Shown: one piece after another, positions 1 through 64,000 of the stretch | Position numbering within the stretch: position 1 is the first letter of the stretch | Layout of the letters: each line of letters opens with the position of its first letter | DNA from: Treponema sp. | Lineage (GTDB): Bacteria; Spirochaetota; Spirochaetia; Treponematales; Treponemataceae | DNA: 64,000 nt | NCBI GenBank assembly: GCA_024693715.1 | Contig: JAILKS010000052.1 | Coordinates: 4,214 to 68,213 of the forward strand | Direction of reading: 5' to 3' | The notes under the pieces: model-generated | Told to the model about the DNA's origin: nothing | The model's input: the letters and a program-made list of their open reading frames with translations, nothing else | Database searches by the model: none | Program-made: the position numbers and the translations under genes

Positions 1-65
1 AATCCAATGAGTTTTTCCGAAGGATTATACGAGGGAATAATAATGTAAAGATTTGAATAATCCAT
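1..65 (-). CDS. 5' end of a family 2 glycosyltransferase (runs off the window edge)
   Basis: Reverse strand has GGAG SD (73-76), ATG at 65-63 and reads MDYSNLYIIIPSYNPSEKLIG with no stop to position 1. IIIPSYN is the typical GT2 first strand. Not in the supplied ORF track. Confidence 0.6.
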   Translation of the reverse strand, partial: MDYSNLYIIIPSYNPSEKLIG

Positions 66-280
66 TTAAAAACTCCAGTTGCGGCTAGTATCATATAATA
101 ATCTTAAAAAAATCAATTCTTGTCAATCATTGCATAAAGAAATCATTTTAATCCAAAAGCATCGGTTTCAGATTTTTTTATTGCATTTGTTATTATTACA
201 GTAACTATATTTACTATTTTTAAGAAATCTTGTATTTTATAGTTACATAAAATAATAATTTATTTTTTAGGAGATATACT

Positions 281-1321
281 ATGGCAGATGTAAAAGTTGC
301 TATTAATGGTTTCGGCCGTATTGGTCGTTTGGCTTTCCGTCAGATGTTTGGCGCAAAAGGATATGAAGTAGTTGCAATTAATGATTTGACAAAACCTTCT
401 ATGCTTGCTCATCTTTTGAAATATGATACAGCTCAGGGCGGATATTGTGGAATTATCGGTGAAAATCTTCATACAGTTTCTGCAGATGATGAAAAAGGAA
501 CTATCACAGTAGATGGAAAAGTTCTTAAGATTTATGCTGAAAAAGATGCAAAGAACTGCCCTTGGGGTGAACTTAAAGTAGACGTTGTTCTTGAATGTAC
601 AGGTTTCTACTGTTCTAAAGAATTATCTCAGGCTCATATCGATGCTGGTGCAAGAAAAGTTGTAATTTCTGCTCCTGCAGGAAATGACCTTCCTACAATT
701 GTTTACAATGTAAACCACAAAACTCTTACAAAGAATGATAACATCATTTCTGCTGCTTCTTGTACAACAAACTGTCTTGCTCCAATGGCTAAGGCTTTGA
801 ATGATGCTTATCCAATCCAGTCTGGAATTATGTCAACAATCCATGCTTACACAGGTGATCAGATGATTCTCGACGGTCCACACCGCAAAGGAGATCTCCG
901 CCGTGCTCGTGCTGGTGCTGCTAACATCGTTCCTAACTCAACAGGTGCTGCAAAGGCTATCGGTCTTGTAATTCCTGAATTGAATGGAAAATTGATTGGT
1001 TCTGCACAGCGTGTTCCAACACCTACAGGATCTACAACAATGCTTTTCGCTGTAGTAAAAGGTAAGGATATTACAAAAGATTCTGTAAATGCTGCAATGA
1101 AAAAAGCAGTAACAGAAAGCTTCGGATATAACGAAGATCAGATTGTATCAAGCGATATTATCGGTATGCGCTATGGTTCACTTTTTGATGCTACACAGAC
1201 AATGGTTTCAAAAATTGATGATGATACATATCAGGTAGAAGTAGTTTCTTGGTACGACAACGAAAACTCTTATACTTCACAGATGGTTAGAACAATTAAA
1301 TACTTCAGCGAAAATTGCTAA
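281..1321 (+). CDS. gap: Type I glyceraldehyde-3-phosphate dehydrogenase
   Basis: INGFGRIGR Rossmann motif, ASCTTNCL catalytic Cys motif, SWYDNE C-terminal motif; GGAG SD upstream. Confidence 0.98.
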
Positions 1322-1339
1322 GTAATTAATTAGTATTAC

Positions 1340-1375
1340 AAAAAAGACTTCTGGTTTTCAGAAGTCTTTTTTTTT
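1340..1375. terminator. Bidirectional intrinsic terminator after gap
   Basis: aaaaaagacttctg-gtttt-cagaagtctttttt perfect hairpin with A-run before and T-run after, between convergent genes. Confidence 0.85.
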
Positions 1376-1376
1376 A

Positions 1377-1554
1377 TGAAGTATTTAATTGTTCTTTTTA
1401 TACTAGCGGCTCACTTCATAAACTCAGCTCGCCTGACAAAATCAGCACAGCAGATTTTGTACGCCGTTTTTTTGGATAAACCTAAAAGGAAGCGGAGCTT
1501 CCTTTTTTAACGGTTTCTCGATTTTAGGCGGGTTAGAACAATTAAATATTTCAG
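1377..1554. repeat. Structured ~180-bp intergenic insert bounded by 19-bp inverted copies of the gap 3' end (MITE/REP-like)
   Basis: tgaagtatttaattgttct (1377-1395) and agaacaattaaatatttca (1535-1553) are inverted repeats (18/19). Internal hairpins acaaaatc/gattttgt (1436-1460) and aaaaggaagc-gga-gcttcctttt (1484-1506), closed by cgcct/aggcg (1430-1434/1526-1530). Confidence 0.6.
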
Positions 1555-1575
1555 ATTTATAATCAGAATATTTTT

Positions 1576-2205
1576 TTACATTGCTTTTACAATTCCAATT
1601 CTAGGAATAATTGTAAAAGTTGACCAGTGTAATTTTTTTCCTGAATATGCAGCAAGTTCATCTAAATTAGAATAACCGAAGAAATCATATGCAAGTTGAA
1701 CGCTTGCTGTAATTCCATATGTTTCATTGAAGAAATAATTAAATTCTGCTTCAGCGCCAATTCCAAAGGTGTAATATTTTGCAGTTATCCAGCCTTTATC
1801 TGAAATATATGTGTAATGAACTCCGGGTGCAAGAACAAGCTGAATTTTTTCATTTTCAATAACAGAAAAGCCTGGACCAACCAGGAAATTCAAATTAAAG
1901 ATTAATCTTTCATTATCCTTCATATCCTGTAAAGTAACTGTACTTTTTGTACCTTCAGTATTTTTAGAATTGATTTGTGTTGTAAAGGAACAATCAATGC
2001 TTGCATAAAGTAAGCCTACTTTCATTGTAACTCCAGCACCAATATTATGAAATGAATCTGTTGCATTAATACCATCAGATTTTAAATTCACAATATTAGT
2101 TGGAAAAGTAACATTTGCACTGCCAAATGTGTCTACAGCAAAAACAGATGTTCCCATAGCAAACAGGATTGCAGATATTGCAAGGATTTTTTTTGATAAT
2201 TTCAT
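1576..2205 (-). CDS. Exported protein, probable small outer-membrane beta-barrel
   Basis: Signal peptide (MKLSKKIL...SVFA); alternating amphipathic strands (GIGAEAEFNYFF, GITASVQLAYDF); terminal PRIG strand. Confidence 0.6.
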   Translation of the reverse strand: MKLSKKILAISAILFAMGTSVFAVDTFGSANVTFPTNIVNLKSDGINATDSFHNIGAGVTMKVGLLYASIDCSFTTQINSKNTEGTKSTVTLQDMKDNERLIFNLNFLVGPGFSVIENEKIQLVLAPGVHYTYISDKGWITAKYYTFGIGAEAEFNYFFNETYGITASVQLAYDFFGYSNLDELAAYSGKKLHWSTFTIIPRIGIVKAM

Positions 2206-2420
2206 AACTATAACTCCTGAAAATTTGTTTTATAATTTATTATGTTTCGTACATTAAAAAAAATATACAGAGTTAAACTCACAATTTATAAAACATTAGA
2301 TTTATATTTTTAATATCACATATTTCGGAAATATAACTGTATTGATTTTTTTTATGTTTTTTGTAATTCTTTAACAGAAAAATAGAATGATTATTCATTT
2401 GAGAATTAAGGAGTCAAAAG

Positions 2421-3050
2421 ATGAAAAAAAATATAAAGCTTTTAATTTCTGTGGTAAGTTTAATCAGTCTTTCCTGTTACGCATTTGCGCAGAAAGCAAA
2501 AACTTCTTTGGGTGGCGGTATCGGAGCCTGTATAGAGCAGTATAATAATACAAGAGTTCTTATTGCTTCTCCAACTTATACTTTAAAGGCAGATTTCGAA
2601 TGGGAAAAATTTGGTATCGGTGCTATTTTTGATTTTACAACACTTGATTTTTATAGCAGTTCAGATACAGAGCAGAAATACAGTGATTTAGCAGAGGGGA
2701 TTTTATTTACACCGTTTTATAAGTTTAATAATTCAAAGACACTTATTACGGTTGGGCCTACCTTCGGTTTGACTTTTAATCAGAGTAAAAATGTAACTGA
2801 TGCTGATAACAGTGTTTCTTATTCACGAGGATTTTTGACTTTTGGTGCAACTGTAGAATTTAAACTTTCCTTGTCTAATAAAATGGATGCTTATTTTGAA
2901 ATTCCTGTTTTATACAATAAAATTAATTTCGGTTACAAATATAAAATTGTTAGCGGTGGTGCAAAAAACGAAACAAAATATGACGGTATAATGAACTATG
3001 ACACAGCTTTGTATTGCATCCCGAAATTCGGTGTTTTGTTTAAACTTTAG
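2421..3050 (+). CDS. Exported protein, probable small outer-membrane beta-barrel
   Basis: Signal peptide ending AFA; amphipathic strands (FGIGAIFDF, FGATVEFKL); terminal IPKFGVLFKL strand. Confidence 0.6.
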   Translation: MKKNIKLLISVVSLISLSCYAFAQKAKTSLGGGIGACIEQYNNTRVLIASPTYTLKADFEWEKFGIGAIFDFTTLDFYSSSDTEQKYSDLAEGILFTPFYKFNNSKTLITVGPTFGLTFNQSKNVTDADNSVSYSRGFLTFGATVEFKLSLSNKMDAYFEIPVLYNKINFGYKYKIVSGGAKNETKYDGIMNYDTALYCIPKFGVLFKL

Positions 3051-3089
3051 TTTAAATACATTTAGGGTTATTCTGATTACCTGCATCTG

Positions 3090-3118
3090 TTGTAAAAAAG
3101 CATAAACTGCTATATAAT
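3090..3118 (+). promoter_or_regulatory. Sigma70-type promoter for parE
   Basis: TTGTAA (3090-3095), 17-nt spacer, TATAAT (3113-3118). Confidence 0.6.
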
Positions 3119-3147
3119 TATATGTATCTTTTTCTGGGGTGGGAAAA

Positions 3148-5061
3148 ATGGCAGTAAAATCTACTGCAGATGCAAAAAAAGTTTCATCTGCAAAAACAAC
3201 TTCTTCAACTAAATCATCAAAATCTGCTGTTTATGATGAAAGCAGTATTCAGCATCTTGAAGGACTTGAGCATATCCGTTTAAGACCAGGTATGTATATT
3301 GGTTCTTTGGGAGACGGAAGCAATGAAAATGATGGTATTTATATTCTCTTAAAGGAAGGTATTGATAATTCGGTAGATGAATTTTCTCAGGGATTCGGTA
3401 AAAAAATTGATATTGAGATAAAAGACGGCCGTGTAAAAATCCGTGATTATGGACGGGGAATCCCTCTTGGAAAGCTCGAGGATTGTGTTTCTAATGTAAA
3501 TACCGGTGCAAAATATAACAACTCTGTATTTAAACAGGCAATAGGTATGAACGGTGTTGGAATTAAGGCAACTAATGCCCTTTCTTCATATTTCCGTGCG
3601 GCTTCGGTTCGTGACGGAAAAATGGCTGTCGTTGAATATAAAAAGGGTGAAAAAATCAGTTCAAAAACCGGTAATGCAAAGCCTGGAACTCCAAACGGAA
3701 CTTATCTTGAATTTGAACCTGACAGTGAATTATTTAAAAAATATCAGTTCAATATGGAATATGTTGAAAAGCGTCTTTGGAATTATGCTTATTTAAATCC
3801 TGGTTTAAGTTTAAGATGCAATGGTAAGGAATATCTTAGTAAAAACGGAATTCAGGATTTGCTTCAAAATGAAATGGGCGGTGCAGATAAGGCTCTTTAT
3901 AATCTTTTTAATTACAAGGGACAGAATCTTGAATTTGTTTTAACTCATGGAGCAAGTCTTGATAAATTTGTTTATTCTTTTGTTAATGGTCAGAGCACGG
4001 AAGATGGTGGTACGCATGTTACTTCTTTCCTTGACGGTTTTACAAAGGGTGTAAATGATTTTTTCAAAAAAGAATATGATATTCGTGATGTAACAAGCGG
4101 TCTTTATGTTGCACTTAAAATTGGTCTTGATAATCCGATGTTTACTTCGCAGACAAAGAATAAGCTTGGAAACGTTGAAATTCGTGCTCCTATCATAAAG
4201 GAAGTGCAGATTGCCGTTGATGATTTTCTGCGTCATAATCCTGATATTGCCGGAATTCTTGAGGAAAAGATTCTTAAAAATCAGAAGGCTAGAGCAGAAA
4301 TTAATAATGTTACGGAAAAACAGATTCGTGAAGCAGCAAAATCTGTAATGATGAAAATCCCTAAATTAAAGGATTGCCGTTATCATGTTCAGGACGGTGA
4401 GAAGGGCGCAAACTCAATGATTTTTATTACCGAGGGAGATTCTGCAACCGGTACAATGACTCATGCACGTGATGTTTCTTATCAGGCAATATTCAGTTTG
4501 CGTGGAAAACCTGAAAATATGTATGGAAGAAAAAAATCGGCTCTTTTTGAAAATGAAGAATTGAAGAATCTTACCTTTAGTCTTGGCGTTCAAAAGGATA
4601 TTGAAGATTTAAGATATGATAAAATTATTATTGCAACCGATGCCGATAACGATGGTTATCATATACGAAATCTTATTATGACATATCTTTTGCTTTATTT
4701 TGAAGAGTTGATTCTGACTGGTCATGTTTATATTCTTGAAACACCGTTGTTCAGGGTAAGAAACAAGCAGAAGACCGTTTATTGTTATTCAGAAGAAAGC
4801 CGTGATAAAGAACTGGCAAATATGCGCGGTGCAGAAGTAACACGATTTAAGGGATTAGGAGAAATTAATCCGTCTGAATTCGGTCAGTTTATTTTTCCAA
4901 GAAAAGAAGGTGAATCTGAAGATAAAGGAATGCATCTGACTCCAGTAAGCATTCAAACCTTGAAGAATGTTCCTGAAGTATTGAAATTTTATATGGGTAA
5001 AAATACACCTGAAAGAAAGGATTTTATTGTTCATCACCTTGCAGCAGAAATTGACGCTTAA
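3148..5061 (+). CDS. parE: DNA topoisomerase IV subunit B (type II topoisomerase B subunit)
   Basis: EHIRLRPGMYIG, GHKL motifs (EGIDNSVDE, DYGRGIP, GMNGVG), TOPRIM EGDSA and DADNDG, RFKGLGE. About 640 aa without the GyrB insert. ATG 3148 preferred over GTG 3139. Confidence 0.88.
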   Translation: MAVKSTADAKKVSSAKTTSSTKSSKSAVYDESSIQHLEGLEHIRLRPGMYIGSLGDGSNENDGIYILLKEGIDNSVDEFSQGFGKKIDIEIKDGRVKIRDYGRGIPLGKLEDCVSNVNTGAKYNNSVFKQAIGMNGVGIKATNALSSYFRAASVRDGKMAVVEYKKGEKISSKTGNAKPGTPNGTYLEFEPDSELFKKYQFNMEYVEKRLWNYAYLNPGLSLRCNGKEYLSKNGIQDLLQNEMGGADKALYNLFNYKGQNLEFVLTHGASLDKFVYSFVNGQSTEDGGTHVTSFLDGFTKGVNDFFKKEYDIRDVTSGLYVALKIGLDNPMFTSQTKNKLGNVEIRAPIIKEVQIAVDDFLRHNPDIAGILEEKILKNQKARAEINNVTEKQIREAAKSVMMKIPKLKDCRYHVQDGEKGANSMIFITEGDSATGTMTHARDVSYQAIFSLRGKPENMYGRKKSALFENEELKNLTFSLGVQKDIEDLRYDKIIIATDADNDGYHIRNLIMTYLLLYFEELILTGHVYILETPLFRVRNKQKTVYCYSEESRDKELANMRGAEVTRFKGLGEINPSEFGQFIFPRKEGESEDKGMHLTPVSIQTLKNVPEVLKFYMGKNTPERKDFIVHHLAAEIDA

Positions 5062-5663
5062 TTGTTATTGAGCTTTATTTTTCCGTTGGAAAGATTCTGG
5101 AGCATTGTCGAAAAATCATCGAATTGTTCTGCCCGTATACGGCCGGTAATTTTTATCTGTGTTTCAAATTGTTCTTTAAGCTCAAAAAGTTCGAAATTTT
5201 CAAAATTATTTTTTATGAGCTTATAGCCTGAATAGTCGCAGTCAAAAGAAAATTCTTTTTTTTCAATGAGTTCACTAAAGGCCTTTAGACTGTCTGCTTT
5301 TTCTATGACCTGCTTTGCACCGCCTGAATATGCCTTTACAAGACCGCCTGTTCCAAGTAAAGTTCCGCCAAACCATCGTGTAACTGTCAGAATTACGTTG
5401 GTACATTTCCTTCCCTTTAGAATATCAAGCACAGGACGTCCTGCTGTGCCAGAGGGTTCCCCATCATCACTCATTCCCATGATTTGCGCTTCATTACCGA
5501 TTATAAAAGCATGAACAACATGTGTCGAATCTGCATATTTTGCTTTTTGTGCTTTGATTATTTCTCTTGCATCATTTTGTGATTCAACAGGAATCAGTTC
5601 AGAAAGAAAACGCGAACCTTTTATTTTTTCTTCAAATTCAACCTTTGCAGTTAATACTTCCAT
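5058..5663 (-). CDS. yigZ: YigZ/IMPACT family protein
   Basis: KGSRF, STHVVHAF, SDDGEPSGTAGRP, VTRWFGGTLLGTGGLVKAY motifs. Confidence 0.93.
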   Translation of the reverse strand: MEVLTAKVEFEEKIKGSRFLSELIPVESQNDAREIIKAQKAKYADSTHVVHAFIIGNEAQIMGMSDDGEPSGTAGRPVLDILKGRKCTNVILTVTRWFGGTLLGTGGLVKAYSGGAKQVIEKADSLKAFSELIEKKEFSFDCDYSGYKLIKNNFENFELFELKEQFETQIKITGRIRAEQFDDFSTMLQNLSNGKIKLNNN

Positions 5664-5668
5664 CTAAA

Positions 5669-7579
5669 TTACAGAACGGTTATTGTTTGAACTTCTTTAG
5701 CTGCAACCCTTACACCTTTTGCTTTAAGTGATTTTTCTTCATATTCCTGTGATTTGAATTTTTCTGTTAAAACTTTAAGCCTTGGTTTTTTAACATAGTT
5801 TAATGAAAATTCAAATTCCTTTCTTGTATCTATATGAAGAACTTCACAACCGTCCGGGGCAAAGAAATAATCCCTGTTCATAATATAACCGGCAATCTTA
5901 CAGCGTTTTATATAAACAAACTGTGTCTGCGGATCGCGATACAATACAGTGAACAAAACCTTTGAAAGACTTTCCTTGTCTGCAAAACCGCAGTATCTTA
6001 AGCCTGGTCCTGTGAACAGTTTTTTAGGACATTCAGAAACAGAGAAAATACCGCTTTTTCTGACATAAAGGATTTTATCAAACTGTGAAACCTTGAACTG
6101 TTCTTCACCGCCTGGAACTTCAATTCCAAGATATCCTGATTTTTCATCATATCTGAGAGGAGTATCTCTTTTTGTTACAGATTTTACATCGACAGTGTTG
6201 ATGTTTGTAATCTGGGTCTTTCGCTGTAAATCTTCACCGTTGAGCTTCTTTTCAATTCCATCAAGCCATGAAATTGCATAAGCGACAAGATTTTTAAGAA
6301 GTTTATTTATTTCTTTAATTCTTGCATTTATTGCTTCAACTTCCTGTTTGTTCTTGTTCATATCATACAAAGAAATTCTACGGATTGGAATTTTAAGAAG
6401 GTGATCAACATCTTCATCAGTAATGGCACGGATAAGCTCTGCCTTAAAAGGAACAAAACCAGTTTTTACTGCCTGAACAACGCCTTCTTCAGTTTTCTGC
6501 TGTTCGATCTTTTTATATATTCTTTCTTCAACGAATATTCTTTCAAGAGTCCTTAAATGGAGTTTATCCATTAATTCTGCTTTTTCAAGTTCAAGCTCTT
6601 TTTTAAGGATGCCGGTCAACTGTTTTGAATGATATTCAATTACCTGTGTACAGGTCATTTGAACCGGCATGTTGTCTTTAATTACAAGAAGATTGCAGTA
6701 AATAGTCTGTTCACATTCAGTAAAGGCGTAAAGTGAATCTACAACATCCTTTGTATAAACACCACGTGCAAGCTTTATTTCGATATTGACTTTATCTGAA
6801 GTGTAATCCTGAATGGAAGATATTTTTACTTTACCGTTTTTTGCCGCTTTTTCAACTGAATCACAAAGACTTTCGGTAGTAGAGCCGTAAGGAAGTTCCG
6901 TGATGACTATCTTTTTATCATCACTTGTATCCATTTTTGCACGAGTAATAATTTTTCCAAGACCGTCCTGATAATCACTTACATCAATAAGACCGCCTGT
7001 AGGAAAATCAGGAAAGAGCTGGAATTTTTCACCGCGCAGGCATTTTCTTTCTGCTTCAATTACTTCATGAATATTATGACTTAAAATATAAGTGCTCATT
7101 CCGACGGCTATACCTTCTGCACCAAGTATTAAAACCAATGGAAGCTTTGCACTGAAGGTTACAGGTTCTACATCTCGGCTGTCATAAGTTTCTACATATG
7201 GAGTTATCTTTGGATTTGTATTTAAAACATCCTTTGTAATGCTTCTAAGACGACATTCAATATAACGTCCTGCAGATGCGCCGTCTCCTGTAAGCATGTT
7301 ACCAAAGTTTCCCTGTTTATCTATGAAAAGATCTTTATTTGCAAGATTTACAAGCGCAGTATAAATGGAAGAATCTCCATGAGGATGATAAGCCATTACT
7401 TTTCCGACAACATTTGCAACCTTTACAAAACGACCGTCATCATTTTTAATAAGAGTATGAATGATTCTTCTTTGAACGGGTTTGAATCCGTCTGTTATTT
7501 CCGGAATAGCACGATCCCTGATTACATAACTAGCATATTGAATAAAATTTGAATCAAAAAGATTTTTTACGTAAGCCAT
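5669..7579 (-). CDS. parC: DNA topoisomerase IV subunit A
   Basis: DGFKPVQRRI, HPHGDSS, SAGRY (catalytic Tyr), LPDFPTGG-like motif; short C-terminal domain without a GyrA box. Confidence 0.88.
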   Translation of the reverse strand: MAYVKNLFDSNFIQYASYVIRDRAIPEITDGFKPVQRRIIHTLIKNDDGRFVKVANVVGKVMAYHPHGDSSIYTALVNLANKDLFIDKQGNFGNMLTGDGASAGRYIECRLRSITKDVLNTNPKITPYVETYDSRDVEPVTFSAKLPLVLILGAEGIAVGMSTYILSHNIHEVIEAERKCLRGEKFQLFPDFPTGGLIDVSDYQDGLGKIITRAKMDTSDDKKIVITELPYGSTTESLCDSVEKAAKNGKVKISSIQDYTSDKVNIEIKLARGVYTKDVVDSLYAFTECEQTIYCNLLVIKDNMPVQMTCTQVIEYHSKQLTGILKKELELEKAELMDKLHLRTLERIFVEERIYKKIEQQKTEEGVVQAVKTGFVPFKAELIRAITDEDVDHLLKIPIRRISLYDMNKNKQEVEAINARIKEINKLLKNLVAYAISWLDGIEKKLNGEDLQRKTQITNINTVDVKSVTKRDTPLRYDEKSGYLGIEVPGGEEQFKVSQFDKILYVRKSGIFSVSECPKKLFTGPGLRYCGFADKESLSKVLFTVLYRDPQTQFVYIKRCKIAGYIMNRDYFFAPDGCEVLHIDTRKEFEFSLNYVKKPRLKVLTEKFKSQEYEEKSLKAKGVRVAAKEVQTITVL

Positions 7580-7647
7580 TTTTCCACCCGTATTTATTAT
7601 AAATGAAAACAGGTAAAAAGTGAAGTAGAAGAAACCATATTATGTAT

Positions 7648-7676
7648 TTGCCTTGCAGTAAGGTTTTTGTTATAAT
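7648..7676 (+). promoter_or_regulatory. Sigma70 promoter with extended -10 for nfo
   Basis: TTGCCT (7648-7653), 17 nt, TG-T-TATAAT (7668-7676). Confidence 0.6.
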
Positions 7677-7697
7677 TTTTTTTAAGAGGAATTATTT

Positions 7698-8558
7698 ATG
7701 CACATCGGATATCATGAATCTACAAGTGACGGATTATATTGTCTTGGAACGGAAGCTTTAAGTGTCGGCGCTGATACTTTTGCATTTTTTACGAGAAATC
7801 CACGCGGGGGACAGGCAAAAGCAATCGATAAAGAAGATGCCGACAGATTAAATGCGTTTATGAAAGATAATAATTTTGCACCTCCTGTAGCTCATGCTCC
7901 TTATACTATGAATCCATGTTCTGCAAACGAGGGATTAAGACAATTTGCACTTCAGATGATGACAGAAGATTTTCTTCACCTTGAATATATTCCTGGCTGT
8001 TTTTATAACTTTCATCCAGGCAGTCATACAGGGCAGGGTAGTGAAGCAGGCATTGCTTTGACATCCTCGTTAATCGCAGATGCAATTTCACTTGCAGAAA
8101 AACAGGCCGGTAATCTTCATACTGTTCTTCTTATTGAAACAATGTCTGGCAAAGGCTCGGAAATAGGTCGAACCTTTGAAGAAGTAAAACAGATTATGGA
8201 TCTGGCAAATGAAAAATACGGTGCATCTCTTGAGAATAAGCTTGGGGTTTGTCTGGATACCTGTCATATCTGGGACGCAGGTTATGACATTGTAAATAAT
8301 CTTGATGATGTGATTACAAGCTTTGATAAAATCATTGGATTAAAAAATCTTCATGCAATTCATTTGAACGACAGCATGAATGAGCTTGGATCGCATAAGG
8401 ACCGTCATGAGAAAATCGGAAAAGGTAAAATTGGGCTGGATGCCTTGAGTCGTGTTACAAGACATGCTGCATTAAAAAATCTTCCGTTTATCCTTGAAAC
8501 TCCGAATGATAAAGAAGGCTACAGGGAAGAAATCAGGATTTTAAAAGAAAAGGAATAA
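7698..8558 (+). CDS. nfo: Endonuclease IV (AP endonuclease family 2)
   Basis: HAPYTMN, FHPGSH, ETMSGKGSEIG, CLDTCH, HLNDS, DRHE, ILETP metal-ligand motifs. Confidence 0.95.
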   Translation: MHIGYHESTSDGLYCLGTEALSVGADTFAFFTRNPRGGQAKAIDKEDADRLNAFMKDNNFAPPVAHAPYTMNPCSANEGLRQFALQMMTEDFLHLEYIPGCFYNFHPGSHTGQGSEAGIALTSSLIADAISLAEKQAGNLHTVLLIETMSGKGSEIGRTFEEVKQIMDLANEKYGASLENKLGVCLDTCHIWDAGYDIVNNLDDVITSFDKIIGLKNLHAIHLNDSMNELGSHKDRHEKIGKGKIGLDALSRVTRHAALKNLPFILETPNDKEGYREEIRILKEKE

Positions 8559-9904
8559 AAACTGTTCAGCAGATATTCTGCCTTAAACTCTGAATTGATT
8601 TTTGCTTTATTCTGTTTGTCAGGATACTGCTTGAGTTCCACTGTTGTATCTGCTGAAAATTTTAGTTTTTCATTATTGTCCATAAAATTAAAATCTATCT
8701 GTGCATTTATTTTTTCTGTCGTATTACAGCTTTTATAATTTTTTGTAAAATCACAATAAATGTTTGAATTAAGTGTAATCGTACAGAAATTCAAAATAAA
8801 CTGGAGTTTTGAAATAACATCAAAATCTGTAAAAAGAATTTCATATTGATTTGAATCAGTTTTTGAAAAAACAAGTTTTGTATTTATTGAACAATTAAGC
8901 TGAAAATTATTTTTAAGGATTTTGATTCCTGTCGAATTTTTCAGATAATGTTCCCTATCATATAGATCTATTTTACAAAAGGTTGTAGAGCCTGTCGAAA
9001 GATGAGGAAGAATCTGCTTTGCCTGAAAGTTAGTCTTGAGTTGAATTTGTGATTCATAATTTTTAGAGGCACTTGTAAATATTTTATTGCCGGGAATTAT
9101 AAAGCCGCTTAAATTAAAAAGCATATTTTTGATTGAAAAAGAATTTTCGCTTTTAAATGCTGTTTCTATTTGTGCAATCGGATTAGTATAAATAAATGCA
9201 GAAAAAACTGACGAAAAATTTTTATTTGAAAAAGCGGTTTGAAAAAGAGAATCAAGACTGTAATTGTCTGAATAATAAGGTTCATTGAACCAAGATGTCT
9301 GTTTTTTGTGATAATAGGGAAATAATCCTGTATAAACAGAAAATGATAAAGATGACTGCTTGAACATAAAATCTGCATAGTTATTCATTGCATAAACCGG
9401 CAGATGTTCATAATCCTTATTTAAATCAGCATAAATCATAAGAATTTGATTTCCTGCACGGTAGATTTTTTTTGATTTGTCTGAATATTCTATTTGTGTA
9501 AACATAGAAAGAGGTGCAGAAAACGCTGAATCTGCATGTGATGATTTAAGGGAAAGACAGGAGGTTTCGGCGGTAGAGAAGGGTGAAACTGTATTTGAAA
9601 GAACAGGACTGTTCAGTTTTGAAAAAACTCCGTAATTTGAAAGATTTCCTGTTTTAAATTGTACGCTCCATGGAAGCTCTTTATTTTTGAAATTAAAGAA
9701 GGTTGAGAAATTACAGGCATCATCTTTAAAGGTTGAATAGACTTTAATTAAATCTAAATCAAGATTAAAGTCATACAGCACGGAATCTGCTTTTTCAGAG
9801 CAGTTGATAGTTACTGAGTTTGATAGTTTTCCCAGACAATATGCATTGTTTAAAAACAAAACTGTGTTAAAAATAAAAGCAATTAACCATATTATTTTCT
9901 TCAT
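8519..9904 (-). CDS. Hypothetical exported protein (beta-rich, possibly outer membrane)
   Basis: 461-aa ORF with signal-peptide-like N-terminus and Phe/Ser/Asn-rich strands; no family recognised. Confidence 0.55.
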   Translation of the reverse strand: MKKIIWLIAFIFNTVLFLNNAYCLGKLSNSVTINCSEKADSVLYDFNLDLDLIKVYSTFKDDACNFSTFFNFKNKELPWSVQFKTGNLSNYGVFSKLNSPVLSNTVSPFSTAETSCLSLKSSHADSAFSAPLSMFTQIEYSDKSKKIYRAGNQILMIYADLNKDYEHLPVYAMNNYADFMFKQSSLSFSVYTGLFPYYHKKQTSWFNEPYYSDNYSLDSLFQTAFSNKNFSSVFSAFIYTNPIAQIETAFKSENSFSIKNMLFNLSGFIIPGNKIFTSASKNYESQIQLKTNFQAKQILPHLSTGSTTFCKIDLYDREHYLKNSTGIKILKNNFQLNCSINTKLVFSKTDSNQYEILFTDFDVISKLQFILNFCTITLNSNIYCDFTKNYKSCNTTEKINAQIDFNFMDNNEKLKFSADTTVELKQYPDKQNKAKINSEFKAEYLLNSFYSFSFKILISSL

Positions 9905-9966
9905 ATATAGTTAATTGCTTAGATTTACAAAAAAAGGAAGTTTTTTGACGATTTTTTTTAATATTT

Positions 9967-10806
9967 TTAATTTTTTGTGCTTGTTACGTAACTTCCGGCC
10001 TTAGAAAAATCTTTAATCTGATTAATCTTTGCCATCCAGTATTCTGCTTCACTTTTTGTAGTATATGGACCAACTCTTACACGATAGAAAAGTCTGCTGT
10101 TTGCATCTTCGAATGTAAATATATCTGCAAGAATTTTGTTTGAATCAAGGGTTGAACGTGCATTTTCTGCAGTTTTCTTGTTTGTATATGAAGCAACCTG
10201 TACCCAATAGCGAGTGATTGCTTTTGCCGGTGTAACAGCTTTCTGTGTTTCTTTTTTAGAAGCCTGAACTTTAGGTTCTGCTTTTGCAGTTGAAGTTGCA
10301 GCTGTTTTTGGCTTTATATCTGCTTTTGTAACAGATGGAGAAGTCTGTTTTACAGAGGCTGCCTTTTCTTTTTTTTCAGCTTCTGCTGCAGAAACTTTTG
10401 CAACAGCTTCAGTTCTTTCTTCAGTTGTAATTACAGGCTGTGTTTCTGTATTTGTGATTACAGGTTCTTCTGTATTTGAAACAATGTTTTCTGAACGTAA
10501 TGCCTTAAGATCAATCGTTTTACCATCACTTGGTGTCATATCATAAAAGCTTGTATTGTTTGAAACGATTACAAGATCATTCACGCTTTGTGTACCATCG
10601 AATCCTTCGTTTACCGATGATGTTTTATTTGTTACAGATGGAGTTTCTACTGTAGATGCAATATATGTATCTTCAGCAGGTCTTCTAAGATTATCTTTTT
10701 TAGCATAAGTATCTGCCGGTTTGAAAAATATCATTCCAAAACCAATAACTACTAATAAAAATACACCTGCCGCAGCAATAATCCATAATGTTTTTTTCTG
10801 TTCCAT
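9967..10806 (-). CDS. Membrane-anchored SPOR-domain protein (FtsN/DedD-like)
   Basis: N-terminal TM helix, low-complexity linker, C-terminal YWVQVASY...A...YRVRVGPY SPOR motif. Confidence 0.9.
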   Translation of the reverse strand: MEQKKTLWIIAAAGVFLLVVIGFGMIFFKPADTYAKKDNLRRPAEDTYIASTVETPSVTNKTSSVNEGFDGTQSVNDLVIVSNNTSFYDMTPSDGKTIDLKALRSENIVSNTEEPVITNTETQPVITTEERTEAVAKVSAAEAEKKEKAASVKQTSPSVTKADIKPKTAATSTAKAEPKVQASKKETQKAVTPAKAITRYWVQVASYTNKKTAENARSTLDSNKILADIFTFEDANSRLFYRVRVGPYTTKSEAEYWMAKINQIKDFSKAGSYVTSTKN

Positions 10807-10908
10807 AATTTCCTCTTTTCACCGGTTGTAAATTTATGCCGGCCACCTTATTAAAAATATCGGATTGTGGAATAATAAGTTTAGAACAATTTAAATTTTA
10901 TTTAAAAT

Positions 10909-11478
10909 CTAATTGTTCCATATAAAAATCGGAATTGAAAATTTTTTATATTCTCTTAGAAGATTTTTTTGACTTTTAAATCGTTTAAGAATCTGGATGA
11001 TGGAAAGACCGTCTCTTTTTTTTGCCCTTATAAGTCTTTTAATAAGCGGTGCTTTTACATAATAGATTTTCTGACATCTATTCAATAACTCAGGCGTTTT
11101 GTAAAGAACTGTCGCATTGATGATTGCCTTTTTGTTTTTATCAATAAATTCGTTTGTCTTTTTTATTACATAAGGATAGACAAGCATTTCCTGTTTTTTA
11201 AGAAGAGCAGGATTTGAAAATAAAAGCTGACCAAGAGATTTTCTGTTGATTTCCGGATTTTTTTCATCATCATTTAAAAGGATGTTAATGTTCTGTTTTT
11301 CTGCATCCTTTTTGAAAGTAGCATAGATTGTCGGAGCAAGTTCATTAATTGCGTCATGCACAAGAAGATCTGCATCTATGCTTTTCCATCCGTCGTTTTC
11401 GAAAATTGAACAGACAAAATTTTTACCGCTTGCCATCGGTCCTGTAACTGCAATCAATTGTTTTTCTGTATTCTTCAT
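10909..11478 (-). CDS. coaE: Dephospho-CoA kinase
   Basis: IAVTGPMASGK P-loop, IDADLLVH, NRKSLGQLLF, RAKKRDG. Start reassigned to ATG 11478 (M39 of the supplied ORF), directly after the polA stop. Confidence 0.9.
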   Translation of the reverse strand: MKNTEKQLIAVTGPMASGKNFVCSIFENDGWKSIDADLLVHDAINELAPTIYATFKKDAEKQNINILLNDDEKNPEINRKSLGQLLFSNPALLKKQEMLVYPYVIKKTNEFIDKNKKAIINATVLYKTPELLNRCQKIYYVKAPLIKRLIRAKKRDGLSIIQILKRFKSQKNLLREYKKFSIPIFIWNN

Positions 11479-11479
11479 A

Positions 11480-14353
11480 TTATCCGTGGAATTCACCCCA
11501 GTTTTTTCCATACTCAATGCTAACCTTAAGCGGTACACGAAGAGTAACTGCTTTTTCCATATTTTCCCTGATGATTGAAACAGCTTTTTCAATTACATCC
11601 TTGTCATCCGGTGCTTCAAAAATCAGTTCATCATGAACCTGAAGAAGAAGCCTGACATTAAGATTTGATTCCTTTAATGCTTTGTTTACTTTTATCATTG
11701 CAATTTTTACAATATCTGCTGCACTTCCCTGAACCGGTGAATTTACAGCGATTCTTTCTGCCGCAGCCTGTTCGATTTTATTTTTACTATTGATGTTTAA
11801 AACAGGGCGTTCTCTTTTTAAAATCGTTTCAACAAAGCCATTTTCTTTTGCTTTTTGAACCGTTTCATTTATAAAATTATTTACCCCTGAATACTGGTTA
11901 AAATAATTCGTTATGAACTGCTGAGCCTGAGTTCTTGATATTTCCAGATCCTGTGCAAGTCTGAAAGCGGACATTCCGTAAATTACACCAAAGTTGATTG
12001 TTTTTGCAGTTCGTCGCATTTGTGTAGTTACTTCATCAATTCCGACATTATAGATTAATGAAGCGGTCATCTTGTGAACATCTGTTCCGTTAATGAAGGC
12101 ACTGCTCATGTTTTTATCATTGCTCAGATGTGCAAGAACGACAAGCTCAATCTGTGAATAATCTGCAGAAATAAGAACCTTTCCGTCTGGTGCAGTAAAG
12201 GCTGTCCTGATTTTTCGACCTTCTTCTGTTTTTACCGGAATGTTTTGAAGATTAGGCTCGCGGCAGGAAAGTCGGCCGGTAGCAGTTCCTGTCTGAATAA
12301 AATCTGTATGAATTCTTTCGTCTTTGTCACACATTTCGGGTAAGGTCTGAACATAGGTTGATAAAAGTTTAGCAAGCTCGCGATATTCCAGAATCATTTT
12401 TGGAACAACATCATCCTTTGCAAGCTCTTCGAGAACACTGGTATCTGTTGAATAACCGGTTTTTGTTTTTTTGCCGGGCTTTAAATGACGTTCTTCAAAT
12501 AAAACAGTCTGTAATTGTTTTGGAGATGCAATTAAAAATTCATGTCCGACTTCCCTGTAAATCGCCTGTTCAATCTGTAATATTTTTTCAGAAAGTTCCT
12601 TGCTGTAATCTTTCAGGGTTTTTCTCTCAAGATGAATTCCGTTTAATTCCATCTGAGTCAGGATTGGAAGAACTTTCATTTCCATTTCATAGAGAGATGA
12701 AAAATCATCACCGGTAAAAAGGGAATTGTCTTCAATAGATTTTGTGATTTTTTCGTATTTTTTATTTTCAATAAGTTTTAAATAAAGCTGAAGTGTAAAA
12801 TCAGCATCTTCACTTGCATATCTGTATGCCTGTTCAAGAGGAACATCTGCAAAGGATTGTCCTTTTTCTACGATATCAGAGAATTCAATGCCCTTGAGTC
12901 CGAGAATTGTTTCTGAAAGATATTCAAGGGAAAATGAACCTTTACCAAGACGTTCAGGATTCAAAAGCCAGGAAATAATCATTGTATCAAGAATACGGCA
13001 TTTGATAGAACTGAAAACATCGCTTTTATCACTGATAAAATTATTGTTGATTAATACCTTAAGATCGAATTTTGCATTGTGCATGATTAAATCAACATCA
13101 GAATTTGAAAAAAGTCTTCTTAACTGCACAAAGGCATCGTCTTTTGAAATGTAATTGTTTTCAGAAAATAAATCCTGAGCCTGGTTTTGCATAAGAGGAA
13201 TGTAAACTGCTTTTCCTTTTTCATAACAAAGACTAAAACCAAGCAGGCTGCAGTTAAAGGTATCAAGAGATGTGGTTTCACTGTCGTAGGCGATTGGAGT
13301 TTCTTTTACTTTGCAAAGATATGAATCGATGTATTTTTCCAATTCGTTAAGTGAAGTAATTGCCCTGTAGTTTGAAGTATCGTTTTGTTTAACATTTAAT
13401 ATTTCTTCTGATTCCGGAATTGAAAAATCGTTTGCGATTACCGAAGAAGTTTTTAAGCCGGAAGTTTCAACTGCAAGTTCTGCGTATGATTTTGCCACGG
13501 CAAATGCTTCGAAGAACTTTAATTTTTCGGCAGCAGCGTTGTAATTATATGTATAAGGTTTTGAATTCAATGCGGCATCTATTTCACTGCATGGGACTGT
13601 ATTACAAAGTTTTATTAATTTCTGGCTGAAGAAGGCATTTTCTTTTCCGTCAATTAATTTCTGCTGCATCGCACCTTTTATTTCATCTATGTGTTCGTAG
13701 ATTCCATTTAAATCATTATAATCAGACAGAAGCTTTGCAGCAGTTTTTACTCCGACTCCATGTACACCAGGGACATTGTCTGCGGTATCACCGTAAAGTG
13801 AAAGAAGATCAAGCAGCTTTTCAGGACGAACACCCCATTCGGCTTCAACACCGGCAGCATCGGTTATTTTCCAGGTACTGCCTCCTGTTTCCGGCTTAAG
13901 GATTTTACAGTTATCATTTACCAGCTGCATTAAATCTTTATCACCTGAGAGAATTCTGCATTCTCTTTTCTGTTCTTCGCATTTTTTTGCAACGGTAGCA
14001 ATTACATCATCAGCTTCGTATCCGTCGCATTGAAGAACAGGAATTCCAAGGGCATGAAGTATATCTTCAATCCATGGTATTTGGGCATGAAGATCATCAG
14101 GTGTTTTATTTCTGGTTGCCTTGTATTCAGTATACATTTCGTGTCTGAAAGTTTTTGTTTTTGAATCCATTGCGGCAAAAAGATATTTTGGATTATAGTG
14201 CTGTAAAATCCAGTGTAAATTTCTGAAAAATCCGAATACCGCCGAAACATTCTGTCCTTTTGAATTCGTGAGCGGTCGTGATATGAATGCAAAATACGCA
14301 CGAAAGATTAAACCATAACTATCTAAAATGTATACTGTGTTGTCGTTTTCCAT
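11480..14353 (-). CDS. polA: DNA polymerase I with 5'-3' exonuclease, 3'-5' exonuclease and polymerase domains
   Basis: EADDVIAT and GDTADNVPGV (5' nuclease); DSETT, HNAKFD and YASED (Exo I-III intact); SADYSQIELVVLAH, AKTINFGVIYG, QVHDEL. Confidence 0.98.
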   Translation of the reverse strand: MENDNTVYILDSYGLIFRAYFAFISRPLTNSKGQNVSAVFGFFRNLHWILQHYNPKYLFAAMDSKTKTFRHEMYTEYKATRNKTPDDLHAQIPWIEDILHALGIPVLQCDGYEADDVIATVAKKCEEQKRECRILSGDKDLMQLVNDNCKILKPETGGSTWKITDAAGVEAEWGVRPEKLLDLLSLYGDTADNVPGVHGVGVKTAAKLLSDYNDLNGIYEHIDEIKGAMQQKLIDGKENAFFSQKLIKLCNTVPCSEIDAALNSKPYTYNYNAAAEKLKFFEAFAVAKSYAELAVETSGLKTSSVIANDFSIPESEEILNVKQNDTSNYRAITSLNELEKYIDSYLCKVKETPIAYDSETTSLDTFNCSLLGFSLCYEKGKAVYIPLMQNQAQDLFSENNYISKDDAFVQLRRLFSNSDVDLIMHNAKFDLKVLINNNFISDKSDVFSSIKCRILDTMIISWLLNPERLGKGSFSLEYLSETILGLKGIEFSDIVEKGQSFADVPLEQAYRYASEDADFTLQLYLKLIENKKYEKITKSIEDNSLFTGDDFSSLYEMEMKVLPILTQMELNGIHLERKTLKDYSKELSEKILQIEQAIYREVGHEFLIASPKQLQTVLFEERHLKPGKKTKTGYSTDTSVLEELAKDDVVPKMILEYRELAKLLSTYVQTLPEMCDKDERIHTDFIQTGTATGRLSCREPNLQNIPVKTEEGRKIRTAFTAPDGKVLISADYSQIELVVLAHLSNDKNMSSAFINGTDVHKMTASLIYNVGIDEVTTQMRRTAKTINFGVIYGMSAFRLAQDLEISRTQAQQFITNYFNQYSGVNNFINETVQKAKENGFVETILKRERPVLNINSKNKIEQAAAERIAVNSPVQGSAADIVKIAMIKVNKALKESNLNVRLLLQVHDELIFEAPDDKDVIEKAVSIIRENMEKAVTLRVPLKVSIEYGKNWGEFHG

Positions 14354-14407
14354 AACTCAAGTATACAGTAAGATAGTTTTTGAGAAAAGCATTTGATAAT
14401 ACTAAAA

Positions 14408-16120
14408 TTAATTATTATTAAGAATTTCTCGTGCGTGTTCTAAAGCTGAATTGATGTTATCATAAATATTGTTTCTGCCGAGCTTGTCAGCCATTCCTGT
14501 TTTTTCAATAAGAAGATATGGCTGTGTGTGAATTCCACTTATGACAATCGTAATTCCTTTTCTGTCGCAGGCTGCTTTTGCCTGTTCAAGTGCTTTGATT
14601 CCACCCGCATCAAGATAAATAGTATTTCTCATTCTGAGGATTAAAACCTTGCAGTTTGCCTGTGCACGTTCTGTAGCAAGTTCAAATTTTCTGACAGTTC
14701 CAAAGAAAAGAGGACCTTCAATTTCGTATACAAAGCATTGTTTCGGAATGTCAAGATTTTCTGCCGGCTGATCAGTTTTAATTCCTCCGGTTAAAGTTTC
14801 ACGCTGATTTTGAACTTCACTTAAATCAATCATCTTTTTAATGAAGAAGAAAGCGGCAAAACCAAGTCCAACTTCTATAGCTACAGTTAAATCTACAAAG
14901 ACAGTGATTAAGAAGGTTACGAGGAAAACACATATATCAGATTTTTGTCCCTTAATTAATGCTTTAATTGCAGAAAAACCAGCCATATTCCAGGCAACGT
15001 TTATTAAAACAGCTGCAAGAGCAGGCATCGGAATGTAAGAAGCATATTTTCCTGCAAAAAGTAAAATTACGAGTAATGTAAGCGCATGTATTATTCCTGC
15101 TACAGGTGTTTTACCGCCATTTTTTATATTTGTTGCAGTTCTTGCAATTGCGCCGGTTGCAGGAATTCCTCCGAAAACAGGACTGAAAATGTTAGCAGTA
15201 CCTTGTGCAATTAATTCCATGTTTGAATCATGCTTTGAGCCTATCATACCATCTGCGACAACTGCACTTAAAAGGGATTCAATTGCGGCAAGAACAGCGA
15301 TAGAAACTGCGGTAGGAAACAGAGTGATTATTGTTTTGAGGCTGAAATCCGGAAGCTGTGGTACCGGCAATTTAGATGGAATAATAAAATGCTGTGAGCC
15401 GTTTGCAAATTTTCCTATAGTGTCTGTATGAAGATTACAGTGTTTTTCTAAAATGATGTTTATTATGGTTGCAAGAATTATTACTATAAATGAACCCGGA
15501 ATCTTTTTAATAAATTTTGACCAGATAAAAATAAAAGCAAGACAAATGGCAGCCATTGCAAAGGAATACCAGTTTACGGTTGCAGCACTTTTTATGTATA
15601 CAATAAGCTTTGGTAAAAAGTCGCCCGGCATTTTTGAATATTCTTCACCAAGGATTGTCATCGGTACAGAAAAATCAGGTGAAAGTCCGAAAAAATCACC
15701 CAATTGACCTGCTGCTATTGTAACTGCAATTCCTGCTGTAAAACCGGTTACGATAGTGTAGGGGATGAATTTTACAAGACCACCCATTTTGAATATACCA
15801 AGCAGGATTAAAATTATACCGGCCATTACGGTTGCAGTTGCAAGACCATTCATTCCGTATTGTGAAACAACTGAATAAACAATGACGGCAAAAGCACCTG
15901 TCGGTCCGCCGATTTGAACTTTGCTTCCACCTAATACGCTTATGAAAAAACCTGCAATAATTGCAGTAAAAAGACCAGATGCAGGATTAACACCTGATGC
16001 TATTGCAAAAGCGATTGCAAGGGGAAGGGCTACAATGCCGACAATAATACCGGCAATTAAATCATTTAAAAATTTTTTTGGATTATAATCTTTTAAGGAA
16101 TCAATAATCTGTGGTTTCAT
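14408..16120 (-). CDS. SulP/SLC26 anion permease with STAS domain
   Basis: DLIAGIIVGIVALPLAIAFA, GGSKVQIGGPT, ELIAQG, C-terminal STAS (GPLFFG, LDAGG). Confidence 0.95.
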   Translation of the reverse strand: MKPQIIDSLKDYNPKKFLNDLIAGIIVGIVALPLAIAFAIASGVNPASGLFTAIIAGFFISVLGGSKVQIGGPTGAFAVIVYSVVSQYGMNGLATATVMAGIILILLGIFKMGGLVKFIPYTIVTGFTAGIAVTIAAGQLGDFFGLSPDFSVPMTILGEEYSKMPGDFLPKLIVYIKSAATVNWYSFAMAAICLAFIFIWSKFIKKIPGSFIVIILATIINIILEKHCNLHTDTIGKFANGSQHFIIPSKLPVPQLPDFSLKTIITLFPTAVSIAVLAAIESLLSAVVADGMIGSKHDSNMELIAQGTANIFSPVFGGIPATGAIARTATNIKNGGKTPVAGIIHALTLLVILLFAGKYASYIPMPALAAVLINVAWNMAGFSAIKALIKGQKSDICVFLVTFLITVFVDLTVAIEVGLGFAAFFFIKKMIDLSEVQNQRETLTGGIKTDQPAENLDIPKQCFVYEIEGPLFFGTVRKFELATERAQANCKVLILRMRNTIYLDAGGIKALEQAKAACDRKGITIVISGIHTQPYLLIEKTGMADKLGRNNIYDNINSALEHAREILNNN

Positions 16121-16128
16121 GAAAAAAC

Positions 16129-16157
16129 ATTATAATTAGAGTGAACAGAAGAATCAA
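16129..16157 (-). promoter_or_regulatory. Sigma70 promoter for the SulP gene (near-leaderless)
   Basis: Minus strand TTGATT (16157-16152), 17 nt, TATAAT (16134-16129), 8 nt, ATG; no SD. Confidence 0.6.
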
Positions 16158-16201
16158 GATTGCTTTAAGGCTGACAGGTCATGTGGATTTCTGAATAGAA
16201 T

Positions 16202-16231
16202 AAAAAAGACCGTTCTATGAAGAACGGTCTT
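16202..16231 (-). terminator. Intrinsic terminator after lipoprotein gene
   Basis: aagaccgttct-atga-agaacggtctt perfect stem, with a T-run on the minus strand. Confidence 0.8.
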
Positions 16232-16256
16232 AAATAATTCACAGGATTGGAATTAA

Positions 16257-16760
16257 TTATTCGTATTCAAAAGATTTATTCCATGCTTCGATACCAGTAG
16301 TATCCTGGATACGTAATGTTTTTGTTCCCTTTCCTGTTAAAGTAACTTTTGCAGTTCCTTTCTTATCATTAAGAACAATTGTAAGTGTTCCGTCATATGA
16401 AGGGAATGAAGCATAATCTACGTTTTCAACATTATTTTGTTCTGCTATAGCTCTTTCACCTGAAATCAATTTAACATCTGTTACAGTGAGTGTATCTTTG
16501 TTTCTTATACAAACTCCTGTATATATGTCGTACATATTTGAGCCATCATTTCTTTTTAATGTGTATGATGCACAAAGAGAAACACGTGCTAAGGCAGCAG
16601 TAACATTAGGAACATCTTCTTCAGATGTTACATCAACATCACTGTAAAATTCAAATGCTGTTAAGTCTTTTACCCAGTTGAATAAATCACATGAAGAGAA
16701 AGATAGTACGAGAAAAGCTGCAGCAAAAACTGTTAATAATTTTTTGGTAATTTTTTTCAT
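16257..16760 (-). CDS. Lipoprotein of unknown function
   Basis: MKKITKK signal peptide with SFSSC lipobox; AAGGAG SD. Confidence 0.8.
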   Translation of the reverse strand: MKKITKKLLTVFAAAFLVLSFSSCDLFNWVKDLTAFEFYSDVDVTSEEDVPNVTAALARVSLCASYTLKRNDGSNMYDIYTGVCIRNKDTLTVTDVKLISGERAIAEQNNVENVDYASFPSYDGTLTIVLNDKKGTAKVTLTGKGTKTLRIQDTTGIEAWNKSFEYE

Positions 16761-16855
16761 AAAAAAAACTCCTTAATATGACTCTCATAACGATTGTCGT
16801 AAAATAAACATAAGCCTCCCATACGGGAAACTTCAAACTTTTATTTTATACACAA

Positions 16856-16883
16856 AGTATAGTCTAAAATTTAATTTTTGCAA
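16856..16883 (-). promoter_or_regulatory. Sigma70 promoter for the lipoprotein gene, giving a ~90-nt leader
   Basis: TTGCAA (16883-16878), 16 nt, TATACT (16861-16856). Confidence 0.5.
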
Positions 16884-16960
16884 TAGTTTTTGATTTTTTT
16901 TTATTATTTATCACGCTTTTAGAAAAATTAATTAACTTATTATGAATATGTTAAGATGTA

Positions 16961-16982
16961 TGGTATAATATTGTCCAGGAGG
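16961..16982 (+). promoter_or_regulatory. Extended -10 promoter element and perfect SD of the repeat-protein gene
   Basis: TG-G-TATAAT (16961-16969); AGGAGG (16977-16982) followed by 7 nt and ATG 16990. Confidence 0.65.
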
Positions 16983-16989
16983 CATAATT

Positions 16990-17687
16990 ATGAAGAAGGT
17001 TGTTTTTTGTTTTTTTTTTTGTTATGCAGCTTTAATATATTTGCTCAAAATATTGGTGATAAGGTTTATAAGGAAGTTGAAGTTAATGGTGAAAAATTAT
17101 TTAAATGGCTATTATATGAAACATTAAATGAATATAATTCAGATGAAAAAATAATACATAAACTTACGTTTGAAGAAAAAGTCTATAAAAGTAAATATGA
17201 AACTGGAATAACAGCTAAGACTACCATCAAGACTGATTGGTGGTATGAATATGATGTTAATGGAAATTTAATTCATTCTAAATCTTCTAAAGACGAAGAA
17301 GAATGGTGGTATGAATATGACTCTAATGGAAAAGAGATACATGGAAAAAATTCTAAAGGTTTAGAATATTGGAAGGAGTATGATTCTAAGGGTAATATGA
17401 TTCATGAGAAGAATTCCAATAATATAGATTTTTGGCATGAATACAATTCAGAAGGGAAAGAGATACATGGAAAAAATTCTAAAGGGCTAGAATGGTGGTA
17501 TGAGTATAATTCAAAAGGAAAATGTGTTCATACAAAATACTCTGATGGAAAAGAATGGTGGTATGAATATGATTCAAAAGGTTTTAATATTCATACAAGA
17601 AAATCAGATGGAACAGAATGGTTTTTTGAATATGAGTTTTATTCAAATGGTAAAATGAAAAGTTGTAAATATTTTCGTACCATATAA
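16990..17687 (+). CDS. Secreted protein with ~7 copies of a 21-aa YD-like repeat (WWYEYDSxGxxIHxKxSxGxE), frameshifted in a T11 tract as given
   Basis: Repeats visible from 17238 to about 17640, including an exact 29-bp duplicate (17331-17359 = 17457-17485, 126 bp apart). The SD-led ATG 16990 is out of frame with the body; T12 or T9 restores MKKVVFCFFFLLCSFNIFA|Q. The supplied 16956 start overlaps the promoter and lacks an SD. Confidence 0.7.
17010..17020 (+). repeat. T11 homopolymer in signal-peptide coding region (candidate slippage switch)
   Basis: 11 consecutive T counted directly; the length determines the reading frame of the gene. Confidence 0.75.
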
Positions 17688-17750
17688 AAAATTTTAGAAT
17701 TCTATCCTGATGGTAAAGTAAAAGTTTGTAGAAAGTGGAAAACTTTTTAG
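17688..17750 (+). pseudogene. Orphan C-terminal remnant of a paralogue of the repeat protein
   Basis: In frame directly after the stop: KILEFYPDGKVKVCRKWKTF*. This aligns without gaps to the real C-terminus EFYSNGKMKSCKYFRTI* (8/17 identical, same distance to stop). Confidence 0.65.
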
Positions 17751-17761
17751 GAGGTATGAAT

Positions 17762-18118
17762 ATGAAGAAATTATTTAAAATTGTATTATTTCTTTCGTTT
17801 TTTACGATTTTTTATACTTTAGTTGATTGTAATGGTAATTTAGACAACAGAGTGTATTCATCTGTATCTGGTGGTACATACAAGTATTTTGCTGATGGTT
17901 ATAGTTATGTATTTACATTTAATTCCAATAAAACAGTAAGTGGAAGGGTAAATGGGACTGATTTTTCGACTTTAAATTTAAAATGGAAAGAAAGTGGTAG
18001 AGAAATAACTGTTTATCAGGAAGTTCAAAATATTCAATCAACTCTTTATTTTTTTACTGCAAATAGTACTTTTACTACTTTATCCTATATGGGTGTAATA
18101 ACCCTTGCCAGACAGTAA
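17762..18118 (+). CDS. Small exported protein / probable lipoprotein
   Basis: AGGAGG SD upstream; MKKLFKIVLF signal peptide ending TLVDC (atypical lipobox). ATG 17756 or 17762 is more likely than GTG 17735. Confidence 0.65.
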   Translation: MKKLFKIVLFLSFFTIFYTLVDCNGNLDNRVYSSVSGGTYKYFADGYSYVFTFNSNKTVSGRVNGTDFSTLNLKWKESGREITVYQEVQNIQSTLYFFTANSTFTTLSYMGVITLARQ

Positions 18119-18182
18119 AAAAAATCATATAAGTATTAATTTATAAATTATTTAAATATATTTTACGCAAAGGAATTATAAA

Positions 18183-18728
18183 ATGGCTTGGGCTGTGAAT
18201 TTTTTAGATGTATCTTTTGAAGAAAAAACAGAGTTTTTGAAACAATTCTTAATATCATATTCAGTGGATATTAAATCCAAAAAAACATATAGAGAAGTAC
18301 TTTCTTTTATAGTTGGTGGTTTGTATGTTTGTAAACGATATAGATATATATCAAAAGAAGCTTTAAAGATTCTTAAAGAAAACGGAATTAAGGACATTCC
18401 TGTTCCAAGAAAGACTAAAAGCATTCCTTGTAAAGGTATTACTATAGAACATACTGTTCCTATAAATCTTGCTGTTGATTATTTTCTTTCATTATCCTTT
18501 TCTGATATAAATAATTCTAGATTAGTAGATATAATAAGATCAATTGCAGGGACTTCATTGATTACTGATGATGAAAATAAACAATTAAGATTTGCTCATT
18601 TAAATAAATCATTACCAGATAATATAACAATTGATGACATTATTACTGGAAAAGAAAAACATAATTGCAGATATAATAGGGCGTGTATAGAAGTTGTAGA
18701 AGATAAAAGTTTTTATTGTAATCAGTAA
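18183..18728 (+). CDS. Hypothetical protein with HNH/His-Me-finger-like motif
   Basis: ITIEHTVP ... LITDDENKQL ... RY pattern resembles the beta-beta-alpha-metal EHxxP/N signature. Confidence 0.5.
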   Translation: MAWAVNFLDVSFEEKTEFLKQFLISYSVDIKSKKTYREVLSFIVGGLYVCKRYRYISKEALKILKENGIKDIPVPRKTKSIPCKGITIEHTVPINLAVDYFLSLSFSDINNSRLVDIIRSIAGTSLITDDENKQLRFAHLNKSLPDNITIDDIITGKEKHNCRYNRACIEVVEDKSFYCNQ

Positions 18729-18732
18729 AAAT

Positions 18733-20304
18733 TTATTTTTCCGTGCGTTTTAGCAGGGCAGGCAATATATCTTTACGGAAAGTTTCTTTTGTTTTTTTGA
18801 ATAATTCTTCATTAACATCAGGTTTTCCGGTAATAAAGGTGCATTTTGCCCCCAGCTGTTCCTTGCAAAGTTCTTTTACATCCTTCGTTAAAACGCATGG
18901 AATTTTAAGACTCTGTTCACTAAGAGTATAAGTTTTTATATCCGGATTTTTTTGTATCTGACTTTCAAACCACCAGGCAAACATTTTTAATTTGCTGTCT
19001 GTAAAAACAATTTCATTTTTATAGTTTTTATCTTTTATAAGATTTGAATTTATCATTGAATTAAAACTCATCTGTTCTATTGTTTTTAATCTGCTGTTAA
19101 TAGTATTCCATTGTTTTTCTGCATTACTTCCTTTTATATGAGTTTCTTTCAGAGGATATGCAAGATCCAGTCCTGCAAGATAAATGTTTTTTGCACCAAG
19201 TTTTTTAGCAAGCATCCAGGCACAGGAAGCAACTGAACCTCCTGCCCCAAGATTTCCGAATTCTCCAAGAACACTTTCAAAATAATTACTGACAGGAATC
19301 TGATCTGAACATAAAAGAATATCCTTTGCTTTGAATCTGAATACTGCCGGATGTACACTGATTGGTGCAATAAGTATGCTTTGTGGTGCTTTCAGAAACA
19401 TAAGATGTCTGTAAGCGTAAAACTGCGGATCTGTGATTATAATAAAATCAGGAGTAATATTGTTTCTTAACAATGCATGAAGTGCTGTTTCAACACAGAT
19501 TATTGTATTTGTATGCTGCAACGTTTTCAGCGGTTCTAGAAGTGATTGAAGTGAAGGACCTGCCGCAACTACAAGGCAGTTTTTACAATTATCATTATTT
19601 TTAAGAAAATTATTAACGGTTTGTCTTAAAGTAATCTGCTCTAAATTATTTGTGCTGTTTCTTATCCATAGCTTTGCAAATCTTTTCAGTGTAGAACTGT
19701 TAATTTCATTTTTTCTTTTGTTTCTTTCTATTATCTCAATTACTTGATTAAAATATTTTTCTGCATGTTGTGTAAAAGGTTTCAGATTGATTATAAATGA
19801 ATTTGAAACTCCGTTTACGTTTAATCCTATTTCATTCTGTTCTTCAATAAGTGCAATTATCTGATCAAGAGGACAGCTGATTGTAATTATTAAATTTTCA
19901 ACTTCAAAAACCTTCTGCCAGTCAAGAACACAAATTGCAGTTAAAAAATAATTTATGTCATTTTCGATTAGTATCAGGCGTTGAGTTTTTTTAATTTCCT
20001 CGCAGACTGCATTTACCTGGTAACCTAAGCCAAACCCAAGAAAAATTATATTTTTAACATCCTTCGTTTCACCGGTTACTGCCTGTGCTTCGCGTGACGG
20101 ATTATATGATGAATGTAAGAGAATGTTGTTATCGCTTGCAGTAATTTCTCCGTTCTTAGCTCTGGTGATTTTATAGAAAGGATTATCTTCTATATTTTCT
20201 GAATATTTTTGTTCAAACTCCTGAATCTGATTTGAATAAATATCATACAGGGCAGGGAATCTTTTTTTAAATGCATTAAGATTTTTATTCCATATAGAGT
20301 TCAA
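18733..20304 (-). CDS. Maf/DUF115 (motility-associated factor, MptE-like) protein, probable flagellin glycosyltransferase
   Basis: AAGPSL, ITDPQ, GGSVA, LAGLDLAY..ETH motifs; N-terminal LLHSSYNPSREA; spirochaete flagellins are glycosylated. Confidence 0.8.
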   Translation of the reverse strand: MNSIWNKNLNAFKKRFPALYDIYSNQIQEFEQKYSENIEDNPFYKITRAKNGEITASDNNILLHSSYNPSREAQAVTGETKDVKNIIFLGFGLGYQVNAVCEEIKKTQRLILIENDINYFLTAICVLDWQKVFEVENLIITISCPLDQIIALIEEQNEIGLNVNGVSNSFIINLKPFTQHAEKYFNQVIEIIERNKRKNEINSSTLKRFAKLWIRNSTNNLEQITLRQTVNNFLKNNDNCKNCLVVAAGPSLQSLLEPLKTLQHTNTIICVETALHALLRNNITPDFIIITDPQFYAYRHLMFLKAPQSILIAPISVHPAVFRFKAKDILLCSDQIPVSNYFESVLGEFGNLGAGGSVASCAWMLAKKLGAKNIYLAGLDLAYPLKETHIKGSNAEKQWNTINSRLKTIEQMSFNSMINSNLIKDKNYKNEIVFTDSKLKMFAWWFESQIQKNPDIKTYTLSEQSLKIPCVLTKDVKELCKEQLGAKCTFITGKPDVNEELFKKTKETFRKDILPALLKRTEK

Positions 20305-22153
20305 TTACCATATCCTTTGTTACTGGCGTTCCAGGTTCCGGTGATTGATTTACAACCCAACCGCTGCCGTTTATGCTTAGTTTAATATCCTTTATTTCAA
20401 GCAGAGGAAGCAGTTCTTTTTTTGAGCTTCCTGTAAAGTCTGGTAAAGAAGCACCTATTTTGATTGTCTTCTTTGACGGAAGATTAATAACTCCATTGTG
20501 TTCAACAGAAGATGCTCCGGCACGGCTCATTCCAAGATGATCAATGATTATATCAGCAGCTTCTCCGATTACAGGAGCAACGATTCGTCCGGCGTAAGTT
20601 TCACCTTTTGCTTTTTCAATTACGATATAAAGACAAATCTGAGGATCTTCTACCGGGAATAATGCGATACAGTTGGAAAGAAAGTCTGTTTCGCTGTAGC
20701 CGCCGTTTACTTTATCTGCCATTTGTGCTGTACCGGTTTTTACACCGATTGCCACATCACCGATATTTGCCTTTGAACCGGTTCCTGTTGTTGCTGTAGT
20801 TTCCATGCAGCTTAAAATATAATCGGCAGATGCTTTACTTAAGGCTCTTTCTTTATATTCAGGAAGGTGTTCATAAAAAACAGTTCCATCCATATTCGTA
20901 ATTTTTTTTATAACTGTAAGCTGTACGGGAATTCCTCCGTTTCCGATTGTAGAAGCAGCCTGAACCATCTGAAGTGCGGAAACACTTATTTCCTGTCCTA
21001 TTGCAATCGTCGGTTTTGAACGAGCCGACCAGCTTTTATTTGACGAATCCTTTACAAAGCCTGTCGTTTCACCGGAAAGTTCTATTCCTGTTTTTGAGCC
21101 GAAGCCTAAAAGCTTTATTCTTTCTATGAATCTTTCTTCACTGATTTTATCACTTATCTGACCTAAAACATCATTGCATGAATATTTAAGTGCTTCTCGT
21201 GGAGTAAGCCATCCGTGCTTATCAAGACATTTTATTTTTACAGTTTCACCTCTCGGGATTTTTCTTTCATATGCACCGTCACATAAAAAACTGTCGTTTG
21301 GAGAGATTACCTTTTCATCATAAGCTATGCCCACAGTAAAAATCTTAAAAACAGAACCAGGCTCATAGGCATTTATTGCAGGTCTGTTGATTTTTGCATT
21401 AGCATCACTCGCACCATAATCATTTAAATCTGCAGAAGGAAGACTTACGTATGAAAGAATCTCACCGGTTTTACAGTTCGCTGCAAGAAGCATTATGCTT
21501 TCTGCCTTTGTATCATTCATTGCTTTTAGAGAAAGCTGTTCGAGTTTATACTGAAGATTTGCATCAATTGTTAAAAAAATATTCTTACTTGGACGAGGAG
21601 CATTCGCTTCATAATCATAATCAGGAGAAAGAACATCCTGCTGTGAAAACTCTATTCCTGCGAGTCCCTTTCCTTCATCACCCATATAACCGATTAATTG
21701 AGAGGCGAGAGAATAATTAGGATAAATTCTTCCAGGCAGTTTTTCATAGTTTATAAAAGTAAAGCCGTAATCATTTGCTACGGAACTTATTTCATCGTAT
21801 TCATTTTGAGTTGCTTTCTTTTTTAAGATGATGTATTCACGTTTCTTATCGGTTTTTTCTTCAAGCTCACTTTCGGTCATTCCGAAAAACTGAGCCATAA
21901 CCTTGCAGAAGTTTTCTTTGTTTTTTATATCTCTGGTATTTAAGCCGATTCTGTAGAAATTTGTCTGTACTGCAAGAGGAGAGCCTGAACGGTCAAAGAT
22001 GGAACCTCGTTCAGTAAAATTATTACTTTGAGAAGATGATTTAACTGTTTTTAAGGCAAGCTTCAGATATGAGAAAAGCGTAAAAATTAGAAGAACTCCG
22101 CATATAAGAAAACAGAAAAATACGCGTTTTTTCTTAAAAAAAGTGTTCATCAA
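20285..22153 (-). CDS. Class B penicillin-binding protein (FtsI/PBP2 family) with C-terminal PASTA domain
   Basis: RGSIFDR dimerisation motif; SVFK, SCN and KTG active-site motifs; terminal LPDFTG...GSGWVVNQSP PASTA. Confidence 0.92.
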   Translation of the reverse strand: MMNTFFKKKRVFFCFLICGVLLIFTLFSYLKLALKTVKSSSQSNNFTERGSIFDRSGSPLAVQTNFYRIGLNTRDIKNKENFCKVMAQFFGMTESELEEKTDKKREYIILKKKATQNEYDEISSVANDYGFTFINYEKLPGRIYPNYSLASQLIGYMGDEGKGLAGIEFSQQDVLSPDYDYEANAPRPSKNIFLTIDANLQYKLEQLSLKAMNDTKAESIMLLAANCKTGEILSYVSLPSADLNDYGASDANAKINRPAINAYEPGSVFKIFTVGIAYDEKVISPNDSFLCDGAYERKIPRGETVKIKCLDKHGWLTPREALKYSCNDVLGQISDKISEERFIERIKLLGFGSKTGIELSGETTGFVKDSSNKSWSARSKPTIAIGQEISVSALQMVQAASTIGNGGIPVQLTVIKKITNMDGTVFYEHLPEYKERALSKASADYILSCMETTATTGTGSKANIGDVAIGVKTGTAQMADKVNGGYSETDFLSNCIALFPVEDPQICLYIVIEKAKGETYAGRIVAPVIGEAADIIIDHLGMSRAGASSVEHNGVINLPSKKTIKIGASLPDFTGSSKKELLPLLEIKDIKLSINGSGWVVNQSPEPGTPVTKDMVIELYME

Positions 22154-22728
22154 TCCTTCCCGATTACCTTTCCCGTAATGTTTCTACAGGAAACAAAACC
22201 GTAATCTCTGGAGTCAACCGAGTTATTAAAATTATCTCCAAGAACAAAAATAAAATTGTCCGGAACCTTATTAATATCTTTAAGCCAGTTGTACTGTCTT
22301 TGATTCAGCGGTATGTGTTTGTTATCTATTAATAAATAATATTTATCATACTCTGAATCGGACAGAATTTCTAGATAGTCGCCGCCGGTAAGAACGCATC
22401 TTTTAACTACAATTTTGTTGTCATGAAGAAAAAGAACTACATCATTTCTGACAGGTTTCTTCCATTGAACAAAATATGTATCGGTAAAAGGTTTTGAAAA
22501 TCCGTATGCAAGCCTGTTGATTAAAACAACCTGTTTGTCTTTAATGCCCGGCTCCATTGAATTTCCTGAAATCTTAAGATAATCGATAACGAAAAATTTT
22601 AAGAAGAAAGCGCAGAATAATGCAAGAATAATCAGTGTAAGCATTTTTTCACTTCGTTTTTGAAGTTTGCCAAGAGAATCTTCCTGCTGATTTTTTTCAT
22701 TTATTTTTGTAACCTGAAGGGTTTTCAT
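22150..22728 (-). CDS. lepB: Signal peptidase I
   Basis: SGNSMEP (Ser), VVKR (Lys), FVLGDNFNNSVDSRDYG. Confidence 0.92.
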   Translation of the reverse strand: MKTLQVTKINEKNQQEDSLGKLQKRSEKMLTLIILALFCAFFLKFFVIDYLKISGNSMEPGIKDKQVVLINRLAYGFSKPFTDTYFVQWKKPVRNDVVLFLHDNKIVVKRCVLTGGDYLEILSDSEYDKYYLLIDNKHIPLNQRQYNWLKDINKVPDNFIFVLGDNFNNSVDSRDYGFVSCRNITGKVIGKD

Positions 22729-22796
22729 TGTTTTATATGATTTTTTTCTTATAAAATATTCTAAACCCCATTTTATTTTCTGTCGATAGAAAAAAT

Positions 22797-24047
22797 ATGG
22801 AAATAATTAGTTTTATTTGTGACGAACCACAGCCTACAAGGGCAACAGGATTTTTTAAGTCAACTTTAGGTTCAGTTTCTTTAAAGAAAAAAGAAAAGAA
22901 ATATCAGGAAAAGGAAGATGTTTCTTATGCATTTAATTTCCCGCAGGAAAAACAGACTTTCAGGGCTGGTGCTGTAAGCCGTGAGTTTAATTTTGGAACA
23001 GTTCTCAGTTCAATAGGACATTTTATATCGGTTGTCGCAAATAAAATAAGACGTAATCTTAAGACCTTCTTCATTGGTCTTTTAATAACAGGTGCTGTAA
23101 TTACTGCTGTTGTTTTTTCCATTAAACTTGCTTTATATAAAATAAATCATACTGGTCCTTTATCTTTCCAGCAGGATGATTCGCTTGATGAAGAAAACCT
23201 TGCCAAATTCATGGAATTGTTTGCAATGGAAGGAAGTCTTGAATCTCTTGAAAGCAAGGAATTAACAGAAGATACATCGGTAAAAATCAATCCTAATCTT
23301 CTTATTCAGCCTATTTCATATCAGACTTATAAGGTTCGCGGTGGTGATACAATCAGCGGTATTGCGGGAAAATTTGGTCTTAAAAATATTTCATCACTTA
23401 TTTCGGTAAACAATATTACAAATGTACGCCATCTTGTAGAAGGTCAGAAGCTTAAGATTCCTAATATGGACGGTATTGTTTATAAGGTTTCTGCAGGTGA
23501 CACATTAAGTAAAATTGCAGATAAATATAAAATCAAGGTTGAAACTATTCTTGATGTAAATGAACTTACTACAGATTCCTTGACAAAAGGACAGGAATTG
23601 TTCCTTGCCGGAGTAGGAATGGATAAAACTGCTCTTGCAGAAGTAATGGGCGATTTATGGAAGCTTCCTATCAGAGCAAGCTTTAGATGGAGTTCACCAT
23701 ATGGAAACAGAATAGACCCTATCAAAAAGGTAAAATCTTTCCATACAGGAACAGATATGGCTTGTCCTACCGGAACTTCTGTTTATGCAGCCTTGAGCGG
23801 TACAGTATCGTTTACTGGTGTTTCAAGTGTATTTGGAAATTACATAATTATAAAGCATACCGGCGGATATCAGACTTTATATGCTCATCTTTCAAAGATT
23901 TATGTTAAGAAAGGTCAATGGGTAGATCAGAAGGTAAAGATTGGTGCCGTAGGCTCAACTGGATATTCAACAGGTCCTCATCTTCATTTTACAGTTTATA
24001 AAAACGGTAAGCTTGTAGATCCGATGACGGTTCTGAAGAAAAAATAA
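22797..24047 (+). CDS. LysM-containing M23 family peptidoglycan endopeptidase
   Basis: One TM helix, two LysM repeats (YKVRGGDTISGIA; YKVSAGDTLSKIA), HTGTD, YAHL and GPHLHF M23 motifs. Confidence 0.93.
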   Translation: MEIISFICDEPQPTRATGFFKSTLGSVSLKKKEKKYQEKEDVSYAFNFPQEKQTFRAGAVSREFNFGTVLSSIGHFISVVANKIRRNLKTFFIGLLITGAVITAVVFSIKLALYKINHTGPLSFQQDDSLDEENLAKFMELFAMEGSLESLESKELTEDTSVKINPNLLIQPISYQTYKVRGGDTISGIAGKFGLKNISSLISVNNITNVRHLVEGQKLKIPNMDGIVYKVSAGDTLSKIADKYKIKVETILDVNELTTDSLTKGQELFLAGVGMDKTALAEVMGDLWKLPIRASFRWSSPYGNRIDPIKKVKSFHTGTDMACPTGTSVYAALSGTVSFTGVSSVFGNYIIIKHTGGYQTLYAHLSKIYVKKGQWVDQKVKIGAVGSTGYSTGPHLHFTVYKNGKLVDPMTVLKKK

Positions 24048-24057
24048 TATATGCGGG

Positions 24058-24306
24058 GTGTATAAGACTATGAACGCAGTTTGTACAGGGTGCGGGCGGA
24101 CAATAGATAAGGAATTTATATACTGTCCATGGTGCGGTTTTTCCAGAGTGTCACATGAAAGTGATTCTCTGGATGTTTTGTTTAACAAATATGAACAGAT
24201 GCACAGGGAAATTCGCCGCCGTCAGTTGTCAGATATGGAAAAACAGCTTGATGAAATGGAAAAGGAGCTTTCTGTGCTTGTGTTGAGTACGGAGATGCAT
24301 AAATGA
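24058..24306 (+). CDS. Small zinc-ribbon plus coiled-coil protein
   Basis: CTGC...CPWC knuckles followed by a heptad-like helix; start may be ATG 24070. Confidence 0.75.
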   Translation: MYKTMNAVCTGCGRTIDKEFIYCPWCGFSRVSHESDSLDVLFNKYEQMHREIRRRQLSDMEKQLDEMEKELSVLVLSTEMHK

Positions 24307-26486
24307 AAAAACATGTTTTTTTTACCGGATTATTTTTATGCTTGAGTTCAGTCTATGCGGGAATATCCTTTGGTCCGGCAGATATAAATGATGCAGATGA
24401 AGTGCTTTACACTGTAAATCAGGATATTATCGGTGTTCAGTCAATTCAGTCTCTTTTTAAGACAACAATCGTTAGCGGTGAAAGTAAAGGTAAACCTCAA
24501 CTGCTTACCTGTTATCCTGAAAAAATGGAGCTTCTTGACGGAAAGTCCATCCTTCAGATAAGAAACCGTTTTGGTAGAGCTCAGTATAATTCAAAAACAG
24601 AAACATTTTCATATCTTGAAACAGTTGATACAATCCCTGAAAAATCGCTTCCAGTAAATCCTTATGAAGCAAGTCCTGATGGAAATTATGTGTGCTATAT
24701 TCAGAGAGAGACAATAAGCAGCGGTGCATTGATTTTAGAGGATGTTCAAAGCGGCAGGAAATTTGTTCTTTGTGATGATACGAGACAGAGTTATGACAGC
24801 GTTCCGGTAAAATGGGCTCCTGACAGTTCTATTCTTATTTATGAAAAATATGATTCACTTTATTTTTGTAATCCAAAAGCAGTGCTTACAAAGGTAGAGA
24901 TGGATGAAAAATACCGAAAGATTGGAAAAGGTACTATAAACAGCATCAATTGGGCAACTCAAAAAACTTTGATTTATATTGATGATTATCTTGTCTATAA
25001 AATCAATTCGAAGGAGCTTTATACAATTGGTTTGTATTCAGGAATCATCGGTCAGGGAAAAACAATCGGACGTTTACCATATCGTTTTAATCATCTTACA
25101 GATAAATTCAGTGTAGATCCAGGCATGTCTTCAATCCTTCTTGTACAGAATAAATCGCTTTTTTCTTACTTGAAATTCCGTTCTGCTTCCTGTGATTTTA
25201 TGGATGTAGTATATTCCAGACCTTTTATTGATTCAGGCAGTTCGTTAATAGATTCTTTTATTTTCTGGGACAGCAATAATAAACCGGTTTTATGGCTTGA
25301 AACCTTGCCTTATTACGGGGCAAAGGAAAAGGCATTAATTTATAGAATATCTGACAGTGCAGTAAAAATTCTAGAAATTGCGGATTCAGGCTGTCCAGTT
25401 CCATCTCCGGACGGTAAAAAAGTTGCCTATGCTGCAGGTTCATTCATTTATATTTATGATGTAAACAGCTGGCAGCGTCTTGCAGAATTGTCAGGTGAAA
25501 AGGTTATAAGCTTTGTATGGATAAATAACAACAGTCTTTATGTAGGAAGTGAAGCTACAATAAAAAAATGGAATCTTTTGTCTAATACTACAGATTCATT
25601 TATGATAACTTCTGTAAAAGGCGGTTACTGGAGTAAATCTGATAATTCAATTCTCGCAAAAACTCAGGGAAATTATTTTTACAGATATCTTTCTGAAAAA
25701 GGAATCTGGGTAAAAAATCGAGAAGTTGAAGTTATGAATTCAATGGAAAACGGCCGATACAGACTTTTTACCGGTACAACTCAAAATAAAAAATATGAAA
25801 ATGCTCTCTACATAAGAACACTCAGCCGTAAGGCAATTACAAAACCAATGTGTCGGGAAAGTACTGTAAGAACATCAGTTCCTAAAAAAGTGGCGCTTGT
25901 TTTTGACGCATACGATAACGCCGATGGACTCACCGATATTCTTTACGTGCTTCAAAAATACAGGGTAAAAGCGACTTTCTTTTTGAACGGAGAGTTTATT
26001 CGTCGTTATCCTATGGAAACAAGACAGATTCAGCTGAGCGGATATGAGACAGCTTCGATGTTTTTTTCTACGACAGATCTTGTAAATAATTCTTTTATAG
26101 TTGATGAGGATTTTATTGTACGTGGACTTGCACGAAACGAGGATGAATATTATCAGTGTACGGGAAAAGAGCTTACGCTTTACTGGCATGCACCATATTA
26201 TTCTGTAAACAATAAGATAATTAATCATGCAAAAAAAGCAGGCTATGAATATGTAAATACGCTTTTTATAAATACAGATACTCCTCTTCTAGATAAAGAG
26301 ACAAAGCCACAGTCCATCATATATGAATACTGTGATTTACTTAAAAGGGTAGATTCAGGAATTGTTCCTGTTACGACAGGTTATTCTAATGGAAACAGAA
26401 CTGAACCGCTCTATAAATATCTGGATATTTTAATCTGCGCTCTTGTAGATTCAGGCTTTGAGTTTGTAACTGTAAGTGAATTATAA
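24303..26486 (+). CDS. Exported beta-propeller-like protein with C-terminal NodB/polysaccharide deacetylase-like domain
   Basis: Signal peptide; SPDG/WAPD propeller motifs; VALVFD, ATFFLNG and HAPY NodB-like motifs. The metal-binding HxxxH is not seen. Confidence 0.8.
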   Translation: MKKHVFFTGLFLCLSSVYAGISFGPADINDADEVLYTVNQDIIGVQSIQSLFKTTIVSGESKGKPQLLTCYPEKMELLDGKSILQIRNRFGRAQYNSKTETFSYLETVDTIPEKSLPVNPYEASPDGNYVCYIQRETISSGALILEDVQSGRKFVLCDDTRQSYDSVPVKWAPDSSILIYEKYDSLYFCNPKAVLTKVEMDEKYRKIGKGTINSINWATQKTLIYIDDYLVYKINSKELYTIGLYSGIIGQGKTIGRLPYRFNHLTDKFSVDPGMSSILLVQNKSLFSYLKFRSASCDFMDVVYSRPFIDSGSSLIDSFIFWDSNNKPVLWLETLPYYGAKEKALIYRISDSAVKILEIADSGCPVPSPDGKKVAYAAGSFIYIYDVNSWQRLAELSGEKVISFVWINNNSLYVGSEATIKKWNLLSNTTDSFMITSVKGGYWSKSDNSILAKTQGNYFYRYLSEKGIWVKNREVEVMNSMENGRYRLFTGTTQNKKYENALYIRTLSRKAITKPMCRESTVRTSVPKKVALVFDAYDNADGLTDILYVLQKYRVKATFFLNGEFIRRYPMETRQIQLSGYETASMFFSTTDLVNNSFIVDEDFIVRGLARNEDEYYQCTGKELTLYWHAPYYSVNNKIINHAKKAGYEYVNTLFINTDTPLLDKETKPQSIIYEYCDLLKRVDSGIVPVTTGYSNGNRTEPLYKYLDILICALVDSGFEFVTVSEL

Positions 26487-26536
26487 AGTAAAAAAAAAGA
26501 TTGAAATAAAGTTGTAAAACAGTTATCATTTAATGA

Positions 26537-27190
26537 GTGAGGTACCTTATGAAGAAAATCATTTTATCAGTTTTGATGGCAGGAGTGCTTGTAAGTGGTT
26601 TAAGTGCTCGAAGTTCAAAAAAATCATCGACATCATTAGATCTCAGCATTGATGTAAATTATGCGCTTCCAATGATTTTTCAGCACAGTGAAACAGATAT
26701 TTCTACATCGGATTCTTTCCAGTTCGGAATGGGAATTGATACTGGCATTAGTTTAATGCTTACAGACAGATTAGGTGCTAAGGTTGATGTTGGCTTTGAA
26801 TTTCCTCAGACAAACAAAGGAACTATTACTGTAGGTCCGATTGAGACTAAAATAAATCAAGATTACAGGGATTGGGAAAAGAATTTCAGATTTTCAATTT
26901 TCTTCGGTCCAAAAATTAATTTGATAAATCAGAGAAGTTATACTGTCGGAATTACTCCGGGATTTTTATTCCAGTCATGGGCAGTAAAAGAAGGGGCTTT
27001 AGACGGAACTATTACATACTGGGGTTTTGGCGGCGAAATAGATGCAACTTATACAGTAAGCGGAAATATTTATGCTAATCTTTCAGTTCCTGTTGTATGG
27101 TTATACAGTATGAAAGATGGTGACCACAAAACTGAAGATATAAGTTACTGGTGCATTAAACCAAAGATTGGTGTAGGATATAGATTCTAG
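26537..27190 (+). CDS. Probable outer-membrane beta-barrel protein
   Basis: Signal peptide; amphipathic strands; C-terminal KPKIGVGYRF (terminal Phe). Confidence 0.75.
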   Translation: MRYLMKKIILSVLMAGVLVSGLSARSSKKSSTSLDLSIDVNYALPMIFQHSETDISTSDSFQFGMGIDTGISLMLTDRLGAKVDVGFEFPQTNKGTITVGPIETKINQDYRDWEKNFRFSIFFGPKINLINQRSYTVGITPGFLFQSWAVKEGALDGTITYWGFGGEIDATYTVSGNIYANLSVPVVWLYSMKDGDHKTEDISYWCIKPKIGVGYRF

Positions 27191-27219
27191 AAATAAGTCC
27201 GATTTCTGATAATTTTTTA

Positions 27220-27255
27220 TAAAGCACTTGAAATATTGTATTTTGAGTGCTTTTA
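27220..27255 (+). terminator. Intrinsic terminator between the two OMP genes
   Basis: aaagcact...agtgcttt stem followed by a T-rich tract. Confidence 0.65.
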
Positions 27256-27309
27256 TTTTTTTTAAAGAGTTGTTACAATAAATAATAAACTTTCTTTTTG
27301 GGGTAAAAT

Positions 27310-27990
27310 ATGAAAAAAATATTTTTAATCATTATTGCTGCTTTATGTTTGTGTGGAGCAGTTTCGGCTTTGGAATTAACTGTAGACGGTAATGTTATTG
27401 TTCCTGTTACTAAATGGCGGGAAAATGATCCTATAAGATCTTCACATTCAGAAACAGGATTCGGTTTTGATGTTACAGGAAAAATGATGTTTACCAAAAT
27501 GTTTGGTGCACAGTTAAGTTTTGATTTACTGTTTCCTCTTGAGCATAAAGAAACCTGTAGAGCTGCAGATATACCTGAATTGAGTGGAGTTATTGATACC
27601 GGTTATGGATATACCGCAACATTACTCAATAAATGGGATCTTACAAAATGGTATAACGGAATCAGTGCAATTAATATTTTTGCAGGCTGTGTAATCAATG
27701 TTTATAATACAAGAGAACTTTTCATTGCTGTAATACCAGGATTTATTTTCCAGAATTATACATGTAAAGACAGAGTTAATAATGTTACTGTATCAGGCAG
27801 CTATAGAAATTTCGGTATTAGTGTAGAAGCAGATGTTACTTATTATCTTACAAAAGAAATATATGTTAATGCCGCTTTACCTTTAACATGGCTTTTTTAC
27901 ACAGAAGAGCTTTCTGAAAACAAGGGTTCTGGAATCCATAAGTTCTATACAGCGCCAAAAATCGGTGCAGGTTATAAATTTAACTTCTAA
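27310..27990 (+). CDS. Probable outer-membrane beta-barrel protein (paralogue of 26537-27190)
   Basis: Signal peptide; C-terminal TAPKIGAGYKFNF; shared VIPGFIFQ / ITPGFLFQ and ALPLTWLFY / SVPVVWLY segments. Confidence 0.75.
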   Translation: MKKIFLIIIAALCLCGAVSALELTVDGNVIVPVTKWRENDPIRSSHSETGFGFDVTGKMMFTKMFGAQLSFDLLFPLEHKETCRAADIPELSGVIDTGYGYTATLLNKWDLTKWYNGISAINIFAGCVINVYNTRELFIAVIPGFIFQNYTCKDRVNNVTVSGSYRNFGISVEADVTYYLTKEIYVNAALPLTWLFYTEELSENKGSGIHKFYTAPKIGAGYKFNF

Positions 27991-28017
27991 AAGCTGTACA
28001 AACAATTGAGGTAAAAT

Positions 28018-30066
28018 ATGTCACTGGACAAAATGCGTAACATCGGTATTATGGCTCACATTGATGCCGGAAAGACTACAACTACAGAGCGAATCCTTTT
28101 TTATACAGGAAAGATTCATAAAATCGGCGAAATTGATGACGGTCAGGCAACGATGGACTGGATGACTCAGGAACAGGAGCGTGGAATTACAATATGTTCT
28201 GCTGCAACTACGACTCAATGGAAGGGATATCAGATTAATATCATTGATACTCCTGGTCACGTAGATTTTACGGCAGAAGTAGAACGTTCTCTTCGTGTTC
28301 TTGATGGAGCGGTTGCAGTTATTTGTGCAGTTGATGGAGTACAGCCTCAGACGGAAACTGTCTGGAAACAGGCAGATGAATTTAAAGTTCCGCGTTTGTG
28401 CTTTATGAATAAAATGGACAGAATAGGCGCTGATTTTTATGCTTCGATGGAAGATGTTCACGAGAAGTTCGGCGTTGACTGTCTTGCCCTTCAGATTCCA
28501 ATCGGACAGGGACAGGATTTTGAAGGAGTAATAGATCTTCTTTCCATGAAGGAACTCAGGTTTGAGGGAGATGAAGGTGAAAAGGTTGTTGAATCAGAAA
28601 TAGATGCGTCACGTCTTGAGCAGGCGAAAGAGTATCGTGATAAGCTTGTTGAAATGGTTGCCGCCAGTGATGACGCTTTGATGGAGCTTTATCTTGACGG
28701 TAAGGAAATATCTTTAGAGCAGCTTAAGAATGCAATAAGAAAAGGAACTATAGAAAGAATTTTTGTTCCGTTTGTAATGGGAAGTGCGCGTCATAATCAG
28801 GGAGTTCAGCCTTTAATTGATGCAATCGTTGATTTTCTTCCATGTCCTTCAGATGTTCCTGCCGCAAAAGGATTGAAGATTAAAAAGGATGAGCAGGAAG
28901 AAGTAGAAATCCCATGTGATGTTTCAAAAATGCCGTGCGGTCTTGTTTTTAAAATTCAGTATGACCGTGAAATGGGACCTTTGTGTTATGTCCGCATGTA
29001 TTCCGGAAAGATTCAGGCAGGTACTCAAATTTTTAACGTTAATAAAAAGAAGCGTGAACGTGTAAACAGAATCTTAAGAATGCATGCCGATAAATCTGAA
29101 GCAATGGATTCTTTGACAGCCGGCGATATTGCAGTTTTCATAGGATTAAAACTGGCACAGACCGGAGATACAATCGGAACAGAAGCATTTAATGTTCTTC
29201 TTGAACAGCCTGTATTCCCGCAGCCTGTAATTTCTGTTGCACTTGAACCGGAAAGTATGTCTGAAAAAGACAAGATGAATGAAACGCTCGAAATTTTGAG
29301 TCGTGAAGATCCTACGTTTACCTCTCATGAAGATGAAGAAACCGGACAGCTTATTATAAGCGGAATGGGTGAGCTTCATCTTGACGTTCTTGTAACCCGT
29401 ATGCGTGATGATTTTGGCGTAAAGTGTAATGTAGGTGCTCCTCAGGTTACATATCGTGAATCAATAACTATGACTGCGTCTGCTTCTGAGGATTATTCAA
29501 AGGTTCTTGGTGGAAAAGAAAATAATGCAGGACTTACAATTGAAGTTTCTCCACGAGAACAGGGCAGCGGTAACAGTTATGAATGTACTGTAAGAAATAA
29601 CAGCATCCCTGAAGAAATTTATGATGCAGTTAAGACAGGCTTTGAATCTGCCCTCGCTTCGGGAATTAAATACGGATATCCTTGTACGGATGTCGGCGTA
29701 AAAGTAACAGATATAAAATATGATGAAGCAACATCAACAACATTTGCTTTTGAGGCATGTGCCGCACAGGTTTTTGATAAGGCTTGCAGTCAGGCAGATC
29801 CTCAGATTCTTGAGCCTGTTATGAATGTTGATATTTCATGTCCTAAAGAATTTGTCGGTCCTGCGTCAAGTCAGCTTTCACAGCGCGGCGGTAATATTAT
29901 GGGACAGGATTCAAAGACAACCGGTGAAATTATACATGCGACTGCTCCTATGGCAAATATGTTTGGTTTTACGACAAATCTTCGTTCTGCAACACAGGGA
30001 AGGGCAAGCTTCAGCATGGAATTCAGCCATTTTCAGATAAAGGCCGGCGGCTTGAATAATTTTTAA
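28018..30066 (+). CDS. fusA: Elongation factor G, stand-alone paralogue (EF-G2-like)
   Basis: AHIDAGKTT, RGITI, DTPGH, NKMD, GMGELHL, LEPVM motifs; not in an rpsL-rpsG-tuf context. Confidence 0.92.
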   Translation: MSLDKMRNIGIMAHIDAGKTTTTERILFYTGKIHKIGEIDDGQATMDWMTQEQERGITICSAATTTQWKGYQINIIDTPGHVDFTAEVERSLRVLDGAVAVICAVDGVQPQTETVWKQADEFKVPRLCFMNKMDRIGADFYASMEDVHEKFGVDCLALQIPIGQGQDFEGVIDLLSMKELRFEGDEGEKVVESEIDASRLEQAKEYRDKLVEMVAASDDALMELYLDGKEISLEQLKNAIRKGTIERIFVPFVMGSARHNQGVQPLIDAIVDFLPCPSDVPAAKGLKIKKDEQEEVEIPCDVSKMPCGLVFKIQYDREMGPLCYVRMYSGKIQAGTQIFNVNKKKRERVNRILRMHADKSEAMDSLTAGDIAVFIGLKLAQTGDTIGTEAFNVLLEQPVFPQPVISVALEPESMSEKDKMNETLEILSREDPTFTSHEDEETGQLIISGMGELHLDVLVTRMRDDFGVKCNVGAPQVTYRESITMTASASEDYSKVLGGKENNAGLTIEVSPREQGSGNSYECTVRNNSIPEEIYDAVKTGFESALASGIKYGYPCTDVGVKVTDIKYDEATSTTFAFEACAAQVFDKACSQADPQILEPVMNVDISCPKEFVGPASSQLSQRGGNIMGQDSKTTGEIIHATAPMANMFGFTTNLRSATQGRASFSMEFSHFQIKAGGLNNF

Positions 30067-30209
30067 TATCACATAGGTAGTTTTACCGATTAAGAGATTT
30101 TCTGTATATTTTTTAGTTAAACCTTTTAAAAAATTGCCTTCTTTTTTGTTTGTTTTATAATTGAGTATAAACAAAACAATATCGTTAATACGATTTTAAA
30201 GGAGTTGTT

Positions 30210-30773
30210 ATGAGAAAATTAAAAGGTGTTTTAACTGGTCTTGTATTAGTTACATTCATTTCTGCAGTATTTGCAAAAAGTGCTGTAGAACCTGTTAAGG
30301 TTGTTCTTTCAGAAGCAAATCTCTGGGGAACTGATGCAACTTTTGCAGATGGTGTTTATGGTACTGATGGTTCTGTAACCTTTACTGCTATGTATAAATA
30401 TGGTGGTGGCGGATACACTTTCAACATCAATGGAAAAACAGGAATTAACCTCAAAGATTATTCAACGCTTGAAATTGAATTTGACTATGAAACAGGTGCA
30501 TGGGAAAAACCTTCGGTTATGCCTAAATTCGGTGTAAAATACTGGGGTGCAGGTGCAACATTCTTTAACGGTGGTCAGGCTCTTGACTGGATCGATGCAG
30601 AATCTCCAAAAGGAACTGTAAAAAAATCAATCAGCCTTAAAGGAAAATCTGGAAAAGCACTTCGTATAGGAATTGTTTCTAATTCATGGCAGTGGGAAGG
30701 AAACGGTGACGGCAGCAATACAGGTGATGACACAGTAATCATTAAGGTTAAGAGCATAAAATTTGTTCCGTAA
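30210..30773 (+). CDS. Secreted beta-rich protein, possible carbohydrate-binding module
   Basis: Signal peptide ending VFA; aromatic-rich strands; INLKDYSTLEIEFD resembles galactose-binding-like beta-sandwich motifs. Confidence 0.5.
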   Translation: MRKLKGVLTGLVLVTFISAVFAKSAVEPVKVVLSEANLWGTDATFADGVYGTDGSVTFTAMYKYGGGGYTFNINGKTGINLKDYSTLEIEFDYETGAWEKPSVMPKFGVKYWGAGATFFNGGQALDWIDAESPKGTVKKSISLKGKSGKALRIGIVSNSWQWEGNGDGSNTGDDTVIIKVKSIKFVP

Positions 30774-30855
30774 TTTAAAAAAATTATTATCATTTTTTAA
30801 AATTATATGATACAATAATCCCATACTATTTAATTTACACGGGAGATTAAGTGAT

Positions 30856-32064
30856 ATGGGATTAATCAAAGCAATTGCCGGTGCTGCCGGTGGTGTTCTT
30901 GCTGATCAGTGGAAAGAGTTTTTCTATTGTGAAGCAATGAGTGCAGATGTAATTTGTACAAAAGGTCAGAAAAAAGTAACAAAACGTTCAAGTAATACAA
31001 AGGGCGATGAAAATATTATTTCAAATGGTTCTGTAGTTGCAGTTGCAGACGGACAGTGTATGCTCATCGTAGAGCAGGGAAAGGTTGTTGAAGTTTGTGC
31101 AGAGCCTGGTGAATTTGTTTGGGATAATTCAACTGAACCTTCAGTTTTTGCCGGAAAATTCGGAAAAAATCTTATAGATACATTTAAAAATATCGGTAAA
31201 CGTTTTACTTTTGGTGGAGAAGCTCCAAAGGATCAGAGGGTTTACTATTTCAATACAAAGGAAATTCCGGGAAATAAATATGGTACTCCAACACCGGTTC
31301 CATTCAGAGTTGTGGATGCCCGTGCAGGAATTGATATAGATATTGATGTAAAATGCTTTGGTGAATACAGCTACAAGGTTGTAGATCCGATTCTTTTTTA
31401 TACAAATGTTTCTGGTAACGTAACAGAGAATTATACACGCGATGCAATTGATTCTCAGTTGAAGAGTGAACTTTTAACTGCATTGCAGCCTGCATTTGCA
31501 AAGCTTTCTGAAAAAGGATACAGATACTCACAGGTTCCTGCTCATACAGAAGAGCTTGCTGAATATTTAAAAGAAGAATTAACAAAGAAATGGAAGGATT
31601 TTAGAGGCATTGAAATTGCTGCCTTTGGAGTTTCAACAATTTCTGCAGATGAAAAAGATGCTCAGATGCTCAAGGATCTTCAGAAAAATACAGCATTTAT
31701 GGATCCGACACGTGCCGCTGCAAATATCGTTGGCGCTCAGGCAGATGCAATGAAGGCTGCTGCAAATAATCCAAACGGTTCTGCAGGTGCATTTATGGGA
31801 ATGGGCATGGCAGGAGCTATGGGCGGTATGAATTCTCAGGCCTTGTTTGGAATGGGTGCTGCTGCAGGCGGATCTTCAAATAATGGAACTCAAGCTGCAG
31901 GCGGATCTGGTACATGGATTTGTTCATGTGGAACAACTGCAACAGGAAAATTCTGTCCTGAATGTGGAAATCCTAAGCCTGCCTCTGGAGAATGGACTTG
32001 TTCCTGTGGAGTAAAGAATACAGGAAAGTTCTGTTCAGAATGTGGTGCAAAGAAACCTGAATAA
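30856..32064 (+). CDS. SPFH/band-7 protein with C-terminal double zinc ribbon (YdjI / virion-core-like)
   Basis: MGLIKA start, AVADGQ, KEIPGNKYGT, CFGEYS; Gly/Met/Ala linker; two WxCxCG...GKFCxECG knuckles. Confidence 0.88.
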   Translation: MGLIKAIAGAAGGVLADQWKEFFYCEAMSADVICTKGQKKVTKRSSNTKGDENIISNGSVVAVADGQCMLIVEQGKVVEVCAEPGEFVWDNSTEPSVFAGKFGKNLIDTFKNIGKRFTFGGEAPKDQRVYYFNTKEIPGNKYGTPTPVPFRVVDARAGIDIDIDVKCFGEYSYKVVDPILFYTNVSGNVTENYTRDAIDSQLKSELLTALQPAFAKLSEKGYRYSQVPAHTEELAEYLKEELTKKWKDFRGIEIAAFGVSTISADEKDAQMLKDLQKNTAFMDPTRAAANIVGAQADAMKAAANNPNGSAGAFMGMGMAGAMGGMNSQALFGMGAAAGGSSNNGTQAAGGSGTWICSCGTTATGKFCPECGNPKPASGEWTCSCGVKNTGKFCSECGAKKPE

Positions 32065-32085
32065 TTTTTCTCATCTGGAGCTTAT

Positions 32086-33231
32086 ATGCCTAAAGTAACA
32101 ACTTATAAATGTCCTTCGTGTAACGGGCCAATGCATTTTTCAAGTTCATCGCAGAGACTTGAGTGTGATTACTGCGGTTCCTCTTTTTCGATAGAAGAAG
32201 TTGATAAGCTTTATTCAGGAAAGGTGGAACAGGCAGCGGAAGAAGGTGCAAAAGCAGCAGAAAAAGAAGAACAGACTTCATTTAATATAGATGGTGAGGC
32301 TCAGGTTCAGACAGGCGGATCCTGGGCAAGCTCAAATATGAAGGCTTATAACTGTTCTTCATGTGGTGCTGAATTAATTTGTGAACCGATTACAGTTTCA
32401 ACAAGCTGTCCTTATTGTGGAAATCCTACAATTATTCCGGGAAAGTTCAAGCAGGATGGTATGCCTAATTATATTATTCCGTTTAAGCTTGATAAGGAAG
32501 CTGCCGTAAATGCCCTTAAAAATTTTTATGGTAATAAAAAACTTCTTCCTAAGGTTTTTTCAAAGCAGAATCATATAGAAGAAGTAAAAGGTGTTTATAT
32601 TCCGTTCTGGCTTTATGATGGTGACATGGATGTAAGTGCAAGCTTTGAAGGTTCAAATACGACATCGTCGGTAAGCGGTGAATATAGAACGACTACTACA
32701 AAATATTACGATGTTCAGCGTGAAGCAAATATTCCTTTTGAAAAGGTACCTGTAGATGCTTCCATCAAAATGGATAATGCGCAGATGGATTCCCTTGAGC
32801 CTTTTGATTTCAAGGATCTTAAAACATTTTCGCCGTCTTATCTTCCTGGATATTTTGCAGAGGCCTATGATGATGATTCAAAAAACTGTTCAGATCGTCT
32901 TAAAGAAAGAGTTGAACAGAGTGCAGTACAGCGTCTTTATGCTTCGGTAACAGGATACTCTTCGGTTACTATGAAGAGCTGTAATGTAGATATGCACGTA
33001 AATAAAATCAATTATGCCTTTCTCCCGGTATGGCTTTTAAGTACAAAATGGAAGAATAATAATTATCTTTTTGCAATGAACGGGCAGACAGGGAAACTTG
33101 TTGGCGATTTACCAATGGATAAAGGAAAATACTGGCGCAGATTTATCGGTATTGTACTTTCAGTCGGTACAGTTGTTGCTGTTGCATGTTATTGGGGTGT
33201 GAAATTATGGATAATGTACAAAAACAGATAA
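32086..33231 (+). CDS. Zinc-ribbon membrane protein (YdjG-like)
   Basis: CPSC/CDYC and CSSC/CPYC ribbons, IIPFKLD, YIPFWLYD, FLPVW, MNGQTGK, C-terminal TM helix. Confidence 0.85.
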   Translation: MPKVTTYKCPSCNGPMHFSSSSQRLECDYCGSSFSIEEVDKLYSGKVEQAAEEGAKAAEKEEQTSFNIDGEAQVQTGGSWASSNMKAYNCSSCGAELICEPITVSTSCPYCGNPTIIPGKFKQDGMPNYIIPFKLDKEAAVNALKNFYGNKKLLPKVFSKQNHIEEVKGVYIPFWLYDGDMDVSASFEGSNTTSSVSGEYRTTTTKYYDVQREANIPFEKVPVDASIKMDNAQMDSLEPFDFKDLKTFSPSYLPGYFAEAYDDDSKNCSDRLKERVEQSAVQRLYASVTGYSSVTMKSCNVDMHVNKINYAFLPVWLLSTKWKNNNYLFAMNGQTGKLVGDLPMDKGKYWRRFIGIVLSVGTVVAVACYWGVKLWIMYKNR

Positions 33232-34037
33232 AAAAGCTTTTTCTTGCAGTAATATTTTTGTGTTCGATATTCGGTTTTGCATCTGCTCAGGTTGCAGAGG
33301 TTTATGATGAAGAAAAACTGCTTTCTTCTGAAGAAGTTGAATTATTAAAAACACAGGCCCTTGAAGTTTCTGAAAAATATAGAATTGGTGTTTACATTAC
33401 AATAGTTCGCGATATGGGAGAATACGGATATTCAAATATAGAAGATTTTACTGAATACTGGTATGACAATTTTGCTCCAGGCTGGGAAGGTTCAGGAGAA
33501 GCTGTTAATTTATGTCTTTCAATGGCAGACAGAAGTTATGAGTTTTTTGCCCATGGAGATTTATGTAATTCAGCATTTACGGATTATGGAAAGGATATTC
33601 TTATTAGTGATTATGTATTGCATTATCTTTCAAAGAATGATTATTATCTGGCATTTGAATCCTTTATAAAACAACTCCCGCGATATATTGATCATCAGAT
33701 GGAAGGTAATCCGATTGATGTTTCAAAGAGTTCAAGAGAAGAGGAAGGACCTCATCCTGCTTCTGATGGTGCAGTTGGACTTATATCGTCAATCCTCATT
33801 GCATTAGCAAATTTAAAGAAACATAAGAATGCCTTAAGTAATGTTAAAAAAGCGACAAATGCAAATAGTTATGTTCTTGGTTCACAGATTGTTTTCAGTG
33901 TAAGAAGTGATACATATTCACATTCTTCTACTCATACAGAAAGAATAGTCACGGAGTCCTCGAGCAGTTCCAGATCTTACCATGGCGGAACAACAATTTC
34001 CCATCATGGCTCATCGCATTCAAGCGGACATTTCTAG
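33207..34037 (+). CDS. TPM-domain membrane protein (YdjH-like)
   Basis: Signal peptide; VYDEEKLLSSEEV...IGVYITIV TPM start; TM helix; Ser/His/Gly-rich tail. ATG 33207 preferred over TTG 33186. Confidence 0.85.
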   Translation: MDNVQKQIKKLFLAVIFLCSIFGFASAQVAEVYDEEKLLSSEEVELLKTQALEVSEKYRIGVYITIVRDMGEYGYSNIEDFTEYWYDNFAPGWEGSGEAVNLCLSMADRSYEFFAHGDLCNSAFTDYGKDILISDYVLHYLSKNDYYLAFESFIKQLPRYIDHQMEGNPIDVSKSSREEEGPHPASDGAVGLISSILIALANLKKHKNALSNVKKATNANSYVLGSQIVFSVRSDTYSHSSTHTERIVTESSSSSRSYHGGTTISHHGSSHSSGHF

Positions 34038-34055
34038 TCTTTTTTGAATCTAAGT

Positions 34056-34113
34056 AAAAACAGAAAATTTCTATGTCTTTGTTAAAATAGCATGGAAGTT
34101 TTCTGTTTTTTTT
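34056..34113 (+). terminator. Intrinsic terminator of the SPFH-ZnR-TPM operon
   Basis: aaaaacagaaaatttctatg / catggaagttttctgttttt stem (G-U pairs) plus T8. Confidence 0.65.
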
Positions 34114-34257
34114 ATTTAACTTGGTGGGAAGAGGACAGCCTTGAAGGCGTCAGAAGGGATTTTGAAAAGATACAAAGCAGGCAAAGCCTGCGTCGAGCCT
34201 TCACGAGATGTCCTCGTTACACTGACATGGAAGTTTTCTGATTTTCTAATTAACTTG
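34091..34257. repeat. ~100-nt structured insert flanked by an imperfect ~33-bp direct repeat
   Basis: catggaagttttctg is exact at 34091-34105 and 34226-34240 and extends imperfectly to ttaacttg. The insert has nested stems gaggaca/tgtcctc, tgaaggc/gccttca and gcaggc-aaa-gcctgc. Confidence 0.6.
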
Positions 34258-34265
34258 ATATGATG

Positions 34266-34294
34266 TTGACATAAAATAATAAAAATGCTACTAT
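34266..34294 (+). promoter_or_regulatory. Sigma70 promoter of tRNA-Leu
   Basis: TTGACA (34266-34271), 17 nt, TACTAT (34289-34294). Confidence 0.8.
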
Positions 34295-34306
34295 CATTTT
34301 ACTTCC

Positions 34307-34388
<82 letters not shown>

Positions 34389-34395
34389 AAAAATT

Positions 34396-34422
34396 AGAGT
34401 TGCCAGGCAACTCTTTTTTTTT
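34396..34422 (+). terminator. Intrinsic terminator after tRNA-Leu
   Basis: agagttgcc-a-ggcaactct stem followed by a T-run. Confidence 0.75.
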
Positions 34423-34473
34423 ATTCATTTTATAAAAAATGTTGTTTTCAGGCGGCATTTTCTGAGGTAAAAA

Positions 34474-35205
34474 ATGATTGCTGTTTTAGTTAATTGTATT
34501 GCAGTTATAGCAGGTTCTTTTATCGGACTTTTGTTTTCAAAAAAATTTACAGATGAACTTTCAGATATGATTCAGACTGCTGCCGGCGTTGTAACAGTTG
34601 TTATCGGAATACAAATGGCATTTAAATATGACAGCATTGTTTATCTTACACTTTCACTTATTATCGGTGGAATGCTCGGATACCTGATTAATATTGATGG
34701 GGCAATCCTAAAGCTTGGCTCAAAGCTTGAAAGATTGACAAGACGAAAATCCTCTGAAATAACACAGGAAGACAGTCGTAAAAATTTCTCATATGCTTTT
34801 TTGAACGCATCGGTTTTATTTTGCGTAGGTGCAATGTCAATTGTCGGTTCATTTAAGGCAGGAGTCGAAAAAGATTATACAATCATCTTTACAAAATCAA
34901 TACTGGACGGTTTTATGGCAATCAGTTTTACTGCTGCAATGGGAATCGGTACAGTTTTTTCAGTTTTAATTATTTTAATTTATCAGGGTGCTCTTACTTT
35001 GCTTTCAAGTTTTTTACAGCCGTATGTATCAGATTTACTTTTGTCAGAAATATCTGCCTGCGGTGGGGCAATAATCATAATGATAGGAATTAATCTTTTG
35101 GGATTAAAAAAAATCAAGACGGCAAATTTTTTACCAGCCCTTGTTATAGAAATCCTTTTTGTTTTGCTTGTCCCCCTTGTTAAGAATTTAATCTTTAAAA
35201 ATTAA
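34474..35205 (+). CDS. DUF554 family membrane protein
   Basis: AVLVN start, LSLIIGG, ASVLFCVGAMSIVG, KSILDG, YQGALT motifs. Confidence 0.88.
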   Translation: MIAVLVNCIAVIAGSFIGLLFSKKFTDELSDMIQTAAGVVTVVIGIQMAFKYDSIVYLTLSLIIGGMLGYLINIDGAILKLGSKLERLTRRKSSEITQEDSRKNFSYAFLNASVLFCVGAMSIVGSFKAGVEKDYTIIFTKSILDGFMAISFTAAMGIGTVFSVLIILIYQGALTLLSSFLQPYVSDLLLSEISACGGAIIIMIGINLLGLKKIKTANFLPALVIEILFVLLVPLVKNLIFKN

Positions 35206-35259
35206 AAAGTTATTTGTTTTTTTGGTAATAAAAGTATATAATTAACTCAGGAGGAATGT

Positions 35260-35574
35260 TTGATGAAAAACAATAGCCCGGCAGTTACACCAGAGTTAGT
35301 TGAAGCAACAAAAAAAGAACTTATTGAAATTGCCTCATCTTTAGATCCGAAGTTACTTTTAGAATTTTGTGAATGCATTTTTACGCCTATAGAGATAAAA
35401 GATCTTGTGAACCGATGGCTTTTGGTTAAAGAGATAAATAACGGAGTTCCTCAAAGAATTATTGCTCAAAAGTATGGGATGTCCCTTTGTAAAATAACAC
35501 GCGGTTCAAAAGAACTTAATAAACCGGATAGTGCTTTCAGAAAGATTTTGGATCAGCGTGAAAATAAAAAATAA
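35260..35574 (+). CDS. TrpR-like (YerC/YecD) transcriptional regulator
   Basis: FCECIFTPIEIKDLVNRW...PQRIIAQKYGMSLCKITRGSKELN matches the TrpR-family HTH; AGGAGG SD (ATG 35263 also possible). Confidence 0.85.
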   Translation: MMKNNSPAVTPELVEATKKELIEIASSLDPKLLLEFCECIFTPIEIKDLVNRWLLVKEINNGVPQRIIAQKYGMSLCKITRGSKELNKPDSAFRKILDQRENKK

Positions 35575-37898
35575 TGAATGATGTTTTGATTTTTAATGAT
35601 GTTCCTTCGACCTGGGAACATTATCTCCCGCTAGGAAATGGCCGTCTTGGTGCCATGGTAAAAACAGACCCCTGCAGTGAAATTCTTCAGCTTAATGAAG
35701 AAGGAATCTGGTCCGGAGGTCCTCAAAATAGAATTAATCCTGATTCAAAAAAATATATTGAAAATATACGTTCACTTGTAAAGGAAGGTAAGGTGCTTCA
35801 GGCACAGGAGCTTGCTTTTCAAACTCTCAGTGGAACCTCGGTTAACGAAAGGGTTTATCAGACAGCAGGTGATTTTAAAATAGATTTTTATTCTGAAAAA
35901 AATGCAGGGCTTGCATGCGGTTGGCCTTTGCAGCATAAACCCGACAAACAGGCATATAAAACCTATGAATCATCACTTAATCTTTCGAGCGCCTGCACAC
36001 AGGTAGTTTATAAAGATGAAGAAGGCACGACATTTAACAGAAAAACATGGATTAGTGCAGTTGATGATATGATTTTCATGCTTGTCACTGCAGACAAAAA
36101 GGGAAAAATTAATTTCTGTGGATTTCTTGACCGCGGTAATGATTCAGATAAAATATTTTGCGAAGATAATTTTATTTTTCTTGAAGATTCTCATGGGATT
36201 CCTTTTTGTGTCGGAATCGGAGCAGTAAATAAGGGCGGGACAATTGAAACAAAAGGAGTTTGTCTTACCGGTAAAAAATGTGATGAAGTTCTTTTTTTTA
36301 TAGATATTCAGGCCTTCAAATGGAATAAAAAAATTACAGAAAAAAATTACAGAAAGCTGACTTTAAAAAATACATGGTCTTCAAGATGTAAAAAAAATCT
36401 TTTACAGATGCGGAAAACAATTTTAAATTCTTCCATAAAAAAAGCGGTAGAAGAGATTTTTGAATGGCATGTAAATGAATATCAATCTTACTGGAATAGA
36501 TTTTATCTGCAGATTGGAAAGGAAAATGAAAAACAAAAAACTGTTTCTGAGCTTTTAAAAAAATCTGAAGAAGCCTCATCTGAACTTGTAAATCTTTATG
36601 CTAATTTTTCACGCTATCTTTTAATAAGTTCATCGAGGGTTCCTGGAATCCTTCCTGCAAATCTTCAGGGAATCTGGAACTGTTATATGGCACCGCCATG
36701 GGGAAGTAAATATACAATCAATATAAATGCGCAGATGAATTACTGGCCTGTGAATATGAGTGGTCTTTGTGAATGTGAGCTGCCTCTTTTTGAACTTCTT
36801 GAACGAGCCTACAAAAATGGATGTGAAGCTTCACAAAAAATGTACGGTTGCAGGGGATATGTTCTTCATCATAATACAGATTATTGGGGAGATGCCGCAC
36901 CTCAGGATGCATGGTTACCAGGAACCTATTGGGTGCTTGGAGCGGCATGGCTTGCAACTCATATATGGGAGCATTATGAATACACACAGGATGTTGAGTT
37001 TTTAAAAAGATATTATTATCTTATTCACGAAGCATGTATTTTCTTTGTTGACTATCTTGTTCCGTCTGAAATAAAAGCTTCTGATGGAAAGCCTTATCTT
37101 GTCATTAATCCTTCCTTATCACCTGAAAATTCCTATATAACAAAAACTAACGAGCAGGGAGCGTTATGTGAAGGATGCGAAATGGATAATATGATTCTTG
37201 AGCATCTTTTTAAAAGTTGTCTTTCTGCAAAAAAAGTATTACAGAAAAATGCCTGCAGTAAAAACGGTAAATGTTATAAACCAACGGATTTTGAATCTTT
37301 TGAATATATTCTTAAGCATCTGAAAGCTCCTTCGTTAAATAAAGACGGCTCTCTTATGGAATGGAATACGATTGTAAAAGAGGTTGAAAAAGGACACAGG
37401 CATATATCTCATCTTTACGGACTATTTCCGGGATGTACTATAAAAACTGATGATAAAATCCTTGCAGATGCGTGCAGAAAAACTTTGAACAACCGTCTGA
37501 AAAATGGAGGGGGACATACAGGCTGGAGTCTTGCGTGGATAATGAATTTTTATGCAGAGCTTGGAATGGGAGATATGGTTCTTTCTTCGTTAAAAAATGT
37601 ATTGAGCCGTTCAACGCTTCCTAATCTTTTAGATAATCATCCTCCTTTTCAAATTGACGGAAATTTTGGTTCACTTGCTGCTATTATCCGGATGTTAGTA
37701 CAATCTTCTGTAAAAGAAGACGGAATTTTTGTCGTAAAATTACTCCCAGCTTTACCGGAAGATAAACAGTGGCAGAATGGATGTGTAAAAGGCGTGAGGT
37801 TAAAAGGGGGAGTTGTGCTTGACTTTGAATGGAAAAATGGAAAAATAATTAACAGAAGAATTGTAAGCGGTTCAGAAAAGAAAATTGTTTTTCCATAA
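35574..37898 (+). CDS. GH95 alpha-L-fucosidase-like glycoside hydrolase
   Basis: LPLGNGRLGAMV, NLQGIWN..PPWGSKYTININAQMNYW, HRHISHLYGLFPG, FQIDGNFG; no signal peptide. Confidence 0.92.
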   Translation: MNDVLIFNDVPSTWEHYLPLGNGRLGAMVKTDPCSEILQLNEEGIWSGGPQNRINPDSKKYIENIRSLVKEGKVLQAQELAFQTLSGTSVNERVYQTAGDFKIDFYSEKNAGLACGWPLQHKPDKQAYKTYESSLNLSSACTQVVYKDEEGTTFNRKTWISAVDDMIFMLVTADKKGKINFCGFLDRGNDSDKIFCEDNFIFLEDSHGIPFCVGIGAVNKGGTIETKGVCLTGKKCDEVLFFIDIQAFKWNKKITEKNYRKLTLKNTWSSRCKKNLLQMRKTILNSSIKKAVEEIFEWHVNEYQSYWNRFYLQIGKENEKQKTVSELLKKSEEASSELVNLYANFSRYLLISSSRVPGILPANLQGIWNCYMAPPWGSKYTININAQMNYWPVNMSGLCECELPLFELLERAYKNGCEASQKMYGCRGYVLHHNTDYWGDAAPQDAWLPGTYWVLGAAWLATHIWEHYEYTQDVEFLKRYYYLIHEACIFFVDYLVPSEIKASDGKPYLVINPSLSPENSYITKTNEQGALCEGCEMDNMILEHLFKSCLSAKKVLQKNACSKNGKCYKPTDFESFEYILKHLKAPSLNKDGSLMEWNTIVKEVEKGHRHISHLYGLFPGCTIKTDDKILADACRKTLNNRLKNGGGHTGWSLAWIMNFYAELGMGDMVLSSLKNVLSRSTLPNLLDNHPPFQIDGNFGSLAAIIRMLVQSSVKEDGIFVVKLLPALPEDKQWQNGCVKGVRLKGGVVLDFEWKNGKIINRRIVSGSEKKIVFP

Positions 37899-37979
37899 AT
37901 TTTTGTTGACTTCGTAATAATGTAATTTTAGAATTAAGTATATATATTATTTTGTGATTTTTATGGAGGCATAATAAAA

Positions 37980-38957
37980 ATGAAAAAAATAACAAAATGT
38001 CTTGGAACTGTCGTTTTAAGTATTCTTGTTTTGTGTTTGATTTCCTGCGGTCATGATAAAGAAGCTTTCAGTCAGGGAGATGTCGTAAAGAAGGGAATTA
38101 AAATAAATGGAAAATTACTTGCAAATACCAGTGAAGTCTGCGTAATTCCAAAACAGGTTACGATTACAGGTGCAACACCAGATTTTATCGATGAACATAC
38201 TCAAGATAAAGATAAAGGTGTTCTGGTAGAAGGAAGAACAGTAACTTTAAGTCCTTTTGTAATGGGAAGATATGAAGTTACACAGGAATTATATGAAGCT
38301 GTAATGGAAGGAGAAGAAGGGTTCTTCTCAACTCCTAGTTATTTTACTTCTGATCCTGATGATACTGAAAAACAGGAATTAAGACCTGTTGAACAGGTTT
38401 CATGGGATGAGGCAGTAATATTTTGTAATAAGCTTTCTGAAAAAGAAGGTCTTACAAAAGCTTATAACATAGATAAAGAAGGAAATGAATATGTAATAAC
38501 ATTGGTTCCTGGTGCAAACGGATATCGCCTTCCTACAGAAGCAGAGTGGGAATTTGCAGCAAGGGGTGGTGATGTATCAAAAGCAGACTGGAATTATGCT
38601 TACAGCGGAAGTAATGATATTTCAGAGGTTGCCTGGTATGGGGGAAATTCTGATGATAAAACACATCAGACTGGTTTGAAGAAACAAAACAGACTTGGTA
38701 TTTATGATATGACAGGAAATGTTTTTGAATGGTGTTATGACTGGGCTGTTGAGTTTAAAGATCTTACAGGAAATGTTGTTAATCCGGTCGGTCCGGAAAG
38801 CGGATTAGAAGATTGTAAGGTTGAACGAGGTGGTGGCTGGGGCTTTGATGATATTACGACTGTATGCTTCAGATTCTATTATGATAACAGTTTTCATTGC
38901 TACAAAAATGCAAAGGATAGAATGCTTGGTTTCCGTGTATGCCGAAGTATAAAGTAG
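37980..38957 (+). CDS. Lipoprotein with FGE-sulfatase/SUMF1 (CLec-fold) domain
   Basis: LISC lipobox; YEVTQELY, PVEQVSWDEAVIFCNKLS, GYRLPTEAEWEFAARGG, YDMTGNVFEWC, RGGGW...LGFRV. Confidence 0.9.
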   Translation: MKKITKCLGTVVLSILVLCLISCGHDKEAFSQGDVVKKGIKINGKLLANTSEVCVIPKQVTITGATPDFIDEHTQDKDKGVLVEGRTVTLSPFVMGRYEVTQELYEAVMEGEEGFFSTPSYFTSDPDDTEKQELRPVEQVSWDEAVIFCNKLSEKEGLTKAYNIDKEGNEYVITLVPGANGYRLPTEAEWEFAARGGDVSKADWNYAYSGSNDISEVAWYGGNSDDKTHQTGLKKQNRLGIYDMTGNVFEWCYDWAVEFKDLTGNVVNPVGPESGLEDCKVERGGGWGFDDITTVCFRFYYDNSFHCYKNAKDRMLGFRVCRSIK

Positions 38958-38989
38958 CTCTTATTCAGAATAAATAAGTATCAGCTGTA

Positions 38990-39022
38990 ATTACCCGGGC
39001 AAGCCCGGGTAATATTTTTTTT
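38990..39022 (+). terminator. Intrinsic terminator
   Basis: attacccgggc-aa-gcccgggtaat perfect inverted repeat followed by a T-run. Confidence 0.8.
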
Positions 39023-39071
39023 AAATGGTTAATAAAGAATATAAAATGTTATACCGATATTTAAAAAGTAT

Positions 39072-40778
39072 ATGGAAAAAAATCAAAAGAGCTCATTTGA
39101 TAAGCTTGTTGCAGGTCTTAATGCAGAAGATCGCCTTGCAATGCTCAATAGAATTAATCAGACTACATCCTCAGCGGTACAGACTATTGAAGAAGAAACA
39201 GATATTCCCGATAAAAATGTGACTTTATCTGCCAAGCTTGAAACTGAATCTCTTCTTTACCGCATATTTCTTTATATCCGTTCGTTATTTAAACAAAGCA
39301 GCAAAGAAGATATTTATAATGATGATTTAATGGCCAGCCTTGCAAGAAAAATCAATAAAAATCATCCCGGGGTTGTAAATCATAAGATAAAATCGCTTGA
39401 TTATCTTTTTTATGAAAGACTTCTGGCCTTGAAGGAAGCTTCAGATTTTTTCAAACCGTATTTTCTTTTTATTAACGAAAATCCCGGTGATTTTTATGTA
39501 TTCATGAGTTCTTTTGTTGCGCCTCAGCTTGCAGAACAGGTTAATGCAGAAGCGGATCCGTATATTCTTCCATTTACAAAAGAGGTTGGACCTGATGTCC
39601 GTACAGATTTAGCACGTAAGCTTGATAAAATTCTTAATAATATGGATTCTCTTTCTAAAAAATCCATTTATTCCAGTGTAATCAGCGTGAACTGGCTTCA
39701 GAATTTTGTATCACTTCCATTTATTCATTTTGTTGCACAGTTTACGAATATCGCCGGTAGTGTTTATACCTGTCCGTATATAAATGCAACGACAGATTTT
39801 AATCAGTTTGTAAAAGTTTTCAGTAATATTGTTCCTGTTCAAAATGAGATTCTTGAATCAGTTTATCTTTTTTCGCAGAAGAAGAATTTTAATGAAAACG
39901 TACAGGATAAAGATATTGAAAAAGCCTTGAGGGAATTTCTTACAAAGGCAAAATCTTATATTTCAACCATTCAGGAATTTTACGCTGGTGTTTCGATCCA
40001 TAAATTAAGCAAGGTTGTGAACAATGATTATGATTATCAGGCAGAACCAATGACTGGTGCAGAAAACTGGTTTTCGCTTTTCAGAAATCAATGGAGAAAA
40101 ATCCTTGACATACGATGGAATGAATGGATGCGTGAACAGAAAAAGCAGACTTTAAGTGAAAATTTACGCATTGATTTTAATCTTACTGAATTTCCTGTAA
40201 TGCAGTATAGACCTTGGCTTGCTTTATGGAATCCTGTTTCTTTTTCATGTGAACTTACAGGTGGATTCTTGTCCTGGTTTGCTACAGAAAAATATGATGA
40301 AATAAGCCTTCCGTTAAATGAAGTAATGATGGAAGGAATCTTTATCAGAAGTGAAAACAGAACGGAATATTCAGAAGGATTAAATACTTTTTCGAATGCA
40401 AATGCAAATATGAGAAGTCTTCTTTTGAAACTTTCCCCAAATGGTGAATATGGACATGTATTTGCTGAATTTGCAGAAAACAAGGTTACTACTCTTCAGA
40501 TTCAAAGTCAGATAAATGCAATGATGGTAGATATAGAAAGCAGCATAAAGGATACAATCAAGCTGTTCGGAAAAGGGGCCAGAACTATTGAAAGAATATT
40601 CCATGGCTTCTTTGATGAATCGAAGGATGGTATTCATGAAACGCTTCAGAACATGTCTACAATTAAAGGGCATGATAATCATGCGTTCAGGGACAGACTT
40701 AAGGAAATAAGAGATTTGCTCAGAAAATCGATGTTTTATATTGCAGAACTTGAACCTATTGATATGGCGACGGAGTAA
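39072..40778 (+). CDS. Conserved spirochaete hypothetical protein (DUF5312-like)
   Basis: 568-aa soluble, helical-looking ORF; family name from recollection only. Confidence 0.55.
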   Translation: MEKNQKSSFDKLVAGLNAEDRLAMLNRINQTTSSAVQTIEEETDIPDKNVTLSAKLETESLLYRIFLYIRSLFKQSSKEDIYNDDLMASLARKINKNHPGVVNHKIKSLDYLFYERLLALKEASDFFKPYFLFINENPGDFYVFMSSFVAPQLAEQVNAEADPYILPFTKEVGPDVRTDLARKLDKILNNMDSLSKKSIYSSVISVNWLQNFVSLPFIHFVAQFTNIAGSVYTCPYINATTDFNQFVKVFSNIVPVQNEILESVYLFSQKKNFNENVQDKDIEKALREFLTKAKSYISTIQEFYAGVSIHKLSKVVNNDYDYQAEPMTGAENWFSLFRNQWRKILDIRWNEWMREQKKQTLSENLRIDFNLTEFPVMQYRPWLALWNPVSFSCELTGGFLSWFATEKYDEISLPLNEVMMEGIFIRSENRTEYSEGLNTFSNANANMRSLLLKLSPNGEYGHVFAEFAENKVTTLQIQSQINAMMVDIESSIKDTIKLFGKGARTIERIFHGFFDESKDGIHETLQNMSTIKGHDNHAFRDRLKEIRDLLRKSMFYIAELEPIDMATE

Positions 40779-41578
40779 TGAATTATTTTTCTATTACCGG
40801 TGAATTGACCGAAGACGACAGAATTGTAGAATTTCCTTTCTCAAAAAATGGTGTTGCTCTTGTTAATGCGCCAAAGTGCGGTATGACTTTACGTGCGGCG
40901 GGAAGTATGCGCTTCAGATGGTCGGAAGTAAATATGCTGCGTGACAGGACTATTTCAAGTATCTGTGAAAATCAGTTTACTCCAGTCCCAATCGAGTTGA
41001 TTCATTCGCACATAGTTTTTGATATAAATCATCCGACAGATACATATAGAAAACAGGGTGATGGAATTATTACGACAAATAAAAAACTTGTACCTATTGT
41101 TACAGTTGCTGACTGTATGCCTGTATATCTTTTTGACAGAACTACCGGAGTTTTTGGTATAGTTCATTCGGGCTGGAAGGGAACCGGTATTGCAGTAGAT
41201 GCTATTGAACTTGCCGGACAGAAATATGGCGCAAAACCGGAAGATTTTTGTGTTGTAATAGGTCCTCACATTAATGACTGCTGTTATGTAGTAAACGAAG
41301 AACGTGCTGAATATTTTGCAATGAATTTTAATCCTGAATGTATTCGTCCTGTTTCGAAGGATTATAAGCCGGACTGGGATGCAGGAGAAGGAAAACTTTT
41401 TCATCTTTCGTTATTAAAAGCAAATCTTGAGCTTCTAAAAAGAGCAGGTGTCCTTGATGAAAATATTTCGGTATGCACAGACTGCACCTGCTGTAACGAG
41501 CTTTTCGGTTCAAATCGTCGTGAAACTAAAAACAAAATGAATTTTACAGTTCAGGCTGCATTTGTAATAAATGACTAG
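40778..41578 (+). CDS. pgeF: YfiH/PgeF (laccase-domain) family protein
   Basis: DGIIT, TVADCMPV, VHSGWKGT, IGPHINDCCY, CTCC motifs. Confidence 0.88.
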   Translation: MNYFSITGELTEDDRIVEFPFSKNGVALVNAPKCGMTLRAAGSMRFRWSEVNMLRDRTISSICENQFTPVPIELIHSHIVFDINHPTDTYRKQGDGIITTNKKLVPIVTVADCMPVYLFDRTTGVFGIVHSGWKGTGIAVDAIELAGQKYGAKPEDFCVVIGPHINDCCYVVNEERAEYFAMNFNPECIRPVSKDYKPDWDAGEGKLFHLSLLKANLELLKRAGVLDENISVCTDCTCCNELFGSNRRETKNKMNFTVQAAFVIND

Positions 41579-43275
41579 AAATCAGGCGATTCCAGAGGAT
41601 GCATAATCTGATATTCAATTGCATTAAGCTGTTTTTGTATTTTTTCATCACCAGGCAGCCATTCATATTTTTCCCTTATGCTTTGAACTGACTTTAAAAT
41701 ATCCTTGTTTGTATCGATTATTGCATTAAAATAATCAGCCTTAAAAAGCTTGCTGTTTACATTCATGTCTTTTTCAAGCGAATAAGCTATATCAGTGATT
41801 ATCCAGCAGTCTTTTTTGAAAACAAGAGTAACTGTTGCTTCATTTAATTGAACTTGAATGTCATTTTCTTCATCAAGAGTCATAAGAAGATAATAAGAAA
41901 TTTTATGTTTTTCTTCCGTTCCTTCGCTGATATTCAGGGCAGGATATTTTTCCTTTCTTTTATGAAGCTTGTATTCTGTTTCTGTAAGCTTGCCATCTAT
42001 TTTCAGATTTGTAATTCCGTAAAGTCCCGCATACGTGTTTAAAGAAATGTCGGTAACATAGCACAAATATTCTGACGGTGAAACAAAGCCTTTTCCCTGT
42101 GAATATGCTTCCCTTTGTTTTCCGAGTACAAAAATGTTTCCTATTGTGTCTATATATTTTGAAACGGTTTTACCCTTTGCAATCGCATCAAGAAATGTAA
42201 CGTCTTTTCTGTTCACACCGTCGAAGAATGCTTCAATCGTTTGTTCTGCCGTTAATCCTACTGAACAATAGTCATCAAGATGACTTGAAGTAAAGGATTT
42301 TATTGTGATGAAGATTCCTATAAAGATTGCTGTCATTACAAGAATACGCTGTGTATTACGTCTAATTGTTCTTTTTGTTTTTATTCTTGCTGCTTTTGTT
42401 TTAAGATATGTACTGCATTTTTCTTCTATATCTTCTGAGAAAATTTCAGGATGAAGTACATCTTTTTCGCTGAATAAAAGCTCAAGAGGAAAATCAGGAA
42501 CAGGCTTTAAATCTTCAACATCCTTTCCTTTTCTTTTTTTGCCCGGAACCTTTACGATATTTGAATTTAATATTAATCCTTTGTTTATCGCAGAACTGAG
42601 TTCTTTATCAAGGTTGTCTACAATCATTTCTACAGGAATAAAGTTACGGTCCAGGTAATCGGCATTGCGTTCTATCTGCTTCGGGTTTGTAAACGGAAGA
42701 CGATTACATAAAAGAGAGTAGGCGTAAACACTTCTTTGAAAACATATTGCAGAAAGTCCATTAAGAGTCGGGTTTAAATAAAACCCCTTTTCTTCTGAAT
42801 ATTCGCTGGCATTAAGTGAATTTGCCGCATAAGAAAAAAGATTTTCCGGTATAAGAAGGATTGAAACCTTGTTATCTGAAAAATCAATTATAGTTCCGCC
42901 GGGACCATTCATCGGTAAAGAAACATTTTCTTTTGCAGCCTGTGTTAAAAGACAGCAGAGTGCATAATAAGCATCTTTTGTCTGTTTGTTGTTTTTTTGT
43001 ATCAGTTGTAAAAGCGTTTCGGCTTTTGAAGAAAGACAGTTTTCTCCGCAGTAAAAAACAATGCGCTCCTGTCTTCCTTCAACGTTAAAAGATTTGATTT
43101 CAGAAAAAGACCAATCTGAAAAATTGAAATTGAATTGTCCGTTGGAGGAATAGTCGCTTACCGCAAAAATTCCTTTTTCAGTTACAATATCATTGTATTT
43201 TGTTTTTCCGAAAATATATTCGTCAAGTCTGCTGTTTAATTTTATTGTATCTTTTTCTATTGAAATCAAACTCAT
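41575..43275 (-). CDS. Single-pass membrane protein of unknown function, co-transcribed with hflKC
   Basis: One TM (ILVMTAIFIGIFITI); overlaps the hflC stop; possible degenerate kinase-like N-terminal lobe. Confidence 0.6.
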   Translation of the reverse strand: MSLISIEKDTIKLNSRLDEYIFGKTKYNDIVTEKGIFAVSDYSSNGQFNFNFSDWSFSEIKSFNVEGRQERIVFYCGENCLSSKAETLLQLIQKNNKQTKDAYYALCCLLTQAAKENVSLPMNGPGGTIIDFSDNKVSILLIPENLFSYAANSLNASEYSEEKGFYLNPTLNGLSAICFQRSVYAYSLLCNRLPFTNPKQIERNADYLDRNFIPVEMIVDNLDKELSSAINKGLILNSNIVKVPGKKRKGKDVEDLKPVPDFPLELLFSEKDVLHPEIFSEDIEEKCSTYLKTKAARIKTKRTIRRNTQRILVMTAIFIGIFITIKSFTSSHLDDYCSVGLTAEQTIEAFFDGVNRKDVTFLDAIAKGKTVSKYIDTIGNIFVLGKQREAYSQGKGFVSPSEYLCYVTDISLNTYAGLYGITNLKIDGKLTETEYKLHKRKEKYPALNISEGTEEKHKISYYLLMTLDEENDIQVQLNEATVTLVFKKDCWIITDIAYSLEKDMNVNSKLFKADYFNAIIDTNKDILKSVQSIREKYEWLPGDEKIQKQLNAIEYQIMHPLESPDF

Positions 43276-44291
43276 TATCTTTTACCGTCCGAACTGTATA
43301 AATAGTCAAAGTAATCCATGCTTGTGCTGTAGGTTGCATCAAAATCCTTGAGTGTTTTCTTGTATGATTCCATACTTTTCCAGAAGGCAAAGAATTCAGG
43401 ATCTTTATTGTAAGCTTCTGCATAGATTTTTGCTGCTTCCGCATCTGCCGCACCTTTTATTTCTTCTGCTTTTCTGTAAGCTTCAGATTCAATTGTGCGC
43501 TTGTCATTTTCAAGTTTACCAAGGAGTTTCGCTTTTTCACCTTCACCGGTTGAGCGGTACTGCTGTGCAACCTGATTTCTGTCTTTAATCATACGGCTGT
43601 AGACATCTTCGGTAAGCTTGTCGTTGAACATGATTTTTCTTGGAACAATGTCAATGATTTCAATTCCAAAATCAGAAATGTTCTTGCTTGCTTCCTTGAG
43701 CATAAGTTTACAGATTTCTTTTCGTCCGATAGAGATTATTTCATTTTCATTTTCGTTGATTGAAGTTGTATCTGAAGATGCTTCTTCATTTTCAGCATTT
43801 TCTTCAGTCTGATTTTTTTCACTTTCAATTCCATCTGAAACAATTCGTTCATTTATGATGTTAGTTGAGCGGACTATTTCACTTAATCTGTTTTGTGTGA
43901 TGATTGTTCTACAGGCATTATCAATGATGTCGCTTATGTCATTGTATCCTTTGTCCAGCTTCTGGAATCTCTGATAGAATTTTACAGGATCTGTGATTCT
44001 CCATCTTGCAGAAACATCAAATACAATAAGTCTGTTTTCTTTTGTTTGAATTTCCTGTAAATCACCATCTATAGACAAGGTTTTCTTTGGAAATGTCGTT
44101 ACGATGTCAATGAAAGGAATCTTAAAGTAAGCACCTGCTTCAGTATGTGTTGCAACGATTTTTTTGATTCTGGTTACTACAACCTGTTCACCTTCGTTAA
44201 CAATGTAAAAAGGCTTTGCAGCGATTGCAACTACAACTACTATTATTAAAGCGCAAAGTAAGAATAATGCTTTTTTGAATTTTGCTGCCAT
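43275..44291 (-). CDS. hflC: FtsH modulator HflC
   Basis: SPFH domain; YSRMIKDRNQVAQQYRSTGEGE, ADAEAAKIYAEAY, FFAFWKSMESY. Confidence 0.92.
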   Translation of the reverse strand: MAAKFKKALFLLCALIIVVVVAIAAKPFYIVNEGEQVVVTRIKKIVATHTEAGAYFKIPFIDIVTTFPKKTLSIDGDLQEIQTKENRLIVFDVSARWRITDPVKFYQRFQKLDKGYNDISDIIDNACRTIITQNRLSEIVRSTNIINERIVSDGIESEKNQTEENAENEEASSDTTSINENENEIISIGRKEICKLMLKEASKNISDFGIEIIDIVPRKIMFNDKLTEDVYSRMIKDRNQVAQQYRSTGEGEKAKLLGKLENDKRTIESEAYRKAEEIKGAADAEAAKIYAEAYNKDPEFFAFWKSMESYKKTLKDFDATYSTSMDYFDYLYSSDGKR

Positions 44292-44292
44292 A

Positions 44293-45252
44293 TTAGTTTC
44301 CTCCCTTCAAAGTTTTTATTGGAAGAACGTTTTCAAGTTCACTGTCAATAAGTTCAGGCTTGTTTTCTCCTGATAATATTTCTTCCATAGTTTCAAGATA
44401 AAGACGTTCCTTTGTTACCTTTGGAGCACGCTTATATTCTTCATAAACTGCATTGAATCTTGCAACATCACCTTTTGCCTTGTTAATACGTTCTGTTGCA
44501 TATCCTTCAGCAATCTGAATCTGACGGTCAGCTTCACCCTTTGCCTTAGGAATTTCTGTGTTGTATGCTTCTTTTCCTTCATTGATAAAGCGTTTCATGT
44601 CCTGGTCTGCCTTGTTTACATCTTCAAAGGCTTCACGAACATTTTCCGGTGCCTGAATGTTCTGGAAAATTACACCGCATACTGTAATTCCAAGCTGAAG
44701 GTCATTAAAAGTATCGTTCATCATTTTAATTGCTGCTTCCTGAATAGGAGTACGTGCAGAACCTATAACATCAAGAATTGCATAATCACCAATCAATGTA
44801 TTTATTGCAGAGCGAGAAACATCATCAATAGTATTTTCCCTTTCCTGAATACTGAACAGCCATTTCATAGGATCTGTGATTTTGTACTGAATTGTCCATT
44901 CAACATCAACAAGATTTAAATCGCCCGTAAGCATTGTTGATTCTTCAAGGATACCGTTTTTATATTCGCTGTTTCTTCCGGCTTTTACTGTTCTGAAGCC
45001 GTATTGTTTTGTAAGAAGAGTTGTAACAGGAACATTGTAATTCTTTTCTATACCGAAAGGTAATTTGAAATGAACTCCAGCCTGTTCTTCTGTCCGCACG
45101 AATTTGCCGAATCGTGTAATAACAGCCTGTTCAGTGGTATCAATAAGATAAAATCCGCTGATTCCAGCAATTATTATCAGAGCAAGCACGACTATCCAGA
45201 AAAAAGAAATTTTCCCCAGTTTTTTCAGTTTGCCACCGTTATTTTTCATCAT
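44293..45252 (-). CDS. hflK: FtsH modulator HflK
   Basis: AVITRFGK, GVHFKLPFGIE, MLTGDLNLVDV, VREAFEDV, PKAKGEA, VTKERLYLETME. Confidence 0.92.
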   Translation of the reverse strand: MMKNNGGKLKKLGKISFFWIVVLALIIIAGISGFYLIDTTEQAVITRFGKFVRTEEQAGVHFKLPFGIEKNYNVPVTTLLTKQYGFRTVKAGRNSEYKNGILEESTMLTGDLNLVDVEWTIQYKITDPMKWLFSIQERENTIDDVSRSAINTLIGDYAILDVIGSARTPIQEAAIKMMNDTFNDLQLGITVCGVIFQNIQAPENVREAFEDVNKADQDMKRFINEGKEAYNTEIPKAKGEADRQIQIAEGYATERINKAKGDVARFNAVYEEYKRAPKVTKERLYLETMEEILSGENKPELIDSELENVLPIKTLKGGN

Positions 45253-45379
45253 TCCTCCTGAATAAATTCCACTTTAGTGGTTTTTATTAAATAGTATTTT
45301 TTAAAGATATTAAAAAAGATGTAAAAAAACAACAGAATTCGTTAAAAGTAGTGTATAATTTATAAAAGAGGAAAATTTT

Positions 45380-46060
45380 ATGGAAAATGAAAAACATGGT
45401 CTTTTAAACAAGATAGAAAGCAATTATCCAAAGCCCGAGAAGAAGGTGCGTACAAAAAAAAGTATCCTTGTAAGGGTGTTTAACAGGATTATAATTATTC
45501 TTGCATTATTCATAGTAATTCTTTTTGCAGTATATTTTTTGTTCTTGAAAAATAAACCTGATAATCCAATCACAAATATCATTGCTCCTCCTCCTAAAAC
45601 AGAAGTAACATCTGCACTTATAAAAGATCAGCTTTCATACTGGCAGGAATTCGTAACCTTCAAATATCGTTACAGCAATATCTGTACAATAAAGAAAACG
45701 GGAAGGATTTTTTCTGCATATACAATCGTAAAATATTCCGGAGTTATTAGAGCCGGAATTGCAGATATTACTGAAGCAGAAATTAAAATTTCTGAAGACG
45801 GAAAAAAGCTTGAAATAAAGCTTCCTGAAGCAGAGATTTTAGGAAATGAGATTTCTTCTCAGGAGGTTTTCGACGAGCAGAAGAATATTTTCATGTCTGT
45901 AAAAACACAGGAAATTTTTGATAAGATTGAAGAAGATAAAATGCGTGCACAGGATGACCTTCTTACCGACGGACTTCTTTTAAACGCAAGAAATTATGCA
46001 AAGGAAATAATCACACAGATATTCTTGACTGCAGGTTTTGAAGAAGTTATTGTCGAATAG
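45380..46060 (+). CDS. DUF4230 family membrane-anchored protein
   Basis: TM helix, then VIRAGIADI, IKLPEAEIL and NARNYAKEII...GFEEV pattern. Confidence 0.8.
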   Translation: MENEKHGLLNKIESNYPKPEKKVRTKKSILVRVFNRIIIILALFIVILFAVYFLFLKNKPDNPITNIIAPPPKTEVTSALIKDQLSYWQEFVTFKYRYSNICTIKKTGRIFSAYTIVKYSGVIRAGIADITEAEIKISEDGKKLEIKLPEAEILGNEISSQEVFDEQKNIFMSVKTQEIFDKIEEDKMRAQDDLLTDGLLLNARNYAKEIITQIFLTAGFEEVIVE

Positions 46061-46068
46061 GGAGTTTT

Positions 46069-47154
46069 ATGGAAAAAACAATTGCGCTGATAAAAGGTGA
46101 TGGCATTGGTCCTGATGTCGTAAATGAAGCGGTAAAGGTGCTGGACGCTGTTGCAGAAAAATATAATCATCACTTTATTTATAAAGAAGTTATTGCAGGT
46201 GGAAGGGCAATTGATCTTTTTGATAATCCTCTGCCTGATGATCAGCTTGAAATATGTAAAAAAGCAGATTCTGTTCTTCTTGGTGCAGTAGGCGGACCAA
46301 AGTGGGATAATGTTGAATATTCAAAGCGTCCTGAAAAAGCACTTTTAGCTCTTCGAGGCGGATTAAAAGCGTATGCGAATCTTCGTCCATCCGTAATGTA
46401 CAGGCAGCTAAAGGAAGCATGTCCGTTAAAAGATTCAATTGTTAAGGATGGGGTTGATATTCTGATTGTCCGTGAGCTTACCGGCGGAATATACTTTGGG
46501 GATCGCGGTGAATCTGAGGATGGTAAAACTTACTGGGATACTGAAAAATATTCATGGGAAGAAATTGATCGTATCCTTCGTGTCGGTTTTGAAGCTGCAA
46601 TGAAACGAAGAAAAAAGCTTTGTCTTGTAGATAAGGCAAATATCATGTGGTCCAGCCGGTTGTGGCGAAAGGTTCTTGAATCTGTAAAAGGGCAGTATCC
46701 TGAAGTTGATGTTTCATATCTATATATTGATAATGCCGCAATGCAGCTTGTAAAAAATCCGTGCCAGTTTGATGTAATTGTTACAAGCAATATGTTCGGT
46801 GATATTCTTTCTGATGAAGCGGCGCAGATTGCAGGGTCTATAGGAATGCTGGCGTCTGCATCCATCGGTAATAAATCAGGGCCTGGTATTTATGAGCCGA
46901 TTCATGGCAGCGCTCCTGATATTGCAGGAAAAAATATTGCAAATCCTCTTGCTACGATTTTGAGTGCAGCGATGATGCTTCGTTATGATTTTAATCTTGA
47001 GAAAGAAGCGGCTGCAATTGAAAATGCAGTAAACAGTGTTCTTGATGACGGTTATCGCTGTGCAGATATTGCCGGCAGCTGTGATAAAAAGATGATTTTA
47101 TCAACGACAGATATGGGCAGCAGGGTAAAAGAAAAAATTGAAGTTATGAACTGA
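46069..47154 (+). CDS. leuB: 3-isopropylmalate dehydrogenase
   Basis: GDGIGP, PEKALLALR, ANLRP, VRELTGGIYFG, NMFGDILSDEA, EPIHGSAPDIAGK. Confidence 0.97.
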   Translation: MEKTIALIKGDGIGPDVVNEAVKVLDAVAEKYNHHFIYKEVIAGGRAIDLFDNPLPDDQLEICKKADSVLLGAVGGPKWDNVEYSKRPEKALLALRGGLKAYANLRPSVMYRQLKEACPLKDSIVKDGVDILIVRELTGGIYFGDRGESEDGKTYWDTEKYSWEEIDRILRVGFEAAMKRRKKLCLVDKANIMWSSRLWRKVLESVKGQYPEVDVSYLYIDNAAMQLVKNPCQFDVIVTSNMFGDILSDEAAQIAGSIGMLASASIGNKSGPGIYEPIHGSAPDIAGKNIANPLATILSAAMMLRYDFNLEKEAAAIENAVNSVLDDGYRCADIAGSCDKKMILSTTDMGSRVKEKIEVMN

Positions 47155-47172
47155 TTTTATATCGGGAAAATG

Positions 47173-47216
47173 AAAACGGCAGAATCTTTATTGAATTGAT
47201 TCTGCCGTTTTTTTTT
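47173..47216. terminator. Bidirectional intrinsic terminator between leuB and uraA
   Basis: aaaacggcagaatc / gattctgccgtttt 14-bp perfect stem with a T-run. Confidence 0.85.
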
Positions 47217-47236
47217 AATCTTAAGCTTTGAAAAAA

Positions 47237-48583
47237 TTATTGTTCTTTACTGAGCATTAAGTTTGTAAGGATTCCAAGAATTAATGCACAGGCAACAGTT
47301 CTGATTTCTACAGCGCCGAAGTTCAAAACCATTCCGCCTACACCTGTAATAAAGATTACTGATGCAACAAAAAGATTTCTGTTTTTGTTTAAATCTACCT
47401 GCTGGAACATCTTGAAACCCGAAACTGCAATAAAGCCGTAAAGTGCGATGCAGACTCCACCCATTACACATGAAGGAATAGTTTCAAGGAAGGCAACAAG
47501 CGGTGTGAGTAAAGAGAAGATTATACAGATGAAAGCACATCCCCAGATAGAAATTGTAGATGCGTTTCTTGTAATTGCAACACAACCGATAGATTCACCG
47601 TAAGTTGTATTTGGACAACCGCCGAAGAATGCACCTGCCATAGAACCGATTCCATCACCGAGAAGTGTTCGTGTAAGGCCTGGATCTTCTGTAAGATCTT
47701 TTCCGACGATTGTTGAAAGGTTTTTATGATCGGCAAGGTGTTCTGCAAAAACTACAAATGCAACAGGAACATAAGCAGAGAACAAAGTAAGGATATATTT
47801 AGCTGAAACAGCTTTTAATCCTGCAGTTCCTCCAAGAAGGAATGTGAATTTTGGAAGAGAAATCCAGCCGCTTAATGATTTGAAATTTAATGATGTTAAT
47901 GCACTGTAATTGATGACGATTAACGAAGTGTTTTTAGTTGCATAACCGATTAATGCGAAGATAGAAGCAACGATATAGCCTGCAAGAATACCGATAATAA
48001 AAGGAATTAATCTTCCTGCCTTTTTGCCGTATGTAGAACAAAGCATTGTAACAGCAAGAGTAACAAGTCCGCAGATAAGTGCAACATAAGTGCTTCCTCC
48101 GTCGATGTTTGATTTCATCAAATCACCTACAGCATTTCCTGAAAGGCTTAATCCAATGATTGCAACTGTCGGACCAATAATAACTGGTGGCATTAATTTG
48201 TTTATCCATTGTACACCGAAGAATTTTATTACCACTGCAATGATTACATAAACAAGACCTGCCATGACAGCACCGATGATAAGTCCCCAGTAACCAGCCT
48301 GCTCTGCAAGACCTAATGTTGCTGCTCCACTGAATGCAGAAAACATTGAACCAATGAAGGCAAAAGAACTGCCTAAGAAAACAGGGCTTGAACTTTTTGT
48401 AAACAGCAGATAAATGATTGTTCCGATACCGGCTCCGAATAATGCTGCTGATGCTGATAATCCGTGTCCGATAATGGCAGGGACTGCGATAGTAGCAGCC
48501 ATAATTGCCAGAAGCTGTTGTAATGCGAACAATACAACTTTGCCGAGCTTTGGCTTGTCTTTGATTCCGTAAATCAAATCCAT
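47237..48583 (-). CDS. uraA: NCS2-family uracil/xanthine permease
   Basis: LQQLLA, PVFLGSSFAF, PNTTYGESIG, VMGGVCIALYGFIA motifs. Confidence 0.88.
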   Translation of the reverse strand: MDLIYGIKDKPKLGKVVLFALQQLLAIMAATIAVPAIIGHGLSASAALFGAGIGTIIYLLFTKSSSPVFLGSSFAFIGSMFSAFSGAATLGLAEQAGYWGLIIGAVMAGLVYVIIAVVIKFFGVQWINKLMPPVIIGPTVAIIGLSLSGNAVGDLMKSNIDGGSTYVALICGLVTLAVTMLCSTYGKKAGRLIPFIIGILAGYIVASIFALIGYATKNTSLIVINYSALTSLNFKSLSGWISLPKFTFLLGGTAGLKAVSAKYILTLFSAYVPVAFVVFAEHLADHKNLSTIVGKDLTEDPGLTRTLLGDGIGSMAGAFFGGCPNTTYGESIGCVAITRNASTISIWGCAFICIIFSLLTPLVAFLETIPSCVMGGVCIALYGFIAVSGFKMFQQVDLNKNRNLFVASVIFITGVGGMVLNFGAVEIRTVACALILGILTNLMLSKEQ

Positions 48584-48643
48584 ATGATTACTCCTTTTGT
48601 AGATATAAATTATATATTTATTTCCATTTGCATAGAAAATAAA

Positions 48644-49870
48644 TTACAGTTTATATACAGTTCCATCCTTTATGATTTCTATTATAATTTCTACGACAGA
48701 TGGATCGAACTGCTTGCCTGCGCATCTTTGAAGCTCCATGATAATTCTCTCTTCGCTGAATTTTAATCTGTAGCAGCGGTTTGCAGACATTGCATCATAC
48801 GAATCTGCAACACAGACTATTCTTGCTACAATAGGAATGTCATCTCCCTTTAACCGGTTAATATAGCCGTTTCCGTCATATCTTTCGTGATGATAAAGAA
48901 CTGCATCATTAATTACAGGAAGAATCGTAAAGTTCTTTAAAAGCTCGGCACCATTTGCAGTATGCTGCTTGATAAGTCCCCATTCATTGTCCGAAAGATG
49001 CGAGGTTTTGTTTAATATTTCATCAGAAATCGTAATTTTTCCTATATCGTGCATGAGTCCTGCATAATACATGTTTCTTGTTTCAGTTTCATTAAATCCC
49101 ATGCGCCGTGCAATTTCTTTTGTATAAGCTGCAACTCTTGTGGAATGACCGCGTGTGTATGGATCCTTGTTATCGATGAAGGTTGTAAACGTTTTCATCG
49201 TCTGTTCAATAAGTATGCTGTCGTGAAGCATTTCCTGTTCATGCTTTTTTATTTGTGAAAGCATTGAATGGTAAATGATGATTGAAATTACTAGCATGGA
49301 AGTTAAAATCAGCATAATAAGGCAGCAGATATTGAATACAAAGTTTTTTGAAATATGATGAATTTCTGTTCCGCTTACTTCTGCACAATCAAATTCAAAA
49401 AAAGCCTTTGAATGAATTATAAAACCGAAGGTTTCCTGTGAGTTCGGCTTTATGATTTCATTTCGTTTTTCTTTTGGTGTGATGAAAAGTTCATCCTTTT
49501 GAATTTCTGCATTACAATTCCAGGTGTTTTCAAGAAAAGAACCTTTTGGAATCTGAAGTTTTATTTCCCAGTTTGAAAAATCAAAATCTTTTGTGTTAAT
49601 AAAAATTACGTCATAAGCGGTTACAATAGATTTATCTTCTTCAACCCATGTATTTGTTCTCTTTACAGAGACATTGATTATATTTGTTGAATTAACAGGT
49701 TTTCTTAATGAATCCTGAGAAAAGGTCATGGAACGGTGCATTACATTTTTTAAATAAATACTCCAACCGATTGTTCCTAAGGAAGCAATACCGAAGAACA
49801 CAGAAAGTATTATCATTACTTTTTTTATTTTATTTTTCTGGTACATCATAGCATTGAATTTATTATACAT
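48644..49870 (-). CDS. Membrane HD-GYP phosphodiesterase with CBM2-like periplasmic domain
   Basis: Two TM helices flank a CBM2-like domain. C-terminal YTRGHS, HDIGK, HHERYDGNGYI (GYP read as GYI), VADSYDAM. Confidence 0.85.
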   Translation of the reverse strand: MYNKFNAMMYQKNKIKKVMIILSVFFGIASLGTIGWSIYLKNVMHRSMTFSQDSLRKPVNSTNIINVSVKRTNTWVEEDKSIVTAYDVIFINTKDFDFSNWEIKLQIPKGSFLENTWNCNAEIQKDELFITPKEKRNEIIKPNSQETFGFIIHSKAFFEFDCAEVSGTEIHHISKNFVFNICCLIMLILTSMLVISIIIYHSMLSQIKKHEQEMLHDSILIEQTMKTFTTFIDNKDPYTRGHSTRVAAYTKEIARRMGFNETETRNMYYAGLMHDIGKITISDEILNKTSHLSDNEWGLIKQHTANGAELLKNFTILPVINDAVLYHHERYDGNGYINRLKGDDIPIVARIVCVADSYDAMSANRCYRLKFSEERIIMELQRCAGKQFDPSVVEIIIEIIKDGTVYKL

Positions 49871-49934
49871 CTGTTTTCTGATTTTTCAATTAAAAAAATA
49901 AGTTTAAAAAAAAATATGATAGATTTTTATTTTA

Positions 49935-49962
49935 TGGACAAATGAAATAAAACTGATATAAT
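49935..49962 (+). promoter_or_regulatory. Sigma70 promoter with extended -10 for the MCP gene
   Basis: TGGACA (49935-49940), 16 nt, with TG-A-TATAAT (49954-49962). Confidence 0.55.
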
Positions 49963-49996
49963 GTTAATTATACTATAGTACTTATAAGGGGTATTT

Positions 49997-52102
49997 ATGT
50001 CAGATTCAGCTTCTACAATCAGCGTTACAAAACCTTCTAAGCGGAGAAGTCTTGGAAGAAAATATGGTTTACTTACAATTCTTGCGGTTTTCGCTCTTAT
50101 GGGTATTCTTCTTACTGTAGTTACCTGGGGTGTTCAGAAGTATTCTACAGCTTCTTATTATGATATGTCTGAAGAGCTTGTAAACGGACGTTCGCAGGAA
50201 ATTAAAAAATGGATTTCGAATTATGAAAATGATTTAAGGATTTATTCGGAATCTGATGTTGTAAAAACTGGTGATGCAAATGCCGTAATAGAATGGCTTC
50301 ATAATCATACGAATTTAAGAAATCCTGATTATGATTATATGTTTTTCTGTACCCCTGACGGAACTTCTTATCGTGATACAGGTCTTATAGGAAATAAGGG
50401 AGCCCTGCTTGAGCGTGATTATCATAAGGCTATGATGCTTGAAGGAAAGGATGTGTTTGTCGGAAAGATGGTTCTTTCAAAAACATCTGGTCAATATGTA
50501 CTTCCAATTGCACGTCCTGCAAAAGACAGAAACGGAAAGGTTTTCGGATATTTTGTCGGAATGCTCGGTGTAGGTGCAATCGGAAAAGAAATTGCAGAAT
50601 TTAAGATTGGTGAAGAAGGTTATTTCTGTCTTTGTGACAGGGCAGGACAGTTCGTTGCACACCGTGATGAAAAAATGATTATGGAAAGCATAGATCTTTA
50701 TCCTGAAGTTAAAACTCTTGCTCTTGAACAGAAAACTGACAGGACAAAAATTGTAATTGATCAGGTAGAATGTGAAGCTTTCGTATCTCACGTAGATGGT
50801 CCTGAAATGACAACCTGTTTTATAGTTTCTTCACGTCAGATTAATACTGTAACTACAATGCTTCGTAATATAGTAGTAATTGCTTCTGTAGTAATTGCAA
50901 TTATTGTTTGTATTCTTATTGAAATGATTATCTTCACTATCATTGGAAGATTAAATAAGGTTAATAGGCTTGTTGAAAAGCTTTCTACCGGTGATGCTGA
51001 CCTTACAGTTCGTCTTAAGATTAACCGCAATGATGAAATCGGTGCACTTATTGCATCCGTTAATGCCTTCCTCGAAAAGTTCCATTCAATCATGATAAAT
51101 ATTAAAGATTCTGAAAAAAATCTTTCGGAAGGCGGAACAACGCTTCTTGAAGAAATATCGACTACAACATCTACAATTTCACAGATGGCAAATAACATCG
51201 GTCTTGTAAATGAACAGGTAAAAAATCAGACACAGTCGGTTGAAAGTTCAGCAAGTGCAATTACAGAAATTACAAGAAATATTGAATCGCTCGATGCAAT
51301 GATCCAGGGACAGGCTTCTTCTGTAGTTCAGGCATCTGCAGCGGTAGAAGAGATGATAAGCAACATCAATTCTGTAGATAAATCTGTAGTAAAGATGGTT
51401 GATGAATTCAGTATTCTTGAATCTGATACAAGAAACGGTATTGAAAAAAATACATCAGTTAATAATCTTATTCAAAGAATTGCACAACAGTCTACTTCAA
51501 TGGTAGATGCCAATACAACAATTCAGAATATTGCAGAACAGACAAACCTTCTTGCTATGAATGCGGCAATTGAAGCTGCTCATGCGGGCGAAGCAGGACG
51601 CGGTTTCTCTGTAGTTGCCGATGAAATCCGTAAGCTTGCAGAAACATCAGCAGAGCAGTCTAATAAAATCGGTGAAGAACTTACAAGCATTCAGAATGGT
51701 ATTTCAGATGCGGTTGAAGCTTCTTCTGAATCTGAACGTTCCTTCCAGGCAGTTTCTGCACGTATTGCTGATACTGGAAATATTATTTCTGTAATCAAGA
51801 GCGCTATGGAAGAGCAGCAGTCTGGTTCTCATCAGATTCTTGAAGCACTTCAGAATATGAATGATAGTACGGCGGAAGTTCGTGGAGCTGCTGCAGAAAT
51901 GACTCGCGGTGGTGAAGCAATTATGCACGATGTTTCAACACTTAAAGAAAGTATGACAAGTATTGAAACAGCAATTTCTGAAATTCATGATGGTACAAAT
52001 TATGTAAATGACAGTACAAATAAGCTTCGTGATGTTTCGGTTTCATTCTCAGATTCAATCAAACAGATTAGTGACGATGTAGACAGATTTAAGGTTGATT
52101 AA
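49997..52102 (+). CDS. Methyl-accepting chemotaxis protein (dCache-type sensor, HAMP, MA)
   Basis: TM1, periplasmic Cache-like region, TM2, [56 protein letters not shown]. Confidence 0.95.
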
Positions 52103-52116
52103 TCCGGGGATAAAAA

Positions 52117-53247
52117 ATGCAGAAAATAGAATTTAATTTTTTCGATTACCTTTCATGGAGAGGAGATTTATCTTTTGAAAATTCTCCCTTCAATGAAGTA
52201 GACGGACTTATTTTATGTGCGGTTGTTTATTTGAATTTTGACGGTATTTTAGCCGACAGTTTTCAAAATAAAAAAACTTTTGAAGAAGTATCAAATGAAT
52301 TTGTAAACCTCAGCGATTATAACGAGCGTTCTTTTCTTGGTGCGATGATAAATAAGGATACCGCACGTCTTTTACAGGTATGTGCGCTTACCAAAAGATT
52401 CAGTCAGATTAAAGTATGTGGTTATAGAGAAATATTTGATAAGGAAAAAGAAGAGCAGTTTGCAGCACTAACTTTTATTCTTGATGATAAAAAGCAGACA
52501 CGTGTTGTTGTTTTTCGCGGAACTGATGATTCTTTGACCGGCTGGAAAGAGGATTTTGATCTTGCATATAAGCCTGTCATTCCGTCGCAGCTTCATGCTC
52601 TTGAGTATCTTGAAAACGCATATAAAAGTCTGCATGGTGAGTTTATAGTTGCGGGGCATTCAAAGGGCGGAAATATTGCAGTTTACAGTGCGATGAATTC
52701 AAAACGATGGTTCTTCGGTGATATTAAAAATGTATATAATTATGACGGACCCGGTTTTTCGGTTGATGTTATCTGCTCAAAGGAATTTAACTCGATTAAA
52801 GATAAAATCCTTACTTTTTATCCGTCGTTCTGCATCATCGGTTCACTTTTTTATCATGACGATACTTTTACAATTGTCAGCAGTACGAATAATACTTTTA
52901 TGCAGCACGATCCGTTTTCATGGAAAATTGAGCAGAATACTTTTGTTAAAGCTCAGGAGTTTGCAAAGCAGAGCGTTGTTATAAGTGATGTTTCAAATAA
53001 GTGGATTAATCAAGTACCTGTAGAAGAAAAAGAAAAGTTCATCAATACTTTTTTTGGAGTCGTTAAAGCTACAGGAGAAATATGTATTAACGGACTTGTA
53101 AAAAATCTTGTATCTACAGGAACAAAAGTAGTTTCTGCAATGGCAAAACTTCCTGCCGATCAGCGAAAGCAGTTTACAAATATGTTCAATTTATTCAAGA
53201 AGTTCATGCTGGAAGGATTACCGGTATTGCATAAAAAGAATACTTAA
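52117..53247 (+). CDS. DUF2974 (Mbeg1-like) alpha/beta hydrolase
   Basis: DYLSWRGDLSF, FNEVD, FRGTDDSLTGWKEDF, GHSKGGN nucleophile elbow, YDGPGF, HDPFSW. Confidence 0.88.
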   Translation: MQKIEFNFFDYLSWRGDLSFENSPFNEVDGLILCAVVYLNFDGILADSFQNKKTFEEVSNEFVNLSDYNERSFLGAMINKDTARLLQVCALTKRFSQIKVCGYREIFDKEKEEQFAALTFILDDKKQTRVVVFRGTDDSLTGWKEDFDLAYKPVIPSQLHALEYLENAYKSLHGEFIVAGHSKGGNIAVYSAMNSKRWFFGDIKNVYNYDGPGFSVDVICSKEFNSIKDKILTFYPSFCIIGSLFYHDDTFTIVSSTNNTFMQHDPFSWKIEQNTFVKAQEFAKQSVVISDVSNKWINQVPVEEKEKFINTFFGVVKATGEICINGLVKNLVSTGTKVVSAMAKLPADQRKQFTNMFNLFKKFMLEGLPVLHKKNT

Positions 53248-53285
53248 ATAATCAAAGAGTAATTTGTTTTAAATCACAACTTTAT

Positions 53286-53314
53286 TTGTATAAAACGCAT
53301 AAATTTTGTATACT
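53286..53314 (+). promoter_or_regulatory. Sigma70 promoter of the his-def-fmt-aro-rpiA operon (leaderless candidate)
   Basis: TTGTAT (53286-53291), 17 nt, TATACT (53309-53314), 6 nt, ATG 53321; no SD. Confidence 0.55.
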
Positions 53315-53320
53315 ACTGTT

Positions 53321-54613
53321 ATGGTAATATCATCTATAGATTTAGAAAACGGACATGTAGTTCAGCTTAAAAACGGTAAAGACCTTGTTTTACAAAGAGA
53401 TGACGCAGATGACCTTATAAAAGATTTTGATTTTTACGGTGAAGTGGCGGTTATAGATCTTGATGCAGCAAAGGGAAATATTGATTCAAAAGGATATACT
53501 GTAAATACACCCTTGTTAAAATCACTTTTAAGAAAAGGTAATGTTAGAACAGGCGGTGGAATCAGAACTGTAAAAAGGGCAAAAGAGCTTATTTCTCTTG
53601 GTGCAGAAAAGGTTATAATCGGTTCAGCTGCATGGAATCCTTCTCCCGCAGATAATGGTTCTGTTTTAAATAAAGATTTTCTTGAAGAGCTTGTAGAGGC
53701 TGTCGGTAAAGACAGAATCATAATAAGTGTAGATTCAATCAACGGTAAGATCGCAGTTAAGGGATGGACAGAAACTGTTGATATTTCTCTTGTAGAAGGT
53801 GCTAAAGAAGCAGAAAAATATTGTTCAGAGCTTTTATTTACATGTGTTGAAAAAGAAGGCTGCATGCAGGGTACAGATATGAATTATGTAAAGCAGCTTA
53901 GAGATGCGGTAAAATGCCGTGTGGTTGCAGCAGGTGGAGTTTCATCGGTTGAAGAAATTGCAGCTCTGGAAAAATTGCATTGTGACGTTCAGCTTGGGAT
54001 GGCTTTATATACAGGTAAGGTTTCGCTTAAAGATTCTTTCATTGCTTGTCTTAATTTTACTAAGGGTGATATGATTCCTGTTATTGCACAAAGCGTTAAC
54101 GGTCAGGTTTTGATGCAGGGCTTTGCAAATAAGACTGCCTTTGAAAAAACTTTTGAAACAAAAAAGCTTACCTTCTGGAGCCGTTCAAGAAATGAGCTTT
54201 GGACAAAGGGTGAAACAAGCGGAAATTATTTGAACGTTGTTAAACTTCGACCGGATTGTGACAGAGATTGTGTTCTTGCAACTGTTGTTCCTGTCGGTCC
54301 GTCATGTCATACCGGAAGCTGGACGTGTTTTTCTTCAGACCCGGACGAAATATCTTCTATGGGAAGACTTTATGATATAATTGCAGACAGATTTGCAAAT
54401 CCGAAGCCTGGAAGTTATACAGCAACGCTTGATTCAAAGCGTGTTCGTGAAAAGGTTGAAGAAGAAGCGGAAGAATTATGTGAAGCAGAAGCAAAGGAAG
54501 ATGTTATCTGGGAAGCTGCTGATTTATTGTATTTTATAAATGTTCTTCTTTATAAAGAAGGTGTTACCTGGAAGGATGTTTATGATGAACTGGATAAGCG
54601 TCATAAAAAGTAG
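53321..54613 (+). CDS. hisA/hisIE: Trifunctional HisA-HisI-HisE fusion
   Basis: HisA barrel (SSIDL, GGGIR, IGSAA, AAGGVSS), HisI (FWSRSRNELWTKGETSGN, DCDRD, SCHTG..TCF), HisE (GSYTA, KVEEEAEE, WEAADLLY). ATG 53321 preferred over TTG 53306. Confidence 0.92.
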   Translation: MVISSIDLENGHVVQLKNGKDLVLQRDDADDLIKDFDFYGEVAVIDLDAAKGNIDSKGYTVNTPLLKSLLRKGNVRTGGGIRTVKRAKELISLGAEKVIIGSAAWNPSPADNGSVLNKDFLEELVEAVGKDRIIISVDSINGKIAVKGWTETVDISLVEGAKEAEKYCSELLFTCVEKEGCMQGTDMNYVKQLRDAVKCRVVAAGGVSSVEEIAALEKLHCDVQLGMALYTGKVSLKDSFIACLNFTKGDMIPVIAQSVNGQVLMQGFANKTAFEKTFETKKLTFWSRSRNELWTKGETSGNYLNVVKLRPDCDRDCVLATVVPVGPSCHTGSWTCFSSDPDEISSMGRLYDIIADRFANPKPGSYTATLDSKRVREKVEEEAEELCEAEAKEDVIWEAADLLYFINVLLYKEGVTWKDVYDELDKRHKK

Positions 54614-54631
54614 AAATAATGGAGATTATTA

Positions 54632-56011
54632 ATGATTAAGATACAGAAATATAATGAAGTTGAACCGGAGTTCTTTGTAGGAAGAACATTCGGTGAATCA
54701 AACGATGTGGTTAATTCTGTTTTGGAAGAAGTTCAGAAGCGTGGAGATGCCGCATTAAGACTTTACGGTAATAAATTTGATGTAAGTGTTCCAAAGAATT
54801 TTGAAGTACCGCAGGAAGAATTAAAAGCGGCAGCAGAAAAGCTTAAGTTTGAAAAACGTGATGTTTATGATGCAATAGTTTATTCTCATGACCTTGCGTT
54901 GACCTTTGCAAAGCTTCAGAGAAAATCATTTAAAGATTTTACGGAAGAGCTTGCACCCGGTCTTTTCGCATCACAGAAGACGATTCCTGTTCAGACTGCC
55001 GGCTGTTATGTTCCTGCAGGTCGTTTCCCTTTGGTTTCTACTGTAATAATGACAGTCACTCCTGCGATTGCTGCCGGTGTAAAAAATGTAATCCTTTGTA
55101 CACCGCCAAGAGTTCACCCTGATGATAGAATCGAAGCTGAAAAATCAGCTAAGGGTGTTGTTGGAAAAGCTTTTGTCGGCGGTAAGCCTTATGCAGATGA
55201 AGGAATTATGGCTGCTGCTTATATTTGCGGTGTAAATCATCTTTATGCAATCGGAGGTTCACAGGCAATCGGTGCAATGGCATATGGAACTGAATCTATT
55301 CCTAAAGTTGATGTTATTGTCGGACCTGGAAACAAATTTGTTGCTTCTGCAAAAAAAGCAGTTTTCGGTACAGTAGGAATTGATATGATTGCAGGTCCTA
55401 CAGAGGTTCTGGTAATTGCAGATGAAACTGCCGATCCTCGATGGGTAGCAGCAGATCTTCTTGCACAGGCAGAGCATGATGTTGTTGCACAGCCTGTTCT
55501 TGTAACTTTGAGCGAAGAGTTTGCTGAAAAGGTAAGTGTTGAAATTGAAAAGCAGCTTGAAACTTTAACTACAAAAACTGTCGCACGACAGAGCATTGAT
55601 AATTATGGAAGAATCATTATCGTTGATTCATTTGAGCAGGCAGTTGAGGCGGCAAATAAAAAAGCTCCTGAACATCTTGAGCTTGCAATGAAGGAAGGAA
55701 AAGAAAGAGATTCGGTAAGTAAAAAATTATATAATTATGGTTCTTTATTTACAGGCTGCAGCAGTGCAGAGGTCCTTGGTGATTATGCTGCGGGAATTAA
55801 TCATACTTTACCTACATCTTCTGCTGCCCGTTATACAGGTGGATTAAGTGTAAGAATGTTCCTTAAAACTGTAACAGAGCTTAATGCGGTTGAAGGGGCT
55901 GCCGGAACTTTGAGAAGTGCCGCTGCTGCAGGCTTCTTAGGAGATGCAGAAGGACTTGCCGGTCATTCATATGCTGCAAGAATCAGAATGGAAAAGAAGG
56001 CAAAAAAATGA
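54632..56011 (+). CDS. hisD: Histidinol dehydrogenase
   Basis: GCYVPAG, IGGSQAIGAMAYGTE, IVGPGN, DMIAGPTE, LAQAEHD, APEHL, GDYAAGINHTLPT. Confidence 0.96.
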   Translation: MIKIQKYNEVEPEFFVGRTFGESNDVVNSVLEEVQKRGDAALRLYGNKFDVSVPKNFEVPQEELKAAAEKLKFEKRDVYDAIVYSHDLALTFAKLQRKSFKDFTEELAPGLFASQKTIPVQTAGCYVPAGRFPLVSTVIMTVTPAIAAGVKNVILCTPPRVHPDDRIEAEKSAKGVVGKAFVGGKPYADEGIMAAAYICGVNHLYAIGGSQAIGAMAYGTESIPKVDVIVGPGNKFVASAKKAVFGTVGIDMIAGPTEVLVIADETADPRWVAADLLAQAEHDVVAQPVLVTLSEEFAEKVSVEIEKQLETLTTKTVARQSIDNYGRIIIVDSFEQAVEAANKKAPEHLELAMKEGKERDSVSKKLYNYGSLFTGCSSAEVLGDYAAGINHTLPTSSAARYTGGLSVRMFLKTVTELNAVEGAAGTLRSAAAAGFLGDAEGLAGHSYAARIRMEKKAKK

Positions 56012-56583
56012 TTTTAAGAGTTTCTAAGCTTGGTGAGGATATTTTAAGACAAGTTGCACAGCCAGTTCAGGAAGTTAATGATGAAATTCGTCAGCTCGCT
56101 CAGGATATGTTCGAAACCATGATTGAATATGATGGCGTCGGGCTTGCCTGTCCGCAGGTTGGAAAAAGTCTTAGAATGTTTGTTGTTATTGCAGATGATG
56201 ATGTAAGACGTGTTTTTATTAATCCGCAGATAATTAAAACTTCAAGTGAAGTCAGTGATTATGATGAAGGCTGTCTTAGTATTCCTCAGGTGTATGAAAC
56301 AATTACACGACCGGTTAAGGTAACTGTTCAGGCAATGAACGAAAACGGAAAGGTTTTTACTCTTGATGCAGACGGGCTTCTTGCAAGAATCATCCAGCAT
56401 GAATATGATCATCTTGAAGGAATCCTTTACATAGATCGTGGTGATAAAGATTTTGCAGAAAAGACTACTGCTCAATTTAAAAAACGTCTTGAACGTTCAA
56501 AGCAGAAGGAAAAAGAAAAGGCCCTGAAAGCTCAAAGGATTGCAGCTAAAATTGCGGCAAAAGAAGCAAAGAAAACTAAATAA
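56008..56583 (+). CDS. def: Peptide deformylase
   Basis: GVGLACPQVG, EGCLS, HEYDH. Confidence 0.97.
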   Translation: MILRVSKLGEDILRQVAQPVQEVNDEIRQLAQDMFETMIEYDGVGLACPQVGKSLRMFVVIADDDVRRVFINPQIIKTSSEVSDYDEGCLSIPQVYETITRPVKVTVQAMNENGKVFTLDADGLLARIIQHEYDHLEGILYIDRGDKDFAEKTTAQFKKRLERSKQKEKEKALKAQRIAAKIAAKEAKKTK

Positions 56584-56589
56584 AAATAA

Positions 56590-57561
56590 ATGAAAATTAT
56601 ATATGCAGGAAGCCCTGAGGCGGCGAAAGAAACATTACAGATTCTCATTGAAAATCAGAATAAATATGGTTTTGAAGTTGCCGGAGTTTTATCTAATCCT
56701 CCGTCGGCACAGGGACGGCATAAAGAATTGATTAATACTCCTGTTGCCAATCTTGCCCTGGAAAATAATCTTCCGCTTTTTACTTTTGAACATTTAGATT
56801 CAGCTGCACGCGAACAGATTTTACCTCTCGGTGCAGATTTACTTGTTTGTTTTGCGTATGGTCATATTTTTGGACCTAAATTTCTTGAGATGTTTAAAAT
56901 GGGCGGTATTAATCTTCATCCTTCGTTATTGCCGAAATATCGTGGTTGTACTCCAATTCCTGCAGCAATTTTGAATAGAGATAAAGAAACCGGTTTTACA
57001 GTGCAAAGACTTTCGCTTAAAATGGATGAGGGAGAGATTCTTGCCCAGAAGAAGGTAATTCTTAATGGGACAGAAACAGCAGATTCTCTTTTGCATGATG
57101 CGGCGGTTGAAGGTGCACAGCTGATTTTAGATATTATCAGGGAAGCGTCTGTAAAGGGAAAGCTTGAAAAAGGGGTTTCTCAAAAAGGCGATTCGTCATA
57201 TACTGTACAAATAACAAAAGAAGATGCACGTATTAACTGGAATAATTGTGCAGTTGATATTGAAGCAAAAATCAGGGCATATTATTCTGAACCATGCTGC
57301 TGGACTATATATGAAGGTCAGCCGTTGAAAATTCATCAGTCTAAGGTTGTTGAAAACATTACGGATGATTATGAAGCTGAACCTTCGGGAAAAGTTCTTC
57401 TTTTTAGTAAAAGTGAAGGAATCTTCGTAAAAACCGGAAACGGGATTTTGAGTCTTTTGACCTTGCAGAAGCAGGGAAAAAAGGCTATGAATTATAAAGA
57501 CTTTATGAATGGTGCCAGAGATTTTATTGGTACTGTTTTAGGAGCAAATGATGAAATTTAA
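56590..57561 (+). CDS. fmt: Methionyl-tRNA formyltransferase
   Basis: IIYAGSP, INLHPSLLPKYRG, MDEG, IRAY motifs; follows def. Confidence 0.95.
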   Translation: MKIIYAGSPEAAKETLQILIENQNKYGFEVAGVLSNPPSAQGRHKELINTPVANLALENNLPLFTFEHLDSAAREQILPLGADLLVCFAYGHIFGPKFLEMFKMGGINLHPSLLPKYRGCTPIPAAILNRDKETGFTVQRLSLKMDEGEILAQKKVILNGTETADSLLHDAAVEGAQLILDIIREASVKGKLEKGVSQKGDSSYTVQITKEDARINWNNCAVDIEAKIRAYYSEPCCWTIYEGQPLKIHQSKVVENITDDYEAEPSGKVLLFSKSEGIFVKTGNGILSLLTLQKQGKKAMNYKDFMNGARDFIGTVLGANDEI

Positions 57562-58567
57562 TGAAAACAAAAAGAAAGAAAGAAAATTAAAGAAGCTTTC
57601 AAGAATTAATATTGAAGAGAATTATGAAAAAGTTCAGTCAAATGTACCTGCATTATTCTGGGTATGTTTTTCTGCTTTTTTAGTAATGATAGTATTCTGC
57701 TGCGGAGTTTTCTTTGCAAAGGTTAAAGGCTCTGAAAAGGTTCTTGTTCCTAATGTAGTTGGAATGCAGCTTGAAGATGCCTTGATTGAAATGCAGGTAA
57801 ATCGTCTTTATCCGAACATCACGCTTCGTTTTTCCGAAGATGGAGTTCCTAAAGGAACAGTAATGGAACAGAATCCTAAGGCAGATTCTCTTGTAAAAGC
57901 AAACCGTTATGTTGATTTAGTTATAAGTCGTGGAGCAGAAAAAGAAGTTGTGCAGGATGTTGTCGGAAAACTTTATGAACAGATTGAATCTACTGAAAAC
58001 ATCATTAAAGCAGAACCTCAGTATATAATTAATTCAAAGCCGGCAGGTACAATCCTTGCCCAATATCCCCGGAGCGGATACAAAGTCTCAAGTCCTGTTC
58101 AATTAATGACAGTTGTAAGCTATGGTCCTGAAGCAGAAAAAGCACAGGTGCCTGATGTAACAGGAATGACAGTTACAGATCTTATTGAAGAAATAAAGCA
58201 GTCAAATGTTGTTTTTAATGTTTCTGCTCATTTTGCAAATGAAAATGAAGAATTTGGAAGAGTTATTTCACAGACTGTAAAGCCGTCTTCAGTTGTTAAT
58301 AAATATTCACGTGTTGATGTAGAACTTGCACTTCCAAAGGAATTACAGGAAAACAACAGATATGGTATTTTTTCCAGAACACTGGAGGAATATCCTTTTC
58401 CGGTTGATATGAAGCTTGTTTTTAAGGCATCTGACGGAACTGAAACAGAATTGCTTTCTTTCAATCATCCTGGTGGAAGCCTGACTATTCCATATATACT
58501 TCCTCCTGGAGCAACAATCATGCTTTTAGTACATGATAGTGTAATAGAAAAAGAAATAGTAGGATAA
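57548..58567 (+). CDS. Membrane-anchored PASTA-repeat protein without kinase domain
   Basis: One TM; VPNVVGM..QNPK, DVVGK..QYPR and VPDVTGM..QTVKP PASTA units. Confidence 0.88.
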   Translation: MMKFNENKKKERKLKKLSRINIEENYEKVQSNVPALFWVCFSAFLVMIVFCCGVFFAKVKGSEKVLVPNVVGMQLEDALIEMQVNRLYPNITLRFSEDGVPKGTVMEQNPKADSLVKANRYVDLVISRGAEKEVVQDVVGKLYEQIESTENIIKAEPQYIINSKPAGTILAQYPRSGYKVSSPVQLMTVVSYGPEAEKAQVPDVTGMTVTDLIEEIKQSNVVFNVSAHFANENEEFGRVISQTVKPSSVVNKYSRVDVELALPKELQENNRYGIFSRTLEEYPFPVDMKLVFKASDGTETELLSFNHPGGSLTIPYILPPGATIMLLVHDSVIEKEIVG

Positions 58568-58569
58568 AT

Positions 58570-60066
58570 ATGAGTCAGCCGCTTGTTTGTATGACTTTGA
58601 CAGGACATACTCTTGCAGAGAATGTTCAGATTGTCAGAAAATACGAGAAATTTATCGATGTTGTTGAATTACGTGTTGATTATCTTGATGAAGATGAACA
58701 GCTTATCGTAAGGCGTTTTCCATCGATGATAAGACTCCCTTGTATTCTGACAATTCGAAGGGATATAGACGGCGGACTTTTTAACGGCGGTGAATTTGCG
58801 AGGACAAATCTTTTTGGAAGGGCACTTGCCTTTGCAAATCAGGATAGAGCCAAGAATTTTGCTTACGTAGATTTTGAAGAAGATTTTAATATTCCGAGTA
58901 TTCAGGATTCGGCACTTGCATTCGGTGTAAAAATAATCAGAAGTTATCATAATATGAAGGAACCTGTTTATAATCTTAAGGAATTATGCGACAGGATGAG
59001 AAAAACAGGCTACGAGATTCCTAAAATTGCTTTTAAACCGAGAAAGCTTTCGGATGTTCTGAATCTATTTACAGAAGGACAGGCAATGAAGGAATATGAT
59101 CATATTCTTTGTGCAATGGGTGCAGAAGGGCTGCCGTCAAGAATTCTTTCTGCTTTGTCTGATTCTTATCTGACATATACATCTCCTGAAGAAATGCAGG
59201 GGAATGTTTCAAATCTTGGACATTTAGATCCGATTACATTAAATAATCTTTATAATTTTAAATCAATTTCTGAAGAAACAGACATTTATGGAATTACCGG
59301 CTGGCCAATGGCAAAAACATCAAGCCCTGAAATTCATAATTCAGGATTTAAAAATCATAATCTTGACAGTGTTTTTATTCCTGTAAGGTCGCCGCTTGTT
59401 TCAGAAGCGTTGAATTTTTCAGAAAAAATCGGAATTAAAGGTTTATCTGTAACGACTCCACATAAGGAATCAGTTTTATTTTATGTAAATAATCAGACAC
59501 CGGAAGTACAACAGATAGGCGCCTGCAATACTGTAATCAGAAAGGATAATAAATGGATTGCCTATAATACAGATGCTTATGGTTTTAAACGTGCTCTTGA
59601 AGAATTTATTGGTGTCAAAAAATATAAAAAAAAGGTTGCAGTTATAGGAGCGGGTGGAGCGGCAAAGGCTGTATGTTATGTTTTGAAGCAGATGGGCGCA
59701 AAGGTATGTATTTTTAATCGTTCGGTTGAGCATGCACGCACAATTGCAGAAAAATTTTATTTTAAGTACAGTTCTCTTAATGTAGATTGCATTGAAAAGC
59801 TTCACGAATATTCAAATCTTATTATTCAGACAACTCCGGTTGGAATGAACTTTGATGCAGTTTCTGAAGAAATAGACCCGATTCCTTTTTATAGCTTTGA
59901 CGGCACCGAATTACTTTTTGATCTTATTTATAAACCTGCAATAACTCCTTTGATGAAGAGAGCATCGCTTGCCGGTTGCAGGGTTTGTAATGGATATAAA
60001 ATGCTTGAATATCAGGCTTATGAACAATTTAAATTATTTACGGGAATAAATTATGAATCAAACTGA
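58570..60066 (+). CDS. aroD/aroE: Bifunctional type I 3-dehydroquinate dehydratase / shikimate dehydrogenase
   Basis: VELRVD, LTIRR..DGG, SYHN, KIA (AroD); SPEIHN, SVTTPHK, GACNT, NTDAYG, GAGGAA, DLIYKP (AroE). Confidence 0.93.
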   Translation: MSQPLVCMTLTGHTLAENVQIVRKYEKFIDVVELRVDYLDEDEQLIVRRFPSMIRLPCILTIRRDIDGGLFNGGEFARTNLFGRALAFANQDRAKNFAYVDFEEDFNIPSIQDSALAFGVKIIRSYHNMKEPVYNLKELCDRMRKTGYEIPKIAFKPRKLSDVLNLFTEGQAMKEYDHILCAMGAEGLPSRILSALSDSYLTYTSPEEMQGNVSNLGHLDPITLNNLYNFKSISEETDIYGITGWPMAKTSSPEIHNSGFKNHNLDSVFIPVRSPLVSEALNFSEKIGIKGLSVTTPHKESVLFYVNNQTPEVQQIGACNTVIRKDNKWIAYNTDAYGFKRALEEFIGVKKYKKKVAVIGAGGAAKAVCYVLKQMGAKVCIFNRSVEHARTIAEKFYFKYSSLNVDCIEKLHEYSNLIIQTTPVGMNFDAVSEEIDPIPFYSFDGTELLFDLIYKPAITPLMKRASLAGCRVCNGYKMLEYQAYEQFKLFTGINYESN

Positions 60067-60775
60067 ACAGAAAATTCTTGCTGCAAATACTGCAGTTGAT
60101 ACATTAATTGAAAAAGGCTTGATTTTCAGCGGAATGAAAATAGGTCTTGGAACAGGTTCTACTGCAATGCCTGCTGTAAAACGACTTGCTGAACATATTA
60201 ATAAAGGTGATTTAAAAGATATCAAGGCTGTAGTAACCAGCTTTCAGACACAGAATGCCTGTCAGGATTACGGTATTCCTGTTTATTCTATGAATGATAA
60301 AATAATAAATGGTCAACTTGATCTTGCGATAGACGGTGCAGATGAGGTAACTCCTGAATGTTTTTGCATTAAAGGCGGCGGTGGTGCTCATGTCCGTGAA
60401 AAAATAGTTGAATATAATTCAAAGATTTTTGTAGTAGTTGCAGATTCCTCTAAGGCTGTAGAAACACTTGGTACGAAATTTCCTGTTCCTGTTGAAATTA
60501 TCGGTGAAGCAAGAGTCCCTGTAACAAATGCCTTGAACGCACTTGGGGCCGATTGTGTTCTTCGTGAAGGGGTTAGAAAATGTGGACCTGTTATTACAGA
60601 CAACGGAAATCAAATTCTTGACTGTACATGGAAATCACCGATAGATGCAGTTCAGATGGAAGATAAAATTAATTCGATTGCCGGTGTAGTTGAAAACGGT
60701 CTTTTTTCAAAAAATAAACCAATTGTTTTCATTGCAAAAGAAGACGGTAAAGTTGAAATCAGAAATTTAAAGTAA
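60053..60775 (+). CDS. rpiA: Ribose-5-phosphate isomerase A
   Basis: GLGTGST, DGADEV, KGGGGA..REKIV, VITDNGN, GVVENGLF. Confidence 0.96.
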   Translation: MNQTEQKILAANTAVDTLIEKGLIFSGMKIGLGTGSTAMPAVKRLAEHINKGDLKDIKAVVTSFQTQNACQDYGIPVYSMNDKIINGQLDLAIDGADEVTPECFCIKGGGGAHVREKIVEYNSKIFVVVADSSKAVETLGTKFPVPVEIIGEARVPVTNALNALGADCVLREGVRKCGPVITDNGNQILDCTWKSPIDAVQMEDKINSIAGVVENGLFSKNKPIVFIAKEDGKVEIRNLK

Positions 60776-60776
60776 G

Positions 60777-62144
60777 ATGTTTAATCCGTTTAGTGAAGAA
60801 CTTGCACGTCATTATTGTCTTGATTTGATTGATGATATTGAAAATGGTGCGCTTATACTTAAGCAGATATCACGAATCAGTTATGAAAGAATGAATCAGG
60901 GAATAATGACAGGCTCTCTTGTATGCTGGGACAGTTCCAGTAAAAAGAGGATTGTCCTTCATGCTGTAAGTGGAATCTCAAAGCAGATTTATACAAAGAA
61001 ATCAAAAAGTGTTTATGTAAAAAACGGTATAAAACATATTATTGTACAACCGGTTGCCAGTGGAAAAAAAATAACACGCGCATTACGAAAAAATGACAGA
61101 AGGATTCATCTTCTCACCGATAAAATCAACAGTTGTGAAGCAGTACAGAAAAAAAATGTAGAAAAAATCAGTTTGATGAATATCCGGAAAAGATTATGTG
61201 ATGAATCATTAAAAAAAGTTTTTTCACTTTATAAATTTCATTGTGCCGGTAAAAAAACAATCACCTTGAATCAGATTATAAAGCAAAGAAAAGCTCTGGT
61301 GCCAACCGGAACAGGAGATTGCTGTGAGCCAAAGCTGTTGAATTATGCATTTAAGAAAAATCTTGAAATAATCAGTATGGCACAGGTCTTTTATGATTCA
61401 GAAAAGAAAATGGAATCTGTTGAGCCATGCGATGAACGCTGTGGAATTCTTTTTCCATATCTTCTTGGCGTCGAAATTGTTTATCAGGATTCTGCAATTG
61501 TTGTTGTAAATAAACCGTCCGGATTACTGTCTGTGCGTGGAAAAAAACAAAAGGATTGTGTCGAACAGCGTATCATAAATATCTATAAGGATTGCATTGA
61601 GCAGTGTGCTGTTCATCGTCTTGATATGGAAACTTCTGGACTTCTGGTGCTTGCAAGAACAAAGGATGCTCATAGAGCCTTGAACATTGAATTTATGAAT
61701 TCACTTGTAAAGAAAAAATACATTGCAGTTCTTGACGGGATTCTTGAAAGAACAGATGAAAAATATAAAACACTTGAGAGCGGCAGATTTGAATTACCTT
61801 TCCGGCTTGATGTAAATAATCGTCCGCATCAGATTTATGATGAAAAAGACGGAAAAAACGGGATTACGTTATGGCAGAAGGATGGAATTGCCTGTGTAAC
61901 TGTTGACGGTAATAAAAAAATCAGGGGTTCAAAAATCATTTTTACACCGCTGACCGGTCGTACACATCAGCTCAGGCTTGCAAGTGCAGATTCACACGGT
62001 TTTAATCTTCCTATAATGGGAGATTCTCTTTATGGAAAGTGTGAAAAAAATCAAAGGCTCATGCTTCATGCCTCTGAAATTGAATTTTTGCATCCTGTCT
62101 CAGGGCAGAAGATGATTTTTAAAAAGGATTTTATTTTCAGTTAG
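60777..62144 (+). CDS. RluA-family pseudouridine synthase with N-terminal deaminase-like domain (TrcP-like)
   Basis: C-terminal VVVNKPSGL, HRLD, GRTHQLR, GDSLYG, LMLHA. N-terminal GTGDCCEPKLL...PCDERC matches CxE + PCxxxC zinc-deaminase motifs. Confidence 0.85.
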   Translation: MFNPFSEELARHYCLDLIDDIENGALILKQISRISYERMNQGIMTGSLVCWDSSSKKRIVLHAVSGISKQIYTKKSKSVYVKNGIKHIIVQPVASGKKITRALRKNDRRIHLLTDKINSCEAVQKKNVEKISLMNIRKRLCDESLKKVFSLYKFHCAGKKTITLNQIIKQRKALVPTGTGDCCEPKLLNYAFKKNLEIISMAQVFYDSEKKMESVEPCDERCGILFPYLLGVEIVYQDSAIVVVNKPSGLLSVRGKKQKDCVEQRIINIYKDCIEQCAVHRLDMETSGLLVLARTKDAHRALNIEFMNSLVKKKYIAVLDGILERTDEKYKTLESGRFELPFRLDVNNRPHQIYDEKDGKNGITLWQKDGIACVTVDGNKKIRGSKIIFTPLTGRTHQLRLASADSHGFNLPIMGDSLYGKCEKNQRLMLHASEIEFLHPVSGQKMIFKKDFIFS

Positions 62145-63984
62145 CTTTTTTCTGGTAGCTTGCCTTTACTGCTTCTACGAAAAGACTGTTCTGGTCACTT
62201 CGTTCCGGAACAGAGAACATCGGTTTACCGTCATTCGGCGATATTCTGTAAATGTTCATTGGATCAGTTGTATATGCAGGACTTCCAGGATTGTTTATCC
62301 ACCAGTCTAAAACTGATACAAAGCAAAGGGTATATTTCAGAAGATTTGCATTTGTTGCATTTGTCGTCGCAGTTTTATTCTGCGCTCCAAGAAGAACATC
62401 AAGTCGTTTTGAAACTTCATTCTGAATGTCAAATTTATAATGATCCCATGGATTTTCAAGAAGGGGTACTGTTCCTTTTGTTGCTGCAGCCTGGTCACAT
62501 TGTTTAACTACAATCGTAAGGTATTTTCTTGCAAAATCTGTGCGGTGGAACATCGGACGGTATTTACTTTCATCTGAAGGACGTTCCAGAAGAAGCTGGT
62601 CAAATTTGAAGTTAGGCAAAAAGTGATAGGTTGTCTGCCATAAAAGGGAAGTGAGTATTTTTTTACCGAGCATTGATTTTTCAAAATCTGCCTGTGAATA
62701 AACTGAATTAGTGAAGTTTGTCAGAGGCTGGCAGTAAAGACGTTCAAAGGTGTCTTCTCTGTATGCCGACCATTCATCAAGAATATCCTGGATAGTATCG
62801 GCATCATTTTTTGCACCGTCTGCCTTTGCAAATTTCATGTTACGACAGCTCTGGAAGCAGTCTTCGATAATTCTTTGAAGGACTATCACTACTTGAAGAG
62901 GGTTTTCCGGTGAAAGACAGTTGAAGCCGTCTGCAAATTTATACAGAGGCTGGAAGTAAGGAAATAAATCAGGGTGTTCATCAAGACGGTCAAAGCCTGC
63001 TTCAGGGAACATTTGATTTAATAGCTTCAGTCCTGTTATTACCGATGAATCTTTTGCACCCTTTGTCGGAGCAGCAGGCTTTGCTTTATCTTCTTTTTGT
63101 GACGATTCATCCTTTTCCTTATCCGGAAGAAGAAGATCGAATTTATGAAGTCCGGTAAATTTCAAGATTTCGGCAACCTTTGCAGAGAAGAAATCAGGAT
63201 AATCCTCATAAGTATCAGAGCACATCCTCATTAAAATAGGATAGAATTTTTTGATTACTTCAGTATCAATGTAAAGCCATTCAGTAATTGCCTGTTTTGC
63301 CATTGTAGAAAGCTTTTCTTTCGGTGAGTCCGGATAGTTTACCTCATCATTGTAGATTTCCTTGATGAGCTTAGGAATCTTATTGTTTCCGTAATAGTAG
63401 ATAGTCATCAAAGGCTTGTATACAAGTCGCATAAGTTGTGTCAGATCACAAAGAAGCATTGGCTGCTGAACCTGTTTGAGTGATATATATTCTGTCTTGA
63501 TGCCTGACATTCCCCATTCAGCAATCATTCTTAAAAATTTAAATTTTGCTTCAGAACCGTTAACGATTTTAGATTTGTATGTTGCCGGAGCAATCTGAAT
63601 TAAAGTTTTTGTTACGGTGATAAAAGCTTCCATGTGCTCAATTGCTTTTTTAATTGTGTAGTCATAGAACGAATAGTTGATTTTTTCAGTTCCGTTTTTC
63701 TGAAGGGCACGAAGGAAATTAAAAAATCCGTAGTTTGGTTTGATTTTATATTCAGGCGACATCATAACCTTATCGAACATGTTATTTACTTTTTTAGGAA
63801 TGTTCGGTAAATCTTCACGAATATGACGTCTGGCAGGAGTTACAGATGGTTTTGAGGAGCTTGAGGAACCTGATGATGAAGATGAACTTGTTGTAGTTCT
63901 GACAAGTCTTCCGCTGTTATTATGGTTTCCATTGCCGCTGCTTGAACGTTCGTACATTACTTCACCGCCAAGCTTTTTTGCCAT
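62137..63984 (-). CDS. Conserved-looking hypothetical protein (helical); true start uncertain
   Basis: 615-aa ORF with a Ser-rich N-terminus. The frame stays open to the window edge upstream of ATG 63984, so the gene may be 5'-truncated here. Confidence 0.7.
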   Translation of the reverse strand: MAKKLGGEVMYERSSSGNGNHNNSGRLVRTTTSSSSSSGSSSSSKPSVTPARRHIREDLPNIPKKVNNMFDKVMMSPEYKIKPNYGFFNFLRALQKNGTEKINYSFYDYTIKKAIEHMEAFITVTKTLIQIAPATYKSKIVNGSEAKFKFLRMIAEWGMSGIKTEYISLKQVQQPMLLCDLTQLMRLVYKPLMTIYYYGNNKIPKLIKEIYNDEVNYPDSPKEKLSTMAKQAITEWLYIDTEVIKKFYPILMRMCSDTYEDYPDFFSAKVAEILKFTGLHKFDLLLPDKEKDESSQKEDKAKPAAPTKGAKDSSVITGLKLLNQMFPEAGFDRLDEHPDLFPYFQPLYKFADGFNCLSPENPLQVVIVLQRIIEDCFQSCRNMKFAKADGAKNDADTIQDILDEWSAYREDTFERLYCQPLTNFTNSVYSQADFEKSMLGKKILTSLLWQTTYHFLPNFKFDQLLLERPSDESKYRPMFHRTDFARKYLTIVVKQCDQAAATKGTVPLLENPWDHYKFDIQNEVSKRLDVLLGAQNKTATTNATNANLLKYTLCFVSVLDWWINNPGSPAYTTDPMNIYRISPNDGKPMFSVPERSDQNSLFVEAVKASYQKKAN

Positions 63985-64000
63985 TACAGCCGCTTCTTTT

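Follow-up and report, generated by a model that had tools for sequence, protein, structure and literature searches.

A CBM2-family module between the two membrane helices of an HD-GYP protein from a rumen Treponema: a putative glycan receptor and its family

The window examined here, a stretch of 64,000 nucleotides of Treponema DNA, contains a gene for a membrane-bound protein that combines a carbohydrate-binding module of family 2 (CBM2) with an HD-GYP domain (Table 1). It is present exactly as an earlier note on this DNA had given it, as an open reading frame of 408 amino acids with an ATG start. This first ATG is missing from an ortholog that is 88% identical to the CBM2-HD-GYP protein, so the true start codon may instead be M8 (nt 49849). 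The gene was found in two bovine metatranscriptome runs and is thus transcribed. One RNA contig (48270-49319) spans both this gene and that of the NCS2 permease downstream, and the two are probably co-transcribed; contig depth is zero at 49792-49978 in both runs. The NCS2 gene matches the NCBIfam uracil permease model at 5e-84, which is below the equivalog cut-off. Adjacency to the permease is kept at the loci L001, L002, and L005, and a divergent MCP gene is found at L001 and L002 too. More broadly, Treponema loci keep a nucleobase permease together with an MCP or an Mbeg1-like gene, while Butyrivibrio-type loci keep two divergent aminotransferases. No conserved neighborhood of CAZyme, sugar-transporter, or c-di-GMP-effector genes was seen at the Treponema or Butyrivibrio-type loci examined (a GH5 gene lies 2.5 kb from the family member at L081, without being conserved), neither a GGDEF nor a PilZ domain turned up in the scanned ORFs of the window, and no cellulose-synthase or EPS genes lie next to any family member examined.

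Table 1. Genes, protein segments, and key codons at the CBM2-HD-GYP locus, in window coordinates.
Feature	Position	Strand	Basis or remark
NCS2 (uracil-permease-like) transporter gene, downstream, 60-bp gap	47237..48583	-	Pfam Xan_ur_permease
CBM2-HD-GYP gene, membrane-bound product	48644..49870	-	ORF, domain searches, metatranscriptome matches
HD-GYP catalytic domain, residues 228-392	48695..49189	-	HD_5 E=1.1e-33; 5z7c and 4mcw alignments
GYP-motif position, reads G335-Y336-I337	48860..48868	-	sequence
Cytoplasmic continuation of TM2 helix, residues 206-235	49166..49255	-	enters first HD-GYP helix
TM2, residues ~177-205	49256..49342	-	hydropathy; part of continuous helix 177-235
Periplasmic CBM2-family beta-sandwich, residues ~45-170, presumed ligand-binding sensor	49361..49738	-	Pfam, profiles, AF2, Foldseek
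W117 codon, platform Trp equivalent to Cex W54	49520..49522	-	alignments to Cex and EngD
W75 codon, probable platform Trp, equivalent to Cex W17	49646..49648	-	family column, gapped alignment
TM1, residues ~17-40	49751..49822	-	hydropathy; helix 2-43 in full-length model
Lys-rich cytoplasmic tail, residues 1-16	49823-49870	-	precedes TM1
Divergent intergenic region, 126 bp, AT-rich, presumed promoter region	49871..49996	.	sequence
dCache-MCP gene, divergent from CBM2-HD-GYP gene	49997-52102	+	annotation

The order of elements in the protein is TM1, an extracytoplasmic beta-sandwich of about 125 residues, TM2, one unbroken helix of 59 residues, and the HD-GYP domain, so that a single polypeptide holds an extracytoplasmic domain of ligand-binding type, framed by two transmembrane segments, and a catalytic domain. 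Hydropathy places hydrophobic segments at about residues 17-40 and 176-205 on either side of the middle domain, and the full-length AlphaFold model (pLDDT 94.3) has a helix at 2-43, strands at 45-170, and a helix at 177-235, the last a single DSSP helix with pLDDT >90. No HAMP domain was matched by Pfam in the protein, and no linker domain lies between TM2 and HD-GYP. The earlier note had described two transmembrane segments around the middle domain followed by HD-GYP, and hydropathy, the full-length model, and Pfam agree with this; residues 65-155 map to nt 49678-49406, as it had stated. It had also called the sensor periplasmic, which is the correct term, as the topology puts the CBM2 domain outside the cytoplasmic membrane and rumen Treponema are diderm. 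At the level of sequence and model, the protein has the layout of a one-component transmembrane receptor-enzyme.

Judged from family profiles and the predicted structure, the sensor is a real though divergent CBM2 module. The motifs on which this proposal was originally based all occur in the translation (VSVKRTNTW75, YDVIFIN92, SNW101EIKLQIPKG, NTW117NC, ITP132, and IIKPNSQETFGFI). Taken alone, the protein matches Pfam CBM_2 (PF00553) with E=0.0029 and 18.4 bits, below the cut-off of 24, and the single-sequence PDB match of the sensor has an E-value of 0.93. However, CBM_2 is matched by 104 of 108 sequences with the same domain, the best at 2.5e-65, and ten of the matching sequences are GH5 cellulases that carry a sensor-type domain. 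A profile of five orthologs retrieved CBM2 chains exclusively from the PDB sequences, as did a 42-member family profile (3ndy_E, 1e-10; Cex, 1.5e-8; ChiC, 3.4e-7). The AF2 model of the sensor (pLDDT 94.2, nine strands) was compared with known structures by Foldseek, a check that the earlier note had suggested, and the first four places and most of the top 17 went to CBM2 modules, with probability 1.00 and target-normalized TM of 0.55-0.70; the top structures were 3ndy, 6qfs, 2rtt, 5dhd, 2cwr, 1e5b, and 1exg. Transitive homology, the family profile, and the structural match thus agree on a CBM2 fold. Family alignments contain no conserved Cys pair that could correspond to the terminal disulfide typical of CBM2a, a bond that is not universal among CBM2 modules. 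The sensor termini are attached to the two transmembrane helices in the model, with no disulfide, and the only conserved Cys, C119, is confined to the Treponema subtype.

The binding platform of this CBM2 appears to be partly retained. The W117 position is Trp in all 121 family members and is followed by a near-invariant N118 and the subtype-specific C119; in the comparison of the profile with the PDB, W117 aligns with Cex W54 and with a Trp of EngD. The W75 position is Trp in 112 of the 121 members and is the probable counterpart of Cex W17, the canonical platform Trp of the W-x-x-G motif. This assignment depends on a gapped alignment, whereas the ungapped register of the 42-member profile alignment pairs W75 with Cex W12, a core residue. 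We judge the core assignment less likely because, in the gapped alignment of the relative P0078, its TNSW falls on the TNSW of EngD-CBM2, and because of the hairpin-insertion column and the strand boundary at residue 76 (W75 is at the tip of strand 65-76 in the full-length model). The third aromatic position (Cex W72) is Lys/Arg in the window and is without an aromatic throughout the WNC (Treponema) subtype of 61 sequences. The Lachnospiraceae subtype keeps it, as the Tyr of 'DYN', and so do cellulase-borne relatives; a W-W-(Y/W) triad is also typical of enzyme-borne relatives. Family columns and the Cex and EngD alignments fit the idea that two of the three platform aromatics are kept and the third lost, with W75 a probable assignment. 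Among the five closest orthologs, two have another residue in place of W75, one of them L and the other R/F. By these sequence comparisons the Treponema subtype is the more degenerate of the two, and with the third aromatic lost and W75 missing in these orthologs, the clade may have weak binding or a different ligand.

The catalytic half is well matched by Pfam HD_5 (PF13487; 116.8 bits against a cut-off of 27.2) and by HD-GYP structures (5z7c, the best, at 2.6e-40; 4mcw at 3.2e-33). It contains H274-D275, H327-H328-E329, and D356/D359. The metal ligands H242, H274, D275, H303, H327, H328, and D356, together with K278, align with those of V-cGAP3 and PmGH, and the binuclear ligands and K278 are invariant or nearly so across the family. 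The HD, HHE, and D ligands reported beforehand are thus intact, and the motif reported as GYI does read so in the translation. The signature is HHERYDGNGYI, which is HHExxDGxGYP minus its Pro. Across the family the third GYP residue is P in 58, I in 30, M in 21, V in 7, and L in 4, with non-Pro residues going with the WNC subtype, and by this distribution GYI appears to be a form of GYP specific to the clade; the Pro does not coordinate metal. The stretch 'DPYTRGH' aligns with 'DPETQNH' of PmGH, so that Tyr replaces the third-metal Glu as in V-cGAP3; since V-cGAP3 is active, this substitution predicts a binuclear-type site and not inactivity. To judge by its residues, the HD-GYP domain is catalytically complete. 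In spirochetes and many clostridia, c-di-GMP is hydrolyzed mainly or solely by HD-GYP phosphodiesterases. The best NCBIfam match is to the NosR-type c-di-GMP phosphodiesterase family (1.3e-40, below its cut-off). Treponema has no EAL domains, and HD-GYP is described as its c-di-GMP hydrolase type (10.1101/2021.11.05.467447), so c-di-GMP is the most likely substrate.

The architecture is not unique to the window. The family was sized by an exhaustive HMMER search and by a full-length profile, and comprises at least 120 full-length protein clusters (90% identity) in two groups, Treponema and Butyrivibrio-type Lachnospiraceae, a taxonomy based on a few named matches (Treponema sp. and Butyrivibrio sp.); all of the clusters are annotated only as "HD-GYP domain-containing protein". 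In a word-seeded search of 5.8 billion proteins, the sensor alone returned one near-identical fragment and the 42-member sensor profile four matches, too few to gauge family size. The host is a rumen Treponema, and the family is centered on plant-fiber habitats of the rumen and gut. The nearest non-signaling relatives of the sensor are found on GH5 enzymes, and one such GH5 partner matches classic endo-beta-1,4-glucanases at 1e-97 to 1e-105. L004, a close homolog from Treponema with 63% identity over the catalytic half, has two transmembrane helices and no CBM, which shows that the catalytic module can occur apart from the sensor. A literature search on CBM2 or carbohydrate-binding modules with HD-GYP or c-di-GMP returned incidental co-mentions only, in keeping with the earlier statement that no characterized example was known.

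We infer that the module binds an oligosaccharide, that binding affects enzyme activity, that c-di-GMP is the substrate, and that motility or attachment is the output. The best explanation, which we regard as somewhat favored on the whole, is that the CBM2 reads a soluble plant oligosaccharide and alters the turnover of c-di-GMP by the HD-GYP domain. A soluble beta-1,4-linked oligosaccharide from the plant cell wall, with cellodextrin-type fragments as first choice and xylo-oligosaccharides as second, would enter the periplasm and lie over the putative W75/W117 aromatic platform. Because the sandwich is joined directly to a transmembrane helix at both its N-terminal and its C-terminal strand, binding would move TM2 with respect to TM1, probably in a dimer, and this shift would travel down the continuous helix and change HD-GYP activity. 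The resulting change in c-di-GMP level would bias the cell between motility and attachment or exopolysaccharide production near degrading plant fiber. We would guess, though with little confidence, that the ligand switches the phosphodiesterase on and that cells stay motile. The link between plant-sugar fragments and motility or attachment is probable. As the module is clamped without a linker between its helices, underneath the outer membrane or, in Gram-positive members, the wall, only soluble fragments or envelope glycans would reach it, and the "fiber-sensing" of the earlier note would be only indirect.

The ligand class is suggested by the GH5-borne relatives with their endo-beta-1,4-glucanase partner, and selection by the at least 120 clusters that preserve the architecture and by the bovine transcripts. 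Against this explanation stand the conserved neighbors, which are not CAZyme or sugar-transporter genes, the 3'3'-cGAMP specificity of the PDB entry that best matches the catalytic half, the losses at the third aromatic and at W75, and the dependence of the W75 platform role on a gapped alignment. The wider proposition, of a receptor family that is widespread yet unrecognized in the fiber communities of rumen and gut and in which a cellulase-type CBM2 captured between transmembrane helices reports plant-cell-wall oligosaccharides to c-di-GMP turnover, is put forward tentatively, as something that may well be so but that we stop short of calling probable.

It is also possible, though rather unlikely, that the ligand of the CBM2 is a glycan of the cell's own envelope and does not come from the diet. 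It might be peptidoglycan, through its beta-1,4 GlcNAc-MurNAc backbone, or else a beta-glucan or exopolysaccharide that the cell makes. The protein might then report the status of the wall or matrix, provide product feedback on c-di-GMP-controlled polysaccharide synthesis, or simply localize the enzyme. In the full-length model the module sits flush on the membrane, which would make envelope polymers the most abundant glycans within its reach in diderm and monoderm members alike. Chitin, a GlcNAc polymer, is bound by many CBM2 members, and chitin-binding modules (2rtt, 5dhd, 2cwr, and 8ose) are among the top structural matches; the lack of conserved CAZyme or sugar-uptake genes nearby points the same way. 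However, the closest sequence relatives are on cellulases and not on chitinases or wall hydrolases, the family is concentrated in plant-fiber habitats, and cellulose-synthase or EPS genes were not seen beside any member examined. A more radical variant of the wider proposition is conceivable, in which the module senses beta-1,4 glycans made by the cell itself, either peptidoglycan strands or a secreted glucan, and thereby gives feedback on the envelope or matrix synthesis that c-di-GMP controls.

A second alternative, which we hold to be unlikely, is that, at least in the Treponema subtype, the domain no longer binds glycans and its CBM2 fold survives as a scaffold. Its role would then be to sense a protein partner or a signal other than a carbohydrate, or to hold a dimer together, and the enzyme would be constitutive or regulated elsewhere. 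The absence of the third aromatic from all 61 WNC sequences, the W75 replacements, the missing CBM2a-type disulfide, the invariant subtype-specific Cys adjoining W117, and the CBM-less homolog L004 are all consistent with such a loss. Yet the W117-type position is a surface platform in CBM2, and folding alone can hardly explain the complete or near invariance of W117 and N118 in more than 120 sequences. Two-tryptophan CBM2b modules are functional xylan binders, with 1xbd and 1e5b among the matches, and the Lachnospiraceae subtype retains the full triad of cellulase CBM2s.

A third alternative keeps the receptor design but assigns it another substrate, 3'3'-cGAMP or another cyclic or linear dinucleotide, and we consider it quite improbable. 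This possibility overlaps the best explanation and changes nothing but the messenger. Of the solved relatives, the best is the cGAMP-specific V-cGAP3 of V. cholerae, and the catalytic half shares with it, unlike PmGH, a Tyr in place of the third-metal Glu. Identity to V-cGAP3 is only moderate, however, and the c-di-GMP-active 4mcw and 4r8z score nearly as well; the NosR-type family match and the reliance of Treponema on HD-GYP hydrolases likewise argue for c-di-GMP. Finally, a generic beta-rich periplasmic loop might look like CBM2 by chance or through its composition, as the subthreshold single-sequence scores would allow, but this is scarcely credible and is refuted by the exclusive profile matches to CBM2 chains, the CBM_2 matches of domain-sharing sequences, and the confident Foldseek result.

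Should the wider proposition hold, an HD-GYP enzyme would for the first time have a defined extracytoplasmic ligand, and fiber breakdown products would be tied directly, at the molecular level, to the decision between a motile and an attached state. Control of motility and attachment is a step in rumen fiber colonization, and confirmation would show how fiber-associated gut bacteria couple the sensing of polysaccharide breakdown to second-messenger control. It would also extend the reuse of CBMs as sensors, for which RsgI is the precedent, beyond sigma and anti-sigma factors into nucleotide signaling. The family is unusually testable, with a well-understood fold, purchasable candidate ligands, platform Trp residues that can serve as control mutants, and cultivable hosts in Treponema bryantii and Butyrivibrio. 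The compact TM-CBM2-TM cassette could also become a modular glycan-input domain for synthetic receptors.

Among known systems, the sensor is homologous in fold and sequence to the CBM2 modules of glycoside hydrolases, including the CBM2a of Cex (1EXG/6QFS), EngD (3NDY), the CBM2b of xylanase D (1XBD/1E5B), and ChiC (2RTT); Cex and xylanase D are from C. fimi, EngD is from C. cellulovorans, and ChiC is from Streptomyces. Like these enzyme modules it keeps a core Trp, W101 (W38 in Cex), and the N92, F148, and G149 motifs, and in having only two platform Trp residues, W75 being a probable one, it resembles xylan-binding CBM2b. Unlike them it is inserted without a linker between two transmembrane helices of a signaling protein, has one more strand at the N-terminus and 4-5 more residues in the beta1-beta2 hairpin, and lacks the terminal disulfide and, in the window's subtype, the third aromatic. 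Its hosts are Spirochaetota and Bacillota, while classic CBM2 structures come from actinobacterial and proteobacterial sources.

A conceptual precedent is RsgI, the anti-sigma-I factor of Clostridium thermocellum, which uses extracytoplasmic CBMs as polysaccharide sensors (PMC10328401, PMC4711584, PMC6852018). Both place a carbohydrate-binding module outside the cell membrane in control of a cytoplasmic response. However, RsgI, with its N-terminal anti-sigma-I domain (RsgI_N) and C-terminal sensor module, has one transmembrane segment and a long, autoproteolytic extracellular stalk that reaches through the wall to insoluble substrate, whereas the CBM2-HD-GYP protein has two transmembrane segments and no stalk. 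RsgI frees its sigma factor by regulated proteolysis and its output is transcription; the CBM2-HD-GYP protein has no proteolytic module or anti-sigma domain, and its predicted output is enzymatic hydrolysis of a second messenger. RsgI sensors are of CBM3, PA14, or GH type and not CBM2, with RsgI CBM3-like structures matching the sensor at E~1e-2 in Foldseek. Pfam found neither RsgI_N nor Sigma_reg domains in the protein, and a weak Sigma_reg_N match (0.0023) occurs in only two of 108 related sequences. Membership in the RsgI family was rejected for the lack of an anti-sigma domain and the different topology.

In its catalytic domain the protein is homologous to V-cGAP3 (5Z7C), PmGH (4MCW), and PA4781 (4R8Z), from V. 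cholerae, Persephonella marina, and P. aeruginosa, respectively, with which it shares all binuclear ligands, the Lys, and HHExxDGxGY. It differs from the solved HD-GYP proteins in the Ile that replaces the GYP Pro and, as in V-cGAP3, in the Tyr that replaces the third-iron Glu of PmGH. Those three proteins are soluble, with N-terminal REC, GAF-like, or tandem HD-GYP regions, in contrast to the transmembrane CBM2 sensor found here. Fusions of dCache, PBPb, and CHASE2 domains to HD-GYP are predicted receptors in a survey that does not list CBMs and according to which no HD-GYP protein with an extracytoplasmic sensor has been characterized experimentally (10.1101/2021.11.05.467447). The CBM2-HD-GYP protein belongs to the same class as these fusions (e.g., T. 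maritima TM1170 and TM1682), but its CBM2 sensor is absent from the sensor types of that survey.

A last parallel is with the hybrid two-component systems of Bacteroides, in which a periplasmic sensor of glycan fragments is likewise fused to a cytoplasmic output. The Reg_prop propeller is the sensor type of these glycan-sensing systems, and a related Lachnospiraceae HD-GYP protein (L006) carries Reg_prop propeller repeats. The Bacteroides proteins join a Reg_prop/Y_Y_Y beta-propeller to histidine kinase, receiver, and AraC domains, whereas the protein described here joins a CBM2 sandwich to HD-GYP.

The gene at 48644..49870 of the window (minus strand, 408 aa, as in the earlier note) encodes a predicted one-component HD-GYP receptor with two TMs and a CBM2 sensor; this sensor family had not been noted before in enzymes acting on cyclic dinucleotides. 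All motifs quoted in the earlier note were found in the translation, and its residues 65–155 correspond to nt 49678–49406. Hydropathy indicated two membrane segments, at residues ~17–40 (TM1) and 176–205 (TM2), with a Lys-rich N-terminal tail and basic residues after TM2; with the HD-GYP domain necessarily in the cytoplasm, this places the middle domain on the outer side of the cytoplasmic membrane. The nearest genomic relatives are from Treponema MAGs of ruminant and horse guts, with 88% identity to an ortholog from a water-buffalo omasum MAG (locus L001) and 48–54% identity to three further Treponema MAGs, a T. bryantii MAG among them. The host is thus a diderm spirochaete, and this and the topology make "periplasmic" an apt placement of the sensor. 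The start of translation is ambiguous within 49849–49870. At the annotated ATG (49870), a clear Shine-Dalgarno sequence is lacking and the L001 ortholog has no Met; M8/M9 (49849/49846) are conserved, so translation of the window gene may begin at M8 (nt 49849).

Judged from sequence and predicted structure, the middle domain is a divergent yet genuine CBM2. What had been a sub-threshold hint from the window sequence alone (E=0.0029 and 18.4 bits against 24 for Pfam CBM_2; E=0.93 against the PDB) is now firm through three independent tests, namely an exhaustive search, profiles compared with the PDB, and a structural model. A sensor-only HMMER search of 1.84 billion representatives retrieved 107 proteins. 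With the window protein included, 104 of these 108 sensor-sharing sequences matched Pfam CBM_2 (best 2.5e-65), and other domains among them were CBM49 (in 64), GH5 cellulase (in 10), and HD_5 (in 18). A five-ortholog sensor profile matched six PDB sequences, every one a CBM2. A 42-member profile found 3ndy_E (EngD; 1e-10), Cex (1.5e-8 and 5.7e-8), ChiC (3.4e-7), and the P. furiosus ChBD (3.5e-7), with CBM2-type modules making up 12 of its 13 PDB matches at E<=1. An AlphaFold2 model of residues 41–178 (pLDDT 94.2, pTM 0.86) has nine strands, and the Foldseek comparison suggested in the earlier note gave mostly CBM2 structures in the first 17 matches: EngD, Cex, Chi18aC, the Thermococcus and Pyrococcus ChBDs, and the CBM2b of xylanase D (probability 1.00, target-normalised TM 0.55–0.70).

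The catalytic half is matched by Pfam HD_5 at residues 228–392 (E=1.1e-33), and among solved structures it best matches V. cholerae V-cGAP3 (5z7c, 2.6e-40) and PmGH (4mcw, 3.2e-33). The catalytic ligands, previously read as intact, extend in residue-level alignments to the full binuclear set (H242, H274, D275, H303, H327, H328, and D356) plus K278, all invariant or nearly so in alignments of 22 and 72 family members. The third-iron Glu of PmGH (DPETQNH) is replaced by Tyr in the window protein (DPYTRGH), but the active enzyme V-cGAP3 carries the same Tyr. The GYP motif does read GYI; its third residue among 121 family members is P in 58, I in 30, M in 21, V in 7, and L in 4, with non-Pro residues restricted to the window's subtype. 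The sequence bears no sign of an inactive enzyme and is compatible with either c-di-GMP or cGAMP as substrate. Treponema pallidum has HD-GYP domains and lacks EAL domains (10.1101/2021.11.05.467447), so c-di-GMP would be the default expected substrate.

The full-length model (pLDDT 94.3, pTM 0.70) contains a helix at 2–43 (TM1), strands at 45–170, and a single unbroken helix (177–235) from TM2 into the first HD-GYP helix, and Pfam detected no HAMP, PAS, or GAF domain in the protein. Because the sandwich's first and last strands join TM1 and TM2 directly, the sensor would be clamped on the membrane surface without a stalk; the classic terminal disulfide of CBM2a is absent, and the TM helices hold the sensor's termini in its place. 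From this clamped architecture, a signal would travel by displacement of TM2 along the continuous helix, the route taken in other receptors with two TMs. The module would be out of reach of insoluble fibre, lying beneath an outer membrane or, in Gram-positive members, beneath the wall, and plausible ligands would be limited to diffusible oligosaccharides or envelope glycans. The best-supported explanation, made somewhat probable by homology, platform residues, architecture, and habitat, is that the protein acts as a receptor for oligosaccharides in the periplasm and thereby drives hydrolysis of cyclic dinucleotides. That the sensor instead reads or anchors to an envelope glycan, the other ligand class within its predicted reach, is unlikely; the nearest non-signalling relatives are secreted tandem-module proteins and GH5 enzymes, and one GH5 partner matches Bacillus Cel5A and other classic endo-beta-1,4-glucanases at 1e-97 to 1e-105, which would make beta-1,4-glucan fragments the first-choice ligand class.

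Binding-face residues of the sensor family and their counterparts in the CBM2 of Cex
Residue	Cex counterpart	Role in CBM2	Basis
W101	W38	core	HMM alignment
W117	W54	platform	HMM alignment
Tyr of family 'DYN' motif	W72	platform	HMM alignment
W75	W17 (probable)	platform	

The earlier claim that two of three platform tryptophans are kept is probably right, with W117 aligned, W75 a probable second, and the third aromatic absent. The assignment of W75 draws on alignment and model. In the GH5-borne relative P0078, 'TNSW' aligns with a 4-residue gap on the 'TNSW' of EngD-CBM2, which is the canonical W-x-x-G platform Trp; 114 of 133 domains from enzymes or secreted proteins carry a gap at the post-hairpin column; and the model has W75 at the tip of strand 65–76, ahead of a 5-residue hairpin. 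An ungapped register equating W75 with the core residue Cex W12 is disfavoured by the P0078/EngD alignment, the hairpin gap column, and the model. Enzyme-borne relatives have a complete W-W-(Y/W) triad. Within the family, the third aromatic is Tyr in 41 of 121 members, all of the 'WNG/DYN/GYP' (Lachnospiraceae-type) subtype, and is missing in 61 'WNC/GY[IMV]' (Treponema-type) sequences, the window's among them. Two-tryptophan CBM2b modules bind single xylan chains, and with two platform Trp probably kept the window module would resemble these. A CBM2 scaffold kept with glycan binding lost is less likely again. W75 is absent too in two of the five closest orthologs, a caution for the window's clade. 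In the family as a whole, W117 is conserved in 121, W101 in 120, and W75 in 112 of the 121 members.

The subtype markers co-vary across the membrane, periplasmic 'WNC' without the third aromatic occurring with cytoplasmic GY[I/M/V], and 'WNG' plus the 'DYN' Tyr with canonical GYP. In the window the markers are C119 (nt 49514–49516) and I337 (nt 48860–48862). C119, the lone invariant periplasmic Cys, adjoins the platform Trp in the Treponema subtype and might be an intersubunit disulfide or redox site.

The window protein is one member of a sizeable and so far uncharacterised family found in gut communities that degrade fibre. A full-length profile matched 2690 proteins at E<=1e-40; the best 120 of these are all 383–462 aa (E<1e-139), many with precomputed PF00553+PF13487, and where named are 'HD-GYP domain-containing protein [Treponema sp.]' or 'HD domain-containing protein [Butyrivibrio sp.]'. 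Clustering at 50% identity left 17 full-length representatives beyond the window, plus ~14 contig-truncated TM-CBM-TM fragments. The catalytic module is paired with different outside sensors, as seen in two relatives. One (L006:3790-6798, Lachnospiraceae MAG JAFLTF010000024.1; 1003 aa) combines Reg_prop repeats and a single TM with an HD-GYP domain that shares 40% identity with that of the window protein. Reg_prop propellers serve as sensors in the glycan-sensing hybrid two-component systems (HTCS) of Bacteroides, and here would be a putative second glycan-sensor type on the same catalytic module. The other (L004:5743-6618, Treponema MAG JAZQOB010000088.1; 292 aa), 63% identical in its catalytic half, lacks CBM2, with just a short loop between its two TM helices, and is a sibling without the sensor or else reflects the ancestral state preceding CBM2 capture. 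There is also a large set of small proteins (~270–300 aa; P0008, P0011, P0013, P0016, P0018-P0026, and others) with two tandem copies of the sensor's CBM2 subtype, secreted or N-terminally anchored and without a catalytic domain, that could be adhesins or fibre-binding proteins.

An NCS2 uracil-permease-like gene (47237–48583, minus strand) lies 60 bp after the HD-GYP gene on the same strand, with a strong RBS and no obvious terminator between the two; a nucleobase transporter beside a cyclic-dinucleotide hydrolase is a curious pairing. Upstream is a divergent dCache-HAMP-MCP chemoreceptor gene (49997–52102, plus strand). Among four Treponema loci, the permease adjoins the HD-GYP gene in three and the MCP in two, and Butyrivibrio-type members are monocistronic and adjoin two aminotransferase genes. 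No conserved CAZyme or sugar-uptake operon was found at the Treponema and Butyrivibrio-type loci compared, so context speaks neither for nor against glycan sensing. The gene is present in 20 public runs of gut metagenomes (bovine, sheep, and others), two of them bovine metatranscriptomes whose contigs cover most of it at ~5–10x word depth. One such contig (48270–49319) runs from within the HD-GYP gene into that of the permease, and the intergenic region on the divergent side has zero depth. Such a pattern fits real but modest transcription, joint with that of the permease, although contig-level evidence is weak and DNA carry-over possible. Depth is 4–6 fold higher, with many loose ends, at 51475–51661 within the MCP gene; as this is the conserved MCP signalling hairpin, which gathers reads from many other chemoreceptors, paralogous or heterologous, the spike is an assembly or mapping effect and not a feature of the locus.

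Elsewhere in the window, a 435-aa ORF (53306–54613, plus strand) joins His_biosynth (HisA/HisF-type barrel), PRA-CH, and PRA-PH and is, by its domain matches, a triple fusion of histidine-biosynthesis steps. A Maf-type putative flagellin glycosyltransferase (18733–20304, minus strand; MptE-like plus Maf_flag10_N) and a GH95 glycosidase (35574–37898, plus strand), which adjoins an FGE-sulfatase-like gene and a DUF5312 gene, suggest flagellin glycosylation and use of plant or host glycans by this Treponema. No Pfam match at E<=1e-5 was obtained for the ORFs at 8519–9904 (minus, 461 aa), 32086–33231 (plus, 381 aa), 41575–43275 (minus, 566 aa), and 62137–63984 (minus, 615 aa); the third lies directly downstream of two SPFH/Band-7 genes (43275–45252), an adjacency kept in L001.

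Literature found to combine HD-GYP or c-di-GMP with CBM2, a carbohydrate-binding module, or a cellulose-binding domain consisted of incidental co-mentions, in keeping with the earlier note, which knew of no characterised example. A survey of HD-GYP architectures names dCache, PBPb, and CHASE2 as the domains paired with HD-GYP on the extracytoplasmic side, makes no mention of a CBM, and reports that no HD-GYP protein with an extracytoplasmic sensor has been experimentally characterised (10.1101/2021.11.05.467447). Conceptually, its nearest known counterpart is the RsgI anti-sigma-I system of C. thermocellum, in which CBM3, PA14, or GH-type modules sense polysaccharides (PMC10328401, PMC4711584, PMC6852018). 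RsgI shares neither topology nor module family with the window protein, works by regulated proteolysis, and has a different output, and its CBM3-like sensors match the window sensor model at just E~1e-2.

Follow-up and report, generated by a model that had tools for sequence, protein, structure and literature searches.

A compact TrcP-like deaminase-pseudouridine synthase fusion in gut Treponema with a proposed relocation of the catalytic glutamate

A gene of a rumen Treponema encodes a 455-aa protein in which a TrcP-like deaminase domain, with a helical hairpin splitting it, precedes a fused RluA-type pseudouridine synthase, and in which the position of the essential TrcP glutamate is occupied by glutamine while a glutamate stands at the position canonical for deaminases. 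It lies near one end of the 64,000-nucleotide stretch of Treponema sp. DNA that was analysed, here called the window. Judging from sequence comparison, we favour (with a probability of roughly 0.58) the interpretation that this is a compact TrcP-family C-to-pseudouridine tRNA editor whose catalytic glutamate has moved to the canonical deaminase position. A split zinc-dependent cytidine deaminase domain (aa 1–95 and 150–232), interrupted by the hairpin, would convert a cytidine in the tRNA anticodon loop to uridine, and the RluA-type domain fused to it would convert the resulting uridine to pseudouridine; by analogy with TrcP the target would be C32, with the tRNA loop then reading U-U-N-N-A-A-A. 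The catalytic glutamate would have been transferred from strand beta3 (zinc cysteine +21) to the first turn of the zinc helix (zinc cysteine +2), and replacement of the neighbouring Tyr215 would have accompanied the relocation. What the analysis shows is homology, the layout of the domains, the residue pattern with its phylogenetic coupling, and transcription; that the protein binds zinc and deaminates, that Glu184 is catalytic, and which substrate is edited are what we infer, and there is a point against the editor reading in that, by the TrcP rule, a protein with Gln203 should not edit.

To our knowledge, no C-to-pseudouridine editor other than TrcP is known, and the deaminase domain of TrcP is an orphan whose catalytic glutamate is oddly placed. 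The Vibrio cholerae enzyme edits C32 of tRNA-Tyr to pseudouridine (Kimura et al. 2022, PMC9553926). Its deaminase domain is split (aa 1–114 and 250–339) by a long helical domain of three helices (aa 115–249), the tip of which carries a basic patch (R168, R171, K172, R175, K201 and K208) required for tRNA binding and editing, and the N-terminal domain tethers tRNA and promotes pseudouridylation even if fused to RluA (PMC9553926). C-to-U editing depends on every one of residues C282, C324, C328 and E303; the three cysteines are the proposed zinc ligands, and E303 is off the canonical C-x-E position, 21 residues past the zinc cysteine, a placement stressed by the authors, who suggest that the pocket may stem from a distinct evolutionary pathway (PMC9553926). 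Supplementary Fig. 1 of the same paper prints the motifs of V. cholerae (GECAA -16- LAEFWWG -14- PACQSKCQP), Shewanella and Bacteroides TrcP, and each of the eight species shown there has Ala or Gly at zinc cysteine +2.

The features of the Treponema gene are as follows:

60777..62144, + strand: whole gene; its 455-aa product joins a TrcP-like deaminase domain to an RluA-type pseudouridine synthase (ORF list, AlphaFold model)
60777..61061, + strand: N-terminal lobe of the TrcP-like deaminase domain, aa 1–95 (model, invariant columns, alignment with long forms)
61062..61223, + strand: two-helix basic hairpin, aa 96–149 (model helices 96–121 and 128–149, hhalign gap)
61224..61472, + strand: C-terminal lobe of the deaminase domain, aa 150–232 (TrcP motif register, DNA)
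61320..61322, + strand: Cys182, predicted first zinc ligand, equivalent to TrcP C282 (invariant in 74/74 and 71/71 sequences)
61326..61328, + strand: Glu184 (GAG), at the canonical deaminase C-x-E position (DNA, alignments, weak match to Cdd E55)
61383..61385, + strand: Gln203 (CAG), at the TrcP E303 position, zinc cysteine +21 (DNA, alignment, model)
61419..61421, + strand: Val215, third site changing with the switch (residue counts in homologues)
61428..61442, + strand: Cys218-x3-Cys222, predicted second and third zinc ligands, equivalent to TrcP C324 and C328 (invariant)
61473..62141, + strand: RluA-type pseudouridine synthase domain, aa 233–455 (Pfam, NCBIfam, Foldseek)

An earlier note on this DNA had described a 455-aa ORF at 60777–62144 and quoted a set of motifs by residue number, all of which are found at those residues in the translation. 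These are GIMTGSLVC (aa 42–50), LHAVSG (aa 61–66), RKRLCDESLKKVFSLYKF (aa 137–154), GTGD-C182-C183-E184-PKLLNYA, P217-C218-DER-C222, and HRLD (280–283); in the DNA, TGC TGT GAG at 61320–61328 encodes C182-C183-E184. The N-terminal lobe has a helix at 8–22 followed by strands, with invariant GxMxGxLV (42–49) and SG (65–66), and the C-terminal lobe contains PTGTGD-C182-C183-E184, M-A-Q203-VFY and P217-C218-DER-C222. The N-terminal motifs do not reflect chance: all 74 Treponema homologues share residues M44, G46, S65, G66, P176–C183, C218 and C222 without variation.

Residues 1–232 have no match in Pfam (including its deaminase families), NCBIfam or PDB sequences, and searches of PDB with the single sequence and with an N-terminal profile returned only coiled-coil noise (E>0.1). 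A search with the N-terminal 233 aa matched solely Treponema-like metagenome proteins, and the N-terminal-domain profile matched 1255 clusters at E<=1e-3 among 1.84 billion representatives. The homologues fall into three size classes: short fusions of ~420–480 aa, long fusions of 540–570 aa, and stand-alone proteins of 250–275 aa. The connection to TrcP is through the long forms, in which the published TrcP motif is present exactly, and which come from Bacteroides, Parabacteroides, Reichenbachiella and other genera, fitting the reported distribution of TrcP. The Treponema N-terminal profile aligns to the N-terminal domains of these long TrcP-like proteins by hhalign with a probability of 100% (E 6.7e-46, 205 columns), and the N-terminal HMM profile matches the long forms at ~1e-30. 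The V. cholerae TrcP sequence is absent among the matches listed, and the TrcP register was read from the motif table in Supplementary Fig. 1 of PMC9553926, not from the V. cholerae sequence. The earlier note's claim of homology to the TrcP fusion thus stands, on the hhalign probability and on a motif register that is the published one for V. cholerae TrcP, and its expectation that routine annotation would miss the deaminase is borne out by related proteins, which bear only pseudouridine synthase names in the databases.

Among species-representative genomes there are 577 confirmed matches, the best 80 of which are almost all from rumen or gut Treponema; within those best 80 the closest relative, from a water-buffalo omasum MAG, is 75% identical. 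In the species table of the TrcP paper, the spirochaetes T. pallidum, T. denticola, Brachyspira and Borrelia are listed as being without TrcP (PMC9553926), so that the rumen and gut Treponema clade is unnoted in that paper. We do not file the Treponema protein as a plain TrcP orthologue because the glutamate equivalent to E303 and the long helical domain are both absent; it is a compact variant with an altered active site.

The structure models are confident, both the AlphaFold model of the full-length protein (pLDDT 94.1, pTM 0.90) and the model of the N-terminal part (pLDDT 95.1, pTM 0.91). In the model, C182 immediately precedes a helix at 183–193 with E184 in its first turn, Q203 is within a strand at 197–206, and C218 and C222 are at the start of a helix at 222–230. 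As modelled, this layout of C182, Q203 and C218-C222 is the helix-strand-helix order of a deaminase zinc site. In a Foldseek comparison of the N-terminal model, helical insert included, with PDB, no match reached E<=1e-3 and the top 50 contained no deaminase; we note that deaminase matches to TrcP emerged only once its helical insert was removed (PMC9553926).

The register of the window protein is G-D-C182-C183-E184 -16- M-A-Q203-V-F-Y-D -9- E-P-C218-D-E-R-C222, and that of the published TrcP pattern is GxC-A-A -16- xAEFWWG -14- PxCxxxC, the 16-residue spacing being equal in the two. All three cysteines of the predicted zinc site are therefore present in the published register, and they are invariant in 74/74 Treponema proteins and in 71/71 proteins of a broad alignment, including every protein with Glu184 and Gln203. 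Canonical cytidine, dCMP and tRNA deaminases have their proton-shuttle glutamate at the C-x-E position. The earlier note had read CxE plus PCxx(x)C, as a zinc-deaminase signature with a candidate catalytic glutamate, to mark a TrcP-family editor; the residues are as it gave them, but CxE is not part of the TrcP signature, the TrcP glutamate being E303, and at that position the window protein has Gln203, so that on a literal reading it lacks a catalytic residue that defines TrcP. Glutamate is the usual residue at 203 (65/74 Treponema and 245/255 database proteins), and position 184 is Ala in 63/74 Treponema homologues (~85%), as it is Ala or Gly in TrcP. The combinations at the two positions are strongly coupled:

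74 Treponema proteins, residues 184/203: Ala/Glu 63, Glu/Gln 9, Glu/Glu 0, Glu/Cys 0, Thr/Glu 1, Gly/Glu 1, neither Glu 0
255 database proteins, residues 184/203: Ala/Glu 227, Glu/Gln 9, Glu/Glu 5, Glu/Cys 1, other/Glu 13, neither Glu 0

The swapped arrangement, Glu184 with Gln203, is found in ~12% of the Treponema short-form clade. Every protein lacking Glu203 carries Glu184 (9/9 Treponema and 10/10 database), and among ~330 homologues overall none lacks both glutamates. We constructed NJ trees of 104 full-length short forms with columns 184 and 203 masked, and mapped the changes by Fitch parsimony in 100 bootstraps. At least three losses of Glu203 are required in 100/100 bootstrap trees (mode 5), with the proviso that long branches in NJ trees may inflate the number of independent switches, and every loss maps to a Glu184 background. 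The route of the switch was probably Ala/Glu to Glu/Glu to Glu/Gln, via double-Glu intermediates such as those in the database set.

A third position changes with these two. Tyr215, the tyrosine of the TrcP FYPxC motif, is invariant at the equivalent position of the long-form alignment and is present in 74/89 proteins with Glu203, whereas position 215 is Val or Ile in 11/13 proteins lacking Glu203. The active-site neighbours 207, 212 and 215 all differ in the Glu184/Gln203 group, and PTGTGD, PKLL, PCDERC and the zinc cysteines stay invariant in the switched proteins. This is the pattern that a compensated relocation of a catalytic residue would predict, and it is hard to reconcile with simple decay. 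We propose Glu184 as the relocated catalytic glutamate, and it is plausible in that role only because it co-occurs strictly with the loss of Glu203.

These counts also bear on a different explanation, that Gln203 has left the deaminase dead and that the domain persists as a zinc-stabilised tRNA-binding module that steers the RluA-type domain to U32 of particular tRNAs. In deaminases, replacing the catalytic glutamate by glutamine is the classic way to abolish activity and the standard catalytic knock-out, E303 is essential in TrcP, the tethering of tRNA by the TrcP N-terminal domain makes a non-catalytic role plausible, and cysteines can persist for structural zinc. But a dead domain leaves unexplained why Glu184 is present in all of the proteins lacking Glu203 (10 database and 9 Treponema), at a position that is otherwise Ala in ~85–90% of the family, why no protein is without both glutamates, why the change recurs in at least three lineages, and why PTGTGDCC, PKLL and PCDERC remain invariant in the switched lineages. 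We regard loss of deaminase activity as the main rival reading, though a rather unlikely one.

The remaining departures from TrcP concern how RNA would be held and which RNA it would be. Residues 96–149 form a hairpin with 16 Lys/Arg and 6 Asp/Glu (counted from the translation), and ~95 residues of the helical region of the long forms have no counterpart in the short forms in the hhalign comparison, in agreement with the suggestion in the earlier note that the helical region is much shorter than in TrcP. By the alignment, the hairpin is the shortened counterpart of the three-helix long helical domain, with two helices only and no long domain bearing a distal basic patch. The distal tRNA-tethering patch of TrcP being absent, the tRNA must be held differently.

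The C-terminal half (residues 233–450) is an intact RluA-type domain, as had been noted earlier, with matches to Pfam PF00849 (1.1e-22) and to the sequence of RluA in PDB 2i82 (1e-26), and with the catalytic Asp283 of the HRLD motif encoded at 61623–61625; HRLD is invariant in 74/74 Treponema homologues. RluA 2i82 is also the top Foldseek match of the full-length model (E 1.4e-21, TM 0.83, 36% identity). The NCBIfam match to NF007543 RluA (1.6e-32) is at 112.9 bits against an equivalog cut-off of 286, and because scores fall below the equivalog cut-offs we consider this half to be an RluA-family domain and not an RluA orthologue. RluA of Escherichia coli is the tRNA pseudouridine-32 and 23S pseudouridine-746 synthase.

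A gene for tRNA-Tyr, the TrcP substrate, was found neither in the window nor in any of 60 related loci that were scanned. The sole tRNA in the window is a tRNA-Leu(GAG), which has U32, and those in the 60 related loci are only Leu, Lys and Thr. An active editor could have another substrate, be it another position, another set of tRNAs or rRNA, and might even stop at C-to-U. Such an enzyme would fit with the ~95 aa of tRNA-tethering helical domain that are missing and with the differences at 207, 212 and 215 in the Glu184/Gln203 group; the stand-alone deaminase-only homologues show that the domain can work without a pseudouridine synthase, and RluA itself also acts on 23S U746. However, the synthase domain is closest to RluA (the 36% identity to 2i82), and all full-length Treponema homologues keep the fusion, an argument that the coupled reaction is unchanged and takes place at a site of the RluA type. 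We regard a change of substrate as rather improbable, and we retain editing of a tRNA anticodon loop as the preferred reading.

The genomic context is a conserved housekeeping one. The ATG start codon of the ORF is 1 nt past the rpiA stop codon, and the 5′ neighbours are a PASTA-domain gene, an aroD-aroE fusion and rpiA. The PASTA-aroDE-rpiA order recurs beside the gene in 52–53 of 80 Treponema loci, and it is therefore a vertically inherited housekeeping gene, not a mobile one. Six assemblies from different sources encode proteins 99–100% identical to the window protein, all with C-C-E and Q203, and the gene is found in bovine and sheep gut metagenomes; a contig from a bovine gut metatranscriptome spans 61250–61521 with zero differences. 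In four metagenome and metatranscriptome runs there is no variant at the Glu184 or Gln203 codons, and the read variants near the active site, at the Pro217 and Cys222 codons, are all synonymous. The matching assemblies and the difference-free contig together exclude sequencing error and show that the gene is transcribed. CAG and GAG differ by a single base, which is all that favours Gln203 or Glu184 being a sequencing or assembly error, and with six concordant assemblies, two invariable codons, an intact and transcribed frame and a confident structure model, we reject both this and a decaying pseudogene as having a negligible chance of being correct.

If Glu184 is catalytic, then the TrcP and canonical active-site layouts would be interconvertible, and that interconversion would place the TrcP deaminase domain inside the classical deaminase superfamily. 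A more general proposition, which we offer tentatively and at somewhat less than even odds, is that in this one deaminase family the catalytic glutamate has repeatedly moved between the beta3 strand and the first turn of the zinc helix, where the C-x-E glutamate of all canonical cytidine, adenosine and dCMP deaminases stands, via surviving double-Glu intermediates and with loss of the tyrosine. The natural set of Ala/Glu, Glu/Glu and Glu/Gln proteins makes an independent origin of the TrcP pocket testable. A catalytic Glu184 would likewise show that tRNA editing by the short-hairpin forms dispenses with the tethering patch on which V. cholerae TrcP relies, and the Treponema short form, as a minimal version of the enzyme without most of the tRNA-tethering domain, offers a test of the substrate-channelling model. 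There are at least 7993 long-form database clusters in addition to the 577 confirmed stretches in species-representative genomes, and it is probable that thousands of proteins labelled only as pseudouridine synthases are RNA editors. As base-editor scaffolds, compact zinc deaminases whose active sites are laid out differently have a practical interest too.

Comparison with canonical zinc cytidine deaminases (Cdd 1jtk; blasticidin-S deaminase 1wn5 and 3oj6) shows both likenesses and departures. The predicted three-cysteine zinc site has the sequence pattern C-x-E ... P-C-x(2-3)-C in common with theirs, with a glutamate two residues past the first ligand at what is, in the model of the window protein, likewise the start of a helix. 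The first and second ligands are 36 residues apart in the window protein and 33 in Cdd, the last two cysteines are C-x3-C as opposed to C-x2-C, and there is no significant sequence similarity. A profile of seven sequences of Cdd and blasticidin-S deaminases, each residue of which was checked against PDB entries, gives a single local hhalign match, which is in register and pairs C182 with C53, E184 with E55, P217-C218 with P85-C86, and C222 with C89 of Bacillus subtilis Cdd; the match is weak (P 0.0075–0.018, probability 3–5%) and not significant alone, and it is consistent with the relocation proposal but is not proof of it. Canonical deaminases of the type [HC][AV]E...PCxxC were not found in the window or the 80 loci. 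Because the pseudouridine synthase domain begins at residue 233, the window protein lacks the strands that canonical deaminases have after the last zinc helix, and its strand order must therefore differ from theirs. The C-terminal domain shares the fold, the HRLD catalytic aspartate and the GRTHQLR motif with RluA (2i82), which itself has no N-terminal deaminase domain.

TrcP has the same order of parts as the window protein, a split deaminase domain with a helical insert followed by an RluA-type synthase, and in each of the two proteins 16 residues separate G-D/E-C-x-x from the x-A-[E/Q] strand. The zinc cysteines are at C, +36 and +40 in the window protein and at C, +42 and +46 in TrcP, with C-x3-C in both. 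TrcP is longer (~540–570 aa as against 455 aa), and its three long helices of ~135 aa contrast with a hairpin of ~54 aa without the basic-patch segment. At the active site E303 of TrcP corresponds to Gln203, the window protein having its glutamate at zinc cysteine +2, and the tyrosine of FYPxC corresponds to Val. Among the Treponema short forms with Ala184 and Glu203 are, for example, those of T. bryantii (L008, L018) and T. saccharophilum (L068), which have the length class, hairpin and synteny of the window protein, 38–55% identity to it in the N-terminal domain, and the same invariant motifs; they have the strand glutamate (Glu203), Ala at the C-x-E position (Ala184) and Tyr215, where the window protein has the swapped arrangement.

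Upstream of the editor gene there is a set of three genes on the same strand, and a convergent reading frame lies at its 3′ end.

57548-60775, + strand, genes for a PASTA-domain protein, aroD-aroE and rpiA, 5′ of the editor gene
62137-63984, - strand, 615-aa convergent reading frame

The aroD-aroE gene encodes a type I 3-dehydroquinase/shikimate dehydrogenase fusion, and the way the three upstream reading frames abut or overlap suggests that they share a single operon with the editor gene. In 52-53 of the 80 loci representing the best of 577 matches, the order PASTA/aroD-aroE/rpiA/editor is kept. The convergent reading frame, which overlaps the editor gene by 8 nt, has a Ser-rich N-terminus, no match in a Pfam scan, and homologues in only eight of the same 80 best-matching Treponema loci. 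In several Treponema loci (L006, L011, L015, L021, L024 and L034), a tRNA-Leu(GAG) gene, a tRNA-Lys(UUU) gene or both lie 3′ of the editor gene, at a distance of about 0.8-1.7 kb; the window tRNA-Leu(GAG) gene is 26 kb from it.

34307-34388, tRNA-Leu(GAG)

One contig labelled Anaerobutyricum sp. (L031; CAVHTI010000001.1) encodes a typical Treponema short-form protein that groups with that of Treponema sp. JC4, and the assembly is probably mis-binned or mislabelled.

There are also TrcP deaminase-domain homologues of 250-275 aa that stand alone without a pseudouridine synthase domain (P0019, whose gene is complete on its contig, P0056, P0059, P0060, P0064, P0069, P0071, P0072, P0074, P0076, P0087, and one at positions 418-1215 of locus L081). 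These have the short hairpin and an additional N-terminal motif, G-Y-C-x-x-C-x-x-x-H, which resembles a small zinc knuckle. At the two active-site positions (184/203), all of those named carry Ala/Glu. They could be C-to-U-only editors.

In several homologues (L054, with about 70 aa, L036, L046, L049, L059, L061, P0010 and P0012), the part of the deaminase domain that joins the beta3 strand to the P-C-x3-C motif is extended by long inserts of low complexity, and this loop thus tolerates large insertions. A third site changes with the active-site switch.

61419-61421, Val215 codon of the editor gene

The Tyr of the FYPxC motif is invariant in the long TrcP-like proteins. Of the 13 proteins lacking Glu203, 11 have Val or Ile in place of this Tyr, and Gly212 and Gly207 are likewise often substituted; the entire pocket appears remodelled.
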